In this document: positions 1 to 64,000 of the stretch, one piece after another
Numbering within the stretch: the first letter of the stretch is position 1
Layout of the letters: each line of letters opens with the position of its first letter
Assembly: GCF_046119375.1 (NCBI RefSeq)
Contig: NW_027362772.1
Location: 54,312,001-54,376,000, forward strand
From: Phyllobates terribilis
Lineage: Eukaryota
Length of the DNA stretch: 64,000 nucleotides
Direction: 5' to 3'
Made by a program: the position numbers and the translations under genes
The notes under the pieces: generated by a model
Told to the model about the DNA's origin: nothing
The model's database searches: none
The model's input: the letters and a program-made list of their open reading frames with translations, nothing else

Positions 1-310
1 AGTATTATAGTAGTTATATTCTTGTACATAGGGGGCAGTATTATAGTAGTTATAGTCTTGTACATAGGAGCAGTATTATAGTAGTTATATTCTAGTACAT
101 AGGGGGCAGTATTATAGTAGTTATATTCTTGTACATAGGAGCAGTATTATAGTAGTTATATTCTTGTACATAGGAGCAGTATTATAGTAGATATATTCTT
201 ATACATAGAGGGCAGTATTATAGTGGTTATATTCTTCCACATAGGGGCAGTATTATAGTAGTTATATTCTTGTACATAGGGGGCAGTATTATAGTGGTTA
301 GTTATATAAG
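1..310. repeat. ~38-39 bp tandem satellite (GCAGTATTATAGTAGTTATATTCTTGTACATAGG[A/G]), running off the window start
   Basis: Directly visible tandem units; reverse complement of the array at 62275-63970. Confidence 0.95.
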
Positions 311-1899
311 CAGTTATAGGCTTTTAAATGAACCTCCTTCTCTGCTAGAAGTTCCACCCAACTAACTAAACTGTTCTTGCAGAGTCAAGTCCAACACAAA
401 TATATAATTTTCCTATCTTGAATATTATTTTATCTTCAAAGCAAAGTTTTGCTTTTAGTCATATTTGCAGCCCGTAAATCTTGCGGTAATAAACACAGCT
501 TTTCTAGGGATTCGCTGTATATTTTAAAGGATAAGTTTCTCTTAAAGTGATCCAGTCATCATCACATAAAACTGCAACATGGGTTTAAAATGGCAAAATA
601 AATCCTGAGCTACCTGCATAGCAAGCCTACAGCACAGTAAACATCCGTATACCATAATTATAATACACAGTCAACCTCACACCTTGTGTTCTACATTAAA
701 TACAAATCGTGTAGTGTCTTGAGATAATTATATACCAATCTCCAAGAGGTCTATCTCGATGATCCACGACCTCAATGCAAAATCTATGAAATGGAGCTTT
801 CCTTCTCCACCCATCAGGTAATATTCATAATACTGTTGCACTCTAGCTGTAACCCTATTTAGGATTGAAAAAGGTGTGTGAAAATGTAAATTTTATCTAT
901 TACTGGGCCACCCCAACCATTTCGTGGTGTAGGGTCATTGGGCCCCACCAGGCATTCAGCACGACCCTTGTACCCCCTCTAGTTAAATCCCAAACATCAA
1001 GTGCCATCAAGTCTTTAGTGACTTCTGGTGGACATTTGCGCTTCTTCATGACCCCACTGTCTTCTTTTTTGGGTCATCTGGCTTCTCAATGACTCAATCT
1101 TGGGTATCCTGATTCTATCCATATTAAAGAATTCAGAATTAATTAGGGGAAATTTAGGACAGTCCAGAAAAATAGCAGGCGGTGAAATGACATATCTACA
1201 CTGGCAAATTAGGGTAGTCACTGCCATCAATGTAATATCGGACCCCGTACTAGATGGTCTTGGTGAGACACCGTTCAGTAAATTGCCTGGTTATCCCTGT
1301 CCTCTGTGGGTTGCCGGCAATTAGCGTGATACAACGAAACGCTGATCTATTTAATCCATCTGAGAAATTGAGAATAGGCTGGAAACCTACATCACATTAA
1401 TTACACATTATTACAGAGAGAGATTTTACAGGATCGAGCGTCTTGACATTTTTGTCATTTTTAAACCACTTAAGGAATTACATCCTGTCATTCTAGATAT
1501 CAGTGAGTACTTACCCAGACACAGGAGGGCGCTGTAGAGGCCAGACCTGAGAAACAGCTTCATTTTGAGATTTTTGCTGTAGTTCTAGGAAAAGATGTGA
1601 CATCCACAGAGTTGATCCTAGAAATGATGCAGAATATAAACAGGTCCTACTGCTCTTGACATGGGAGGACCAGGGAGGGGTGAAAGCCAGGGCGATGGTT
1701 CTGTACTAGTGATACCTGCAAGTCAAGGCCTGATGATCCCTTTAGGGGATTAACCACATTATGGCTATACATAATGTTTATGATCACTAAACAGCTGGTT
1801 CAGCAATGGTGACTAACTCCAATATCATTAATCAATGTTGTGAAGTCTTTAAAGAGTTTATCTGGGGTTTGACAGGCCCACTGGATTATCAAAGGATCT

Positions 1900-2420
1900 A
1901 TCCGTAGTCCAGAAGAAGACAACCCTGAGTGTTCCAGAAAAAGACAGAAGACAACCTCGAGTGGTCCTGAAAACGAAAGAAGACAACTCCAAGTGGTCCA
2001 GGAGAAGACAACCCCAAATGCTCCAGACGTAGACAGAAAAAGACAACCCCAAGTGGACAAGAATAAGACAGATAAAAAAACATAAGTGGTTCAGAAAAAG
2101 ACTAAAGACAACCTCCAGTGGTCCTAACAAAAGATAGAAGAAGACAAATCCAAGTGATCCAGAAGAAGCCAACCTCAAGTGGTCCAGCTGAGGACATAAA
2201 AAGACAACCCAAGTTGTCCAGAAGAAGACTGAAAAAAACAAACAAGTGGTTTAGAAGAAGACAACCCCAAGTGGTCTAGACGCAGACAGAAAAAGACAAC
2301 TCCAAGTGGTCCAGACGACGACAGAAGAAGTCTACCCCAAGTGGCCCAGAAGAAGAAAACCTCTAGTGGTCCAAAAGAAGACAACCCGAAGTGGTCCAGA
2401 AGAAAACAACCCCATTTACA
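1900..2420. repeat. Degenerate tandem repeat of GAAGA(A)GACAACC..AAGTGGTCCA-type units
   Basis: The motif aagacaacc...caagtggtcca recurs more than 10 times at irregular ~20-45 bp spacing. Confidence 0.75.
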
Positions 2421-3130
2421 AATTATTTTGAGCCAGTCATTTGCTACATTGTGGATCCCCAAAAGCAGTTCACTACCAGCTTTACCCCCCATCCCTATCC
2501 CATCAAAATAAATGGCCAATCACCATTAGAAACACTTCTCAGGGAGCCATTGAAGAATCTGAAAACATCCATAATGAATAATTTCTTATGGGATGAATTA
2601 CTAATATTCTATTAGATCTTAAGATGAAATTAATCACATCATGGCATGTGACATATATATATACATCGAGTATCTGGAGCAGGCTCAGAAACTGTTGGAG
2701 TGCCCCTATGGCTGACATCTCAAAATTCATGCCACAGGTTGGGCTTCAGAGGAGACCATCATTTTAGCTATATGCTGCAATACAATGGTGTTTCAGTATA
2801 TTGAACAAGTGATGAATGGACGACTCAAGATTCAAGCCTCCCAAGGGGGCTAAAAAAAACTTCTAAAAAATATAAAAATTTAACTCTAGTGCCAACTATT
2901 GGACGTAACAATCCTAAAATATTGACTCTTTAACGAGCATTGCCACATGACTTCGCTTAAAAGCCAAACCAGAATCTCAATTTGCAGACACATGTTTTGG
3001 GATGTTGTCCCTCCTCAGTGCAAAGCATAAGATCTGATTTAGCAGTATAAGAGGCCTCTGACTGGGGTCTAAGGGGTAACGTTTCACATTATGGAGTGTG
3101 ACACGCCAGATATGCCAGGGTAAGGAGTTC
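2420..3130 (+). mobile_element. Decayed L1-like ORF2 3' fragment
   Basis: Translated pieces PYPIKING...LKNLKTSIMNNFLWD and RHMFWD resemble the post-RT and C-terminal cysteine-rich motifs of L1 ORF2 (recognised from memory). Confidence 0.4.
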
Positions 3131-3970
3131 CTTCAAATGTACAACTCATCCTTAAAAAAAAAAAAAAACTTCAATATGTAGATGGAAACAAAAAAAATTA
3201 TGACTCTTGGCAGAAGGGTAAGTTAAAAAACGAAAGCCTAAAAATGAGATTTGGCCACGGTGGGAAAGAAGGGGTTAAAATGGCTCTTTATATGTCCTGT
3301 GCAGGTGGAGGGTGGACCCTCTCAAAGACATCTTCTCTCTTAGGCCCAAAAAATACAAGTCGGATTGTGGCTGCCATGAACCATCTTGAAGGTATGGAAT
3401 CTGTAAATTCATCTTTGGTGAAGACAAATTGTTTTGGGGCAGTCCTGGACTCTTGGGGCAGTTGAGCATACGCACTGCCGCTCCATTTTAATGGGAATAA
3501 AAGTGTCCTGTTTTGAAGATCAGTGATGGTTCCAGCAATCGGACCCCCACCCATGTGGATAAGGTGATAAAGGGGTTGCCTAGTGAAAACAAGTTAAGAA
3601 GCCAATAGGAGGAGTTGGTGGCCACATAGGAAACCTCCAGAAAGGTCATGTTACTCATTGGTTATTTTTTTTTTTTTTATATGTCCATACTACTATAACA
3701 TTTGTATACTCTTATGTGCACCTGTAGTAAACCTGTGATGCAATTTTAGATTGGGCAATGGCAAGTTGTACATGAGTCAACACACAACACCCTACATGAA
3801 CTTGGCACGTACAAATAATCGGGGCGGAGGGGAGACCCGAATTTCCAACCGAAACTCTTACAAATGAAAATTCAGTATAATTACAGGAAGTTTTATATAA
3901 AATGTACTAGTATTACTAGTGTTTTTTATGCTTATAACTTTCTAGGGATTATTTTTTCTTTGGATTTATA

Positions 3971-5797
<1,827 letters not shown>

Positions 5798-6403
5798 GGT
5801 TTTACAATGTTAGAGTACGCCTCATACGCTAATGACACTTGTGTATGATTACTAGTGTTTATGGACTTTTATAACCTCCCACAGATTCATTCACATAGTA
5901 GCGTAGGTTGAATAAAGACCTAGGTCCATCAAGTTCAACCTTCCTCCCCCAATTGTACTCCCTGCACTAACTTACTAACTTACTGGGACTAGGCCTCACA
6001 AATGTATTATTACTAGTGTTGAGCATTCCTATACTGAAATATCGGGTATCGGCCGATATTCGCGGTATCGGAATTCCGATACTTAATTCCGATACTTTTA
6101 GAATATCGTATACCGGAATCGGAAGTTCCCATAATGCAATGAGCCAGTTTCATTTTATTCAGCCAATGAGGATCCTAAGAAGTGTGGGCACATCCTGTTA
6201 GGCATGTAGGCATGTTAACTAATGGCATGGCTGTGACTGGCTGCTGAAATGATGTCATGATGCACTATAAAAGCCGCCGCCGCCATTTTGAGCTCACTCT
6301 GCTGTGAATTCAGTTAGGGATAGGATGCTGTTGTTCTGAGGGACCGTTTTAGCTACCTATTTGCTCTATTCTGCTTTACCCAAGCTACTTTATAAATCGC
6401 TGT

Positions 6404-7192
6404 GCCTTGCAGCGCTAGTGCACAGTTCTCTGTGCTGTTCACCGCTGTCTGCAAGGTCTCTGTGTGTGAGTGCAGCTCACCCTGTAGTGTGTGCTTCAGC
6501 CACGTCTGGTTGTAGTGCACTCAGTGTGCGTCACTGCCTCATACATTGTCCTTTTTTGCTAATTGATAATTTTTCCTGATTTCTCCTATTAGTGTGGTGG
6601 TTCCATCCGTATTCAGCTAAATTGGTTCCAAACACACTATATAGGAGTAGATAGAGAATTTTTTTTGTCTTGCAGCGCTAGTGCACAGTGCTCTGCATCT
6701 GTACTGTTCACCGCTGTCTGCAAGGTCTGGTGTGTGAGTGCAGCTCACCCTGTAGTGTGTGCTTCAGCCACGTCTGGTTGTAGTGCACTCAGTGTGTGTC
6801 ACTGCCTCATACATTGTCCTTTTTTGCCAATTCATAATTTTTCCTGATATCTCCTATTAGTGTGGTGGTTCCATCCGTATTCAGCTAAATTGGTTCCAAA
6901 CACACTATATAGGAGTAGATAGAGAATTTTTTTTGTCTTGCAGCGCTAGTTCACAGTGCTCTGCATCTGCACTGTTCACGCCTGTCTGCAAGGTCTGGTG
7001 TGTGAGTGCAGCTCACCCTGTAGTGTGTGCTTCAGCCACGTCTGGTTGTAGTGCGCTCAGCGTGCGTCACTGCCTCATACATTGTCCGTTTATGCTAATT
7101 GATAATTTTTCCTGATTTCTCCTATTAGTGTGGTGGTTCCATCCGTATTCAGCTACATTGATTCCAAACACACTATATAGGAGTAGATAGAG
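6404..7192 (+). repeat. Three direct repeats of ~263-268 bp in the hAT 5' region
   Basis: cttgcagcgctag starts at 6406, 6669 and 6937, each followed by near-identical sequence. Confidence 0.9.
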
Positions 7193-7547
7193 GAGCCTTT
7201 CTGCAGCATTGTGCCCTGCAGCCCCAGCCAGATTAGTATTAGCCTATTTTTTGTAGCCTCATCTATTGCATTGTAGGCTACCTTCCTGCATTGTAATAGC
7301 TACAAAAAGTTTGTGATACTATCCTTATTACATCTTTGGGCACATCCAGTGTCTTTTTGTGACAAAAAAAAACTAAATAAAGTTCACCAAACACTCCACT
7401 TTACAGTTGTGTAGGCCACATTAGCTCATATTAAAGTCTAGTCCACACTTTATTAAATTAGTGTTTCTTATACCTGTTAGCAGCTGTTCAGGAATAAGCA
7501 CACTAAGCCCTTAGTACTTTTCTGCCTATCTTTATCAGTCTACCAAG

Positions 7548-10500
7548 ATGAAGAAGGCAGGGAGTAAGGCATGTGGTCGTGGTCGTGGGCGTGGGCGTGG
7601 AGTTTCTGCAGGGAGAGGACGTGAGGATTCTGTGCCTGCAGGGAGAGGACGTGGGGATTCTGTGCATGCTGCGGGCACCCGTGACTCAACATCCCCCAGT
7701 TTTACCACGGAACAGTCCTTTATGCGCAGCTTTGTAGGAGCTAGCCGTACCCCACTGCTGCGGGAGGATCAAATTGAAGCCGTTGTCGGATGGATGGCAG
7801 CTAATGCATCGACTTCAATTAGTTCCAGATCCTCTCAGGTCCTGAGCAATGAAGAGCACCCATCTGTCTCTTCACCACCTGCCAGATTGCCCAGGCAGTC
7901 AGAGAGCCCTGGACAGGAGCCATCTCTACTTCTGTTCTCTGAATCTCTTGGCTTGGAAAGAGGGGGCCAGCCAAGCAGAATTCGTGAATTTGAAGAAGAA
8001 GTAGTATGCAGTGATGCGCAACCGTTTTGTCTCTCTGAATCTGAAGAGGCGGGTGGGCCAGTGCCTATGGTCAGCAGCACACCTCAGTACGCATCTGATG
8101 ATGAGACTCAGGTGCCACTTTCTGGTGCGTACTGTGCTGTCGAGACTACCCAGGAGAAGCAGTTGTTTGAAGAGGGTGGTGTAGATGATGAGGTCCTTGA
8201 CCCATCATGGCGTGAGGGACAGGAAGGTGGTGGGAGCAGCTCTGAGGAATAGAATCCCCGAACGGCCCAAAAAGGAGTGAGAGGGAGGGGGCAGACTTGG
8301 TTGCCTGTAGCCTCCACTTCGGCACCCATTAGGAGCATGGCTCTTCCAAAATCCAAAGCTGGCGCTCCCAAGATTTGCAGTGCCTGGTCCTTTTTTGACA
8401 CAGTTGCAGATGACATTTGCTTTGTCAAATGCAAGCTGTGTAATCAGAAGGTGAAAAGAGGGAAAAGTGTCAGCAACCTCAATACCACAAATATGTGGAA
8501 ACATGTGCGGACCAAGCATGTGGTGGAGTTACAAAAACACACTGAAGACCTAGGCCAACCTACAGCGCCACCTACCACCTCTTCAGCTCGTATTGTAGCC
8601 TCTTCCTCCAGCTCACACACAGCTGGTTCGGCTTCCTCACAGGATCGCCATGGAAGAACCTCTGGCACTGTTGTACAGAGACACAGTGTAATTCCACCCA
8701 CAGCACCACTTTCCCTGTCATCCTCACACTCCCAGGCCAGTCTACAGCCATCGTTAGCACAGGCATGGGAGAAGAGGCGCCCATACTCGGCAAACCACCC
8801 CCGAGTACAGGCTCTGAATGCTGGCATTGCAAAACTACTGGCCCTTGAAATGCTATCATTCAGGCTGGTGGAGACTGACACCTTCCGTAACTTTATGGCA
8901 TTGGCAGTCCCACAATACAACGTGCCCAGCCGCTTTTATTTCAGAAGGCAAGCCGTCCCTGCCCTGCAACAGCATGTGGAGGGAAAAATTAAACATGCGC
9001 TACAAAACGCCGTCAGTAGCAAGGTCCACCTGACCACCGATGCGTGGACCAGTAAGCATGGACATGGACGATACCTTTCCCTCACTGCCCATTGGGTAAA
9101 TGTTGTGGAGCCGGGTACAGATCTTGAGAGTGGCGCTGTACGTGTTCTGCCAACTCCAAGGATTGCAGGAATCCAGTCTGTACACATTGACTCCTCCTCA
9201 TACTCCAGTTCCTCTGAATCAGCGCTGCAGGAGCCGTCACGGTCTACCTCCACATCGACCCGTGAACGGTTACCTGTTATGATGACCGATATGAGCACAG
9301 CCGTGGCCAAACGTCAACAGGCCGTATTAATATTAATTTCTTTGGGGAATCGAAGCCACACAGCGCAGGAGCTCTGGAATGCCATCAAGCAGCAGACCGA
9401 CGTGTGGTTTGTGCCAGCGAATCTCCAGCCAGGCATGGCAGTGTGTGAAAATGGCCGAAATCTGGTGGCAGCTCTGGGCCTAGGCAACCTCACTCACATT
9501 CCATGTTTGGCACATGTGCTCAACTTGGTCGTGCAGAGTTTTTTGAGGGACTATCCGGATCTTGAGGCACTGCTGCACAAGGTCCGCATAGAGTGCTCTC
9601 ACTTGCGGCGTTCTAGCAACGCAAGATCGCGCATTGCAGCTCTGCAGCGCCGATTACGTCTTCCGGAACATCGCATCATATGTGACCTACAAACCAGGTG
9701 GAATTCAACGTTACATATGTTGGAGAGGTTGTGTGAGCAGCAGGCAGCAGTAATGGAGTACCAGCTGCAGCAGGCGCAAACAAGTCGCAGTGCGCGCCGT
9801 TCACACTTCACCACCACTGAGTGGGCCTCTATGAAGGACATTTGCCACGTTTGCGTGCCTTCGATTATTCCACGCGGATGGCGAGTGCAGATGATGCACT
9901 AGTCAGCATGACTATCCCCCTTATCTGCCTGCTTGAAATAACACTGCAAGCACTAAGGGAGCAGGTTTTGGGAGAGGTGGAGGATGAGGAGTCACAAATG
10001 CCATCTGCTTCTGTACAGTCTGCGCAACGTGGTTCCTCACAAAGGTCTAGGCAGGGGACACTTTGTGAGGAGGATGAGGAGGAGTCAATGGAGGAGGAAG
10101 ACATCTGTCCAGAGGAGGGAGGTACACAATGCTCTAGTAGTCAGTATCTAGAGCGAGGGTGGGGTGATGCAGAGCAGGCAGAGATCACGCCTCAAGCAGG
10201 GGACAGCGTTTCTTGGCCAGTTGGCAGTCTGCAGCACATGGTTGATTTCATGCTGCAGTGCCTGAGAAACGACCGCCGCATCGCCCACATTCTCAACACG
10301 GCTGATTATTGGGTGTCCACCCTCCTAGATCCTCGCTACCGGGACAACTTACAAAGCCTCATAACACCGTTGAACCGGGAACGTAAAATGCGGGAGTACC
10401 AAGACGCACTGGTGCATTCCATCATGTTCTCCATTCCAACCAAGAGCAGTGCTGCTAGTGCTTTACAAAGCAGCTCAGTGCGTCAAGGCAGTGGAGGAAG

Positions 10501-10939
10501 CTCTGCACAAAGAGGGAGCAGAAGCAGCGCCTCAGCACAAGGAAAGACCAGTATGGCCCAAATGTGGCAAAGTTTTGTGTCCCCGCCGCCACAAATGTCT
10601 ACACCATCACAGACGGCTCCAGTCAGCAGGAGGCAACGTTTCCGTCAGATGGTGACAGACTACATGTCTTGCCCTCTCAGTGTACTCCCAGACGGCTCTT
10701 CCCCCTTCAAGTTTTGGGTCTCTAAGCTGGATACATGGCCAGAGCTTAGCCAGTATGCATTGGAGGTGCTGGCTTGCCCTGCTGCTAGTGTATTATCGGA
10801 ACGCGTCTTTAGTGCCGCAGGTGGTGTACTAACAGACAGTCGCATGCGCCTATCCTCCGATAACGTTGACCGGCTTACTTTTCTGAAAATGAACAAGGCC
10901 TGGATCTCGCATGAATTTGCCAGTCCTCTTCCAGAATAA
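7548..10939 (+). pseudogene. hAT (ZBED-like) transposase, ~1130 aa when reconstructed; one in-frame stop and one frameshift
   Basis: ORFs 7548-8252 and 8277-9902 are in frame across a TAG. A 1-nt deletion near 9850 joins them to 9821-10939. BED finger W..F...CKLC...H....H; TTDAWTS (D1); VCENG (second catalytic D appears as E); CLAH; RWNST; SVLSERVFS (E, hATC dimerisation domain). Confidence 0.92.
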
Positions 10940-10989
10940 ATAATTGGTTGGCAACAGTATCCAGGTCTCCTGTTGTGTTCATATTTCTA

Positions 10990-11600
10990 CCACCTGAACT
11001 GTAATCCCTGAGCTCCAACACCGCCAGTTGCTGCTCAGAAGTGGCATCTGCACAGTCAATGCTTGCTCCAGTGTTATTGGGGTTCAGTAACGTCAGCGGA
11101 TCCCCAGCTGTGTGTCTGGCAAATTCTCCTGCTCTGTCCACATCCACTGTACTACTAATTTAAAACTAACTCCAATTATACCTCTGGCTCCTCTGTTTTT
11201 AGTATTTACCCTGGGCTCCAACACCGCTAGTTGCTGCTCAGAAGTCCCGTCTGCACAGTCAATGCTTGATCCAGTGATATTGGGGTTCAGTAACGTCAGC
11301 TGATCCCCAGCTGTGTGTCCAGCAAATTCTCCTGCTCTGTCCACATCCACTGTACTACTAATTTAAAACTTGCTCCAATGACACCTCTTGCTCCTCTGTT
11401 TTTAGTATTATCCCTGAACTCCAACACCGCCAGTTGGCGCTCAGAAGTGCCGTCTGCACAGTCAACACTTGCGGCCATGTTATTGGGGTTCAGTAACATC
11501 AGCTGTTCCCCTGCTGTGTGTACGGCAATTTCTCCTGCTCTGTCCACATTCACACTACTAGTCTACTACTGATTTTAAAGTTGCTCCAATTAGGCCTCTG
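10990..11600. repeat. Three ~203-bp tandem repeats immediately 3' of the transposase
   Basis: Equivalent ORF ends at 11147, 11350 and 11553 (203-bp spacing); repeated ctccaacaccgc.agttg...ggggttcagtaac. Confidence 0.9.
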
Positions 11601-11619
11601 GCTCCACTCTGTTTTTAGT

Positions 11620-14600
11620 ATTTACCCTGGGTTCCAGCACCGCCAGCTGTTTCCCAGCAGTGTCTTTGGCACGGGTACTCCCTCCTACCCAGCCTGGTTC
11701 CAGCACGCCAGCTGTTTCCGGGTAGTGTCAACGTCACTTTGCCTCCAATACGTTGTCCTGTCGTGTTGTGGTCGTGTTAGCCGACTCTATGGTGCCTGCA
11801 GTTTAGGTGACTCCTATGTGGGCTGCAGGATCTGGCAATGAAGGCTGGTTCCATAGTGCCAATAGGACAAGCACCCCCTGTAGGACTGTGGGTTTCGGTA
11901 ACTGCGACCGGCTCGCGGCCTTGCAACTTTTTTTTCATGGGTACCTTCTGCTACCCATCCGAGTTCCAGTACCGTCAGCTGGTTCTCGGCAGTGCCTTTG
12001 GCTTAGGTGGCTCCTTCTCGGTATCCAAGTTCCACCAACGTCTGCTGGTCCTTGGTAGTGCTTTCTGGCACAGGTACCTCCTGCTTAGTAACCGGGTTCC
12101 AGTACCGTCAGCTGGTCCTCGGTAGTTCCATTGGCTCTTGTACCTTCTGCTACCCATCCGGGTTCCAGTACCGTCAGCTGGTTCTTGGCAGTGCCTTTGG
12201 CTTAGGTGCCTCCTTCTCAGTATCCAAGTTCCACCAACGTCTGCTGGTCCTTGGTAGTGCTTTCTGGCACAGGTACCTCCTGCTTAGTAACCGAGTTCCA
12301 GTACCGTCAGCTGGTCCTCGGTAGTTCCATTGGCTCTTGTACTTTCTGCTACCCATCCGGGTTCCAGTACCGTCAGCTGGTTCTTAGCAGTGCCTTTGGC
12401 TTAGGTGCCTCCTTCTCGGTATACAAGTTCCACCAACGTCTGCTGGTCCTTGGTAGTGCTTTCTGGCACAGGTACCTCCTGCTTAGTAACCGAATTCCAG
12501 TACAGTCAGCTGGTCCTCGGTAGTTCCATTGGCTCTTGTACCTTCTGCTACCCATCCAAGTTCCAGTACCGTCAGCTGGTTCTCGGCAGTGTCTTTGGCA
12601 TGGGTACTCCCTCCTGCCCAGCCTGGTTCCAGCACGCCAGCTGTTTCCGGGTAGTGTCAACATCACTTTGCCTCCAATACGTTGTCCTGTCCTGTTGTGG
12701 TCGGGTTAGCCGACTCTATGGTCCCTGCAGTTTAGGTGACTCCTATGTGGGCTGCGGAATCTGGCAATGAAGGCTGGTTCCATAGTGCCAATAGGACAAG
12801 CACCCCCTGTAGGACTGTGGGTTTCGGTAACTGTGGCCGGCTCGCGGCCTTGCAAGTTTTTTTTTCATGGGTACCTTCTGCTACCCATCCGAGTTCCAGT
12901 ACCGTTAGCTGGTTCTCGGCAGTGCCTTTGGCTTAGGAGCCTCCTTCTCGGTATCCAAGTTCCACCAACGCCTGCAGGTCCTTGGTAGTGCTTTCTGGCA
13001 CAGGTACCTCCTGCTTAGTAACCGAGTTCCAGTACCGTCAGCTGGTCCTTGGTAGTTCCATTGGCTCTTGTACCTTCTGCTACCCATCCGGGTTCCAGTA
13101 CCGTCAGCTGGTTCTCGGCAGTGCCTTTGGCTTAGGTGCCTCCTTCTCGGTATCCAAGTTCCACCAACGTCTGCTGGTCCTTGGTAGTGCTTTCTGGCAC
13201 AGGTACCTCCTGCTTAGTAACCGAGTTCCAGTACCGTCAGCTGGTCCTCGGTAGTTCCATTGGCTCTTGTACCTTCTGCTACCCATCCGAGTTCCAGTAC
13301 CGTCAGCTGGTTCTCGGCAGTGTCTTTGGCACGGGTACTCCCTCCTGCCCAGCCTGGTTCCAGCACGCCAGCTGTTTCCGGGTAGTGTCAACGTCACTTT
13401 GCCTCCAATGCGTTGTCCTGTCGTGTTGTGGTCGGGTTAGCCGACTCTATGGTGCCTGCAGTTTAGGTGACTCCTATGTGGGCTGCGGGATCTGGCAATG
13501 AAAGCTGGTTCCATAGTGCCAATAGGACAAGCACCCCCTGTAGGACTGTGGGTTTCGGTAACTGCGGCCGGCTCGCGACCTTGCAACTTTTTTTTTCATG
13601 GGTACCTTCTGCTACCCATCCGAGTTCCAGTACCGTCAGCTGGTTCTCGGCAGTGCCTTTGGCTTAGCTGCCTCCTTCTCGATATCCAAGTTCCACCAAC
13701 GTCTGCTGGTGCTTGGTAGTGCTTTCTGGCACAGGTACCTCCTGCTTAGTAATCGGGTTCCAGTACCGTCAGCTGGTCCTCGGTAGTTCCATTGGCTCTT
13801 GTACCTTCTGCTACCCATCCGGGTTCCAGTACCGTCAGCTCGTTCTCGGCAGTGCCTTTGGCTTAGGTGCCTCCTTCTCGGTATCCAAGTTCCACCAACG
13901 TCTGCTGGTTCTTGGTAGTGCTTTCTGGCACAGGTACCTCCTGCTTAGTAACCGAGTTCCAGTACCGTCAGCTGGTCCTCGGTAGTTCCATTGGCTCTTG
14001 TACTTTCTGCTACCCATCCGGGTTCCAGTACCGTCAGCTGGTTCTTAGCAGTGCCTTTGGCTTAGGTGCCTCCTTCTCGGTATACAAGTTCCACCAACGT
14101 CTGCTGGTCCTTGGTAGTGCTTTCTGGCACAGGTACCTCCTGCTTAGTAACCGAATTCCAGTACAGTCAGCTGGTCCTCGGTAGTTCCATTGGCTCTTGT
14201 ACCTTCTGCTACCCATCCAAGTTCCTGTACCGTCAGCTGGTTCTCGGCAGTGTCTTTGGCATGGGTACTCCCTCCTGCCCAGCCTGGTTCCAGCACGCCA
14301 GCTGTTTCCGGGTAGTGTCAACATCACTTTGCCTCCAATACGTTGTCCTGTCCTGTTGTGGTCGGGTTAGCCGACTCTATGGTCCCTGCAGTTTAGGTGA
14401 CTCCTATGTGGGCTGCGGAATCTGGCAATGAAGGCTGGTTCCATAGTGCCAATAGGACAAGCAACCCCTGTAGGACTGTGGGTTTTGGTAACTGTGGCCG
14501 GCTCGCGGCCTTGCAACTTTTTTTTTCATGGGTACCTTCTGCTACCCATCCGAGTTCCAGTACCGTTAGCTGGTTCTCGGCAGTGCCTTTGGCTTAGGAG

Positions 14601-15710
14601 CCTCCTTCTCGGTATCCAAGTTCCACCAACGCCTGCAGGTCCTAGGTAGTGCTTTCTGGCACAGGTACCTCCTGCTTAGTAACCGAGTTCCAGTACCGTC
14701 AGCTGGTCCTCGGTAGTTCCATTGGCTCTTGTACCTTCTGCTACCCATCCGGGTTCCAGTACCGTCAGCTGGTTCTCGGCAGTGCCTTTGGCTTAGGTGC
14801 CTCCTTCTCGGTATCCAAGTTCCACCAACGTCTGCTGGTCCTTGGTAGTGCTTTCTGGCACAGGTACCTCCTGCTTAGTAACCGAGTTCCAGTACCGTCA
14901 GCTGGTCCTCGGTAGTTCCATTGGCTCTTGTACCTTCTGCTACCCATCCGAGTTCCAGTACCGTCAGCTGGTTCTCGGCAGTGTCTTTGGCACGGGTACT
15001 CCCTCCTGCCCAGCCTGGTTCCAGCACGCCAGCTGTTTCCGGGTAGTGTCAACGTCACTTTGCCTCCAATGCGTTGTCCTGTCGTGTTGTGGTCGGGTTA
15101 GCCGACTCTATGGTGCCTGCAGTTTAGGTGACTCCTATGTGGACTGCGGGATCTGGCAATGAAGGCTGGTTCCATAGTGCCAATAGGACAAGCACCCCCT
15201 GTAGGACTGTAACTGCGGCCGGCTCGCGACCTTGCAACTTTTTTTTTCATGGGTACCTTCTGCTACTCATCCGAGTTCCAGTACCGTCAGCTGGTTCTCG
15301 GCAGTGCCTTTGGCTTAGCTGCCTCCTTCTCGATATCCAAGTTCCACCAACGTCTGCTGGTGCTTGGTAGTGCTTTCTGGCACAGGTACCTCCTGCTTAG
15401 TAACCGGGTTCCAGTACCGTCAGCTGGTCCTCGGTAGTTCCATTGGCTCTTGTACCTTCTGCTACCCATCCGGGTTCCAGTACCGTCAGCTCGTTCTCGG
15501 CAGTGCCTTTGGCTTAGGTGCCTCCTTCTCGGTATCCAAGTTCCACCAACGTCTGCTGGTCCTTGGTAGTGCTTTCTGGCACAGGTACCTCCTGCTTAGT
15601 AACCGAGTTCCAGTACCGTCAGCTGGTCCTCAGTAGTTCCATTGGCTCTTGTACCTCCTGCTACCCATCCGGGTTCCAGTACCGTCAGCTGGTTCTTGGC
15701 AGTTCCTCAG
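11620..15710. repeat. Higher-order tandem array (~66-bp monomer, 199-bp unit, ~333-bp spacer block, 1661-bp HOR) inside the hAT
   Basis: ORF-track recurrences at 11975/12174 (199 bp). Block starts at 11807, 12736, 13467, 14397 and 15128 (spacings 929, 731, 930, 731). Confidence 0.92.
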
Positions 15711-15775
15711 CCTTCTTGTACCTTCTGCTACATTTCCAAGTTCAAGCTTTTCGAAATGGTTTTTGGTAATCACTC

Positions 15776-16500
15776 TGGATCTCCCTGACGAGGACCCTGA
15801 AGACGAGGACCCTGAAGACCACCCCAAAGAAGACGAGGACCCCGAAGATGACGACCCTGAAGACGACGACCCTGAAGACCACCCCGAAGAAGACCAAGAA
15901 GATGACCCTGAAGAAGATGACCAAGAGGACAAAGAACAAGAAGACAACCACCAAGATACAGAAGAACAAGAGACAGAAAACCAAGAAGCAGAAGTACAAG
16001 AAGCTGCAGAACAAAAAGCGGAAGAACATTAAGCATAAGACTAAAAGTCAGAGCAAAAGATATTATCTAAATTATAAGCAGAAGAAGACTAAGCAGTGTA
16101 TGGGGGTGAGTCCGTTCCTCCTCGTGGTTCCCCTGGAAAAGACCTGCTGCTGCAGGCCAAACTGAACGCGGACAAATCCTGTTGTAAATCTTTTGTGACG
16201 GGCAGAATGAAAGGTGTAATGTTCAAACTTTTATAGATAACAACTACAGGAATGCCTGTCACAAATAAGAATATGATGAAGACGAAGAATATGAAGAAGA
16301 TGAAGAAGTAGAATATGAAGAAGAATAATAGTTGAATAAGAAGAATATGAAGAATGTAAAAAAAAAAGAATAATACGAAGAAGGTGAAGAAGAAGAAGAT
16401 GAAGAAGGTGAAGAAGAAGTTGATGAAAAAGATGCTGATGATGATGAAGGAGAAAGTGTGGGAGAAGTAAAAAAGAAGGTGAAGAGCATGGAAGTAGTGA
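15776..16500 (+). other. GAA/GAC-rich low-complexity tract with Asp/Glu-rich coding potential
   Basis: ORF 15649-16032 ends DEDPEDEDPEDH...EQKAEEH; a (GAA)n-rich tract follows. Confidence 0.7.
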
Positions 16501-16973
16501 AACATAAATATCTGACAAAATATTAAAAAAGCTTAACATAGTCAATATCTTTGTAACTCCGAACGTCTTAAAAAATATATTAATTCCTGCTATTCCATTT
16601 GATTGGGCTAAACCTCTATGCTTTTATTGTCTCCCCCACCTCCCACAATACATTCTACATTATTCTTAGTTGTTTTCCTTCATGTAGAATTAACCTACAA
16701 GGAAAGAAAGGGTTTATTTTCATTCCGATATTTGTGTCCCATTGACTTGCATTGGTTTCCGGTATCGGAATCTGCGATATCCGATATTTTTTGGGTATCG
16801 GTCCGATCCAATCCGATCCGATATTTCTCGATATCGGAAGGTATTGCTCAACACTAATTATTTATTACCATTTTTATTATTGCTTCACTAGTATAATTAA
16901 AAATGAACCAGTTTATAATTTTTTAATTAGTTTTATCTTTTGTATTACTTTTATGATTCTAATAAAGGTATTA

Positions 16974-17921
16974 GGCTGCGTGCCCACTATGTGTTTTTCA
17001 AGCGTTTTAGCCGCGGAATTTCCGCAGCGAAAAATTCTTAAAAAACGCTTGGTAATACGTGCCCCATGGTCACCAATGATAATCCGCATGTGCTGTGCAC
17101 ATGCTGTGGAAATTTTCGCTGTGGATTATCATTGCGGAAAAATCCACAGCATGTCCAATTATTTTTGCGAAAGCGCGGCGTAATTGCCGCCATTGACTTG
17201 CATTGAATCGCTTAATATCCGCATGAGTACATGTGCACATGCGGATATTAAGCGATTCAATATGTGGATGGTACTCGGGTCTGGAGAAGAGGAGACTATC
17301 ATCCAGACCCGGGTGCCATAGTACCTGTTAAAAAAAAGAATTTAAAATAAAAAATATACATTATACTTACCTTCTGATGGCCCCCGATCTCCTGTGCGGT
17401 GCATCCTGGCTCCCCGGCGGCTCGCGATGGTGTAAAAGGACCTTCCATGACGTCATTTAGTCATGTGACAGGTCACGCGACCGCTGACGTCGGTGGTCGC
17501 GTGACTTGTCACATGCCTAAGTGACGTCATGGAAGGTCCTTTTACACCACTGCGAGCCGCCCAAGACACCGGACGCACCACAGAGAAGATCGGGGGCCAT
17601 CAGAAGGTGAGTATAATGTTTGTTTGTTGTTTTTTTTTACCATTTTTATTCTTTTTTTAACTATTAACTTGGTCACATTATATAAAATCCATGCCGGTTG
17701 CATGGATTTATATAGTGTGACCAAGTTGTCAAGCACTTTTCCAAGTGATGCTAAAATCGCTTGGAAAGCACTTGACAACCCACATGCGGAAATGCATGTG
17801 AAGAACGCTTGACAAACGCTTCTACCTGGCAGGAAAAACGCATGTACAATCCGCATGCGTTTTTCCTGCCAGGGAGATGCAGAAAAGATCCGGAGCATTT
17901 CTGCTTCGTGGGCACTAGACC
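16974..17921. mobile_element. PIF/Harbinger-type MITE with internal palindromes
   Basis: TTA TSD on both sides; TIR GGCTGCGTGCCCAC / GTGGGCACTAGACC; large hairpins at ~17200-17260 and ~17365-17610. Confidence 0.8.
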
Positions 17922-18160
17922 TTACTAAAATCCCTATGCCTAAATATATTGATCCATAAGAAAGCAAAAACCCCAGGACACATTCAGCCAATTTGTGTCA
18001 CTGGGGAAAAATTCCTTCTTGACCACGAGAAAAGGCGATCAGTCCAAGAACCCTGGATCAAACCTAATTATGATGCTAGTTATATAATTACTATTAATGA
18101 AATAAATGTAATACTATAGGTGTAACATTTTGTCTAATTTAACTGTAACCTACAATTTTA

Positions 18161-21100
18161 CAGCTGAAACCAGAAGTTTCCATACACTATATAAAAAGAC
18201 ACATATGCATGTTTTCCTCAATATCTGACATGAAATCAGAATAAACCTTTCCGGTTTTAGGTCAATTAGGATTACCATATTTTTTAATATTTGCCAAATG
18301 CCAGAATAATGAGACAGAGAGAATGTTTTAAGGCATTTTTATTACTTACTGCAATGTCAAAAGTTTACATACACTCCCTGACAAAAGTTATGTCGCTTAT
18401 CCATGTTATGTAAATTAAAGCTTATAACCTGACGTTAAATTCATCCATTGGTTTTATAAATTACTCTGTTGAAAGCTGAAACCCTCCCAAATTTGGTTTC
18501 GGTTAAGAAAATAAATTGGCATCAATGCTGAAATATTGATCATTTAATGAACACAGAATGGTCAGATTTTGGCAAGACAAAAGTTTTGTCGCCCACAGAA
18601 AGTAATGTGATATTCAAACAAATAATTATCTTAATATACAAATATATGTTGCATAACATTGGTGAATGAAGTTGTGGTGCTATTAGAGTCATATTTAATA
18701 TTTTGTGTGACTTCCATGAGCTAGAAGGACTGCATCCATGCGGTTCAACAATGATTCATACAATTTATTAATGAAGTCATCAGGAATAGCAGAGAATGCC
18801 GTCTTACATGCCTCCCAGAGTTCATCTAGATTCTTTGGTTTTGTCTTCCAAGCTTCCTCTTTCATCCTACCCCAAACATGCTGAATGATGTTCATGTCTG
18901 GGGACTGGGCTGGCCAGTCCTTGAGCACCTTGATCTTTTTTGCCTGGAGGAACTTTGTTGTAGAGATGGATGTATGAGATGGAGCACCATCCTGCTGCAG
19001 AATTTGACCCCTTTTATGATTTGGAATGTAGGAGGTAGCTAATACTTCTTGATATTTTAGGCTATCGATATTGCTTTCCACCTTGCAAATGTTTCGCACA
19101 CCCCATACTGAATGTAACTCCAGACCATGATCTTTCCACCACCAAATGTAACTGTTTTCTGGTATTTTTGATCCATACGGGCTCCAGTAGGTCTCCTGCA
19201 GTATTTGCGAGGACTGTGGTGTAATTCTACTGAAGATTCATCAGAGAAATCCACCTTCTGACACTTTTCCAGCGTCCATCTGTTTAGCAGGCTGTGGGAC
19301 TTTGCAAATGCCACACGTTTTTTATTTGCCTTTTGTTTAGTGCTGGCTTCTGGGCACTGATTCGACCATGGAGGCCATTTCGAGACAGAATCCTACAAAC
19401 TGTTCTAGTTGACACAGGGACTTGAGGTGACCAGGCCTGTTGGAGCTCTGCTGCAGTGGAAGAGGGGCTTGCTTTGGATTATCTAACCAACAAACGTTCC
19501 TCCTGAGCAGTTGTCTTGCAGGGTCTGTGTGACCTGGACTTGTCAAACACATCTCCAGTCTCTTCAAATCTTTTTTTAATTCTTTGTACTTGACGCTGAA
19601 TCACATTAAAGGTGCCAGCCACCTCTGCAGTGGATCTAGTCTTCAGCCTCTTGATAATCAAGGCTTTGGTCGCAGGGTGGATTTTTGGCTGTTCAAGTGA
19701 AGGTCTGGGGTGCTGGGTTTCTTTTTATACACACCCACTAATTAATCGATCATTTACTGAGCACTGGTGAGGATGTAAACTAAGATTTGGTGCAATATAT
19801 GACCAGACAACAAAACTTTTGTCTTGCCAAAATCTGACCATTCTGTGTTCATTAAATGATCAATATTTCAGCATTGATGCCAATTTATTTTCTTAACCGA
19901 AACCAAATTTTGGAGGGTTTCAGCTTTCAAAAGAATAATTTATAAAACCAATGGATGAATTTAACGTCAGGTTATAAGCTTTTATTTACATAACATGGAT
20001 AAGCGACATAACTTCTGTCAGGGAGTGTACACTAAGATTACTATGCCTTTAAACAATTCTGGACTAGCCATATGATGATTTCATGTGTTTGGAAGCTTCT
20101 GATAGGTTTTTTGGCAACATCTGAGTTAATTAGAGACACCCCTGTGGATATATTTTCATGCACACCTGAAACACACTGCTTCTTTGTGCAGCATCATGGG
20201 AAAGTCTAAAGAAATCAGCCAAGATATCAGGAAGAGAATTGTGGAGTTGCACAAGTCTGTCTCATCCTTGGGTACAATTTTAAGATACCCGAAGGTGCTT
20301 TGTTCATCTGTACAAACAATTATACGCAAGTACAAACAAGATGGGAATGTCCAGCCATCATACCGCTCAGGAAGGAGACGGGTTCTGTGTCCCAGAGGTG
20401 AACGTGCTTTGGTCTGACATGTGCATATCAACCTAAGGACAAAAGCAAAATACCTTGTGAAGATGATGGTGGAAGCTGGTAAGGTTGTGTCAATATCTAC
20501 AGTGAAACGAGTACTGTAGCAACATGGGCTGAAAGGCCACTCTGCCAGGAAGAAGCCATTACTCCAAAAGAAACATAAAAAAGCCAAATTAATGTTTGCA
20601 AATGCACACAGGAACAAAGACCTTAATTTTTGGAGACATGTCCTGTGGTCTGATGAAGCTAAAATTGAACTTTTTGGGCATAATAACCATCGTTATGTTT
20701 GGAGGAAAAAGGGAGAAGCTTGGAAGCCTAAGAACACCATCCCAACTCTGAAACACGGGGGTGGCAGCATCATGTTGTGGGGTTGTTTTGCTGCAGAAGG
20801 GACTGGTGCACTTCACAAAATAGATGGCATCATGAGAAAAGAAGATTATGTGGCAATACTGAAGCAACATCTCAAGACATCAGACAGGAAGTTAAAGCTT
20901 GGGCGGAAATGGATCTTCCAAATGGACAATGACCTGAAGCATACTGCCAAAATGGTAACAAAGTGGCTTAATGATAACAAAGTCAATGTTTTGGAGTGGC
21001 CATCGCAAAGCCCTGATCTGAATCCTATTGAAAATGTATGGGCAAAGCTGAAAAGGCTGCGAGCAAGGCGACCTACAAACCTGGATCAGTTACACCAGTT

Positions 21101-21427
21101 TTGTCAGGAATGGGCCCAAATTCCGACCAACTATTGTGAGAAGCTTGTGGAAGGATATCCCAAACGTTTCGCCCAAGTCATTCAGTTTAAGGGCAATGGT
21201 ACCAAATACTAATGAAATGTATGGAAACTTTTGACTTTGCAGTAAGTAATAAAAATGCCTTAAAACATTCTCTCTCTCATTATTCTGGCATTTGGAAAAT
21301 ATTACTAATTATGGTAATCCTAATTGACCTAAAACGGGAAAGGTTTATTCTGATTTCATGTCAGATATTGAGGAAAATATGCAGATGTGTCTTTTTATAT
21401 ATGTATGTAAACTTCTGGTTTCAACTG
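18161..21427 (+). mobile_element. Tc1 (Sleeping Beauty-like IR-DR, DD34E), interrupted by a second Tc1
   Basis: TA flanks; TIR CAG(C/T)TGAAACCAGAAGTTT.CATAC; transposase pieces 20184-21212 with WSDEAK, QMDNDLKH and SPDLNPIE. Confidence 0.93.
18372..20027 (-). mobile_element. Tc1-like element with DD35E spacing (catalytic E appears as Q), frameshifted
   Basis: TA TSD; long TIR CACTCCCTGACA(A/G)AAGTTATGTCGCTTATCC...; FSDES; QQDGAPSH...SPDMNIIQ with 35 residues between D and Q. Confidence 0.92.
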
Positions 21428-21479
21428 TATGTGTATTGAGGAAATCATCCAGCTCTTTTTTGAAAGCTGTTATAGTGTT

Positions 21480-24010
21480 GGCCATTACTACCTCTTGTGG
21501 TCGGCATTCCACAGTCCGACTACTCTGACTGTAAAGAACCCTTTCCTGTTTAGGTGCCAGAATCGCCTTTCTTCCACCCTTATTGATTCCCCCCTGGTCC
21601 TTAGTATGGTCTTTGGAAGGTATAAGTCATGTGCTAGTCCTTTGTACTGACCACACATATATTTATACATGTAAATGAGATCCCCTCTAAGCTAAACAAG
21701 CTCAACTTTTCCACCTTTCATCATATGAGAGGCCTCCATCCCTTGTAATATTCTCGTTGCCGCCTTTGAACTGACTCTAACGTCTGAATATCCTTTTCAA
21801 AATGTTGATCCCAAAACTGGATCCCATATTCTAGATGTGGCCTCACCAGTTATTTATAAAGGGGTAACAATACGTTGGGATCGCGGGATTTTATTTCTCT
21901 TTTTATACATCCTAAAATCTTATTAGCTTTTGCGGCTGCTGCTTGACATTGAGTAGTGCTGCTCAGCTTACTTGTAACCAGAATACCCAAGTCCTTCTCC
22001 TGTTCTGTAGTCGTGAGTATACTCCCATCTAATGTGTATGCAGCAATAGGATTACTCTGTCCTAGATGCATTACTCGACATTTATCTACATTAAACCTCA
22101 TTTGCCTAGTGTTTGCCCATTCAGTCATCTTATCCAGATCATTCTGCAATATCATAAAGTCAAGATCAGATTTTAATATACTACATAGTTTAGTGTCGTC
22201 AGCAAAGACTGACATTTTACTCTCAATCCCATCTCCCAGAATCGGTCCTAGCACAGATCCCTGCGGCCCCCCACTGCTGACTATATCCCATTTAGAGAAT
22301 GTACCATTTATGACGACTGTTTCCTATCATTTAGCCAATTCCTTACCCATCTACATATAGTTCCCCCAAGGCCTAGCTTCTGTAGCTTCAGTATAAGGTT
22401 GCTATGTGGTACAGTATCAAATGCCTTTGCAAAGTCCAGATAAATCACATCAGCCGCATTACCAACATCCAGATTTGCACTTACCTCCTCATAGAACCCC
22501 AACATGTTGGTTAGACACGACCTATTCTTCATGAATCCGTGCTGATTATTATTTATTATATTATTCTCTGCAATATAACTCTGCCGGTCATCTCTTATGA
22601 TGCCCTCAAAAGCTTTGCACACTACTGATGTCAGACTTACCGGACAGTAGTTTCCTGGATCCACCTTCTTACCTTTCTTAAATATCTGTACCACATCGGC
22701 TATCCTCCAAACCTGTGGCACTACCCCTGTTACAAGAGAGTCTAAGAAAATGAGATTCAGCAGTTTGTCAATTACTGAGCTCGATTCCCTCAGTATCCGT
22801 GGATGAATACCATCTGGGCAGGGGGATTTGTCAATGTTTAATTTGCTCAGATGCAGGCGTACTTCTTTTTGTGTTAAACTTGTTATATCAAGTGGTGAAT
22901 TTGATTTTTGCCCTGTTGAAAGATCCCTGGAACAGAAAGTCAGTTGGTGAACATGGATGAAAAGTGCATGTTTAATATCTCAGCCTTTTCTTTGTCCTCT
23001 ATAATTATCTTGTTATTATCGTCTTTTAAGGGGCCGATACCATCTGATTTTTTCTTTTTGGCATTGATGTATTTATAAAAATTTGGGGATTTATTTTAAT
23101 GTCGCTGGTGATTTGCTGCTCTGTAGATAACTTTGCTAGCTTGATTTCTTTTTTACATTTCTTATTTAGGTCTTTATACTCCTGAAATGCTATTTCTGTA
23201 TTCTCGGCCTCAAGATTTTGAATGCCCATTGTTTTTGTCTTCTTAAACTTTGTACTGTCTTATTTATCCATAATGGTTTATTTTTATTCCTGGACATTTT
23301 ATTACCAGAGGGTATCAATTTTCTACAGGATTCTAGTAGTATTTCCTTAAACATGCCCCATTTACATTCGGTATCCCCAGTTACCATGACATGGTCCCAG
23401 TCTACACAATTAAGCTCTTCCCTTAATTTGTTGAAATCAGCTTTTTTAAAGTTCCAGGTTTTTGCATTTCTTTTTTGTAATGTTTTATTGAATATTACAT
23501 TGAAACTTACCATATTATGGTCACTGTTTCCCAAATACTCCCGGACCTGTAGATCTGAAATTGCATCTGGTCTATTTGTCAGACCCAGATCTAGTAGATT
23601 ACCTCCCCCGATTGGTTCATCTACCATAATAATGACCTTATTATTATTTGTTGCATTTTTAATTTGTCACAGCATTTCGTCCTCTACCAGTTCAGCTATA
23701 TTAGGAGGCTTGTAACAAACTCCAATTAGCGGCTTTCCATCATGGCCATCCCCATCTACATTTACCCAGACTGACTCTACATTGTCGCAGCTTCCCCCAA
23801 TGTCATCATTGAGCACAGGTTTTAAGTTGGATCTTACCAAAATACACACCCCTCCACTTTTTTTGTCTTTCCTGTCCTTTCTAAATGTAGTATATCCCTC
23901 CATGTTTGTCACCCAGTCAAGGCTTTCACCCGGCCAGGTTTCCGTAATACCCACCATATCATATTCTGTGACCGACTTAAGAGTCTCTAGTTCATTAATT
24001 TTGTTTGTGA
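21480..24010 (-). pseudogene. CR1 ORF2 (APE endonuclease + reverse transcriptase), fragmented
   Basis: VGITETW...RKDR...GGV; GNSDH; QHGFMKNRSCLTN; YLDFAKAFDTVPH; FADDTKL. Confidence 0.92.
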
Positions 24011-24427
24011 GACTTCTTGTATTTGCCAGCAGACATTTAATACTATTAGCATGTTTGTTACTCCTACTCAGTTTCCTACTTTCCTTGCGTATCCCAGTCC
24101 CCCCTAGATCTCCATTAACACCTGCTGTCCCACTCTCTGTCTACTTTATCCCCTCATTAGCACGAATACCCTCCCTCCCCCCAGATCCTAGTTTAAAAGC
24201 TCCTCCATCCATCTGACCATTTTTTCCCCCAGCATAGCTGCACCCTCCCCATTGAGGTGCAGCTCCTCCCTACCATAGAGCCTGTAGCTGACAGAGAAGT
24301 CGGCCAAGTTCTTCATGAACCTGAAACCTTCCTTCCTGCACCAATATGTAAGCCACTTATTTATCTCCCTAAGTTCCTGCTGTCTTTCTAGTGATGCTAG
24401 TGATGCATGTGGTAGTGCCGATTTCTT

Positions 24428-24678
24428 TATAGTGAAACCTGGTTAAGACAAGCAATTTTTAATTCAATTTTGGGTGGTCATCTCAATGAGTTTTCACCCA
24501 GGAGTGGTCTTCTGGGGGGCTTGTTTTCTCATAAACAATAGCCAATATACATAATACATGATGGAGCAGAAAATTTGCCACAGAAAATCTGGTCTAGATA
24601 AGAAGGTGGTATCATTAAAGAAGTAATTGTAACCAGTCAGTGACATAAACCATGAAGACCACCTCTGAGGATCCTGTA
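24428..24678. repeat. Copy B (uninterrupted) of the ~260-bp dispersed repeat
   Basis: Aligns across the Tc1 insertion point of copy A. Confidence 0.75.
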
Positions 24679-26871
24679 AAGATTTAGGGTTCCTCATCTC
24701 TGCAGTAATGGCAATGTTACCACACAGAGAGAAAAGGTAATGGCCGGAGGGTTGAACCACCATACTGCTTCATTCTATTGGAGAGCCAACTAGCTATAGG
24801 ACCTTTTCTGCCAAGATAGGGATGCATTGGTATTGACCTGTTTATTTTGCTATGAGGCTTCATCTCCTCCTTTCCCTGCACAAGGATAGACTTTGTTCTT
24901 AGAGGGTACTCTAAAAGTGACATGCAATCTGATGCATATGCGTTGTTCACTAAATAACCCAATTATGGGGCACTATATATTATTAGCAAACCTTTATGTT
25001 TTTTTAGCTCTCAAAACAGGAGGCTTCCAGGGTATCACCGCACACATTTGAAGCAGGAAATATTTCAAGGGCTATTCCAAACAAGGTAAGTTATCCTCTA
25101 TCCAAAGGATAGGGGCTAGCATGCCGATTGCTGGGCGTCAGAACACTGGGACCCTCAGTGATCCCGAGAATGGGGTCTGCAGCCCTGATTTGAATGCAAG
25201 AATGGGTGCACATGTCTCACCTCGGCTTCATTCCGTCAGTCCCAACTGCATTGTTGGCATCGGTGCCATGGACAGCGTGAGTAGTGGGGAAGCATGCGGA
25301 AAAGAGCCATCTTGTCATGGGCCGCTCATATATTTGGTGGCTTTAGCCTCACGGAAATTTTGGCTCCTTAAAGATTAAATCATTTCAAGGTGTTTCTCAC
25401 CATAAACATAATAGCCTTTGATTGTTTGGTTTACTCAAAAGAGGTCCCCATACCAAAGACCAAACAAGATTTGGTATAGAAGGTTCTGGCGTTTGTTTCC
25501 CCTATCCATGAACCTTCAGCCAATTTTGCACCCCTTGTTTGCTAAAGACGAAGTTCCTATGTAGAGTGGGGTCCCTGACAGGTTCTTGCCGAAGGAAAAG
25601 TGGCCAACCAAGACCAAGACCAAGAGAAGTCCCCTTTTTCCCAAAGGCACCAAGGCAGTCTCTATGGTACTTATGCCTTTAGATAATCCATTATTGACCG
25701 ATTGGTGGTGTGCAATCTCTTGGACCTGGACCTCAGAAGGGGCATTGTTTGGGGACACATTCATAGGACGTTGGTGAGATATTTAGTCAGTATATGACCA
25801 CTGTTTATGGTGGGTCTGAATCCCTCTAAGCATCATTGCTAAAGTCTAATCCCATTAACATACTTAGATGACAGAACATTAAGATCTTCACATTTTGCGT
25901 CGTTAAGAAGCAGCTAAGTCTGAAATCAACCATTTACAGTAAATCTGCCGAGATATAAAGCTGGCGAGCGCTGCGGAGATCAAGCTGAATAAATAACAAT
26001 AAGCCGGCAGACGAGAACAAATCCACAAAGAAATAAAAAAGCAAATAAACTAAATAAAAGCAAAGACGAGCCAGATTCTCCCGCAAACACAATGTGATAT
26101 TTATTTATTGACTGCTTCCGAAAAGGTTACCGCCATTCCTATGATACGGGAGATGTATGTGCCGCAACCTACAAGCGCGGCGTAATCGTTCATAAACATC
26201 AGCGATCCCGACGCCGGTATTTCAGAATGATAACGTCGCCACTAGATTGTGCTTTACACCGCGGAAATATGAATGCAATTGTAGGGGAATAGGATTCATT
26301 TTAAATAATGCTGAATGGTGATGGAAAGCGATTCACTTGTCTGAACGGTATTAAATTACATAATGGGAGGATTTTTCCAAGCAGTGAATTAAAAGAAATG
26401 AATGAAATAATTCCCGGCTTATCCGTGTGTGTGTTTGAGTGCGAACGGGGGGAATGTAAAAAGGAAATCCAGTAAAAAACAGTAAGGTTTCCGATTAAAA
26501 TAATCCATTATTGGTTCATTTTTCTTAATGGCATCCCAAGCAGTGGCCCTAATATTCGTAGGTGATGGCGGGGGTTCAGCTGATGAGTGGCACAACTGGT
26601 GTCCGAGCTCTGGTGGTAATTTGGGATGGTCACTCTTGTAAAGTAGAAGGGGGGATTAGAATGTGGGTCCCATTAATGGAATTGGGAATGGTGCTCGGCT
26701 GTTTTGGTAACTCCCATTCAAATTTCCGATTAGGTCTCCAAGGTTTGCCTAAGTTCTACTGGACCATCCCACTGTTCTGCTTCTACTACCCTACTGTGGT
26801 GTCAAGTTGCCCAGGCAAATGTCACATGAAGATTATGTCCAGTATGGCTAAAAGGAAATCATCTCTTAAGG

Positions 26872-28267
26872 CAGGGGTCTCAAACACGCGGCCCGCGGGC
26901 CGCATGCGGCCCCTGAGGCTGCTTTATGTGGCCCGCAGGCACAAACCCCTTGACGATCCCGACCTGGTCCAGGAGGAGCCGCCGACAGCAGCGCTGCATT
27001 GCCGCACACAGAGACTGTCTCCCAGCACAGCATTTCCAATGACAGCCGCCGGCCAATCAGAGGCCAGCAGCTGATATCTGCGTGTCGGCGCAGTGAGTAT
27101 GATGTCATTGCCATATGCAGATGTCAGCTGCTGGCCTCTGATTGGTCAGCGGCTGACATTGGAAATGCTGTGCTGGGAGACAGTCTGTGTGCGGCAATGC
27201 AGCGCTGCTGTCAGCGGCTCCTCCTGGACCAGGTCGGGATCGTCAAGGGGTCTGACTCTGTGGTGCCTGCGGGCCACATCTGCAGGAAGGCCGCCGAGGG
27301 AACGGAGGACAGGTGAGAATCATCTTCTTTTTTTTTTTTATGTGTGTGAAGAACAGCACAGGGGGCACATAGCCACAAGAGGGGACCTGGATGGGGCACA
27401 TAGCCACAAGAGGGGACCTGGATGGGGCACATAGCCACAAGATGGAGACCTGGATGGGGCACAGAGCCACAAGATGGAGACCTGGATGGGGCACATAGCC
27501 ACAGGATGGGGACCTGGATGGGGCACATAGCCACAAGATGGGGACCTGGATGGGGCACAGAGCCACAAGATGGAGACCTGGATGGGGCACATAGCCACAG
27601 GATGGGGACCTGGATGGGGCACATAGCCACAGGATGGGTACCTGGATGAGGCACATTAGTACAAGATGGGGGCCAGGATGGGGAACATTGCCACAAGATG
27701 GAAACCTGGATGGTCACATAGCCACAAGATGGGGACCTGGATCGGGAACATTGCCACAGGATGGGGACCTGGATCGGGAACATTGCCACAGGATGGGGAC
27801 CTGGATGGGGCACATAGCCACAGGATGGGGACCTGGATGGGGCACATAGCCACAGGATGGGGACCTGGTTGGGGCACATTAGTACAAGATGGGGACATTA
27901 CTACAAGATGTTTGCCATTATTACTATATGATGCTAATGGTATGACAATTTTACTGTATGTGGCCAATTGGAGGAAAGAAAATTGTAAAAATCAAAAAAA
28001 TAAAAATAAAGCATGAAAAAATATTGGGCACTAAAAATGCTGTTTAATATGTAAACTAAAGTAAACACAAAAAAGTGCACGTTTATTATCTCCACATCCA
28101 TAACGACCCAAGCCATAAAAAAATAAACACGGGAAAAATGTTCAAAAGGTGTATACAAAAAATAAATGGTATCACTAAAAATGTCACATTGAACAAAAAA
28201 TGCGGCCCCCCAAATTCTAATTTTTTCCATTTGTGGCCCATATACCCAGCCGAGTTTGAGACCCCTG
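26872..28267. mobile_element. Non-autonomous hAT (Charlie-like) element with internal hairpin and minisatellite
   Basis: TIR CAGGGGTCTCAAAC / GTTTGAGACCCCTG; perfect 8-bp TSD TCTTAAGG; ~130-bp-arm inverted repeat at ~26952-27244; ~32-bp tandem (ggggacctggatggggcacatagccacaggat) at 27360-27900. Confidence 0.92.
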
Positions 28268-30707
28268 TCTTAAGGTTAAGCTACAGATGAGCAAAAAATT
28301 CAAAGTACCCTAGTCCGGTGGACTGTTCGGTCCTCCATGGCAGCTACTCCAAGGCACTGTTCACTTTTGTATTGGCAATCCTCTGCCCAGCATCCAGGGC
28401 TCCCCTGCTGCTTATTTGGCCTTACACAATGTCATAATTTGGTTTGTGGCCTAGTAAGCGGCAGAAGCACCCAGAATGCCAGGCAGAGGATTACCGGCTT
28501 AGAAATGAACACAGCTGGCTGCCACAGATGACCAAGTGACATGACAAACTAGTGTAAATTAAACCTTTTTGGCTCCGGTTCCTATTCATTTGGATTGCTT
28601 ATTGCCCTTGTTCCTAAATTCGGGACACTCCTGTATTGTCCCCTGGACACTTCACCTGGTTCGCATTGTGATAATCTAGGTCCTGACACCCTAGACTTTG
28701 TTTCTGTCTAAAACCTTGACTCTGACAATATCACTCTTCAACAATCTGAGACAGTTTTGGGGATCACGTTCTGGGAATCCTCCCTCAGAACTTCGATGGG
28801 GTTAAGGGTGAAGAACAGAGGATTCCTTGCACTCCTCACCCAGTCTAGGCTGAATAGTGCCTTATCTTCCCTGACAAAAAAAGGATTGGAAGTAGAAATT
28901 CAACATGTTCCATCCAGATGATGCCAGAGGTTGAGTTGGGAGGCCCTCATACACATAGCCAACCAATTCTACCAAAAATTGCAAGTTAGGTCAACCTTGC
29001 TCTTAATAAGAAGCAGTTTAGGAAATTACTTTGTCAGCCATATTAGTTTGGTCAACCGGTCACCAATGGAGCCCACAAATCAGTGTCTTTATGACTGTAC
29101 AGAGTGACCATGTTGGCAAATGCGAATTATTAAAAGGGTTATCCATTTGTGTCAGCCATATTGAGCTCGGTCACCAATGGAGCCCACAAATCAGCGTCTT
29201 TATGACTGTACAAAGTGACCATGTTGACAAATGTTAAAAGGGTCATTCAAAAGCGGTCATTTGCTTTGCTACTGCATAGTTGCCAACATTTCTGAAGGCG
29301 CTTTAATCCCGTACCCAAACCTGCCCCCCAGTCCATCCTAGAAAGCCCAATATTGCAAATACCCTCCCTTCTGATGGCCTAGGTGTCTTTGGAAATCCAG
29401 GACAGCTACTGACAACTCTGAGCGGTGATGTTAACCTTATGGCACGTGACCAATGTGGCAACCGGTTTCATACTTACAGCATGTACACGACGACCAGGGA
29501 GACCCCCAAAAATTAGCCTGTGTTTTTTTTGGAAGGGTCTACAAACACTTAAAAGGGTCCTAATTTGATCATTCTCTCGGTTTTCCTCTCCTTTTGTGTT
29601 CGGGGAGATAAAACTCTCTACAGTCTTCAAGGGGCTGTTAATGGCAACCGGAGGACACCTCCGCTTCTTGCAGCCCAGTAGGTGATTGGTTTAGGGCAAA
29701 GTCCCATTAGTAGATTGGAGTAAATTGAAGGTGAAGGACGCTGACAACAGTAAGAAACAACCAAAACTCAGACTTCATTTCATGTTCTTTTATTTTACAA
29801 GGTCAAATAAATTAAAACAGATGCTTGCAGACATGCAATTATAATTTCCCAACAGAAACTGCCGTAGGATAAAGGCTCGGCCACCTAATTTCATCACCGT
29901 CTCAGCGGAAACAGCAGGTGGCGCTGGGCGTCACAAATATAGCGCAAGTCATATGGCTGCATTTTTAATTAATTAGCGGATACAGTACTTCCGTCCATTT
30001 AATGAAGTGCATTTCTGTTACCATTTTAATTACTGTGTGCATCTGGGATCTCGGCTACTCGGCATACAGCGGCGGTATATGGCAGCAAATTCCATGTGGT
30101 ATAATACATTAATAATTATGGCTATGCCGTGGCTTCTCGCCGGTCCTGCGGACGCAGTGTAATAAAGCAAGCCTCATCATAAAGACGCCCAATTATTAAC
30201 TGAGATTATAAACCATGAGAACGCGTTTCACAGACCTATGAAAGGCGATGAGCGGAGGTCTGTCGATATAGGGAATGTATTGGACGTTACATAGGGAGGG
30301 TCATTGAACGGTGAAGCGGCTGTTCAAGGTGCCCACAGGGTAACCATATAGATTATATAGGAGGTGCATAGACGGAAAATCCGCTGCATATTACAAATGA
30401 ATGTTGAGTTCAGGCAAATAGAACTTAAAAGTGCTTAAAGAATATGGCCACTTCGGGGAGATTTTACTTTTAACTTAAATGCAAGTAGTTTAGGCTAGAA
30501 AGAATTTTTGCAATTAGGTTTCATTAAAAAATTGTCACCGTTTGGTTTTTACAGGCTCTTGATTTCTTGCACAATGCTGGTTGCGGAATGAGTTAACTAA
30601 GAATCTGTTAGGGACGGAGATCTAACGATCGCGGTCACACAGGGCCTGTACGGGTGAGGGGGTTTGCAACACCAGTGCCAATTTCACCTGGATACAGATG
30701 AAATGTA

Positions 30708-32338
<1,631 letters not shown>

Positions 32339-32454
32339 TATTGCAGAGCAGAGATCCGCCGGCTCCCTGCACTGCAATACACACTGCAGGCCAGTTATAG
32401 AGGATGACCCCACACATCTTTTTAAAATGTGCTGGAGAATATGCTGCCTATGGG

Positions 32455-32990
32455 CCCAGGATGGGGGGCATTATACAAGGAAGGGGCATTATACCAGGAT
32501 ACCAGGAAGAGGCCCAGAATGGGGGGCATTATACAAGGAAGGGGCATTATACCAGGAAGGGGCCCAGGATGGGGGGGGTGTATTATATCAGGAAGGGGCC
32601 CAGGATGGGGGGGGGGTGTATTATACCAGGAAGGGGCCCAGGATGGGGAGGGGGTGTATTATACCAGGAAGGGGCCCAGGATGGGGGGGGGTGTATTATA
32701 CCAGGAAGGGGCCCAGGATGGGGGGGGGTGTATTATACCAGGAAGGGGCCCAGGATGGGAGGGGGTGTATTATACCAGGAAGGGGCCCAGGATGGGGGAC
32801 ATTATACCAGGAAGGGGCCCAGGATTGGAGATATTGTTATAGGTTGGGACCCAGGATGAGGGGCATTATTACTGGACGTTGCCCAGGATGGAGGACATTA
32901 TTATTCAAAGGGGCCCAGGATGAAGAACATTATTATTCAAAGGGGCCCAGGATGGGGGACGCTGTTACAGGCAGGGGCCAGGATGGGGGA
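32455..32990. repeat. ~36-37 bp G-rich minisatellite (tattataccaggaaggggcccaggatgggggg..)
   Basis: Directly visible tandem units that decay toward the right. Confidence 0.9.
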
Positions 32991-33019
32991 GATTATTACA
33001 GGAAGCAACCAAGACGAAG

Positions 33020-36000
33020 GAAATTACTACATTACTACAAACTACCGAAACCCCTCTTACGCAACACCTGTCCCCCTGACGCCCACCCTGCTGCTCCCTC
33101 TCTCTGGAGCACCGTGGAATGCACGCTCTGTCTGCAACAAGCTCCATTTTGTCCACAACCTCTTTACCTCTCGTCATCTCTCCTTCCTGGGCATCACAGA
33201 GACATGGCTGACACCCTCTGACACTGCCTCCCCTGCTGCGCTGTGTTACGGCAGCCTCCACTTCACCCACACTTCTCGCCCTGGAGACAGACATGGTGGA
33301 GGAGTGGGTCTTCTCCTCTCTAACAATTGCACCTTTAGCCCTACTCCTCCTCTTCCCTCCCTTATTCTCCCTTCTTTTGAAGTCCACTCTGTCCGCATTT
33401 ACTCTCCCTCCAACCTCCAAGTGGCTGTCATATACCGACCAATTCTCCACCTGGCTTCTTTACTTTCTCTCGGCTGACATTCCCACAATCATCATGGGCG
33501 ATTTCAACATCCCCACTGACACTCGCCAGTCACAGCATCAAAACTCCTGTCGCTTACTTCATCCTTTGGACTTACTCAGTGTTCCTCCTCAGCCACCCAC
33601 ACAGACGGACACACACTAGACCTCATCTTCACCCGACTCTGCTCCCTATCTAACCTCACAACCTCCCCCCTACCCCTATCTGACCACCATCTACTCACCT
33701 GCTCATCCCTGTCCTCCTCATCTGTCACCCATGTCTGGCAGCTAGCACACCCCCGCAGAAACCTTGCACATCTAGACACACACACACACTCTCTGACTCT
33801 GTTCTACCACTTACATTCATATCCTCACTCCATGACACAGACAGCGCCACTGCTTTCTACAATGCCACTCTCGCATCAGCTATTGACTCGGTCGCCCCTT
33901 TTGTGCATGGCAGAGCGCGACGAGCCAACAGGCAACCCTGGCACAACAACCTCACTAAACAGCTTCGACAAGCGTCCAGGGTTGCGGAGCGGCGTTTGAA
34001 GAAAACACATACTCAAGAAGACTTCACTGCATTCAAACAAGCAGTGCTCGCATTCAAATCAGCACTCACCTCTGCTAAACAGGCCTACTTCACAACCCTC
34101 ATATCCTCCCTATCCTACAACCCCAAACGGCTATTCAACACTTTTAACTCTCTCCTCCGCCCTCCACTGCCCCCTCCGACCTCCCTCATCTCTGCTGAGG
34201 AGTTTGCCACACACTTCAAAAACAAGATTGACCAAACACGGCAAGTCTTTACTGTCCGACCACCACAACCCCTTTGTTTTCCACACCATTTCCCTACCCC
34301 TATAACCTCCCTTCCCAACTTCACGGAAAGAGACCTTACTCGTCTCCTCTCCAAATCACACCTCACCACATGTGCATTCGACCCCATCCCACCTCCTCCC
34401 CAACCTCACCCCCACACTCGTCCCATCCCTAACCCATCTCTTCAACCTATCACTATCCTCTGGTACCTTCCCTGCTGCCTTCAAACATGCCACAATCACG
34501 CCCATCCTCGACCCATCCGCCCTGTCCAGGTATCGCCCCATATCGCTGCTCCCATTTGCCTCCAAACTCCTTGAGCAACACGTTCACGCCGAACTTTCCT
34601 CCCACTTTTCATCTAACTCTCTCTTCGACAACCGACAATCCGGCTTCCGCCCCCACCATTCCACCGAAACTGCCCTTACCAAAATCACCAATGACCTACT
34701 CACAGCCAAAGCTAACAGACAGTTCTCTGTACTCCTTCTTCTTGACCTGTCCTCTGCTTTCAATACAGTCGACCACTGCCTCCTACTACAGATCCTCTCT
34801 TCCTTTGGCGTCAAAGACCTTGCCCTATCCTGGATCTCCTCATACCTGTCTAACCGCACATTTAGCGTCTCCCACTCCCACGCTACCTCCTCACCCCGCC
34901 CCCTCTCTGTTGGAGTCCCTCAAGGCTGTGTCCTAGGACCCCTACTCTTCTCAATCTATACCCTTGGCCTGGGACAGCTCATAAAATCCTATGGCTTCCA
35001 GTACCATCTGTACGCTGATGACACCCAGATCTACCTCTCTGGCCCAGACGTCACCTCTCTGCTGTCCAGAATCCCAGCATGTCTATCAGCCATATCCTCG
35101 TTCTTCTCCTCCCACCACCTCAAGCTCAATGTGGACAAAACTGAACTCATTATCTTTCCCCCATCTGGCATATCCTTCCCACCTGATCATTCTATCACAA
35201 TAAATTACATCACTCTTTCCCCTGTACCGACAATCCACTGCCTCGGAGTAACGCTTGACTCTGCCCTGTCCTTCAAACCCCACATCCAAGCTCTCACCAC
35301 CTCCTGTCGCCTCCAGCTCTAAAATATTTCCCGAATCCGTCCTTTCCTCAACCCTCAATCTAGTAAACTGCTTGTGCATGCCCTCATCATCTCCCGCCTC
35401 GACTATTGCAACATCCTCCTCTGTGGCCTACCTGCTAACACTCTCGCACCCCTCCAGCCCATCCTCAGCTCTGCTGCACGACTTGTTCATCTCTCGCCTC
35501 GCTACTCCTCTGCTACCCACCTTTGCAAATCGCTTCACTGGCTCCCATTCCCCCAGCGCATCCAGTTCAAACTACTAACACTGACCTACAAAGCCATCCA
35601 TAACCTCTCTCCTCCGTACATCTCTGAACTAATCTCCCGATATATTCCCTCACGTAACCTCCAGTCCCCCCAAGACCTCCTTCTCTCCTCCACACTTATC
35701 CGTTCCTCACCCAATCGCCTCCAAGATTTCTCCCGAATATCCCCCAGCCTCTGGAATTCTGTGCCTCAACACGTCCGATTATCCACCACATCCGGATCCT
35801 TCAGACGGAACCTGAAAACCCATCTCTTCAAGAAAGCCTACAGCCTGCAATGACCCCGCTGCCTCCTCAACAACACCGAAGCTGCTGCAACCCCCAACCT
35901 ATTGTCTCCTCCCCATTCCTGTAGAATGTAAGCCCGCAAGGGCAGGGTCCTCTTCCCTCCGTACCAGTCTATCATTGTTAGTTTGTTTACTGTAAGTGAT

Positions 36001-36078
36001 ATTTTTACTTGGTATGTAACCCCTTCTTATGTACAGCACCATGGAATCAATGGCGCTATATAAATAAATAATAATAAT
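33020..36078 (+). mobile_element. L2 LINE, ORF2 nearly complete but disrupted
   Basis: EN motifs WNARSV, LGITETWL, IMGDFN, LDLIFT and SDHH; RT motifs [24 protein letters not shown] and YADDTQIY; 3' end tgtacagcacc..ggcgctatataaataaataataat. Confidence 0.95.
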
Positions 36079-36839
36079 GATACATGGGGGCAAACACGCA
36101 CGTCTTCATAGGATCTAAAAAACACTACAAAAGCCCATACATCTGATCAACATGCAGGTGGGGGCCCAGGTCCAAACTTTGCCTTGGGATCCATCGGACT
36201 CTAGTTAAGCCACTGGTTAGGAAGTCAGATTTTTTTTTTTTACCATTTTTTTTCCTGAGCTCCTCTTAGGTCCACATCAGAGTTCAGCTCAACATTGATG
36301 TGGTCAGTGGTCATAAATCAGCACAACTCAGATAAAAGGTTTACAAACCCCCCTGTCGGAAAAGCTCAACAAGGGATTCTCAGTGATCTCCTCCTGTAGC
36401 CAGCACTATCCAAAGAACCTGCGCAAAAGCCAACATTTTTAATGAAACCCAATTGTAAAAATTAGTTTTCGCCCAAAATACACGCGTTTAACAAACAAAC
36501 AAAAAACATCTCCCAAAAGTTTCTGTATCCTAAATCCAGATTTTACAGTACAAGCTGCACACATTATTAACTAGATTTCTGATGAGGCTAGTATACAGGA
36601 TGACTGTATAATCTTCTTGACATTAAGCTCTGGCTGGAGTTATGACTGCTCTTCTTAACATCAGACAAGAAAACAAAAACAAAAACAAAAAAACAAAAAA
36701 ACACATTCTAAATTGGATTCCAAAGTAAGTACACCAGTCTGATCAGGGCCAAAATGTATGCAGTTTATATTATAAAATCTGATGTCAGGTTCCTTGTGAA
36801 ATACTATAAACTGGTTAGAAAGATGAAGGAATAGATTGA

Positions 36840-37172
36840 TAAAAGAAAACCTGTCACATATCTGTGGGCAGTATGTTATAGAGCAGGAGAAGCTGAGCAG
36901 ATCGATATATAGTTTTATGAGAAAAGATTTAGTATAAGTTTCATTTCGTGCCATAAAAGTGAGGAGTCCAGTGGGCGGTTCTACTTAGTTTTTAACAGCC
37001 ATACAGGATCAGTCACTGATTAGGACCGCCCACTGGACTCCTAAGCATAAAAAGAGGAGGGATTTAAAGGGATAGAAAGAAAGTCATACGAAAATATTTT
37101 CCCACAAAGTCACATATCAATCGGCTCATCTCCTCCCGCAGATCGGATGCCATGATCAATGTGACAGGTTCC
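36840..37172. mobile_element. T2/Kolobok-type MITE (degenerate)
   Basis: Ends aaacctgtcac / gtgacaggtt; internal inverted repeat ggagtccagtgggcgg / ccgcccactggactcc. Confidence 0.55.
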
Positions 37173-37313
37173 ATGGTCATCTTGCGCCATTCATATCACA
37201 ATATCGTGACACACTACAACTATTAGAGATACTCCGGTGACATTACGAGAAGTAGTGAGCAGCAGTATTTATTAAGTGCAGTAGCGATAAGCACCATCAC
37301 AGTAACTTCAGGT

Positions 37314-38427
37314 CTAAGCAGGTGACTGTGCTCTTGATAGTACTCTCTGGGCATCCTCAGCCATAGCCTCTAAACATCGGCTCAGCACAAGGTAGCTAGC
37401 ATGAAAAGCGATCCCACCAGTGGCTAAAGGACCTAGAAGAGGAAATTTATGCAAGAAAACTCCTGCCACTTCCAACCCAATTCCTGTAGCCGAACCTAAC
37501 AATTTCTGAACGAGCTCACGCGTTACTCCCTTCCCTGCAGGACTCTGGATCTCTACCATGAGCTTTGGAACCGGCACCCCTGACTTATGGGAAAGGTTGG
37601 CTAAAGAGTCACCATCCAGTCCTAGTTCTTGGCGATAAGTGTCCAGACGGGCAGTGAGCAAAGATAGATCGCATGCAATGGCAACTCCAGGGATAGGAAC
37701 GCTAGCCACCAAGCTGGAGAGAAGTGCCACCTTCCAGACTTCTTGAGAAAGCGCTTCCTTTTTCTTCTCAATGACTTCAGCTGACAGATTTGGGAGGGAG
37801 AGCATGAACGCTCGCAATTTGTGACTGGTTAGATTCTTCTCCAGATAACCCAATAATCTATGAAACTCTGGCCCTGGTAGTTTAGCCGGTGATAGTACAA
37901 AGACTTCGTCTTCTCTTGGTCCTGGTGGCATCTCATCATCTTCACAATCTTGGATGAAGATGCTCTTCTTCCCTTCCTTCTTCAGCTCGAGAACGAGAGA
38001 TTTGTAACTACTCGAGGCCTCCTGCCATGGCGTGAGGAACAGCAGAGTAAAGTCGTATCGATTCATGTGAACGCTCTCCAGATACTTTTTTGGCTGAGAC
38101 TCAAGACTTTCCATTCCAGGAAGATCCCACAAGCTGGCTTTGGGATATTTAAGACTGGCATACTCAATTGGGTTTTCTGGATTTCCACCGTGAGCCGAAC
38201 CATCCTCTCCATCCTTCAGGCCACGAAGGGAATTCAAGATAGAGTGACGGAAGCCAGGGTTACCACCCATTAATGCCAGATCGAAACGGGTGTCTAAAAG
38301 GGAGTCCAAACTGCTCTGGATAAATCTGACCATTTCAGAGATCCCGCCTCGTTCTAGTGCAGACTGTAGTTCAGCAATTTCTTCATAGCCGATCACTTCG
38401 TAACCCTGCTGTGCAAGACACAAGGCT
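37314..38427 (-). CDS. irgq: IRGQ terminal coding exon: second, degenerate IRG domain plus C-terminal helical region
   Basis: 369-aa ORF; polypyrimidine acceptor tcttttcctacag| at 38428, in frame with the phase-2 donor at 39749. AQQGYEVIG...RFDLALMG, WDLPG, WKVALLSSL..PIPG...CDLSLL and TGGI...MAEDAQRV match IRGQ/IRGC as recalled. AATAAA at 37268-37273. Confidence 0.85.
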
Positions 38428-39748
38428 CTGTAGGAAAAGAGCAGGACATGATGAACTAAGACGCAAAATTTATGTTTCTGCTCCCTATTACAGTATTGTT
38501 TCTACACTGCAGCAACTACTGGATGTCGTCTCCATAAGGATGAAATCACACATCCAGAATTGGATTCAAGGGGGATTGGAAATAAAACGGACAGGCTTAC
38601 ATTTCTGCAGGATCCACTTCTGGTGTTGGCTAAAACAATGGCATCAAAAACTGCACATGTGATTGCAGCCTTGAAGGGGTATTCTCAAGTTTTGAAGTTA
38701 TCCTCTATCCGTGTGATAGAGCATAACTTCACGATCGCTGAGACCACAAGTGATCCCGAGAACCAGGGCTCTGAAGTGTCTCTTGTGATGGAGCGGTGGT
38801 CGATCATAGACATTCATTATGGGACCACAGGAAATAGCAGAGAGCTCAGTTCAACTGGTCTTCAGCACTCCCAAAAGAATGAAGGGAGTTGCACTGCGCA
38901 TGATCGACCACTGCTCCATTCACACAGGACACTTCAGAGCCCTGGTTTTTGGGATTGGTGGTGGTCCCAGTGACCGGTAAGTTATGGATAGGGAATACAC
39001 CTTCAAAGTGCAGCTATCAATTTTTTTTAATATGTTCTCCCTTCATTACACATCATTTAGCCCTCCGAACCTCCTCCTATCTGCCAGCATCCACTGTGCC
39101 TCTTCTGATCAGAAAGCCCAGCATAATGTCTTGCGAGTGTTGTGCTGCAGGACCTTCTAATTAGAAGAAGCGCCAAGAATGCAGAAGATACGTGGAGGTT
39201 CGCAGAGCTCTGGTCCAGCAGACACGGACTACCAACCAGAGTCCTGCAAATCTTTTCCTCTCCTATTAGCCTCCTTTTCTTTGCTCTATTTTGTCTCATT
39301 TTACAAATTAAACTGATAAATATAGAAATAAAATGTTCTCCTTGTGTCAAAAGAAGCTCAGTCATGCTCCTAACTTATGTATGTGACGGTAATGAAGCTG
39401 GCTGCAGCAGGAGCCTGCCCCCACTAGGACAAGAGATGGTGAAGTCTCACCCATGCTAAGGCCAGTCACCAGCCAAGATAGTAAGTGATGAAAAAGTGGC
39501 AAGAGCATCCAAAGTAGAAAAGTGCCGAGTCTCTGCCAGTGTCTGCCAACTAATGAGCTCAGCGCTGCAGAAAATAACAGGCACAAGGAGCAGCAAGAGA
39601 GACTCGGCGCTCCCCTTACCAAAGTTTTTTTTTTTTTTTTTTATATAAATTTTGATGGTTTCCTATTGAAGTTTTCTGTAGAGGTTTCCATTAAACCATG
39701 GTCTACTCTTACGTTGCCATAGTACTCAGAGGCCAAGTATCTACCCAC

Positions 39749-40395
39749 CTGCCAAGTTCTTTAGATGTAGTTTCTATTTTGGCCTTCAACGATGGCGCAT
39801 CCAATTTGTATGGCTCGAAACCAGACATCAGGAAAAGCGGTAGAGCTTCCTTCTTTGCCACGTCATTAAATGGCAAGAGGGCGACCTTGCGCAATGCCGA
39901 CAACACTTCTACCCTGGAGTACTCTTCTTTCATCCTCCTCTTTAGGGTATGCATATCACAGTCCACCTTGGTGCGCACTAAGCAGAGTCTTTTAGACTGA
40001 GAAAGGGCACTGAGAGCCAAGTCAACATGGGCTTGCGTGAACTGAGCATCCGTGACCAAAAGCAGAAGGTCGGCCTCGGTTATCCACTTCTCGGGAGATC
40101 CATCTTCTAGCGGGAGCTCCCAGAAGGTTAGACCGGGGTGGGAAGGGTGAAGGTACAGCAATGGGCCATCAGGCTTATTAGGATGGAGAAATGCTGCTCT
40201 CGAATTTTGGCCATTCTCGTTGAAGCCAAGAAGGGCCTGTATCAAAACTGTTTTACCAACACCTGGTCCTCCTGCAACAGCCACGGAAAAGTCCCAACAG
40301 TCTTCAAGGGGGGGATCCTCATGGTGTCCTTCATTTTCATCTTCCAGTGGCTTGAATTCAACCTCCTTCAGACTTAGCTCACTGAATGTTTCCAT
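39749..40395 (-). CDS. irgq: IRGQ first coding exon: N-terminal GTPase-like domain
   Basis: Acceptor ctattgcag| 3 nt before the ATG; G1 GGPGVGKT; PGLTFWEL..W..EADLLLLV (recalled human IRGQ PGLFLGEL..WAAEANVLVLV); G4 TKVD; donor AG|GTGGGT. Spliced length 1761 nt = 586 aa. Confidence 0.82.
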
Positions 40396-40829
40396 AACCT
40401 GCAATAGATGGAAAATTACAAATGATGGAGAATTAGGGCCCGAGTGCAGTCCGATGTTTCCCATAGACTCATTGACTTGCACGGCCGAATGCCATCCAAA
40501 TATCGGATCAACCTCGGACATGCAATGATTTGTCAGACGAACCCTAGACTAACATTTGTTCGAGTGCGATCCAATGTTTTGTCGGATCTGAAAATACACT
40601 CGCATGCACCTGCTCTTAAAGGGGTATTCTGGTCAAAGCAAGTTATCGCCAACCAACTGGATTGGTGATATCAGCTAGATTGGTGTGCGTACAACCACTG
40701 GGAACTCCACTGATTCCATCAGTTCTCCTCTGATCTTATGATGAGGGGAGAACTGATGGGATCAGTGGAAGTCACTGCGGCCAGGAGGGGGTTGAACCCC
40801 AAGCTTGGACAACCCCTTTAAGAGGTGCA

Positions 40830-41880
40830 CATCTCTTAATTAATATGGTGCATTTTACTCCAGCGACATATCACACAGAGGGTAAACAGACCCTATTTAA
40901 GTGGTTTATATGTAAAACTACTATAGTTGACCTGTGTTGTTCCAATATATGAAAGGGTTACCAATTGGAGCCCCCCTCCCCAAACAAACAGCTGCAGATA
41001 TTCAATCTTTTCATATGCACATGCTTTCCTATCTATATCATGGCTGCAGCCCACGATTCTATGTAGCGATTTATGTATTTCTCTATTTCATTTTCTTTCT
41101 AACAGATGCCACTAAAGATACTAAAAAACACACATGTATATCTCTCCCCCAACCAGTTTCGCCTATACAGGCTTCCTCAGGGGGCTAGAGCTGCAGCCAT
41201 GATATAAGATAGGAAAGCATGTGCATATGAAAAGATTGAATATCTGTAGCTGTTTGTGTGGTGGGGGGGCTCCAATTGGGGTAACCCTTTCATATATTGG
41301 AACAATACAGGTTCACTATAGTAGTTTTAAGTATAGACCACTTTTTTATAATAATCAATAAGGTGCGTTTTTTCAGAGTTTTTTGATGCTTTTTTATGCA
41401 AATTTTCAGCTGTGTTTTACAGTACCAGCAAAGTCTATGAGATTCCAGAAATCTCATGCACACATCTTGGGTTTGTTTGTTTTTTAATAAGGATTTTGTG
41501 CTTTGCATGTTTTTTTGGAAAATAGAGCATGTCACTTCTTTCAGCGTTTTTTCACCCGTTGGAAGTAATGGGTGATGAAAAAAAAAAAACACACCAAAAA
41601 CGCAAGTGTCTATTTTTTCAGTGTTTTTTGTGCCAAAACCAAAATGAGATTTTTTTTTTTTTTTTTCACTGACCTTTATGTACATGTATAAAGAGACAAA
41701 AAGGACAGTGAAAAAAATGCACCAAAAAACAAAGCAAAAAAGCAAGAAAAATCCTGAACAAACCTCCTACCAAGAGATCAGGATTTGCTGCAGAAAGAAA
41801 AACGCTGAAAAAATGCAATGTGTAAACATAGCCTAAAAGTCATATTTTAGTGCATCCCTTAAATAGTCTGTTTACCCTCT
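40830..41880. repeat. Fold-back element with ~130-bp inverted arms, interrupted by a probable Harbinger-type MITE
   Basis: 40915-41050 is the reverse complement of 41190-41330; outer cagagggtaaacagac / gtctgtttaccctctg. Confidence 0.7.
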
Positions 41881-42131
41881 GGGTAATAAGTTGTTCGGAA
41901 TACCTCATCCCTAAAGGGGTGCTCACACATTGTGTATGCTTACTCCAGCACACTCTTCATCTAAGGCTAGTTTCACACGTCCGGATATTTCCGGTACCGG
42001 AAAAACCAGTACCGGAGATATCCGTGTCCCGTGTGTGTTTTACGTGTTGCATCTGTCAGTGAATATGAATAGCGGTACCAGAGCGCCAATAACAGGGCAA
42101 AAATATTAAAAGGACTGATTTATTAATACAC

Positions 42132-42173
42132 ACACAACGCGTTTCGGTGGACACAGCCACCTTCATCAGGTGT
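42132..42173 (-). ncRNA. Minimal type I hammerhead ribozyme (mirror copy)
   Basis: Exact reverse complement of the plus-strand copy, produced by the palindrome. Confidence 0.7.
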
Positions 42174-42174
42174 G

Positions 42175-42216
42175 ACACCTGATGAAGGTGGCTGTGTCCA
42201 CCGAAACGCGTTGTGT
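42175..42216 (+). ncRNA. Minimal type I hammerhead ribozyme
   Basis: ACAC-CUGAUGA-A-GGUGG(cugugu)CCACC-GAAAC(GC)GU-U-GUGU: conserved core, 5-bp stem II, palindromic stem III, 4-bp stem I. Confidence 0.7.
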
Positions 42217-42924
42217 GTGTATTAATAAATCAGTCCTTTTAATATTTTTGCCCTGTTATTGGCGCTCTGGTACCGCTATTCATATTCACTGACTGTCCTT
42301 TTTCCCCCTGTTGGGGTGCGGTAGAGCTGCCTTTAATCTATTGTTTTTTCACCTGTGGGAGCAATTTAATTAAAATTACTACCCTGGTTTTCCAAGCTGC
42401 GCTGCCTTAACCCCTCCGGAACGCTGCCGGGGGTGTTGGTGAAGCTGGGCGTCTATCTCCGCATTACATGCTACTAACCTGACCACGTGATATACCACCA
42501 AGAGATCAGGATCTGTGAACGCCGCTGGAAATAGATGACAGCCACCAACAGAGCGGAGCTTGTGGAGCTTTACACTGGGGTTGTGCAGAGGTGCACAACT
42601 TCATAAGGTTAGTAGCCATCCCCACACCCCTCTACAAATTGCAATACTGAGTCACCCATTGCGCCTTGTTCTCTCCTCTCTTTACGTGTTGCATCTGGCA
42701 CCTGGGAATCAGCGCTACAGGTAACGCTGTTCCCAAGCGCCAGTGCTGAAAGCTGCCCTCATCATGGTTCCTTGCCGGCGCTGCGATCAGCACAAGCAAG
42801 GACAATGATGAGAGTAGTGGTAGTCTGATCCTGGTGTCCCAACCTGTAAAAATAATAATAAAATAATAATACCTGTGGCGCTGGTTCCCATGCGCCGATC
42901 CGTATCACACTGATGTCATCTGTG

Positions 42925-44136
42925 TGTAGCACCCTGAGGATTCGGCTGCTACAGGAGTATTGCACCTCAACCCAGAGGTGTGATATTCCACTCCCGGGTA
43001 AGGAAGGAGTGTGGAACTGAGCTCAGATAGACTGCATGCACTACATACATCCCATTCCAGAGGAGCAGGCCGACGGCACTCCCACTTAGAAATGTGCAGG
43101 TGCGACCGAGCCTGTTCCTGGCTGGAGTGGGAGGGGGGAGGAACATCCCATGTAGTGTAGGGGCAGATAGGGGGAGCAGTCTGGGTAGTGGTAGGAGCTC
43201 ATTGGGTGCTGGTCACCTGAGCTCACACATAGAGGGCTATATAAGGTGGGCACCATCAAAGATCAGGGTCAGACGCAGAGAGGAAGTCAGATGCAGAGGA
43301 CAAGCCTGCAGCAAGAGAGAGAGAAAGAAACAACAGCCCTGGAGAGAGAGTGGAGTGCAGAAAGACCCAGAGGGGGACAAAGAAGGGACCCAAGAACCCA
43401 AATAAGAACACCGGGTGAGGAGTCAGCAGAAGGGTACCGGAACCCAAGCTGGTGGGGGTAAAGACATTCCCCAGCCAGAGACCGGAGACCGTGGGCAGAG
43501 TCTGTCACGGTCACCCACTACATTCACCCTGAAGGCACACCACATGGAGGGTCAGGGAACCTGAGGCCAAAGGTTGCCCAACAGAAGGCCCGAGGGAGCT
43601 GGATTTAGGTGAATCACTGGTGGGGACGGCTGAAGGAAGGACAGAGGGAGAGCTCAGGGCCACGCTCCGGACTTGTTTGGGGGTTGGCCGGATCCAGGAC
43701 CTGGTGGACGCAGCACGGCTCGGGAGGTCACTTGGAGCTAGAGTGACCAGGAACATCTGCAGTAAGTAAAGACCCTTAACTGCACTACCCGAGTCTGTAA
43801 TCATTACCGGCTGCACCGCACCACCACAACCCCCATCCTCTGCGCCTGTCCCCTCTGAGGCTATACCCCTCCCGTTGGGGGTTATCCCATCAAGCTGCGC
43901 ATCCACCATCAGCCTCAGCGGACCCTGCAGCAGCGGCGGCCACAGTGACCGCATCACAACGGGTGGCGTAGTCGACACAACGAACTTTAATAACATCAGT
44001 AAGGACTGCCACATAACACTGAGCTTGACGCCCTGGGCACGGGACCGGGTCACAGCCGCTCGGAGACTACAACCCCCCATCTGATCCGGTGCCGGGTATT
44101 CCCCTCACAAAGGAATATGTCCCAGGGGGCGCGTCA
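42925..44136 (+). repeat. 5' LTR (1212 bp)
   Basis: Direct repeat of 46723-47934; all ORF-track translations in the two copies are identical; TATA-like CTATATAAG near 43237. Confidence 0.97.
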
Positions 44137-46225
44137 ACTTTGGCGTAGTCGGCAGGATTACGTGCCCGCAACACCCGGGTACTGCGTGCCTGAAGAAAAG
44201 AGCAAGTTTACCTTAGAAAGAAGACTCCTGCCGGTTCCGGAGGGTCCACGCCATCGGACTCCATCACCAGTCGTTTCCCGCCGATTGTCCGCCATTTCCA
44301 GCTTGTTCCCGCCATCTGCCGAGTTTCCCGCCACTGGGCGACGATTCCCGCCAAAACCGCAGATTTCCCGCCTTGGAAGAGCAGCGGACGCCATTATGGG
44401 CGTGCCAAAGGAGGGCAAGAGGCCACATCCCATCGTGGGCCGGGACAGAAAATGGCGCCAAAAGTGGAAACCGCCCCCACCAACAGAGACTGTGATGCTG
44501 GAGGTGTCTGTCAGCGTGAAAGAACTACCCCTGGAGCTGACAGTCACCGAGTTGCCCCGGGACCGCCCTCGAAGTGGGAGGAGACGAAAGAAAAGAGCAA
44601 AGATGGGTGTCGCTTGGAGCAGTCTGGAGCGAGCGCACCCGGAGGCAAGAGGTCTAACAAGGAGTAGCGGAGAAGCTCACCCGGAGATGGAAAGAAAGCA
44701 GAACAGCACCGGCCCGCTGGCCAGGAGTCTGCTAGAGACCGAGGAAGGAGGGCAGAGCAGCACCGGCCCGCTGGCCAGGAGCCTGCCGGAAGCAGAGCAG
44801 AGCAGCACCGACCCGATGGTCAGGAGCCTGCTGGAGTCAACAACCCCGCTAGGCTTAGCGGAGATCCTGGCGCAGCTTCCCCGAGATCGGGAGTGCGCGC
44901 GGAGTGCCCTGGAGGGCCTCGCGGGAAGGATGGCCCGAGTGCAGAGGGAGATCCTGGCGGAGTGGGGCCGGGAGATGGCCCAGCAAGCTGGAACCCGTCC
45001 ACTTAACCCGCTCCCTTGGAAGAAGACATCGACTGCCTCTGCGGATGACGCGGGAGGACCCAAGGCCGGAGACGGCGCAGAAGAGGGAGCGAGACGCATG
45101 GCAGCAGGTAAGGGGGATGCCTATACCCCATACCGGAAGACCGCTTACCTGCCCCAGCTCCCCGTCGCAGAGCCCGAAGGTCCCCCGGCCGTACCCGAGA
45201 CCGCCATGACATCGCCGCCGACTAGGCCCCGACCGGAAGCCGCCGTCGCGACCCCGATGACGTCACGCATCGTGACCCGGAGCGTGGCGCCGGAAGAGGA
45301 GCCTCCGGCCTGGTCACAGGGCCTAGCATTTCCGGGCGCCGCATCCAAAGCAGAGCCATCTACCTCCGCGGAGCCTCCGGCCTGGTCGCAAGGCCAGGTA
45401 ACCCAGGGCGCCGCCGTCCTAACGGTGCCCTTCACCTTCCAGGTGCCCCAGGCCTGGCCGCAAGGCCTGGGCAACCCGGGCGCCATCACCACCGCGCCCG
45501 CGCCCGTAATACCAAGGGTGCCACACCTGGGGGAGGACCTCTTCGGCCAGCTCACATGGCCGGACGGGCGGCCCTTCATCTGGCCCGAAGGGTACCCTGA
45601 GCTAGAGCGGCAGCAAAGACTAGGGCCCTTGTGTGAGCCCCTGATCCCGGCTCCAAAGCCCGTGACTCGGGTCTCGCCTCCACTCGAGGAAGCCCAGTTC
45701 GTGTGGGACCCCACGGGAGAAGATTTGATGGGGTTCACCGGAGAGACTCGGGCAGCTGCAGCAGAGCGTACCGAGTGTTGCCGTCAACAGCTGGCAGAGT
45801 TCAAGAGAGAGCGGGAGGAGAGGCGGGCCAGAGAGCAATGGGCCCGGACCCGCAGCGCGGAGCAAAAGAGCCGGACCAGAAGGGACCCCCGTGCAGCAGA
45901 TCGTCCCCGTACCATCGGGACGGTAATAAAGTTTAATGCGCAGCATGGGTGGGGCTTCATAAAGGACCAGAACACCATGGGTGACGTCTTCGTTACCCGA
46001 CGGGATGTCGAGTCTCACCTGCCAGAGGGTCACAAAGGCCGTGACCTCTACGTCGGTGACGAGGTAACGTTCACCCGGCACAAGTGTGCCAAGGGACCTT
46101 ACGCCCTCCACGTGCATCGCTTGACGGAGGAGGAGTTGCGGTGCGAGGAGGAGGAGCAAGAGGACCCGGACGGGTCTGAAGAAATCACCAGCCATAAGAT
46201 AAGAGCAGGAGGCAGACGCCGTTGA
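44117..46225 (+). CDS. 702-aa intact ORF (alternative start 44396): basic patch, helical segment, Pro/Ala repeats, coiled coil, C-terminal cold-shock domain
   Basis: CSD at ~45911-46122: GTVIKFNAQHGWGFI (RNP1-like), DVFV (RNP2-like), GDEVTF..HKCAKGPYALHV; high GC content and no stops over 2.1 kb. Confidence 0.85.
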   Translation: MSQGARQLWRSRQDYVPATPGYCVPEEKSKFTLERRLLPVPEGPRHRTPSPVVSRRLSAISSLFPPSAEFPATGRRFPPKPQISRLGRAADAIMGVPKEGKRPHPIVGRDRKWRQKWKPPPPTETVMLEVSVSVKELPLELTVTELPRDRPRSGRRRKKRAKMGVAWSSLERAHPEARGLTRSSGEAHPEMERKQNSTGPLARSLLETEEGGQSSTGPLARSLPEAEQSSTDPMVRSLLESTTPLGLAEILAQLPRDRECARSALEGLAGRMARVQREILAEWGREMAQQAGTRPLNPLPWKKTSTASADDAGGPKAGDGAEEGARRMAAGKGDAYTPYRKTAYLPQLPVAEPEGPPAVPETAMTSPPTRPRPEAAVATPMTSRIVTRSVAPEEEPPAWSQGLAFPGAASKAEPSTSAEPPAWSQGQVTQGAAVLTVPFTFQVPQAWPQGLGNPGAITTAPAPVIPRVPHLGEDLFGQLTWPDGRPFIWPEGYPELERQQRLGPLCEPLIPAPKPVTRVSPPLEEAQFVWDPTGEDLMGFTGETRAAAAERTECCRQQLAEFKREREERRAREQWARTRSAEQKSRTRRDPRAADRPRTIGTVIKFNAQHGWGFIKDQNTMGDVFVTRRDVESHLPEGHKGRDLYVGDEVTFTRHKCAKGPYALHVHRLTEEELRCEEEEQEDPDGSEEITSHKIRAGGRRR
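44141..44159 (+). promoter_or_regulatory. Primer-binding site complementary to the tRNA-Ser 3' end
   Basis: TGGCGTAGTCGGCAGGATT is the reverse complement of ...AATCCTGCCGACTACG-CCA, the vertebrate tRNA-Ser(AGA-type) 3' end as recalled; it starts 4 nt after the LTR. Confidence 0.88.
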
Positions 46226-46713
46226 GTGCGGCAGAGCAGGAGGCTGTATATAGTTGCCTGTCGGGGCACAGTGAATCGGAACTGAAACTGAAACTGGAAC
46301 TGTTGTTGCTGCTAAAATAGTCCCCGTTGGGACCAGCGAACTGTTACCTGTAACCCTTTCCATACCAGGCTGAGGACTGTGAGCAGCCATCCCTTTCCCT
46401 TTACCTGGCCGGGGACTGAGAACGGCCAAAATTCCCTGTACATAGTTGCGCTTGCTAAAGCGCCCCCTACCGGTTTTATAGGAAAAACCATTTTTCTAAA
46501 AGACTGTCGCACTCTACCTGGTCACGAGTTGCACGGTGACCAGAGGAACAGAAGAGAGAAAGAGACGACGAGAATGTTGTTTACCTGAAAAAGTTTATAT
46601 ATATATTTATATAGTATTTCGTATAATATTTAATATGTTTTACATGTTTATAAAATGTTGTATGTTTTGGTGTTTTTTTGTCTTTGCAGCCCGAGGACGT
46701 GCTGTGATTTACC

Positions 46714-46722
46714 AGGGGGGAA
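46714..46722 (+). promoter_or_regulatory. Polypurine tract
   Basis: AGGGGGGAA directly abuts the 3' LTR. Confidence 0.8.
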
Positions 46723-47934
46723 TGTAGCACCCTGAGGATTCGGCTGCTACAGGAGTATTGCACCTCAACCCAGAGGTGTGATATTCCACTCCCGGGTAAG
46801 GAAGGAGTGTGGAACTGAGCTCAGATAGACTGCATGCACTACATACATCCCATTCCAGAGGAGCAGGCCGACGGCACTCCCACTTAGAAATGTGCAGGTG
46901 CGACCGAGCCTGTTCCTGGCTGGAGTGGGAGGGGGGAGGAACATCCCATGTAGTGTAGGGGCAGATAGGGGGAGCAGTCTGGGTAGTGGTAGGAGCTCAT
47001 TGGGTGCTGGTCACCTGAGCTCACACATAGAGGGCTATATAAGGTGGGCACCATCAAAGATCAGGGTCAGACGCAGAGAGGAAGTCAGATGCAGAGGACA
47101 AGCCTGCAGCAAGAGAGAGAGAAAGAAACAACAGCCCTGGAGAGAGAGTGGAGTGCAGAAAGACCCAGAGGGGGACAAAGAAGGGACCCAAGAACCCAAA
47201 TAAGAACACCGGGTGAGGAGTCAGCAGAAGGGTACCGGAACCCAAGCTGGTGGGGGTAAAGACATTCCCCAGCCAGAGACCGGAGACCGTGGGCAGAGTC
47301 TGTCACGGTCACCCACTACATTCACCCTGAAGGCACACCACATGGAGGGTCAGGGAACCTGAGGCCAAAGGTTGCCCAACAGAAGGCCCGAGGGAGCTGG
47401 ATTTAGGTGAATCACTGGTGGGGACGGCTGAAGGAAGGACAGAGGGAGAGCTCAGGGCCACGCTCCGGACTTGTTTGGGGGTTGGCCGGATCCAGGACCT
47501 GGTGGACGCAGCACGGCTCGGGAGGTCACTTGGAGCTAGAGTGACCAGGAACATCTGCAGTAAGTAAAGACCCTTAACTGCACTACCCGAGTCTGTAATC
47601 ATTACCGGCTGCACCGCACCACCACAACCCCCATCCTCTGCGCCTGTCCCCTCTGAGGCTATACCCCTCCCGTTGGGGGTTATCCCATCAAGCTGCGCAT
47701 CCACCATCAGCCTCAGCGGACCCTGCAGCAGCGGCGGCCACAGTGACCGCATCACAACGGGTGGCGTAGTCGACACAACGAACTTTAATAACATCAGTAA
47801 GGACTGCCACATAACACTGAGCTTGACGCCCTGGGCACGGGACCGGGTCACAGCCGCTCGGAGACTACAACCCCCCATCTGATCCGGTGCCGGGTATTCC
47901 CCTCACAAAGGAATATGTCCCAGGGGGCGCGTCA
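46723..47934 (+). repeat. 3' LTR (1212 bp)
   Basis: Offset 3798 from the 5' LTR; followed by the TSD TGTG. Confidence 0.97.
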
Positions 47935-48075
47935 TGTGCGTGTTCAGTGTGAGACACTTTTGCGGACCGTGCATCCGCAAAAAAACGGACATTCTACACG
48001 TGTCAGTGTCTCCGGTACATGTGGAAACCGTCACCACTCGTACCGAAGGTACTTACGTGTCAAAGAGCCCTTAAT

Positions 48076-48307
48076 CAGTGTTTCGCAATCTCCAGTCCTC
48101 AGGGCCCCCAACAGATCATGTTTTCAGGATTTCCCCATATTGGACAGGTGAGAGAACCCGTGGCTTCTTTGTATTAGTATACTAAGATTTACAAAGGTGA
48201 TGGAATTATTATCAAGGCATCAAAAATTGCCACAGGTTCTCTCACCTGTCCAATCCTGAAAACATGATCTGTTGGGGGCCGTGAGGACTGGAGATTGCGA
48301 AACACTG
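48076..48307. mobile_element. hAT-type MITE with long inverted arms
   Basis: CAGTGTTTCGCAATCTCCAGTCCTCA / TGAGGACTGGAGATTGCGAAACACTG; right flank ATCTAGAT. Confidence 0.8.
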
Positions 48308-48813
48308 ATCTAGATGTCCCCAACTATATCCTTCCAGAGAATGCCCCCGTGAACTCAAAGTTTACATATATTTTGCCCCTTTCAACCAAGAAACCCCAGA
48401 AAATCCACGACAGTTGGCAACTATAGAAATTGCGGTCCTTCTACAGACTACATTTCACAGACTTGTGAGCCCGGACTCATTTAGGGGAAACACAACTCCC
48501 CAGCTGTTATCAACCACAGTTCAGATCATGCCCCGGCAGCTATAGGATGCTAGGTGTTGTAATCCTTCAACAACTGAAGGGCCAGAGGCTATTAGAGCAT
48601 GCTGGGTCCAGCAGCTGGAGGGTCACAGATTGGTGCAACCAAAAAGGAGTAAGGGGCCACTTCTACCTCCAAAGTAGGTGGAATTGTGCCTTTTGATGAG
48701 CTATTGGACTGCAAAGGGCCCATATATTGTTCTTGCACAGGGGTCCTTTTCTGTCTATGTCCACCAGTGCAATCAGTACAACAGGGAATATACAGAGAGG
48801 CGGCAGACTATTA

Positions 48814-49134
48814 GGCCGTGTTCACACATAGCGTAAACGCTGCATTTATTAGTTCCAGCACGGAAACTCCTGCAGACTGTGCGTATAAAGCAGCCATTGA
48901 ACTGTGTTTTTTGCTACATTTTTTCCCATTATTGCTGAAAAAAAGCATATAAAAAACACAGCTACTTAAAGTGCAGAATCGAATATTTTCTGTCCTAAAA
49001 AAAACAACTTTTTTTAAACGCATCAAATAAAGAGGAAAACGCTTATAAAAATGCCGCAAAACCAGAGATTGTTTTTGAGTAATTTGGTGCAAAATCAAAA
49101 AACAGTCGAAAAAAAAATGCATGTGAACACAGCC
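48814..49134. mobile_element. Harbinger-type MITE
   Basis: TTA TSD; TIR GGCCGTGTTCACAC / ATGTGAACACAGCC. Confidence 0.75.
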
Positions 49135-50013
49135 TTAAGGGAATAATCCAAACCTAGGGATAGGAAAGGAGGCAGGGCAGGGATTAGGAGGGGGATGGGA
49201 AGAAATGGTAACCTGATTACAATAGGAGGGTGGAAGGAAACAATGTCTTTCTGTAAATATTTACAAGTGTGGTTACAATGTATCACAGCGGGGGACATCA
49301 GACAAGCTTGGCATGCAGGGGGAGATGTGGGGATGGGGTTGGGGTCTCACTGGTTTCAGGTGCAGCAGATCTCCTGGTGGAAGGAGACGGCCAGTGGATG
49401 TCAGGGCCTGGCCTTCCTCTATCAGCAGCTGATCCAGGGTGTATATATGTATCTCTCCTCCTCCTTCCTCTCACATGTCCCTGTTTTCCTTCCTCCCCTC
49501 TGCAGTGACGCTGCTATATCCCCTCCCTGCCCAGAGCTGTATACAGCACAGCGGCCTGACAGCAGTCACCTGCTACTCCCCCTGTCTATTGTACAGCAGG
49601 CAAGTATATATTTATGCATCCTTTCGGCCTACCCTTCTGCCCGCCATCCTGACCCTTTGTCTGTAATGCTGCCCCTTTGTTGTGGAACCCCATTGTTGTC
49701 TCGTATTATTGTCACCTTTCCATTTTGCTATGGCCTAGAAGAGTAACTGGCAGTGATGCCCGGGGGTACAAACTTATGATAGGATAGCCTGAATTTAACC
49801 CTGTGCTAAGGCACTTTGCAAGGGCTGAGGGCATATTTACAGAAAGTGGAGAAGGGCCACTTTGGCCGCAGCAGCTGTCCTCTCCCCGTGACTCCCGCCG
49901 ACCACTTTATCACAAGTCCTTATAAATCTTTCATGTGATGCTATTTTGGAGATATGTACGTCAATGCTTTCTCATCGCGCTCCATTGTACATTTTCCATT
50001 CTCCGTTTTAGAC

Positions 50014-50678
50014 ATGGCCGACGCTGAGATACCTGAAGATGTGGCATCTGGACCACCTGCCCCTGAGACACCAACTCCAGAGACACCACCACCACCTCCA
50101 GAATCTCTACACTTCACCATTGCCATCATCGGACCAAGAGGTTCTGGAAAGACCACACTAGTCCGATCTCTTTGTAACCACACGGAACAATTTGGTCCTG
50201 GTTTCCTAGACTCCTACTTTAGGGATGAGGGTGGAGAACATGGGGTTGACCGGCACACTTATCCACCTTTACCTAATGTTACTCTCCTTGATTGCCCGGG
50301 GTATAAACCCAGTGACTCTGCTACAGTATATATTGACAGCATCAAGCCTGACACGGTGCACTGCCTGGTGGTAACATTTCGGGAGACGATCACTGACGCA
50401 GACCTGCAGATACTAGCAGCCATAAAACATTTAGGGAAACCCGTCTGTATGGTGCAAACACATATAGACCTTACTATGCACACGGAAAAGAGACAGCAGG
50501 GGAAGGGTTACTGGAGAGGGCAAACATTGATGGGCATGAGGGGTAAAGCGCAGGAACAGCTGGGTGGGCATGGGATGCCAGGGTCCGGTATATTTCTGGT
50601 GTCTGGTCTAGAACCCCAAAACTACGACTTCCAAGGAATGGTGGATCATATCGAGAAGGAGATTCTGCAATGGAAGAG
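50014..50678 (+). CDS. IRGQ-like tandem GTPase gene, coding exon 1 (IRG-type G domain)
   Basis: Acceptor ctccgttttag| 2 nt before the ATG; G1 GPRGSGKT, G3 LLDCPG, G4-like THID, G5-like FLVSG, then YDF; donor AG|GTAAGA (phase 2). Confidence 0.82.
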
Positions 50679-51845
50679 GTAAGAGATGACCATCGATGAG
50701 ACCCATTAACCCTTTCTAAATTGAAGCTGTGATCCAGATATATGTTGTTTGAGGAGTTGACCATGTAATTCATGGACCACCACGGCCGATCCTGAGTCGG
50801 GGTCTACCTCTATCATATCCATATGCCCTGCTTGAAATTTGGGCATGCAGAGATGCTGGGACTTAAATTAAAGGTACATTATTAATGTATTCCCCCTAAA
50901 GTGTCTGTATTTTAACATTCCCTTTAGGGTTAGGGTTAGGTTTAGGGTTAGAGTTAGTGTACGTCATCACTTTATGGAGCGTGCAAAGGAGCTGAACTCA
51001 CTCCATACAGCAGGGGTGCCGGCACTGAAGAGTGACTCCGATCTTGCATCAATTTACATCTTCCCACTATGGTGTCTGTATTTTAACATTCCCTTTAGGG
51101 TTAGGGGTAGAGTTAGTTTACGCCAGAAATGCGCCATCATTTTATGGAGCGGGCACAGGAGCTGAACTTACTCCATACAGCAGGGGTGCCGGCTGTGTTA
51201 TACATCTGGCACCGAAGAGTGACTCAGATCGCGTCACTTTAACCTTTTAGATACCGCTGTCAATTGTCGGAATGGGAGGGGGATGCAAACGGCTCCAAAG
51301 CTCATCGCCTCTGGTGTGTGACTTGATCGCTGGATTGGCATGGGTCTGCTAAATGCCCCCCCCCCCATGTCGTCGCTATCTTGGTACTCCTGGGCTTCAT
51401 AGGAGACAATGATTTTTCACTGTATACTGCCATACTGAAGTATCATAGTGTAAAGAGCAAGCGACCAAACAGTTCCTAGGTGGACTAAAAAATGCAATGT
51501 AAAGCAAAGAAAGTTAGAAAAAAAATATATACATAGAAAAATTGAATCCCCTCTTTTTCAAACAAACAAAAAATTTGATATTACCGTTTCCATAAAAAAT
51601 GACTGCTTTCTCCTAGTAATAGCGTCACACCTATTCATAGATTGTGAGTAGTATTGCACAATAGGACATCAATTTTGAGGGGCAAAAATGAGGGAAGTCT
51701 TGTTTGACTTTACATTAATATGAATTACCGATTGGACACCAATCCAATCTCCTGTCGTCCAATCCACACCTCTTTATAAAATGCATGCGGATAAAGCGCC
51801 AATGAGAACCCGGCCTTAAAGTAATTTTTCTACTTTTGTTTGCAG

Positions 51846-52890
51846 GCCCATCCCTTTTACCACTGAACCTCACTGTCAAGAACTGGTGTCGGTGTTTGAG
51901 GTCCAATGTGACCAAGAAGGACTTTCAGAGTTCTGCTCTCTCCTCAGCATCTTCTTAGATAACCCTCCGCCTGTGTCCGCCGTTGTGGGTGTGACGGGCA
52001 GCGATAAAGAAGCGACGGTCTCTGCTCTCTGTGAGCCCCCACTTTCTGGTCTTGTAGTGAAGCCACTCCCTGGGCCTGGGACACCCCCAATGTCCGTGGA
52101 GCAGTACTTGCAGAACTTGCAGTCGGAGGCCTGTGATGTCTACCTGATTTTGGGTTCGGGGATGGACAACAGCTCCCGCGCTATACTGGTTGAAGCCTTG
52201 GTGGCAGCTGGCAAACACTGTATGCTGATCGGCGGGGAGGGAGATAGGAAACACAAACATGATGTCAATGGGCAAGAGGGGGGCAGTAAAAAGTGCCATG
52301 CTGGCACTGACCTACCAGGACTGAGGGTAGCGTTAGAGAAGGGGGCTCCACAGTTGGTGAGAGAAAGGCTCCTTCATGCCATCCCCACCATCATTGTCCA
52401 GCTGGTAAGAAGAGAGCGGAGAAGACTTATGACGGGCATATATGATATCTGTTTGGATGTATGTGCCAAGTCAAGTCAAGGGCATTTGCAGGACGCCCTG
52501 GCCACCCTTTCCTCTAAGTTGTTGTCGTTCCGCGCCCGTTTTGGTTTGGATGAAGATTCGCTGATGCTAATATCACAAGTGACAGGGTGCAGTCCTGAGG
52601 ACTTGCGTGCTGAGATTCAGTGCCCCCTGGCACAAGACCCAAGTGAAGACCAACTGCTTCAACTAACATCACAACCACTTTCTCTGACCGAGCTCGTCTG
52701 GAGTTACGTGCCCCGCTGGGGCGGAGGAGAAGAAGCTTCCTCTAAACTGTCTGCAGACCGTACTTACCGTCTACTGGTGGAAGCTGTATGGGGCATGGCG
52801 GAGGATGCGGAGAGGGTACTGCTGCATGGCTGTACCAATCAAAAGGTGGCAAAAGAAAGGACTGCCTTCTGCCACTGGCCTTGTGTGTGA
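51846..52890 (+). CDS. IRGQ-like tandem GTPase gene, coding exon 2 (degenerate second IRG domain plus helical C-terminus)
   Basis: Acceptor tacttttgtttgcag| in frame with exon 1 (1710 nt total = 569 aa); VGVTG, PGPGTP, FGLDEDSL, LRAEIQCPL and MAEDAERV are IRG C-terminal motifs; AATAAA near 53022. Confidence 0.82.
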
Positions 52891-55800
52891 TGTATCTAGA
52901 GCTGTGGCCCCCTAAATCTATATTTATGCTTTGATGTATCTCTATCTGGGTGGCATCGCCTTTAAATCTCGTAAGAGCAAAACATACCAGAGCAACAATC
53001 TAGTATTAGCATAGACGAGGAATAAACCAATATAGTGCACTGTCCGTTGTGAGGTTCCTCCTTCTGTCGCTTGCCCTGCAGTATACCCGGCCATTAGCCG
53101 TTTCTGATATCTAATGTATTGTACATGCATGGAGTTTCTTCTGCGCACATGCCAATGTCATACCTGGGTGTTGTGTAATAAAGCGGTAGTGTGTATGCCA
53201 AGCTCCACGTCATCGTAGAAGCATGAATGATATGATAATAGGATGGCGAATCAGCAGTGTCCTGTAGGTCGGCACTACGCTCATGTAAGGGGATCCCCTA
53301 ATTCCTATATCTCAAGAAACCTGTTTGGTGCCTGAAGACCACGTAGGAGAAAATCCACCCAATATGCCGTCTTGTAGTACTGATGTGCCACTCATATGAG
53401 CAAAAAGATTCACCTTACCCTTGCTGGACCTTCTTTGCCCGGCACTCGAATGCCGGCATCTTGGCCACCTCTTGCAATTACTAGGTTCCCTCAACTTTCA
53501 TGATCTAATGAGGGCTTAGTAATTGCAAGAGGTGCCCAGAATGCCAGGATTCGAAAGCCGGGCAAGGAAGTTTGCACTGCCACAGGGCACAGAAGTGAAT
53601 GCCGGACAAGGGTAGGCGCATCTTTTTGCTCTACTCTATCCATAATATTGTTATGGTATTAATGTGGGATGCAGTAGAGTTTTCTGCCCAGTAGTAGTGC
53701 CCGCAAACTTCTGCATAGTCGTAGAGTAGCAATTTTGGGGCCTTGAGTTTAACTAGGGCCGATGGGAGCGACCAGTGTCCTCCTGATAAGAGTGTTGCAA
53801 CATGGTAGTGCCCATATAGAAAAAGCAGCACTACAGGCGCAGCTTCCACATAATTGTGCATGACGGTAGTATTACGATAGAATTGTTGTTGACTCCGTGA
53901 GGCCAATATGCACAGTACTAATGCCCACACAGTTAATTACGCTGTTAGTAGTAAACTAGGATGGATTTGCATGATCGTGCATAGTAGTACCATCATGGCT
54001 GAAATGATGGCACCACATCTTTCCGCTTCTCCTACTTTTCTTCTCTAAAAAACATGGCCGCCCCCATTTGGCTTATAGATATGCTGCAACGGGACGACTC
54101 AGAAATGAATTGCACTCATTTTTCGGGCAGTCTAATGTACGTATTCCTCCGGTAGACGAGCAGCAGAACGACAACTTGTTTGCACTGATTGATTGTAATT
54201 TGCATGGTGCGATAGTAAATGGCTGCAATTTGCATCTGTGCATTAGCGCTATGACTGCTGTAGTTTCTATCAGCTCATCAGAATAACGATTTCTCAACAG
54301 TTGCTTGAAAAAATAAAAATAAAAAAAAAAGCATGTTATAACAGCGTGTCGTCCGGAACGCTCACAACAGGTGTGAACAGGTGTGAGCTCTTATCCATAT
54401 GTCTGATTACCATCTTGTGTCTTGTTTTGATGATTTGGCTAATAAACGGGCTGTTGTCGCACCAGTCCTCATCGTGTTCATTTACGTTCTGCGCGGCTGG
54501 GACACGCGGGTGTTGTTCCGGTGATCGCACCTGTCATTGTTATGCAGCGTATACATTTCTACCCAGCGCTGCAGAATACGCTTTCCTATACCGAAGGCCA
54601 TCACAAAAATCACATCATGGCGGCCCTATGGTCATTCAGACTTTTTGATGTCTACCTAATGAGCGAAGAACTTATCTGTATCACACAGGTCCACCAAAAC
54701 CCAGTTGGCACTGCCATCAGTTTAAGGCCACCATATTTTCCGTCTGAGTGCGATCCAACAAAACATTGGATCACACTCAGACCGATGTTATTCTATGGGG
54801 TCACGCACATGTCTGATAATCAGATCAAACTCGGCCATGCTTCGATTCTTTCTTCCAAAGAATCGCAGCATGTCAGAGTTTGATCCGATTATCCATGCAA
54901 GTCAATGAGTGCATGGGAAACATTGGCACTTGGATGTCATCTAAGTGTGGTTTGATTTCCGAGCACTGAAACAATGAAGAAGATGGAGAAATTATGCTCT
55001 CCATCTTCTCCACAGTGTGCTCCAATTCTCTCATCCTAGAGAATCGGATCGCGCTATGCCGACACTCAGATCAGAGTATCATTTGCATAATCGGCCCAAT
55101 TTTCTCGGATTATCAAGGCAGACAACTCCCCTAATGTGCGCCCCTACAAGTCGCCCCATCTTCTTCTGGTTTCTCCTACACTGACTGTTTCATGCACATG
55201 GCTCGACTAAGAATCTATACTGCTTAGCAATAGAAATGAGCAGACTCGAACTTTAAAATTCGGGGTTCGTACCACACACTTAGCGTCTGTTGCTGAACCC
55301 TGAACACGGACTTCTCCCGGAAGTCTGTTTTAATGTGAGTTTCGAGGGAAGGTCGGAAAGAGACTGAGAATTTTCCAGCTCCGAAATCCGGGTCCCCATT
55401 CATTTCAATGGAGTTTCGGTTCATGTTCAAGTTCGGGTAACGTTCTTTAGCCAAACCGAACTTTGGACATAAAGATCAGGCAGGTGCCAGAACCCAGGGC
55501 CGACGTCAGCACCCGGGCAAGTGCCAGGGTCCTGGACCATCAGGAGGGGCCCACTCTCCGTCGAGGCCCGGACCGCTTCCCCGGCATCTGTGCAGGACCG
55601 CTGGCGCTGTTTGATTGCCGACACTTCACCAGACATGGCCGCGCGCTGTGCGGCTGTGTCTGCTAGTAATGACACGGCAGGGGCGACACTGCGCCTTTAA
55701 CTTGTGTGTTGCCCCTGCCGTGTCATTACTTAAAGTTTGACATGATAAATTAGCCATAAACTTCTGGATAATGAAAAAGATTTTCAAAAATATGCATCAA

Positions 55801-56479
55801 AGAACTAAGTGTGAACATAGCCTCAGAGTTTCATCAGGTTTTTGGGTGGTTTTTTTTTTTGCATACGCAGTTTTCTCAAGCTACTAAGATGGCAGCTTTG
55901 TGCTGCATCGGATCAAAAACAGTCAAGTGTCCATTTTTTGTGGGCACTTGTTGTGCAAAAAAGCCTTGGACGTGTGAATATCCCCGTAGAACAAAATGGC
56001 GACGTTTTCTGTCAGTGAAAACTATGGCTACAACTCGTCCGTTTAACACGGTCGTGTTAATGAGGCCTGACCGGGAAATACTGCCCACGGTCACGTTGCC
56101 TCAGATTAGCCCGCACGTGCTATGGCGGCCGAGCCGCTTTAATTACAGTAAAAAAAATCGCCACAGAACATAAGAACCGTGGCAATTTTTGGTCACATGA
56201 CAACGAATGTCACTAGGGGCCACGTCATTGTGTACGGTATATTCAAAGGTAACGGTTTTACAACCGCAATCACGTAAAAATCTGAGGTGAAAGCGGTACA
56301 TAGTCTGTCAATAGCGCACAATGTTTGATATTTATTAGTAAATTTGTATTGGCCATAGGGTTCCAGTCATAAAATGGAAGCAAATACATCTTACTACATT
56401 TTCCAACTTTTAACCTTATAAGATATATATAATTATATTGACTATTTTTATTTAAAAAAAAAAAAGCAAATGGTAATGC

Positions 56480-56700
56480 CTCCTGCAAGATGGCCGCTGC
56501 AGAGTGACCATCACGTGACGGGGCCGTCTTCCTGTTTTCGGCAACCGCTGACGTCACGGGCAGCAAAGAGGACTCCTCCCATTGGCTGAGCATCACCTGT
56601 GCGGGTTCTTTTTTTTTTTTTTCTTTCTACTTGGTTGTGATGGAAACGGCGTTGAGGCGCTGACCTCTGAGGCTGCCCGGAGGGACGAGGTGAGGAGGGA
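56480..56700 (+). promoter_or_regulatory. Candidate CpG-rich promoter and first non-coding exon of a downstream gene
   Basis: CAAGATGGCCGC (YY1-like), ATCACGTGAC (E-box), CTTCCTG (ETS), TGACGTCA (CRE) and ATTGG clustered in ~100 bp; donor GAG|GTGAGG at 56690. Confidence 0.55.
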
Positions 56701-57865
56701 GGTCATGTGACCAGGGTGGTGGGAGATGGTGGGCTGTGACGTGGGACACCGGGGACTGGTGGGGGGCGAGCTGTGCTTAGCTATGTGCCTTAGAGGACGG
56801 AGACCACCCAGTCACGTGATGTCTGCAATCAGGACACTGTGCAGATACACAGAGGAGCCTCCCATTCACTTCAATGGGGAGTGACCAGGCTTAAAGGGAT
56901 TGTCCAGGATTTGTGGGGGAGGGGAGCAGTTTCACTGGTGAGTATTTTATTTATTTATTTTTCATTTTTTTTATTTTATTTTATTTCTTTTTAAATTGCA
57001 TTTTAATGCTGTTATTTTTGGGATTTGGGGCTTTTTAAAAGATCTATCAGTCCAATTTATATTTGCCTTTTTTGTGTGTCCCCCCCCCCCCCATTTTTCA
57101 TTTGCGCCTTTTTTTATTTAATTTTTTTATTTTGCAATTTTTTATTTTAATTTTACTTTTTATTTTGCAACTTTTTTATTTTATTTTTTTTATTTTGCAA
57201 CTTTTTTATTTTATTTTTTTATTTTGCAACTTTTTTTTTTTTTATTTGTCAAGTTGTGTTTTTTTTTTTTTTTTGTTTTTTTTAATGTTTGTCACATAGG
57301 GCAGTGTTTTCTATCCAGACGATTCCTCAACTTTTTTAAAAAGTCGCATAATTTTTGGCACAAATGCCCCCCCCCCCCCCCCTCCCCCTCCCGGGTTATT
57401 TTATGCACATCTGTCTAAATTTTTTTGCACATATTTTGCTCTAAAAAGGCACAAAAAAGGGATAAAAAACAGAAAAATAGTAGAATTGAATTCAAGAATC
57501 ACATGTGCCGTTTTGACAAATTTGGAGCAAAAAAAGTCAACGAGGACATGATTAAAAAGGAAAAAATATATAAAACAAATCACAAATGATGACTTAAGCC
57601 ACTGGTGTTAATGGTATTACAACCTCTAAATAAAATATCGGTCACCGTTCATTAATTCCATCCGACCGGGATCGGAGAAAAATGATGATCCTGGTCGTAT
57701 TAAACCCTTTATGGTGCCGCAGTCAGTGGTTTTCGTGCCATCTAAGTGGTTAGATAGAGGGAGAGGCTCCCTCAGTTATTGCATCCGCTCGCGCGCCATC
57801 CTGGACTCCTAGATCTTGCCAGTTGCGGACAGTGTGTGCAAGCGCCATAGAAAAGAGCTTGTAAG

Positions 57866-58354
57866 TAGTGATAAGCGAACCTGAACTTAAAAACAAGTCC
57901 GTTGCGATGTCCGGAGTCCCGGGGGAAGTCCGTTGCGATGTCCGGAGTCCCGGGGGAAGTCCGTTGCGATGTCCGGGGTCCCGGGGGAAGTCCGTTGCGA
58001 TGTCCGGGGTCCCGGGGGAAGTCCGTTGCGATGTCCAGGGTCCCGGGGGAAGTCCGTTGCGATGTCCGGGGTCCCGAGGGAAGTCCGTTGCGATGTCCGG
58101 GGTCCCGGGGGAAGTCCGTTGCGATATCCGGGGTCCCGGGGGAAGTCCGTTGCGATGTCCGGGGTCCCGGGGGAAGTCCGTTGCGATGTCCGGGGTCCCG
58201 GGGGAAGTCCCTTGCAGAGAGAGAGAGAGAGAGATTTTTTTTTTCCAGATCAAAAGTTCAGGTACCCAATATTTTGAATGGGTTTCAAGTTCGGGTGCAG
58301 TTCTGGTATCTGAATCGAACTTTGGAATAACTTCCACGGGTCCGCTCATCCCTA
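57866..58354. mobile_element. hAT MITE carrying a 31-bp minisatellite (~10 copies)
   Basis: TIR TAGTGATAAGCGAACC / GGGTCCGCTCATCCCTA; perfect 8-bp TSD CTTGTAAG; unit ggggaagtccgttgcgatgtccggggtcccg. Confidence 0.9.
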
Positions 58355-60969
58355 CTTGTAAGCCCTAGGAGACCTCAGAGGTGGTTTGTAACCTAGGCAA
58401 CGAGCTGTAAACTGTAGAAGGAAAAATCCCTCCATTCTTGAGTACCTAGGAAAGGATTTTTAATAAGAGATAAATTACAAAATTGTTTGATTTGTTTATT
58501 CTACAAGCACTTTGCAATTTTAGCCATATAAGAGGTCAAGACGACCCCTTTAAATTCCATGAGCTGTAGAAAATGTCAAAAAAACTCCAGTGACCACAAT
58601 GGTCTTTAATGGCACCTGCAGCCTATCTACAATGTGAAGACCCCCAAACAAAAAGCACCCCGCGTCTCAGTGTTACATTGGGGGGGCGGGCTGGTATATG
58701 TCAGCCCGAGGCTTCATATTGTATACTTTATAAATGGGAACATTTAGGGTCCTCTTCTGCCGTCGCCGCTCGTCTAGGGATCAGTCTTGTAACCTATAGA
58801 GGAAAGTCATGGACTTGCTTGACTGCTACATATTAAACACTCAACTGCAAAGACTTTGGGAAGTAAGACCCCAATTTAGCAAGGCTGGCTTTTGAAGATC
58901 GCACGGGTTGGAACAGTATGCCCCAAATTCGTTGTGTTTTTTTTTTAATGAATTTGGTGCATCTTTTTATTTTCCTTGCTCCACCGCAAAAAAATGTACG
59001 CTGGTCGGTGACTGGAGTAATTTATGATACTTTTGTGGCATAAATTATGATGAATTTTTCGGGCACATATCCTCTCGGCTGATTTTTTTGGAAAACTGGA
59101 GAATTGGCCCTGACTGGCATAAAAAAATGTAAAAAAAAACGCCAAAAGTTTCACAAAAACTTTGCAAGTTTTCAAACAGTTCTACTCCTGATTTCTACAG
59201 AAGGATAAACCATGGAGGATGGATCTTTAACTGCGCTGCCAGAGACACCATATGATGAGAAAGGAGATCCAGGAGTCAGTATTGAAAATGGCGATTTTAT
59301 TAGTCAACTTGTATCAACGTTCACAGGCTTCTTCATCAGGACAGATTGTGAATTCTGGCGCAAAAACTGATGAATCGAGGCCTAAATAACCTAAGTATGA
59401 ATGGACCCATTTGGCTCACAGATATTCCTCTCCATCCCATACACATGTACACTCTTGTCTCAACTGAATGTGCATGTGCTTTCAACAGTGAGAAACCTCT
59501 TGCAGAAGCTAAAGGATCGGGCCCATTGGAACCCAACATGACTGACCCTTTTCGACGACATCTGCGACCCTACCATACATATAAAATGCGTGTCTGGTCC
59601 TGCCGAAATGAGTGGGTTTTGTACATGTTGGGTATGACTGTCGTCATACTGATCTGAAGAATTATTTTTCCGGGTCATTTTTACGAAACAATGAACACTG
59701 TAAAAAAAAAAAAAAAAAAAAAAAAAATCAATGGCAGAATAGATGTTTTTTTCTACAATTTTGCCACATAAAATTTTTCAGTCCATTACAGGATCAAATG
59801 AATGGTCATTCGAAATTAGGACTCCTGCAAAAAAACCAAAACAAGCCCCTCAACATGGATGGAAAAATAAAAAAAAGGGTCATGATTTTTGGAAGAAGAA
59901 GAAAATTGAAAATGCAAAAATTAAAAGTCAACGGGTCCTTTTGGGTTTAGAAGGGTTATTACCATCAACCCAATGTTTGTAAGAAGAGCAGGACGAGAGC
60001 GCCGTTGGCTTAAACAGAGGCTTCAACTAAGGGCCCCTTGAATATCGCAGCACGTTCACGGCCGGCATTTGTATTCACGTTTAGCCGCCTCCATATATTT
60101 TTCTAGAAAGTCGGAGTCTCGCTGTCGTCAGTGAGATGAGATTATTTCCTTTCCCGGGCCGCGCACAATATACGCTCCTAATTTGTGCACAGAACGTGTC
60201 CCGTCTGTAGACGCGCAGTAAAACTTGTCGTCTGCACCGTATCAGAAGAGGTGATTTAAGCTGCTCCCTTCCACGGAGGGGAAATTTTGTAACATCTAGT
60301 CGGCCATCGAGCAACTGGAAATTTGCAATTTTTCTTTTGCCGTCTGCTGTATTTATAGAGAGAGTTCACGACTAATAAGTCCGTAGAGCTCACGTGACCA
60401 TGAAGAGCTGATTACTGAGCAGTAATGGGGACCTGTCAACTCTCCTGCCATTCCTGTTTCAATAAATACTATTACTCCCCCTGAATTTTATCTGAGTTAA
60501 TGGATTTGAATAGATCGGAGCTAAATTAAAAAAAAAAAACATACACCTTCCCGCAATTTGATATAGCAGAGGTGGAGGGTGCACTTACTTTACTGCCACT
60601 TTGTCCATGCAAAGTAAGACACAGCTACACTTAAACTACAATTGACAGGATCGGAGAAATCGTTGATCCAGTAGTTAAGTCTCTCATTAAAGGGCGGACC
60701 ACCTTGTGGCTGTGATTACTGGTAGATGGCACAAAACGTGATTGGCTGCAGCGTTGATATGTCAAGGCTGCAGCTTGTATACAAAAACCAGGACAGCAGC
60801 AGAGAGGCAGAGCTGCACCTGGGTAAGGTAAGTAACGGCTCTTTTTATTATTTTAAGCCTGCGGATCGAGTAAAGAAAATACTTCCAAGAAAACCTAGAA
60901 TTGTTGCGTTAACGCAAATATAACTTTTTGAAGGGTGAGATGAAAAATGGACAAGTTTTGAGAATTTAA

Positions 60970-61342
60970 AGGGGTCCGTCCACCCTTTCCCACTTCTAAA
61001 ACCACATACCGATCCCCTGCTGCTCCTCGTAGCACTGCAAGAGTCTCCTGCCGGTCTTGGTTGCTTTTTGTTTAGACAGGGGCAGGCATGTGACCTCTGT
61101 GGCCACTAATTTACAGCAGAAATGGGGGTCTGTACATACCTTTTCCAGTCGTACGGACATGTGATTGCTGCAGCTGGGACTATATGAAGAGGCTGCTGCG
61201 ATCACTTGCCCGTCCCGGCTAGGTGGGTAAGTATCGAGACTGGCTGGGGACTAATGCAGGGGATCAGTCGGTCAGTCAAATTTATTCTTCGATCATGCTG
61301 GGCCTGGTTTTTGGGTGTGAAAAAAAGAGGTGGACAACCCCC
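60970..61342. mobile_element. T2-type MITE
   Basis: TTAA flanks; ends AGGGGTCCGTCCACC / GGTGGACAACCCC. Confidence 0.65.
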
Positions 61343-62089
61343 TTAATTAACTATTACGATGGAACACAAAAAGTAAGCAAAAGTCCTTGCCCCCGAGTTA
61401 AACATGCCATCATAATCATTTCGGAAGCTAAGAAAGTTTCTCAGATCTTTGAAGAAGTGAAGGAACATAAACCCGGGCCAAATTCTCAATGTCCGTCACC
61501 CTTCTAGTTTCCTTTTTTTTTTTTTTTTGGAGGACCTCAAGTGTTAATCTTAAAAAATCGACACTGCAACAACCAAGGGCTGACTTTTATATCATATTTT
61601 TCTGCTCGTGACTGAACCGTGAAATACAATAATTACCCTGGCCAGCTAACCTTACAGGAGATTGCCCTCTTCACTGGCCACAATCAGATTTTTTATTTTT
61701 TTTTAAAGGCTCACAAATCGTCAGTGCAGGAATTGAAGATTAACATTGTGTCCGGATGTTATAAGCTACAGTATATGAGAAATGAATGGCCAGGTAAAAG
61801 AAAAGACGACGGCATCAATTCTAGTCGGTTATGGATCGTCAAAGCGTATTAAATAGACCTCCAGGGAAATGACCATATTTCTACAAAATTATACCCAAAA
61901 TAATAACACTAATGTAAGAAGAAATATAGGAAAAGGGATACATGCTACAAAGTAGTGTCAGTTTATGCTATTTCTTTCGCCAATTTTCTGGCACAAATTG
62001 TATTAATTTTTTTAAGCCATGAGTGTCACCACTTCCTTCTGCTAAGTGACTAGAAGACACTGTCACTGACCTGGCTATTTATTTTACTC

Positions 62090-62265
62090 ACTTATATGAC
62101 ACTGTAAATTTCCACAGCGCTTTACAGACATCATCATCACTTTCCATTGGAGCTCACAATCTAAATTTTCCAACAGAACATACAAACGTCTTTGTGGGTT
62201 TTGAACCCAGGACTCCAGGGCTACAAGGCCACAGTACTAACCACTGAGGCACCATGTTGTCCATT
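62090..62265 (-). mobile_element. tRNA-derived SINE with L2-like tail
   Basis: The minus strand has A-box-like GCCTCAGTGGTTAG and B-box-like GGGTTCAAAACCC, and a 3' TGTAAAGCGCTGTGGAA..TATA..AAATAAA. Confidence 0.65.
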
Positions 62266-62274
62266 AGTTATTAT

Positions 62275-63970
62275 ACAGTACTACAATACTACCCCCATTG
62301 TACAAGAATATAACTACTATAATACTACCCCCATTGTACAAGAATATAACTACTATAATACTGCCCCTATGTACGAGAATATAACTACTATAATACTGCC
62401 CCCTATGTACAAGAATATAACTACTCTAATACTGCCCCCTATGTACAAGAATATAATTACTATAATACTGCTCCCTATGTACAAGAATATAGCTATTATA
62501 ATACTGCCCCCTATGTACAAGGAATATAGCTACTATAATACTGCCCCTATGTACAAGAATATAGCTACTATAATACTGCCCCCTATGTACAAGAATATAA
62601 CTACTATAATACTGCCCCTATGTACAAGAATATAGCTACTATAATACTGCCCCTATGTACAAGAATATAACTACTATAATACTGCCCCTATGTACAAGAA
62701 TATAACTACTATAATACTGCCCCTATGTACAAGAATATAACTACTATAATACTGACCCTATGTACAAGAATATAACTACTATAATACTACCCACTATGTA
62801 CAAGAATATAACTACTATAATACTGCCCATATGTACAAGAATATAACTACTATAATACTGCTCCCTATGTACAAGAATATAACTACTATAATACTGCTTC
62901 TATGTACTAGAATATAACTACTATAATACTGCTCCTATGTACAAGAATATAACTACTATAATACAGCTCCTATGTACAGGAATATAACTACTATAATACT
63001 GCTCCTATGTACAAGAATATAACTACTATAATACTGCCCCTATGTACAAGAATATAACTATTATAATACTGCTCCTATGTACAAGAATATAACTATTATA
63101 ATACTGCTCCTATGTACAAGAATATAACTACTATAATACTGCTTCTATGTACAAGAATATAACTACTATAATACTGCCCCTATGTACAAGAATATAACTA
63201 CTATAATACTGCTCCTATGTACAAGAATATAACTACTATAATACTGCCCCCTATGTACAAGAATATAACTACTATATTACTGCTTCTATGTACAAGAATA
63301 TAACTACTATAATACTGCCCCTATGTACAATAATATAACTACTATAATACTGCTCCTATGTACAAGAATATAACTACTATAATACTGCTCCTATGTACAA
63401 GAATATAACTACTATAATACTGCCCCTATGTACAAGAATATAACTACTATAATACTGCCCCTATGTACAAGAATATAACTACTATAATACTGCCCCTATG
63501 TACAAGAATATAACTACTATAATACTGCTCCTATGTACAAGAATATAACTACTATAATACTGCTCCTATGTACAAGAATATAACTACTATAATACTGCTC
63601 CTATGTACAAGAATATAACTACTATAATACTGCCCCTATGCACAAGAATATAACTACTATAATACTGCTCCTATGTACAAGAATATAACTACTATAATAC
63701 TGCCCCCTATGTACAAGAATATAACTACTATATTACTGCTTCTATGTACAAGAATATAACTACTATAATACTGCCCCTATGTACAATAATATAACTACTA
63801 TAATACTGCTCCTATGTACAAGAATATAACTACTATAATACTGCTCCTATGTACAAGAATATAACTACTATAATACTGCCCCCTATGTACAAGAATATAA
63901 CTACTATATTACTGCTTCTATGTACAAGAATATAACTACTATAATACTGCTCCCTATGTACAATTATATA
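62275..63970. repeat. ~38-39 bp tandem satellite (CTATGTACAAGAATATAACTACTATAATACTGC[T/C]C), ~1.7 kb
   Basis: More than 40 visible tandem units. Confidence 0.97.
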
Positions 63971-64000
63971 CAGTGGTGGCCAAAAGTATTGGCACCCCTG
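63971..64000. mobile_element. Start of another Tc1 copy of the 4095-5666 family
   Basis: TA followed by CAGTGGTGGCCAAAAGTATTGGCACCCCTG, one mismatch to the TIR at 4095. Confidence 0.88.

Follow-up and report, generated by a model that had tools for sequence, protein, structure and literature searches.

The window analysed here is a stretch of 64,000 nt from the genome of the poison frog Phyllobates terribilis (contig NW_027362772.1, positions 54,312,001 to 54,376,000). Within it lies a retrotransposon bounded by two long terminal repeats (LTRs) of 1212 bp, which align without a single mismatch, carry TG and CA at their ends and share no identity beyond them. The interior of 2586 bp begins with a primer-binding site (PBS), ends with a polypurine tract (PPT) and holds one long open reading frame (Table 1). 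The LTR ends, the TGTG target-site duplication (TSD), the 19-nt PBS for tRNA-Ser and the PPT had all been recognised in a sequence-only reading of this DNA, and exact alignment bears them out. The tRNA-side motif matching the PBS occurs 36 times in the genome, and ARAGORN calls tRNA-Ser(TGA) at two of the four retrieved sites. A donor-like GTAAGT that overlaps the AGTAAA motif is present in 21 of 24 aligned copies. A 189-aa frame on the minus strand of the LTR was rejected as a gene, having no Pfam match, with the longest frame ranging from 37 to 217 aa across 27 LTRs. An Rfam scan returned a single match, far below the gathering score.

Table 1. Features of the element, in positions of the window.
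Feature	Position	Strand	Basis or remark
5′ target-site duplication TGTG	42921–42924	+	flank comparison
5′ LTR, 1212 bp	42925–44136	+	identical to 3′ LTR
TATA-like box	43238–43244	+	same place in 23/24 aligned copies; U3/R border probably just 3′
AGTAAA, predicted poly(A) signal	43765–43770	+	24/24 aligned copies
Second PBS-like 11-mer within U5	43964–43974	+	sequence changes with PBS between A/H1 and C/H2 pairs
Primer-binding site, tRNA-Ser, 19 nt	44141–44159	+	complement of tRNA-Ser 3′ end plus CCA
Non-coding leader common to gag-pol family H1	44160–44395	+	~70% over 535–630 nt of U5, PBS and leader; dN/dS 1.0
ORF, 609 aa	44396–46225	+	largely disordered; two long helices and cold-shock domain
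Conserved amphipathic helix, aa 165–199 of 609	44888–44992	+	pLDDT ~78–92; dN/dS 0.12–0.16
Predicted splice donor	45105–45113	+	intron would begin at 45108
Long charged helix, predicted coiled coil, aa 452–496	45749–45883	+	structure model; dN/dS 0.15
Cold-shock domain (CSD)	45917–46117	+	Pfam PF00313; Foldseek; dN/dS 0.07–0.08
Predicted splice acceptor, T-rich tract and CAG	46665–46689	+	just 5′ of PPT
Polypurine tract	46714–46722	+	near-identical in H1
3′ LTR, 1212 bp	46723–47934	+	identical to 5′ LTR
3′ target-site duplication TGTG	47935–47938	+	flank comparison

The element belongs to a high-copy, non-autonomous LTR retrotransposon family that has neither gag nor pol, and is itself a very young copy. 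In a protein search, all 150 scored matches (of 37,343 candidates) are identical over 90 aa, and 147 of them lie in frames of at least 673 aa. Each of 20 retrieved near-identical copies has LTRs, PBS, PPT, its own 4-bp TSD and an interior of 2.2–2.6 kb with no pol. Exact junctions of LTR and primer site number 23,890 in the genome, against 0 for the control. The young, multi-copy and non-autonomous family that had been proposed is thus real, and the element is one member of it, not a one-off. The first 30 junctions, taken without selection, comprise 20 elements with a full CSD, four without the CSD, four bearing gag and two unclassified. The frame is open in 17 of the 20, and so is not intact in this copy alone. 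Three of the four CSD-less elements have LTR pairs at least 99% identical, so that an element does not depend strictly on a domain encoded in cis. Related CSD genes are carried by four LTR types, A/A2, B, C and D, the last known from one 3.3-kb locus.

The reading frame and its cold-shock domain

A frame of 702 aa (44117–46225) had been reported, and it is indeed uninterrupted. Its length as a protein was overstated, since the frame begins within the 5′ LTR and runs across the PBS, and codons 9–93 evolve neutrally (dN/dS 1.0; 25 synonymous, 66 missense and one stop variant, where neutrality predicts 26.5, 62.6 and 2.8). The LTR ATG is absent from several subfamilies, and the stretch of codons 9–93 is homologous to the non-coding leader of the gag-pol family H1 described below. 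Translation from the LTR ATG was rejected on the neutral codons and the loss of that ATG, and the predicted protein most likely starts at 44396 and has 609 aa. Every A and A2 subfamily in the alignment in which this region survives has the Met at 44396, and a purine stands at −3 and G at +4. Three repeats of 45–54 nt are present as described, and their number ranges from one to three or more among subfamilies. The motif RRRKKRAK, to which too much weight had been given as a nuclear localisation signal, also differs between subfamilies, and neither is a fixed feature. The amphipathic helix is recognisable in family C and in Ranitomeya and Anomaloglossus proteins. A PWKK motif was rejected as a feature common with Gag, as it is found in just 3 of 21 A/A2-type rows.

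The sole Pfam match of the frame is the C-terminal CSD that had been noticed by eye (PF00313, aa 601–667 of the 702-aa frame, 37.5 bits, E 2e-9, above the cut-off). The predicted domain is a five-strand OB fold with RNP1 and RNP2 and agrees with solved cold-shock domains (Foldseek rmsd ~2 Å to CspA and YBX1). The absence of reverse transcriptase, RNase H, integrase, protease and CCHC knuckle is likewise upheld: Pfam detects no gag or pol (PR-RT-RH-IN) homology, hhalign against the helper gag gives a probability of 0.2%, and the structure model, fold searches and Pfam reveal no hidden capsid. When helper Gag and ORF residues 140–590 were modelled as a complex, the score was 0.00, which speaks neither way.

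Affinity of the domain depends on the query. A profile of 15 element-type proteins favours YBX1/2 (49–51 bits) over bacterial Csp (at most 40) and Lin28 (at most 17.6), and a Bufo protein, which is likewise closest to YBX among solved CSDs, aligns without gaps over 69–72 residues. For the window protein alone, however, bacterial Csp scores above YBX (23.8 versus 19.9 bits), as it does narrowly with an A/C alignment profile (25.1 versus 24.5), and the best Foldseek match is CspA. A CSD tree, built without host YBX, leaves 6 of 19 inner branches open, and in a genome search for host YBX all 150 matches scored were element-like, at ~40 bits. Capture of the CSD from a host Y-box gene is likely. 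The Trp of the Y-box KWFN and the His of VFVH correspond to the RNA-stacking residues W65 and H87; the window protein has other residues at both places, as do all the frog element CSDs listed. RNA binding may therefore be weak or altered. The full Y-box stacking surface (Trp, two Phe, His) is thus incomplete, and the short tail lacks the charged C-terminal repeats. Related proteins are present in Ranitomeya, Anomaloglossus and Bufo; word-indexed homolog searches, which were saturated, gave at least one match each, and at least three with the Bufo protein. ESM Atlas matches (0.76–0.85) are leads only and include no element cluster.

The CSD and three flanking blocks are under strong purifying selection. 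Among 30 copies, dN/dS is 0.07–0.08 in the CSD (0.076) and 0.12–0.21 in the flanking blocks (helices 0.16 and 0.15, pre-helix block 0.20), with 2ΔlnL of 118–374 against dN/dS 1 for the CSD, the helices and the pre-helix block; the 27 closest copies give similar values. The frame overall has 0.30. These estimates come from copies chosen for open frames, mosaic copies included, on one fixed tree. Values so far below 1 exclude neutral evolution.

Predicted splice signals, conserved among copies, bracket the CSD. The donor is kept in 24 of 24 A copies, two of three A2 loci and six of nine C loci, and the acceptor in all 29 copies with a located PPT; a like acceptor site occurs in families B, C, H1 and H2. 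After splicing, the RNA would code for no more than the N-terminal half of the protein, and the CSD would be encoded by unspliced genomic RNA alone. A search for exactly spliced copies in the genome found none, as would be expected if spliced RNA is excluded and, equally, if there is no splicing.

Helper families

The sequence-only reading had expected a tRNA-Ser-primed Ty3/gypsy partner, and one resides in the same genome. Family H1 is young (LTR pairs 98.6–99.7% identical), primed by tRNA-Ser, and carries a PNMA-like CCHC gag and an RT-RH-IN pol. It has the LTR end, U5, PBS, leader, PPT and 4-bp TSD length in common with family A, and differs in possessing gag and pol, in lacking the CSD and in a U3 with no detectable similarity. 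The leader is presumably the packaging region. For U5 plus leader, A scores 265–380 with H1 and 140–213 with a second helper, H2. Similarly, the older CSD family C pairs with the older H2 (201–221, versus 113–173 with H1), and the PBS type agrees within both pairs. A recombinant, L159, joins an A-type U3 and 3′ end to an H1 leader, with a U5 95–96% identical to an H1 subfamily. Judged from these signals, the element is very probably mobilised in trans by H1. With the U3 unrelated and U5 and leader only ~70% similar, the actual helper could be a different Ser-primed family that lies outside the sample. The suggestion that the protein replaces nucleocapsid is not supported, since an element without capsid needs the Gag of the helper, and that Gag already includes a CCHC knuckle. 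The H1 Gag contains no CSD.

Possible roles of the protein

The explanation that we favour, and consider somewhat probable, is a young family without gag and pol whose single, selected protein bears a Y-box-derived CSD and favours its own unspliced RNA, with H1 as helper. H1 would package, reverse-transcribe and integrate the element RNA. The protein, predicted to oligomerise through its helices and to act in cis, would bind mainly the unspliced RNA encoding it, and the bound RNA would gain stability and a larger share of helper particles. A benefit in cis is suggested by selection along the replicating lineages of dispersed copies and by the CSD-less derivatives remaining a minority. Host YB-1 aids retroviral RNA stability and particle production (PMC6040738). 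A broader proposal, which we put forward tentatively, is an undescribed class of satellite retrotransposons in hyloid frogs: several LTR lineages would each track their own Ty3/gypsy helper, with a host-derived Y-box CSD protein as only gene. Lying within a retained intron, it would be made by genomic RNA alone and would tag or shield that RNA, and the satellite would outnumber its helper about threefold and approach 1% of the 10.6-Gb genome.

The same family could instead encode a counter-defence factor, directed against silencing of the piRNA, tRNA-fragment or HUSH type or sequestering host Y-box proteins, and working to some extent in trans, both for the element and for its helper. Loss of the stacking residues while the rest of the CSD and two helices are conserved suggests a protein-protein surface, CSD-less derivatives with young LTRs are expected of a protein working in trans, and the second PBS-like sequence within U5 could serve to decoy tRNA fragments. 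Yet deletion derivatives should displace a gene whose product is purely a public good, and 20 of the 30 unselected elements keep the CSD, 17 of them open, and Pfam, profile and Foldseek searches find no homology to a known anti-silencing factor; we regard this role as unlikely. Even less probable is a protein that travels in the particle and, once packaging is complete, acts on single-stranded DNA or in strand transfer, nuclear import or integration, as the basic motif varies among subfamilies and the helper Gag and IN already provide these steps.

Compatible with any role is an origin of the CSD gene as accessory ORF of an autonomous Ty3/gypsy lineage, the families being deletion derivatives and not independent satellite captures. 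A shared autonomous ancestor would explain the related CSD genes of four LTR types, and the loci sampled are a small fraction of 173,710 integrase candidates. None of 17 gag/pol-bearing loci (three partly covered) holds a CSD, except where a distinct element bounded by LTRs of its own is nested in the locus; 28 of 29 interiors lack any gag or pol remnant, the exception being L159; and wherever a CSD element could be resolved, its ORF comes after the PBS and leader, at the place expected for gag. Such an origin appears rather improbable. That selection on the frog kept the ORF, as a domesticated gene or restriction factor, might be read from NCBI annotations of relatives as host genes (for example 'Y-box-binding protein 2-A-like' in Bufo bufo). 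But the copies compared for dN/dS are dispersed insertions, each with its own TSD and with near-identical LTRs, and thus trace replicating lineages and not orthologous loci, while the low values contradict a neutral passenger; both are largely refuted and most improbable.

Relation to known elements and significance

Gene capture between LTRs is known from maize Bs1, MaLR and defective transducing retroviruses, and bdelloid LTR elements reportedly carry extra ORFs. These resemble the frog element in a non-retroviral or extra ORF, but there it is gag-like, a decaying fragment, selected at the cell level or part of an autonomous element, whereas here the probably captured domain makes up the sole gene, and several families have conserved it. 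TR-GAG and LARD elements are likewise LTR-bounded, longer than 2 kb, without RT, RH and IN, and mobilised in trans, as is probable for the frog element. As PMC6022998 defines these classes, TR-GAG retains gag, whereas LARD is devoid of all retroelement domains. In the frog element a single ORF occupies the interior and specifies a CSD protein, maintained by strong selection and without homology to gag. The 1A11-type frog elements also combine a long ORF (the 1A11 protein is 71 kDa) with no pol homology; partial accounts call them embryonically transcribed and thought immobile, in tens to hundreds of copies, with an ORF that is Gag-like and no CSD mentioned, and by that description only they are set apart. 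With YBX1/YBX2 (FRGY2) the protein shares the CSD loop length and an Ala/Pro-rich disordered region 5′ of the CSD (YB-1 layout as excerpted from PMC6040738). It differs in ~30–35% identity, the two replaced stacking residues, added helices, a much longer N-terminal part and no alternating basic/acidic tail.

No LTR element of this architecture was found in the literature searched, Repbase and Dfam lying outside the comparison. One carp match is a host gene, not an element, in the excerpt of PMC13583293, and the main texts of PMC6338049, PMC6278860, PMC12208295 and PMC12822217 contain neither 'cold shock' nor 'cold'; the repeat libraries deposited with these papers may include the family without a name. 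A non-autonomous LTR element would be expected to retain gag at most, and here the sole gene is a non-gag, host-type domain with predicted RNA binding. Its conservation through several family turnovers implies that it contributes to the fitness of a hitch-hiking retroelement, by a function that we have not found described in the papers searched, and gives direct access to the question of how parasitic RNAs gain a place in helper particles or evade control in the germline. In poison-frog genomes 62.6% of reads are unclassified, as given in part of PMC12208295, and the family helps account for this large share of unclassified repeats. Among the frog genes annotated as 'Y-box-like', some are probably ORFs of transposons.

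Abundance and recent movement of the family

The element belongs to the non-autonomous LTR retrotransposons. Its two 1212-bp long terminal repeats (LTRs) show 0 differences, and sequence comparison also bears out the flanking TGTG duplication, the tRNA-Ser primer-binding site (PBS) and the polypurine tract (PPT) that the sequence-only reading had claimed; the interior is 2586 bp. That no difference is present over 1212 LTR sites marks a very recent insertion. The tRNA-side motif of the PBS occurs 36 times genome-wide, and of 4 such sites that were fetched, 2 gave a tRNA-Ser(TGA) call. The element is flanked by divergently oriented frames of interferon-inducible GTPases, some of them fragmented.

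Features in and around the element (window positions)
Feature	Position	Strand	Remark
hAT transposase, two frames	8253-10939	+	zf-BED, dimerisation domain
Long tandem arrays	11006-15751		after hAT transposase
Tc1/mariner transposase fragment	20520-21212	+	
Reverse-transcriptase fragment	22308-22979	-	
IIGP/IRG frames	37314-40548	-	
Perfect 119-bp inverted repeat	42055-42293		1-nt spacer; 630 bp upstream of element
Second PBS-like 11-12-mer	43964-43974		in U5, about 150-180 nt upstream of PBS
PBS	44141-44159	+	complementary to 3' end of tRNA-Ser
Nested MITE-like inverted repeat	48074-48309		
IIGP/IRG frames	49939-52890	+	

The copy-number check revealed a real multi-copy family and not a single accident, as the junction of LTR end and PBS occurs 23,890 times in the 10.57-Gb genome (control, 0). 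At the protein level, all 150 matches that were scored are identical over 90 aa, and 147 of them lie in frames of 673 aa or more. Twenty of these, picked for varied frame length, were fetched, and all 20 carry LTRs, PBS, PPT, a 4-bp target-site duplication and an interior of 2170-2614 bp; the LTRs are identical in 15 of the 18 single elements. Two loci, L046 and L047, are three-LTR tandems with two interiors inside one target duplication. A 30-nt stretch of the cold-shock domain (CSD) gives 1,205 matches for the element's own subfamily. The first 30 junctions listed, which all come from the beginning of a single contig and were taken without further selection, comprise 20 elements with a full CSD (the Met-to-stop frame being open in 17), 4 derivatives that lack the CSD, 4 elements with gag and 2 left unclassified; ten more, drawn from the next 13 after skipping 3 with a longer spacer, comprise 7 CSD and 3 gag elements. 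By extrapolation the genome would hold about 11,000-20,000 CSD elements, amounting to some 80 Mb, whereas helper-type junctions would number roughly 5,500. In the 25 elements that could be measured, LTR pairs differ at 0-10 sites, whereas identity of the interiors to that of the window element is 68-96%, which argues that many subfamilies have moved recently.

The encoded protein and selection on it

The claimed CSD is confirmed, being the only Pfam match of the ORF and the fold of every PDB match listed by Foldseek for its AlphaFold2 model. The model, made with 31 sequences, shows disorder over most of its length (mean pLDDT 49.5); residues 165-199 and 452-496 form helices predicted with confidence, and residues 505-575 form a five-strand barrel. 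The check for a hidden capsid found none: the Foldseek PDB and viral lists contain no capsid fold, and profile comparison with helper gag gave 0.2%. The 702-aa frame, previously read as the protein, starts within U5 and runs across the PBS. Its codons 9-93 have a dN/dS of 1.02 (30 open-frame copies); variant classes in 28 leaders fit neutrality, with the +1 frame about equally open. Since these codons are neutral, and the LTR ATG is missing from several subfamilies while the Met at 44396 is retained, the protein is most likely one of 609 aa starting at 44396.

Selection was estimated under a codon model on 30 copies, which were chosen for open frames, are mosaic and were placed on one fixed tree. 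The dN/dS is 0.076 for the CSD (2dlnL 374 against 1), 0.16 for the first helix (118), 0.20 for the block preceding the second helix (211) and 0.15 for the second helix (143), with 0.65 for the N-terminal part, 0.71 for the Pro-rich linker and 0.31, not near 1, for the entire ORF. The 27 closest copies give 0.073, 0.12, 0.21 and 0.15 for the same four regions. Because the copies are dispersed insertions, the pattern indicates selection in the course of replication.

Breadth and origin of the CSD

CSD-bearing families other than the element's own (A) include B, with an unrelated 1.02-kb LTR and a Ser PBS at 7 loci, and D, known from one locus; in both, the CSD ORF follows directly after PBS and leader. 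The closest protein record (97%) is labelled Phyllobates terribilis, and relatives are recorded in Ranitomeya variabilis, R. imitator, Anomaloglossus baeobatrachus and Bufo bufo, where they would presumably sit on LTR elements. In a CSD tree, A and C group with dendrobatoid proteins (85/81), separate from B, D and Bufo, a split that is weakly supported and includes one unrelated long branch. Two Bufo bufo proteins, P0046 and P0058, bear the annotation 'Y-box-binding protein 2-A-like'; they fall with the element CSDs and probably represent transposon ORFs. Under a broad CSD profile, YBX1/2 reach 49-51 bits, bacterial Csp 40 or less and Lin28 17.6 or less, and the Bufo CSD aligns with YBX free of gaps; as a counter-argument, neither the window protein by itself nor the A/C profile distinguishes YBX from bacterial Csp. 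Of the RNA-stacking residues of the Y-box domain, the element CSD has the Trp and the RNP2 His substituted and both Phe retained, and its last strand has acquired an aromatic residue.

The element fits neither TR-GAG nor LARD as these classes are defined in PMC6022998. The closest frog precedents, Xenopus 1A11 and Xretpos, are also pol-less; unlike the present family they have a Gag-like ORF and low copy number (PMC4585706). Searches of the main texts of openly accessible papers turned up no LTR element with a CSD; the family may already be catalogued without comment in repeat libraries such as Repbase or Dfam, in subscription journals or in supplementary files.

Proposed helpers and predicted splice signals

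Two gag-pol families were reached through the flanks of diverged copies. H1 is the proposed pol-bearing, tRNA-Ser-primed Ty3/gypsy partner; it encodes a PNMA-like CCHC gag and a 1448-aa RT-RH-IN pol, has LTR pairs 98.6-99.7% alike, and has in common with the window element the PBS, LTR end, leader start and 4-bp duplication, with a near-identical PPT. Across 535-630 nt of U5-PBS-leader the two are about 70% similar, and their U3 regions show no similarity. The second family, H2, is older, with LTR pieces at 90-98%, and has another Ser-type PBS, presumably of tRNA-Ser(CGA); family C, also older (LTRs 91-97%), has the same PBS. By U5 and leader scores, A pairs with H1 and C with H2. Locus L159 is a recombinant of A and H1: its U3 and 3' end are of A type, its leader is that of H1 and its U5 is 95-96% identical to an H1 subfamily, as would be expected from co-packaging. 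Of the CSD it has only the last strand left, and a strong donor-like site is retained amid sequence that otherwise differs. No CSD is present in any of 17 gag/pol loci, apart from one nested element with its own LTRs. Between the protease and RT of an H2 locus (L100:3-1151) lies a weak dUTPase-like match (below cut-off, E 0.004).

The PBS-like 11-12-mer in U5 switches sequence with PBS type in helper and satellite families alike (L089, L092, L097, L112, L117, L118, L120, L177) and is absent from family B. Candidate readings are a second tRNA site, a tRNA-fragment decoy or an old duplication.

H1 would supply Gag, RT and IN in trans. A knuckle is already present in helper Gag, so the suggested replacement of nucleocapsid by the CSD is not required. 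Most likely, on our analysis, the CSD protein would bind unspliced genomic RNA, mainly in cis, which would make that RNA more stable and more readily packaged. Retroviral RNA is acted on likewise by host YB-1 (PMC6040738), and poison-frog ova contain abundant gypsy RNA (PMC6278860). The protein may instead be a counter-defence factor or act after packaging.

A conserved pair of predicted splice signals around the CSD is a newly found feature. The donor-like site at 45108 falls where conservation of the protein is weak; all 24 aligned A copies have it, as do 2 of 3 loci of A2 (grouped with A by LTR type) and 6 of 9 of C; the acceptor-like T-rich tract with CAG, 33 nt upstream of the 3' LTR, is present in 29 of 29 copies, with a comparable site in B, C, H1 and H2. 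The acceptor-like AG may be part of a conserved pre-PPT motif. A pattern search, run with a pattern that has no positive control, gave 0 precisely spliced genomic copies, so either the spliced RNA fails to propagate or the two sites are not used as a pair. If used, splicing from 45108 to the acceptor would remove the CSD and keep both PBS and PPT.

Follow-up and report, generated by a model that had tools for sequence, protein, structure and literature searches.

The window analysed here is a 64,000-nucleotide stretch of the Phyllobates terribilis genome, and it carries two genes of the IRG family in head-to-head orientation. On the plus strand, at 50014-52890, lies a gene with two coding exons and a product of 569 amino acids, which we refer to as gene B; on the minus strand lies irgq. 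A preliminary description of the window had claimed a second tandem-domain IRGQ-like gene divergent to irgq, and this is borne out by sequence, orientation, and Pfam matches. The structural features given for it are all present: a splice acceptor before the ATG (TTTTAG/AC, 2 nt upstream of the start codon in gene B; TTGCAG/GTT in irgq), a first coding exon with a G domain that ends in a phase-2 AG/GT donor, and a second exon with an IRG unit. As had also been described, the intron phase is common to the two genes, being phase 2 within an Arg codon in both. The unit encoded by exon 2 of gene B is whole but degenerate, consisting of N-helices, a reduced G-like domain, a C-terminal helical domain, and a Cys/His tail. 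The gene B intron contains a direct repeat of ~190 bp with telomere-like TTAGGG runs. Coordinates of all features are given in Table 1.

Table 1. Features of gene B and irgq in the window (a slash marks the exon–intron boundary).
Feature	Position	Strand	Remarks
irgq coding exon 2	37314..38427	-	CDS end 37314; LIR1 motif YEVIG at residues 9-13
irgq coding exon 1, N-terminal G domain	39749..40395	-	ATG at 40395; end AG/GT, phase 2
Gene B candidate 5′ non-coding exon end	49581..49599	+	Donor CAGCAG/GCAAGT (GC-AG type); 20-nt match
Gene B coding exon 1	50014..50678	+	221 codons + 2 nt; Pro-rich N-terminus, then stand-alone Ras-like G domain
Domain 1 G1/P-loop GPRGSGKT, residues 40-47	50131..50154	+	Seen in sequence
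Domain 1 G3 DCPG, residues 93-96	50290..50301	+	Seen in sequence
Domain 1 G4 variant THID, residues 149-152	50458..50469	+	Canonical IRGs: TKxD
Gene B exon 1 donor AG/GTAAGA	End at 50678	+	Phase 2, Arg codon
Gene B intron, 1167 nt, GT...AG	50679..51845	+	Skipped by cDNA contigs
Gene B coding exon 2	51846..52890	+	Acceptor TTTGCAG/G; in frame with exon 1
Domain 2 degenerate P-loop position GVTGSDKE	51988..52011	+	Seen in sequence and alignment
Frog-specific C-terminal tail CHWPCV	52870..52887	+	Near-invariant in frogs; none in newt, lungfish, or amniote orthologues
Gene B stop TGA	52888-52890	+	
Gene B 3′ UTR, at least to 53214	52891..53214	+	L001 and L002 align through 53206 and 53214

Transcript evidence came from Logan cDNA contigs of a related frog, with ~82% nucleotide identity to the window gene. 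In two contigs, L001 and L002, the alignment covers 50010-50679 and resumes directly from 51844 onward, which confirms in this relative the 50678/51846 junction that had been predicted from the sequence. For irgq, contig L009 jumps from 39749 to 38430, so this intron is spliced as well. L002 is also spliced at the acceptor immediately before the gene B ATG, and its first 20 nt match the candidate 5′ exon end with 4 mismatches. This was the best match on the plus strand within 40001-50020, and the chance expectation for it was estimated at about 0.004. The intron downstream of the candidate exon is retained in L001. A 5′ exon for irgq was sought through L009 and not located, this contig keeping the upstream intron.

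Spliced gene B transcripts were present in several RNA assemblies. Full-length orthologues (552-580 aa) were found in every major frog lineage, and 17 frog species across Anura have an unbroken frame. Estimates of dN/dS were 0.13 for exon 1 and 0.06 for exon 2, the lower value being that of the ‘degenerate’ exon. The region thus holds a real, functional, and selectively constrained frog gene with two coding exons. A decaying or non-functional duplicate could be suspected from domain 2, stripped of all GTPase motifs and about 45 residues, and from the long frog stem branch (1.37 for the C-unit and 0.98 for the N-domain), but the intact frames, the low dN/dS, the spliced transcripts, and the confident fold predicted for an orthologue (below) make a pseudogene scarcely credible. 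NCBI entries for the gene in many species read ‘uncharacterized LOC...’ or ‘interferon-inducible GTPase 5-like’; it carries no name, and no description of it was found in the literature searched.

All four exon products of gene B and irgq matched Pfam IIGP (PF05049), with E-values from 4.5e-11 to 1.5e-34. The scores for gene B were 52 bits for exon 1 (E = 7.8e-14) and 42.9 bits for exon 2 (E = 4.5e-11). As all four products lie above the curated gathering score (24 bits), the family match is not a matter of chance. These searches were run exon by exon, and full-length analyses used a database orthologue (P0001, 96% identical). Exon 1 aligned with the G domain of Irgb10 (residues 68-247), and the exon 2 product with residues 44-357 of the same protein, in three pieces. 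The AF2 model of the orthologue (pLDDT 80.8, pTM 0.78) supports an IRG fold for the gene B product, that is, a G domain with an N- and C-terminal helical domain. Its best PDB matches were all IRGs (Irga6, Irgb6, Irgb10, and GM4951; Z 18.5-20.8), and residues 30-219 were modelled as an entire small-GTPase fold (Z about 16, rmsd about 2.8).

The motifs listed in the preliminary description could all be seen in the sequence. Domain 1 of gene B has GPRGSGKT, DCPG, and THID, domain 1 of irgq has GGPGVGKT, WELP, and TKVD, and domain 2 is without a P-loop in both genes (GGNPGFRH in irgq). In gene B, sequence and alignments agree that canonical G1, G3, and G4 are all missing from domain 2, and the switch-I Thr of domain 1 is not conserved in the alignment.

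IRGQ (FKSG27) is a quasi-GTPase that serves as an autophagy receptor for MHC-I. By its grouping with mammalian IRGQ and its retention of LIR1, the minus-strand neighbour of gene B is a true IRGQ. The pattern [FY]EV[IL]G, right behind the N-terminal G domain, is present in mammalian, alligator, newt, and frog IRGQ, including irgq of the window, and irgq exon 1 matches the human IRGQ N-domain structure (8q6q_C, E = 2e-4). LIR1 lies at residues 186-189 of IRGQ (PMC13172515). Gene B is without LIR1, reading FEVQC in contrast to the IRGQ pattern, and its exon 1 gave no match to 8q6q at E<=1.

A profile search, name look-ups, and trees identified relatives of gene B in all major frog lineages, a newt, a lungfish, tuatara, lizards, and crocodilians. 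In the careful tree these form a clade (clade B) with support of 100/99, which includes gene B and is separate from the IRGQ clade of five mammals, alligator, lizards, newt, caecilian, and the minus-strand gene of the window. Quick trees were unreliable at deep nodes: a tree constrained to unite B and IRGQ beat the free quick tree by 20 lnL units, and careful tree searches were therefore used. B lies head-to-head with IRGQ in X. laevis, in the lizard Elgaria, and in alligator, where the gene order is uPAR/Ly6 - Q - B - ZNF - ZNF - Ig, and the clade B species among lungfish, tuatara, lizards, and crocodilians each have their own IRGQ, either adjoining or on the same chromosome. No clade B member was found in mammals, birds, turtles, or teleosts in a 50%-clustered library and one vole locus, the latter having no B gene within 10 kb of IRGQ.

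Gene B represents, as its anuran orthologue, an ancient and unnamed lineage of the IRG family and is no amphibian invention; the account given here as a whole we consider quite likely. We also infer, with good support, that B disappeared from the site adjoining IRGQ on the way to mammals. An already annotated orthologue across tetrapods had been named beforehand as the result that would tell against a new paralogue. This is largely what we found, given the NCBI annotation in many species, but the orthologues are unnamed and the survey found none in mammals.

B and IRGQ have more in common than their arrangement. A phase-2 intron occupies the same position in frog B, Xenopus B, Elgaria B, alligator B, frog Q, alligator Q, and vole IRGQ, and the N-terminal G domains of B and Q split together from all other IRG G domains on a 95/85 branch. 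On this phylogenetic evidence the two N-terminal G domains are of common origin. For the C-unit, monophyly of B and Q was not rejected (AU p = 0.795), and the tree constrained to unite them was about 5 lnL units below the careful tree. We infer, again with good support, that B and IRGQ arose by inverted duplication of a two-domain, two-exon ancestor. Since B has orthologues in lungfish, newt, tuatara, lizards, and crocodilians, and head-to-head pairs recur among them, the duplication would predate the lungfish–tetrapod split.

The preliminary description had placed the inverted duplication of irgq within amphibians. The duplication itself accords with the common origin of the N-domains, the shared intron, and the unrejected monophyly, and the head-to-head orientation, architecture, and intron phase would suit an amphibian event as well. 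Its timing does not stand, as orthologues are found in lungfish, tuatara, lizards, and crocodilians, each beside or on the same chromosome as an IRGQ. The alligator and Elgaria loci refute an amphibian-specific event, and independent duplications are contradicted by the 100/99 clade, so that we regard this version as very improbable.

How much of the gene was duplicated is a separate question. In the trees the C-unit of B falls not with IRGQ but with ray-finned-fish proteins that bear the label IRGC/cinema (93/88), as does the last G domain of non-frog B (95/82), and the N-domain is nearest to that of IRGQ. Because the two parts have different nearest relatives, a chimeric origin may be considered beside duplication of the whole gene. 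In the chimeric case, a single-unit gene resembling IRGC would have received a copy of exon 1 and its phase-2 intron from IRGQ. This is quite improbable in our judgement: the constrained tree is only slightly worse and is not rejected, the best non-B BLAST matches of the Elgaria B C-unit are lizard IRGQ, and B and Q can still be aligned over the residues that follow the intron (FEV...E..E). We thus continue to favour an inverted duplication of the two-domain ancestor.

IRGC consists of one IRG unit that carries canonical GKS, and its coding sequence lies on one exon. The affinity of the clade B C-terminal unit and last G domain to the fish IRGC/cinema proteins suggests another history, in which clade B represents IRGC (also CINEMA or interferon-inducible GTPase 5) as it was before mammals, or the gene from which IRGC directly came; the exon-1 G domain would have been dropped and the gene moved beyond PLAUR, with no loss in mammals. 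The gene order around amniote IRGC is PLAUR-IRGC-SMG9. Domain 2 of non-frog B has canonical GKS/DLPG/[NST]KID, human and mouse IRGC lies in close linkage with IRGQ (PMC1297648), and IRGC1 is reported as not found in Xenopus (PMC9232189). Interferon does not induce IRGC (PMC1297648; PMC9232189), and gene B likewise has no ISRE consensus nearby outside an LTR element. Yet IRGC1 is reported in reptiles and birds (PMC9232189), while B is also present in lizards and crocodilians, and no bird B was found. The fish IRGC/cinema labels are automatic names, and the trees contained no amniote IRGC; a search for one by short motifs recognised none among 239 proteins. Two single-domain reptile IRGs (P0091 and P0138) fell outside clade B, and their loci were uninformative. 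Gene B further differs from IRGC in having two coding exons and two G domains, the extra G domain on an exon of its own, and domain 2 of frog B is without GKS. We therefore judge descent of IRGC from clade B unlikely and retain the reading that the lineage to mammals lost B.

Within clade B, the two G domains have had different fates. GxxxxGK[ST] is kept in domain 1 of all 17 frog orthologues and the newt, as expected from the earlier claim that the N-terminal G domain of gene B retains its P-loop. D93 and G96 of G3 are invariant in alignment A1 (the motif reads DYQG or DYAG in two frog species), as are T149 and D152 of G4; residue 150 is His in 17/17 frogs and Gly in crocodile. In newt, lungfish, tuatara, and Elgaria, the P-loop position of domain 2 reads GxxxSGKS, and canonical G1, G3, and G4 are all present in that domain. 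Comparison of the orthologues shows that the frog stem lineage lost G1, G3, G4, and about 45 residues from domain 2, lost the N-terminal helices as well, and gained the Cys/His tail, and that the frog N-terminal domain retained the P-loop Lys, DxxG, and an invariant T-H-x-D.

The sequence of gene B suggests a pseudo-GTPase, with the P-loop Lys and the G4 Asp present and the switch-I Thr absent, and its product may be a nucleotide-binding, poorly hydrolysing regulator. Frog B would bind guanine nucleotide via domain 1 and, because the switch-I Thr is not conserved, would hydrolyse it poorly. The altered base specificity suggested in the preliminary description was set aside because the guanine-reading Asp of G4 (D152) is invariant. 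Most IRG members have an interferon-inducible promoter (ISRE/GAS), with IRGC and IRGQ as exceptions. The ISRE consensus GAAANNGAAAS occurs in the window only at 1969 and at 46284 (within an LTR element), which is chance level. Frog B would then be a constitutive rather than interferon-induced pseudo-GTPase with a regulatory or scaffold role, and it would plausibly form pairs with IRGQ or other IRGs, the contacts being made by G domains or helical domains. Taken as a whole, this mechanism is possible but doubtful. A further and fairly improbable reading is that IRGQ and B were ancestrally a divergently transcribed, heterodimerising pair, of which mammals kept IRGQ only and in which frogs shifted the ‘live’ pocket from domain 2 to domain 1. 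If this were true, frog B would be a nucleotide-gated regulator of IRGQ-type selective autophagy.

Beyond IRGC, gene B can be compared with three known kinds of IRG protein. Like IRGQ, it combines a G domain with an IRG unit, and in both genes a phase-2 Arg-codon intron follows the additional N-terminal G domain and parts the two coding exons; for IRGQ this was verified in frog, alligator, and vole. The two genes are also adjacent and divergent. It differs in belonging to a clade apart from IRGQ, mammalian proteins included, and in the canonical GTPase that non-frog B keeps in domain 2. To the canonical IRG/p47 proteins (Irga6, Irgb6, Irgb10, and GM4951) it is alike in its Pfam family, in its best PDB matches (E down to 5e-12, Z about 20), and in G1 and G3 of domain 1, but it is tandem, has THxD in place of TKxD at G4, does not conserve the switch-I Thr, has in frogs a degenerate domain 2, and has an ISRE consensus near it only inside the LTR element. 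Tandem IRG proteins, such as the mouse Irgb tandems and zebrafish irgg-irgq1, also carry two IRG-type G domains per polypeptide, one competent and one modified, for which the role of an internal regulatory heterodimer has been suggested (PMC1297648). Those tandems arose in particular lineages by fusion of adjacent IRG genes, complete or truncated, whereas B is a single conserved orthologous group that would go back at least to the lungfish–tetrapod ancestor, and the domain of B that keeps the P-loop varies between lineages.

IRGQ, recently important as an MHC class I autophagy receptor, has been treated as a lone odd pseudo-GTPase. Gene B is no new kind of system and is already in automatic annotations, but it would give IRGQ a conserved sister of the same architecture, placed head-to-head with it in most non-mammalian tetrapods and lungfish and lost or relocated in mammals. 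Between the lineages of this one orthologous group, the intact P-loop sits in different domains. Gene B may thus offer a natural system, tractable in Xenopus, for the role of the extra N-terminal G domain in IRGQ-type proteins, and it would allow a test of whether IRGQ originally had a working partner.

Gene B, on the plus strand, and irgq, its head-to-head minus-strand neighbour, share one two-coding-exon layout (see table). Acceptor, frame and phase-2 donor of this second IRGQ-like gene are as the preliminary description had them, as are the corresponding layout of irgq and all motifs listed for both genes. The spliced reading frame of gene B predicts a product of 569 aa. Pfam IIGP scores above threshold for all four exon products of the two genes; gene B exon 1 aligns with the Irgb10 G domain (residues 68-247), and exon 2 covers Irgb10 44-357 in three pieces. 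Two Logan transcript contigs from a related frog, L001 (SRR5149407) and L002 (SRR5149420), match 50010-50679 and then pass straight to 51844-53206/53214, with ~82 per cent nucleotide and 92-93 per cent amino acid identity to the window. They confirm, in the orthologue, the 50678/51846 junction that had been read from genomic sequence. L002 also joins a short upstream exon to the acceptor just 5' of the ATG (the same intron is kept in L001), and its leader points to a candidate 5' non-coding exon in the window. The irgq junction (39749/38427) is confirmed by L009, another related-frog cDNA contig. The gene B intron holds two copies of a ~190-bp direct repeat, probably a SINE-like element duplicated within the intron.

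Features of the irgq-gene B region and its surroundings (slash, splice point)
Feature	Position	Strand	Details
irgq acceptor	5' of ATG at 40395	-	
irgq exon 1	40395-39749	-	AG/GT, phase 2
irgq exon 2	38427-37314	-	37314 is CDS end
Candidate gene B 5' exon	49581-49599	+	then GCAAGT; ~410 nt upstream
Gene B acceptor	2 nt 5' of ATG at 50014	+	TTTTAG/AC
Gene B coding exon 1	50014-50678	+	221 codons + 2 nt; donor AG/GTAAGA
Intronic repeats	50880-51240		degenerate telomere-like TTAGGG runs in each copy (~50925-50955, 51095-51115)
Gene B coding exon 2	from 51846	+	after TTTGCAG/, frame kept; stop 52888-52890
Frog-specific tail	52828-52887	+	...HGC...(12 aa)...CHWPCV; columns 601-632 of frog alignment
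LTR-type insertion	42925-47934		identical 189-aa ORFs (43511-44080, 47309-47878) flanking 702-aa ORF (44117-46225)
Transposon remnants	4314-4763, 8277-10939, 18695-19099, 20592-21212, 21850-23627, 33903-35853		
Tandem-repeat ORFs	27211-27879, 32404-33221, 57750-58368, 62192-62635		Pro/Gly-rich and PMYKNI-type units

With exon 2 as query, a word-based search recovered full-length orthologues, 552-580 aa long, from all the main branches of Anura (among them Bombina, Discoglossus, Xenopus, Rhinophrynus, Pelobates, Pelodytes and many neobatrachians); the nearest, from Anomaloglossus, is 96 per cent identical, which points to a dendrobatoid frog as the probable source of the window. G40, G45, D93, G96, T149 and D152 are invariant in their alignment, and the P-loop Lys is present in all frogs aligned. 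Against the two cDNAs, dN/dS (Nei-Gojobori) comes to 0.13 in exon 1 and 0.06 in exon 2, with dS ~0.6. The exons of gene B were searched separately, and full-length analyses were run on a database frog orthologue (P0001). The AlphaFold2 model of this protein (pLDDT 80.8, pTM 0.78) has Irga6, Irgb6, Irgb10 and GM4951 as its best PDB matches, and a complete small-GTPase fold spans residues 30-219. On this evidence, together with the cDNAs, gene B is a real gene, expressed in relatives and strongly constrained.

Outside frogs, a profile search over 1.84 billion representatives, with name look-ups, brought up close relatives of full length from a newt (Lissotriton), a lungfish (Protopterus), tuatara (Sphenodon), four lizards and two crocodilians (Alligator, Crocodylus); among the high-scoring representatives there was no member from mammal, bird, turtle or teleost. 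In a careful maximum-likelihood tree of the C-terminal unit, these sequences join the frogs as clade B (100/99), separate from IRGQ, and the window irgq falls with the IRGQs of caecilian, newt, lizard, alligator and five mammals. Given this grouping, the LIR1 motif [FY]EV[IL]G (defined in PMC13172515) kept in homologous context, and the match of its N-domain to human IRGQ structure 8q6q, the neighbour is true irgq. LIR1 and the phase-2 Arg-codon intron that precedes it by 9-10 residues are kept from frog to mammal (window irgq, alligator, vole), and in every IRGQ examined LIR1 is encoded right at the beginning of the long exon. Gene B is a different, old gene, not an amphibian novelty. As a member of the known IRG family it is new and has no name of its own; automatic annotation at NCBI already lists it in many species, under 'uncharacterized LOC...' or 'interferon-inducible GTPase 5-like'.

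Synteny agrees with an old, separate gene. The Q(-)/B(+) pair recurs in X. laevis, in Elgaria (Q(-) - B(+) - ZNF) and in Alligator (uPAR/Ly6 - Q(-) - B(+) - ZNF - ZNF - Ig); the newt proteins carry consecutive accession numbers from one contig. At the one vole locus there is no B-like sequence beside IRGQ; the next gene lies 1.4 kb away, with a PINLYP-like gene on the opposite side. No ZNF or PINLYP-like neighbour occurs within the window.

An LTR-type insertion splits the irgq-gene B interval; the C-terminus of its 702-aa ORF resembles a cold-shock domain. Without it and an insertion near 42.1 kb, the genes would lie only ~4-5 kb apart. The rest of the window is transposon-dense (Tc1/mariner-like transposase ORFs, a hAT-like ORF pair and reverse-transcriptase fragments). 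Several coding-looking ORFs are in fact tandem repeats, with more than one frame, or both strands, open.

A phase-2 intron closes the extra G domain in frog, Xenopus, Elgaria and alligator B, in frog and alligator Q and in vole IRGQ; in frog, Xenopus and Elgaria B it falls in AG/R Arg codons. In a careful G-domain tree, B (100/96) and IRGQ (97/80) fall together by their N-terminal domains, across a 95/85 branch from every canonical or last G domain. The C-unit of clade B is more equivocal: it joins a clade of ray-finned fish proteins that carry the label IRGC/cinema (93/88), in trees that took in no amniote IRGC sequence. This grouping would suit clade B as the orthologue or source of IRGC, which we regard as unlikely; IRGC1 exists in reptiles, birds and mammals and was not found in Xenopus (PMC9232189). 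It would also suit a chimeric gene B, the N-domain going with IRGQ, but B+IRGQ monophyly of the C-unit is not rejected (AU p=0.795; only ~5 lnL below the careful tree), and we hold a chimera to be somewhat less probable still. The common intron, the N-domain tree and this unrejected grouping make it most likely that B and IRGQ arose when a two-domain ancestor underwent inverted duplication, earlier than the lungfish-tetrapod split. The inverted duplication and paralogy first suggested for an amphibian gene are thus likely, but the event is ancient and its products extend beyond amphibians.

Across lineages (alignment of P0049, P0052, P0209 and P0050 with frogs), the domain with an intact P-loop varies. 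Lungfish, tuatara and Elgaria have lost the domain 1 Lys and keep a canonical domain 2 (GxxxSGKS, DLPG, [NST]KID); newt has the same domain 2 and an intact domain 1 P-loop (GERGVGKT); crocodilians and Anolis, with the domain 1 Lys gone and domain 2 degenerate as well, have no intact P-loop. Frogs keep domain 1 only (GxxxxGK[ST], DxxG, T-H-x-D), domain 2 lacking G1, G3 and G4 along with ~25 and 22 residues, and have lost the N-terminal helices. A very long stem branch leads to the frogs (1.37 for the C-unit, 0.98 for the N-domain), with tight conservation afterwards. Frog proteins also carry a C-terminal tail, missing from newt, lungfish and amniote orthologues in the alignment, in which three Cys and two His hardly vary among anurans. 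AlphaFold2 confidence is low here; the residue pattern might mark a small site for zinc binding or palmitoylation, and a CaaX box is ruled out.

Altered base specificity, raised in the preliminary description, is not indicated, since the guanine-reading G4 Asp is invariant. In switch I, frog B has no conserved Thr opposite the ETT of Irgb10. A scan of the irgq-B intergenic region found no consensus ISRE, which fits with IRGC, not interferon-induced (PMC9232189). Domain 1 of frog B may bind guanine nucleotide and is predicted to hydrolyse it poorly, and the protein would act as a regulatory scaffold, the role that Bekpen et al. (PMC1297648) proposed for quasi-IRGs as heterodimer partners; IRGQ, transcribed divergently, would be its natural candidate partner.
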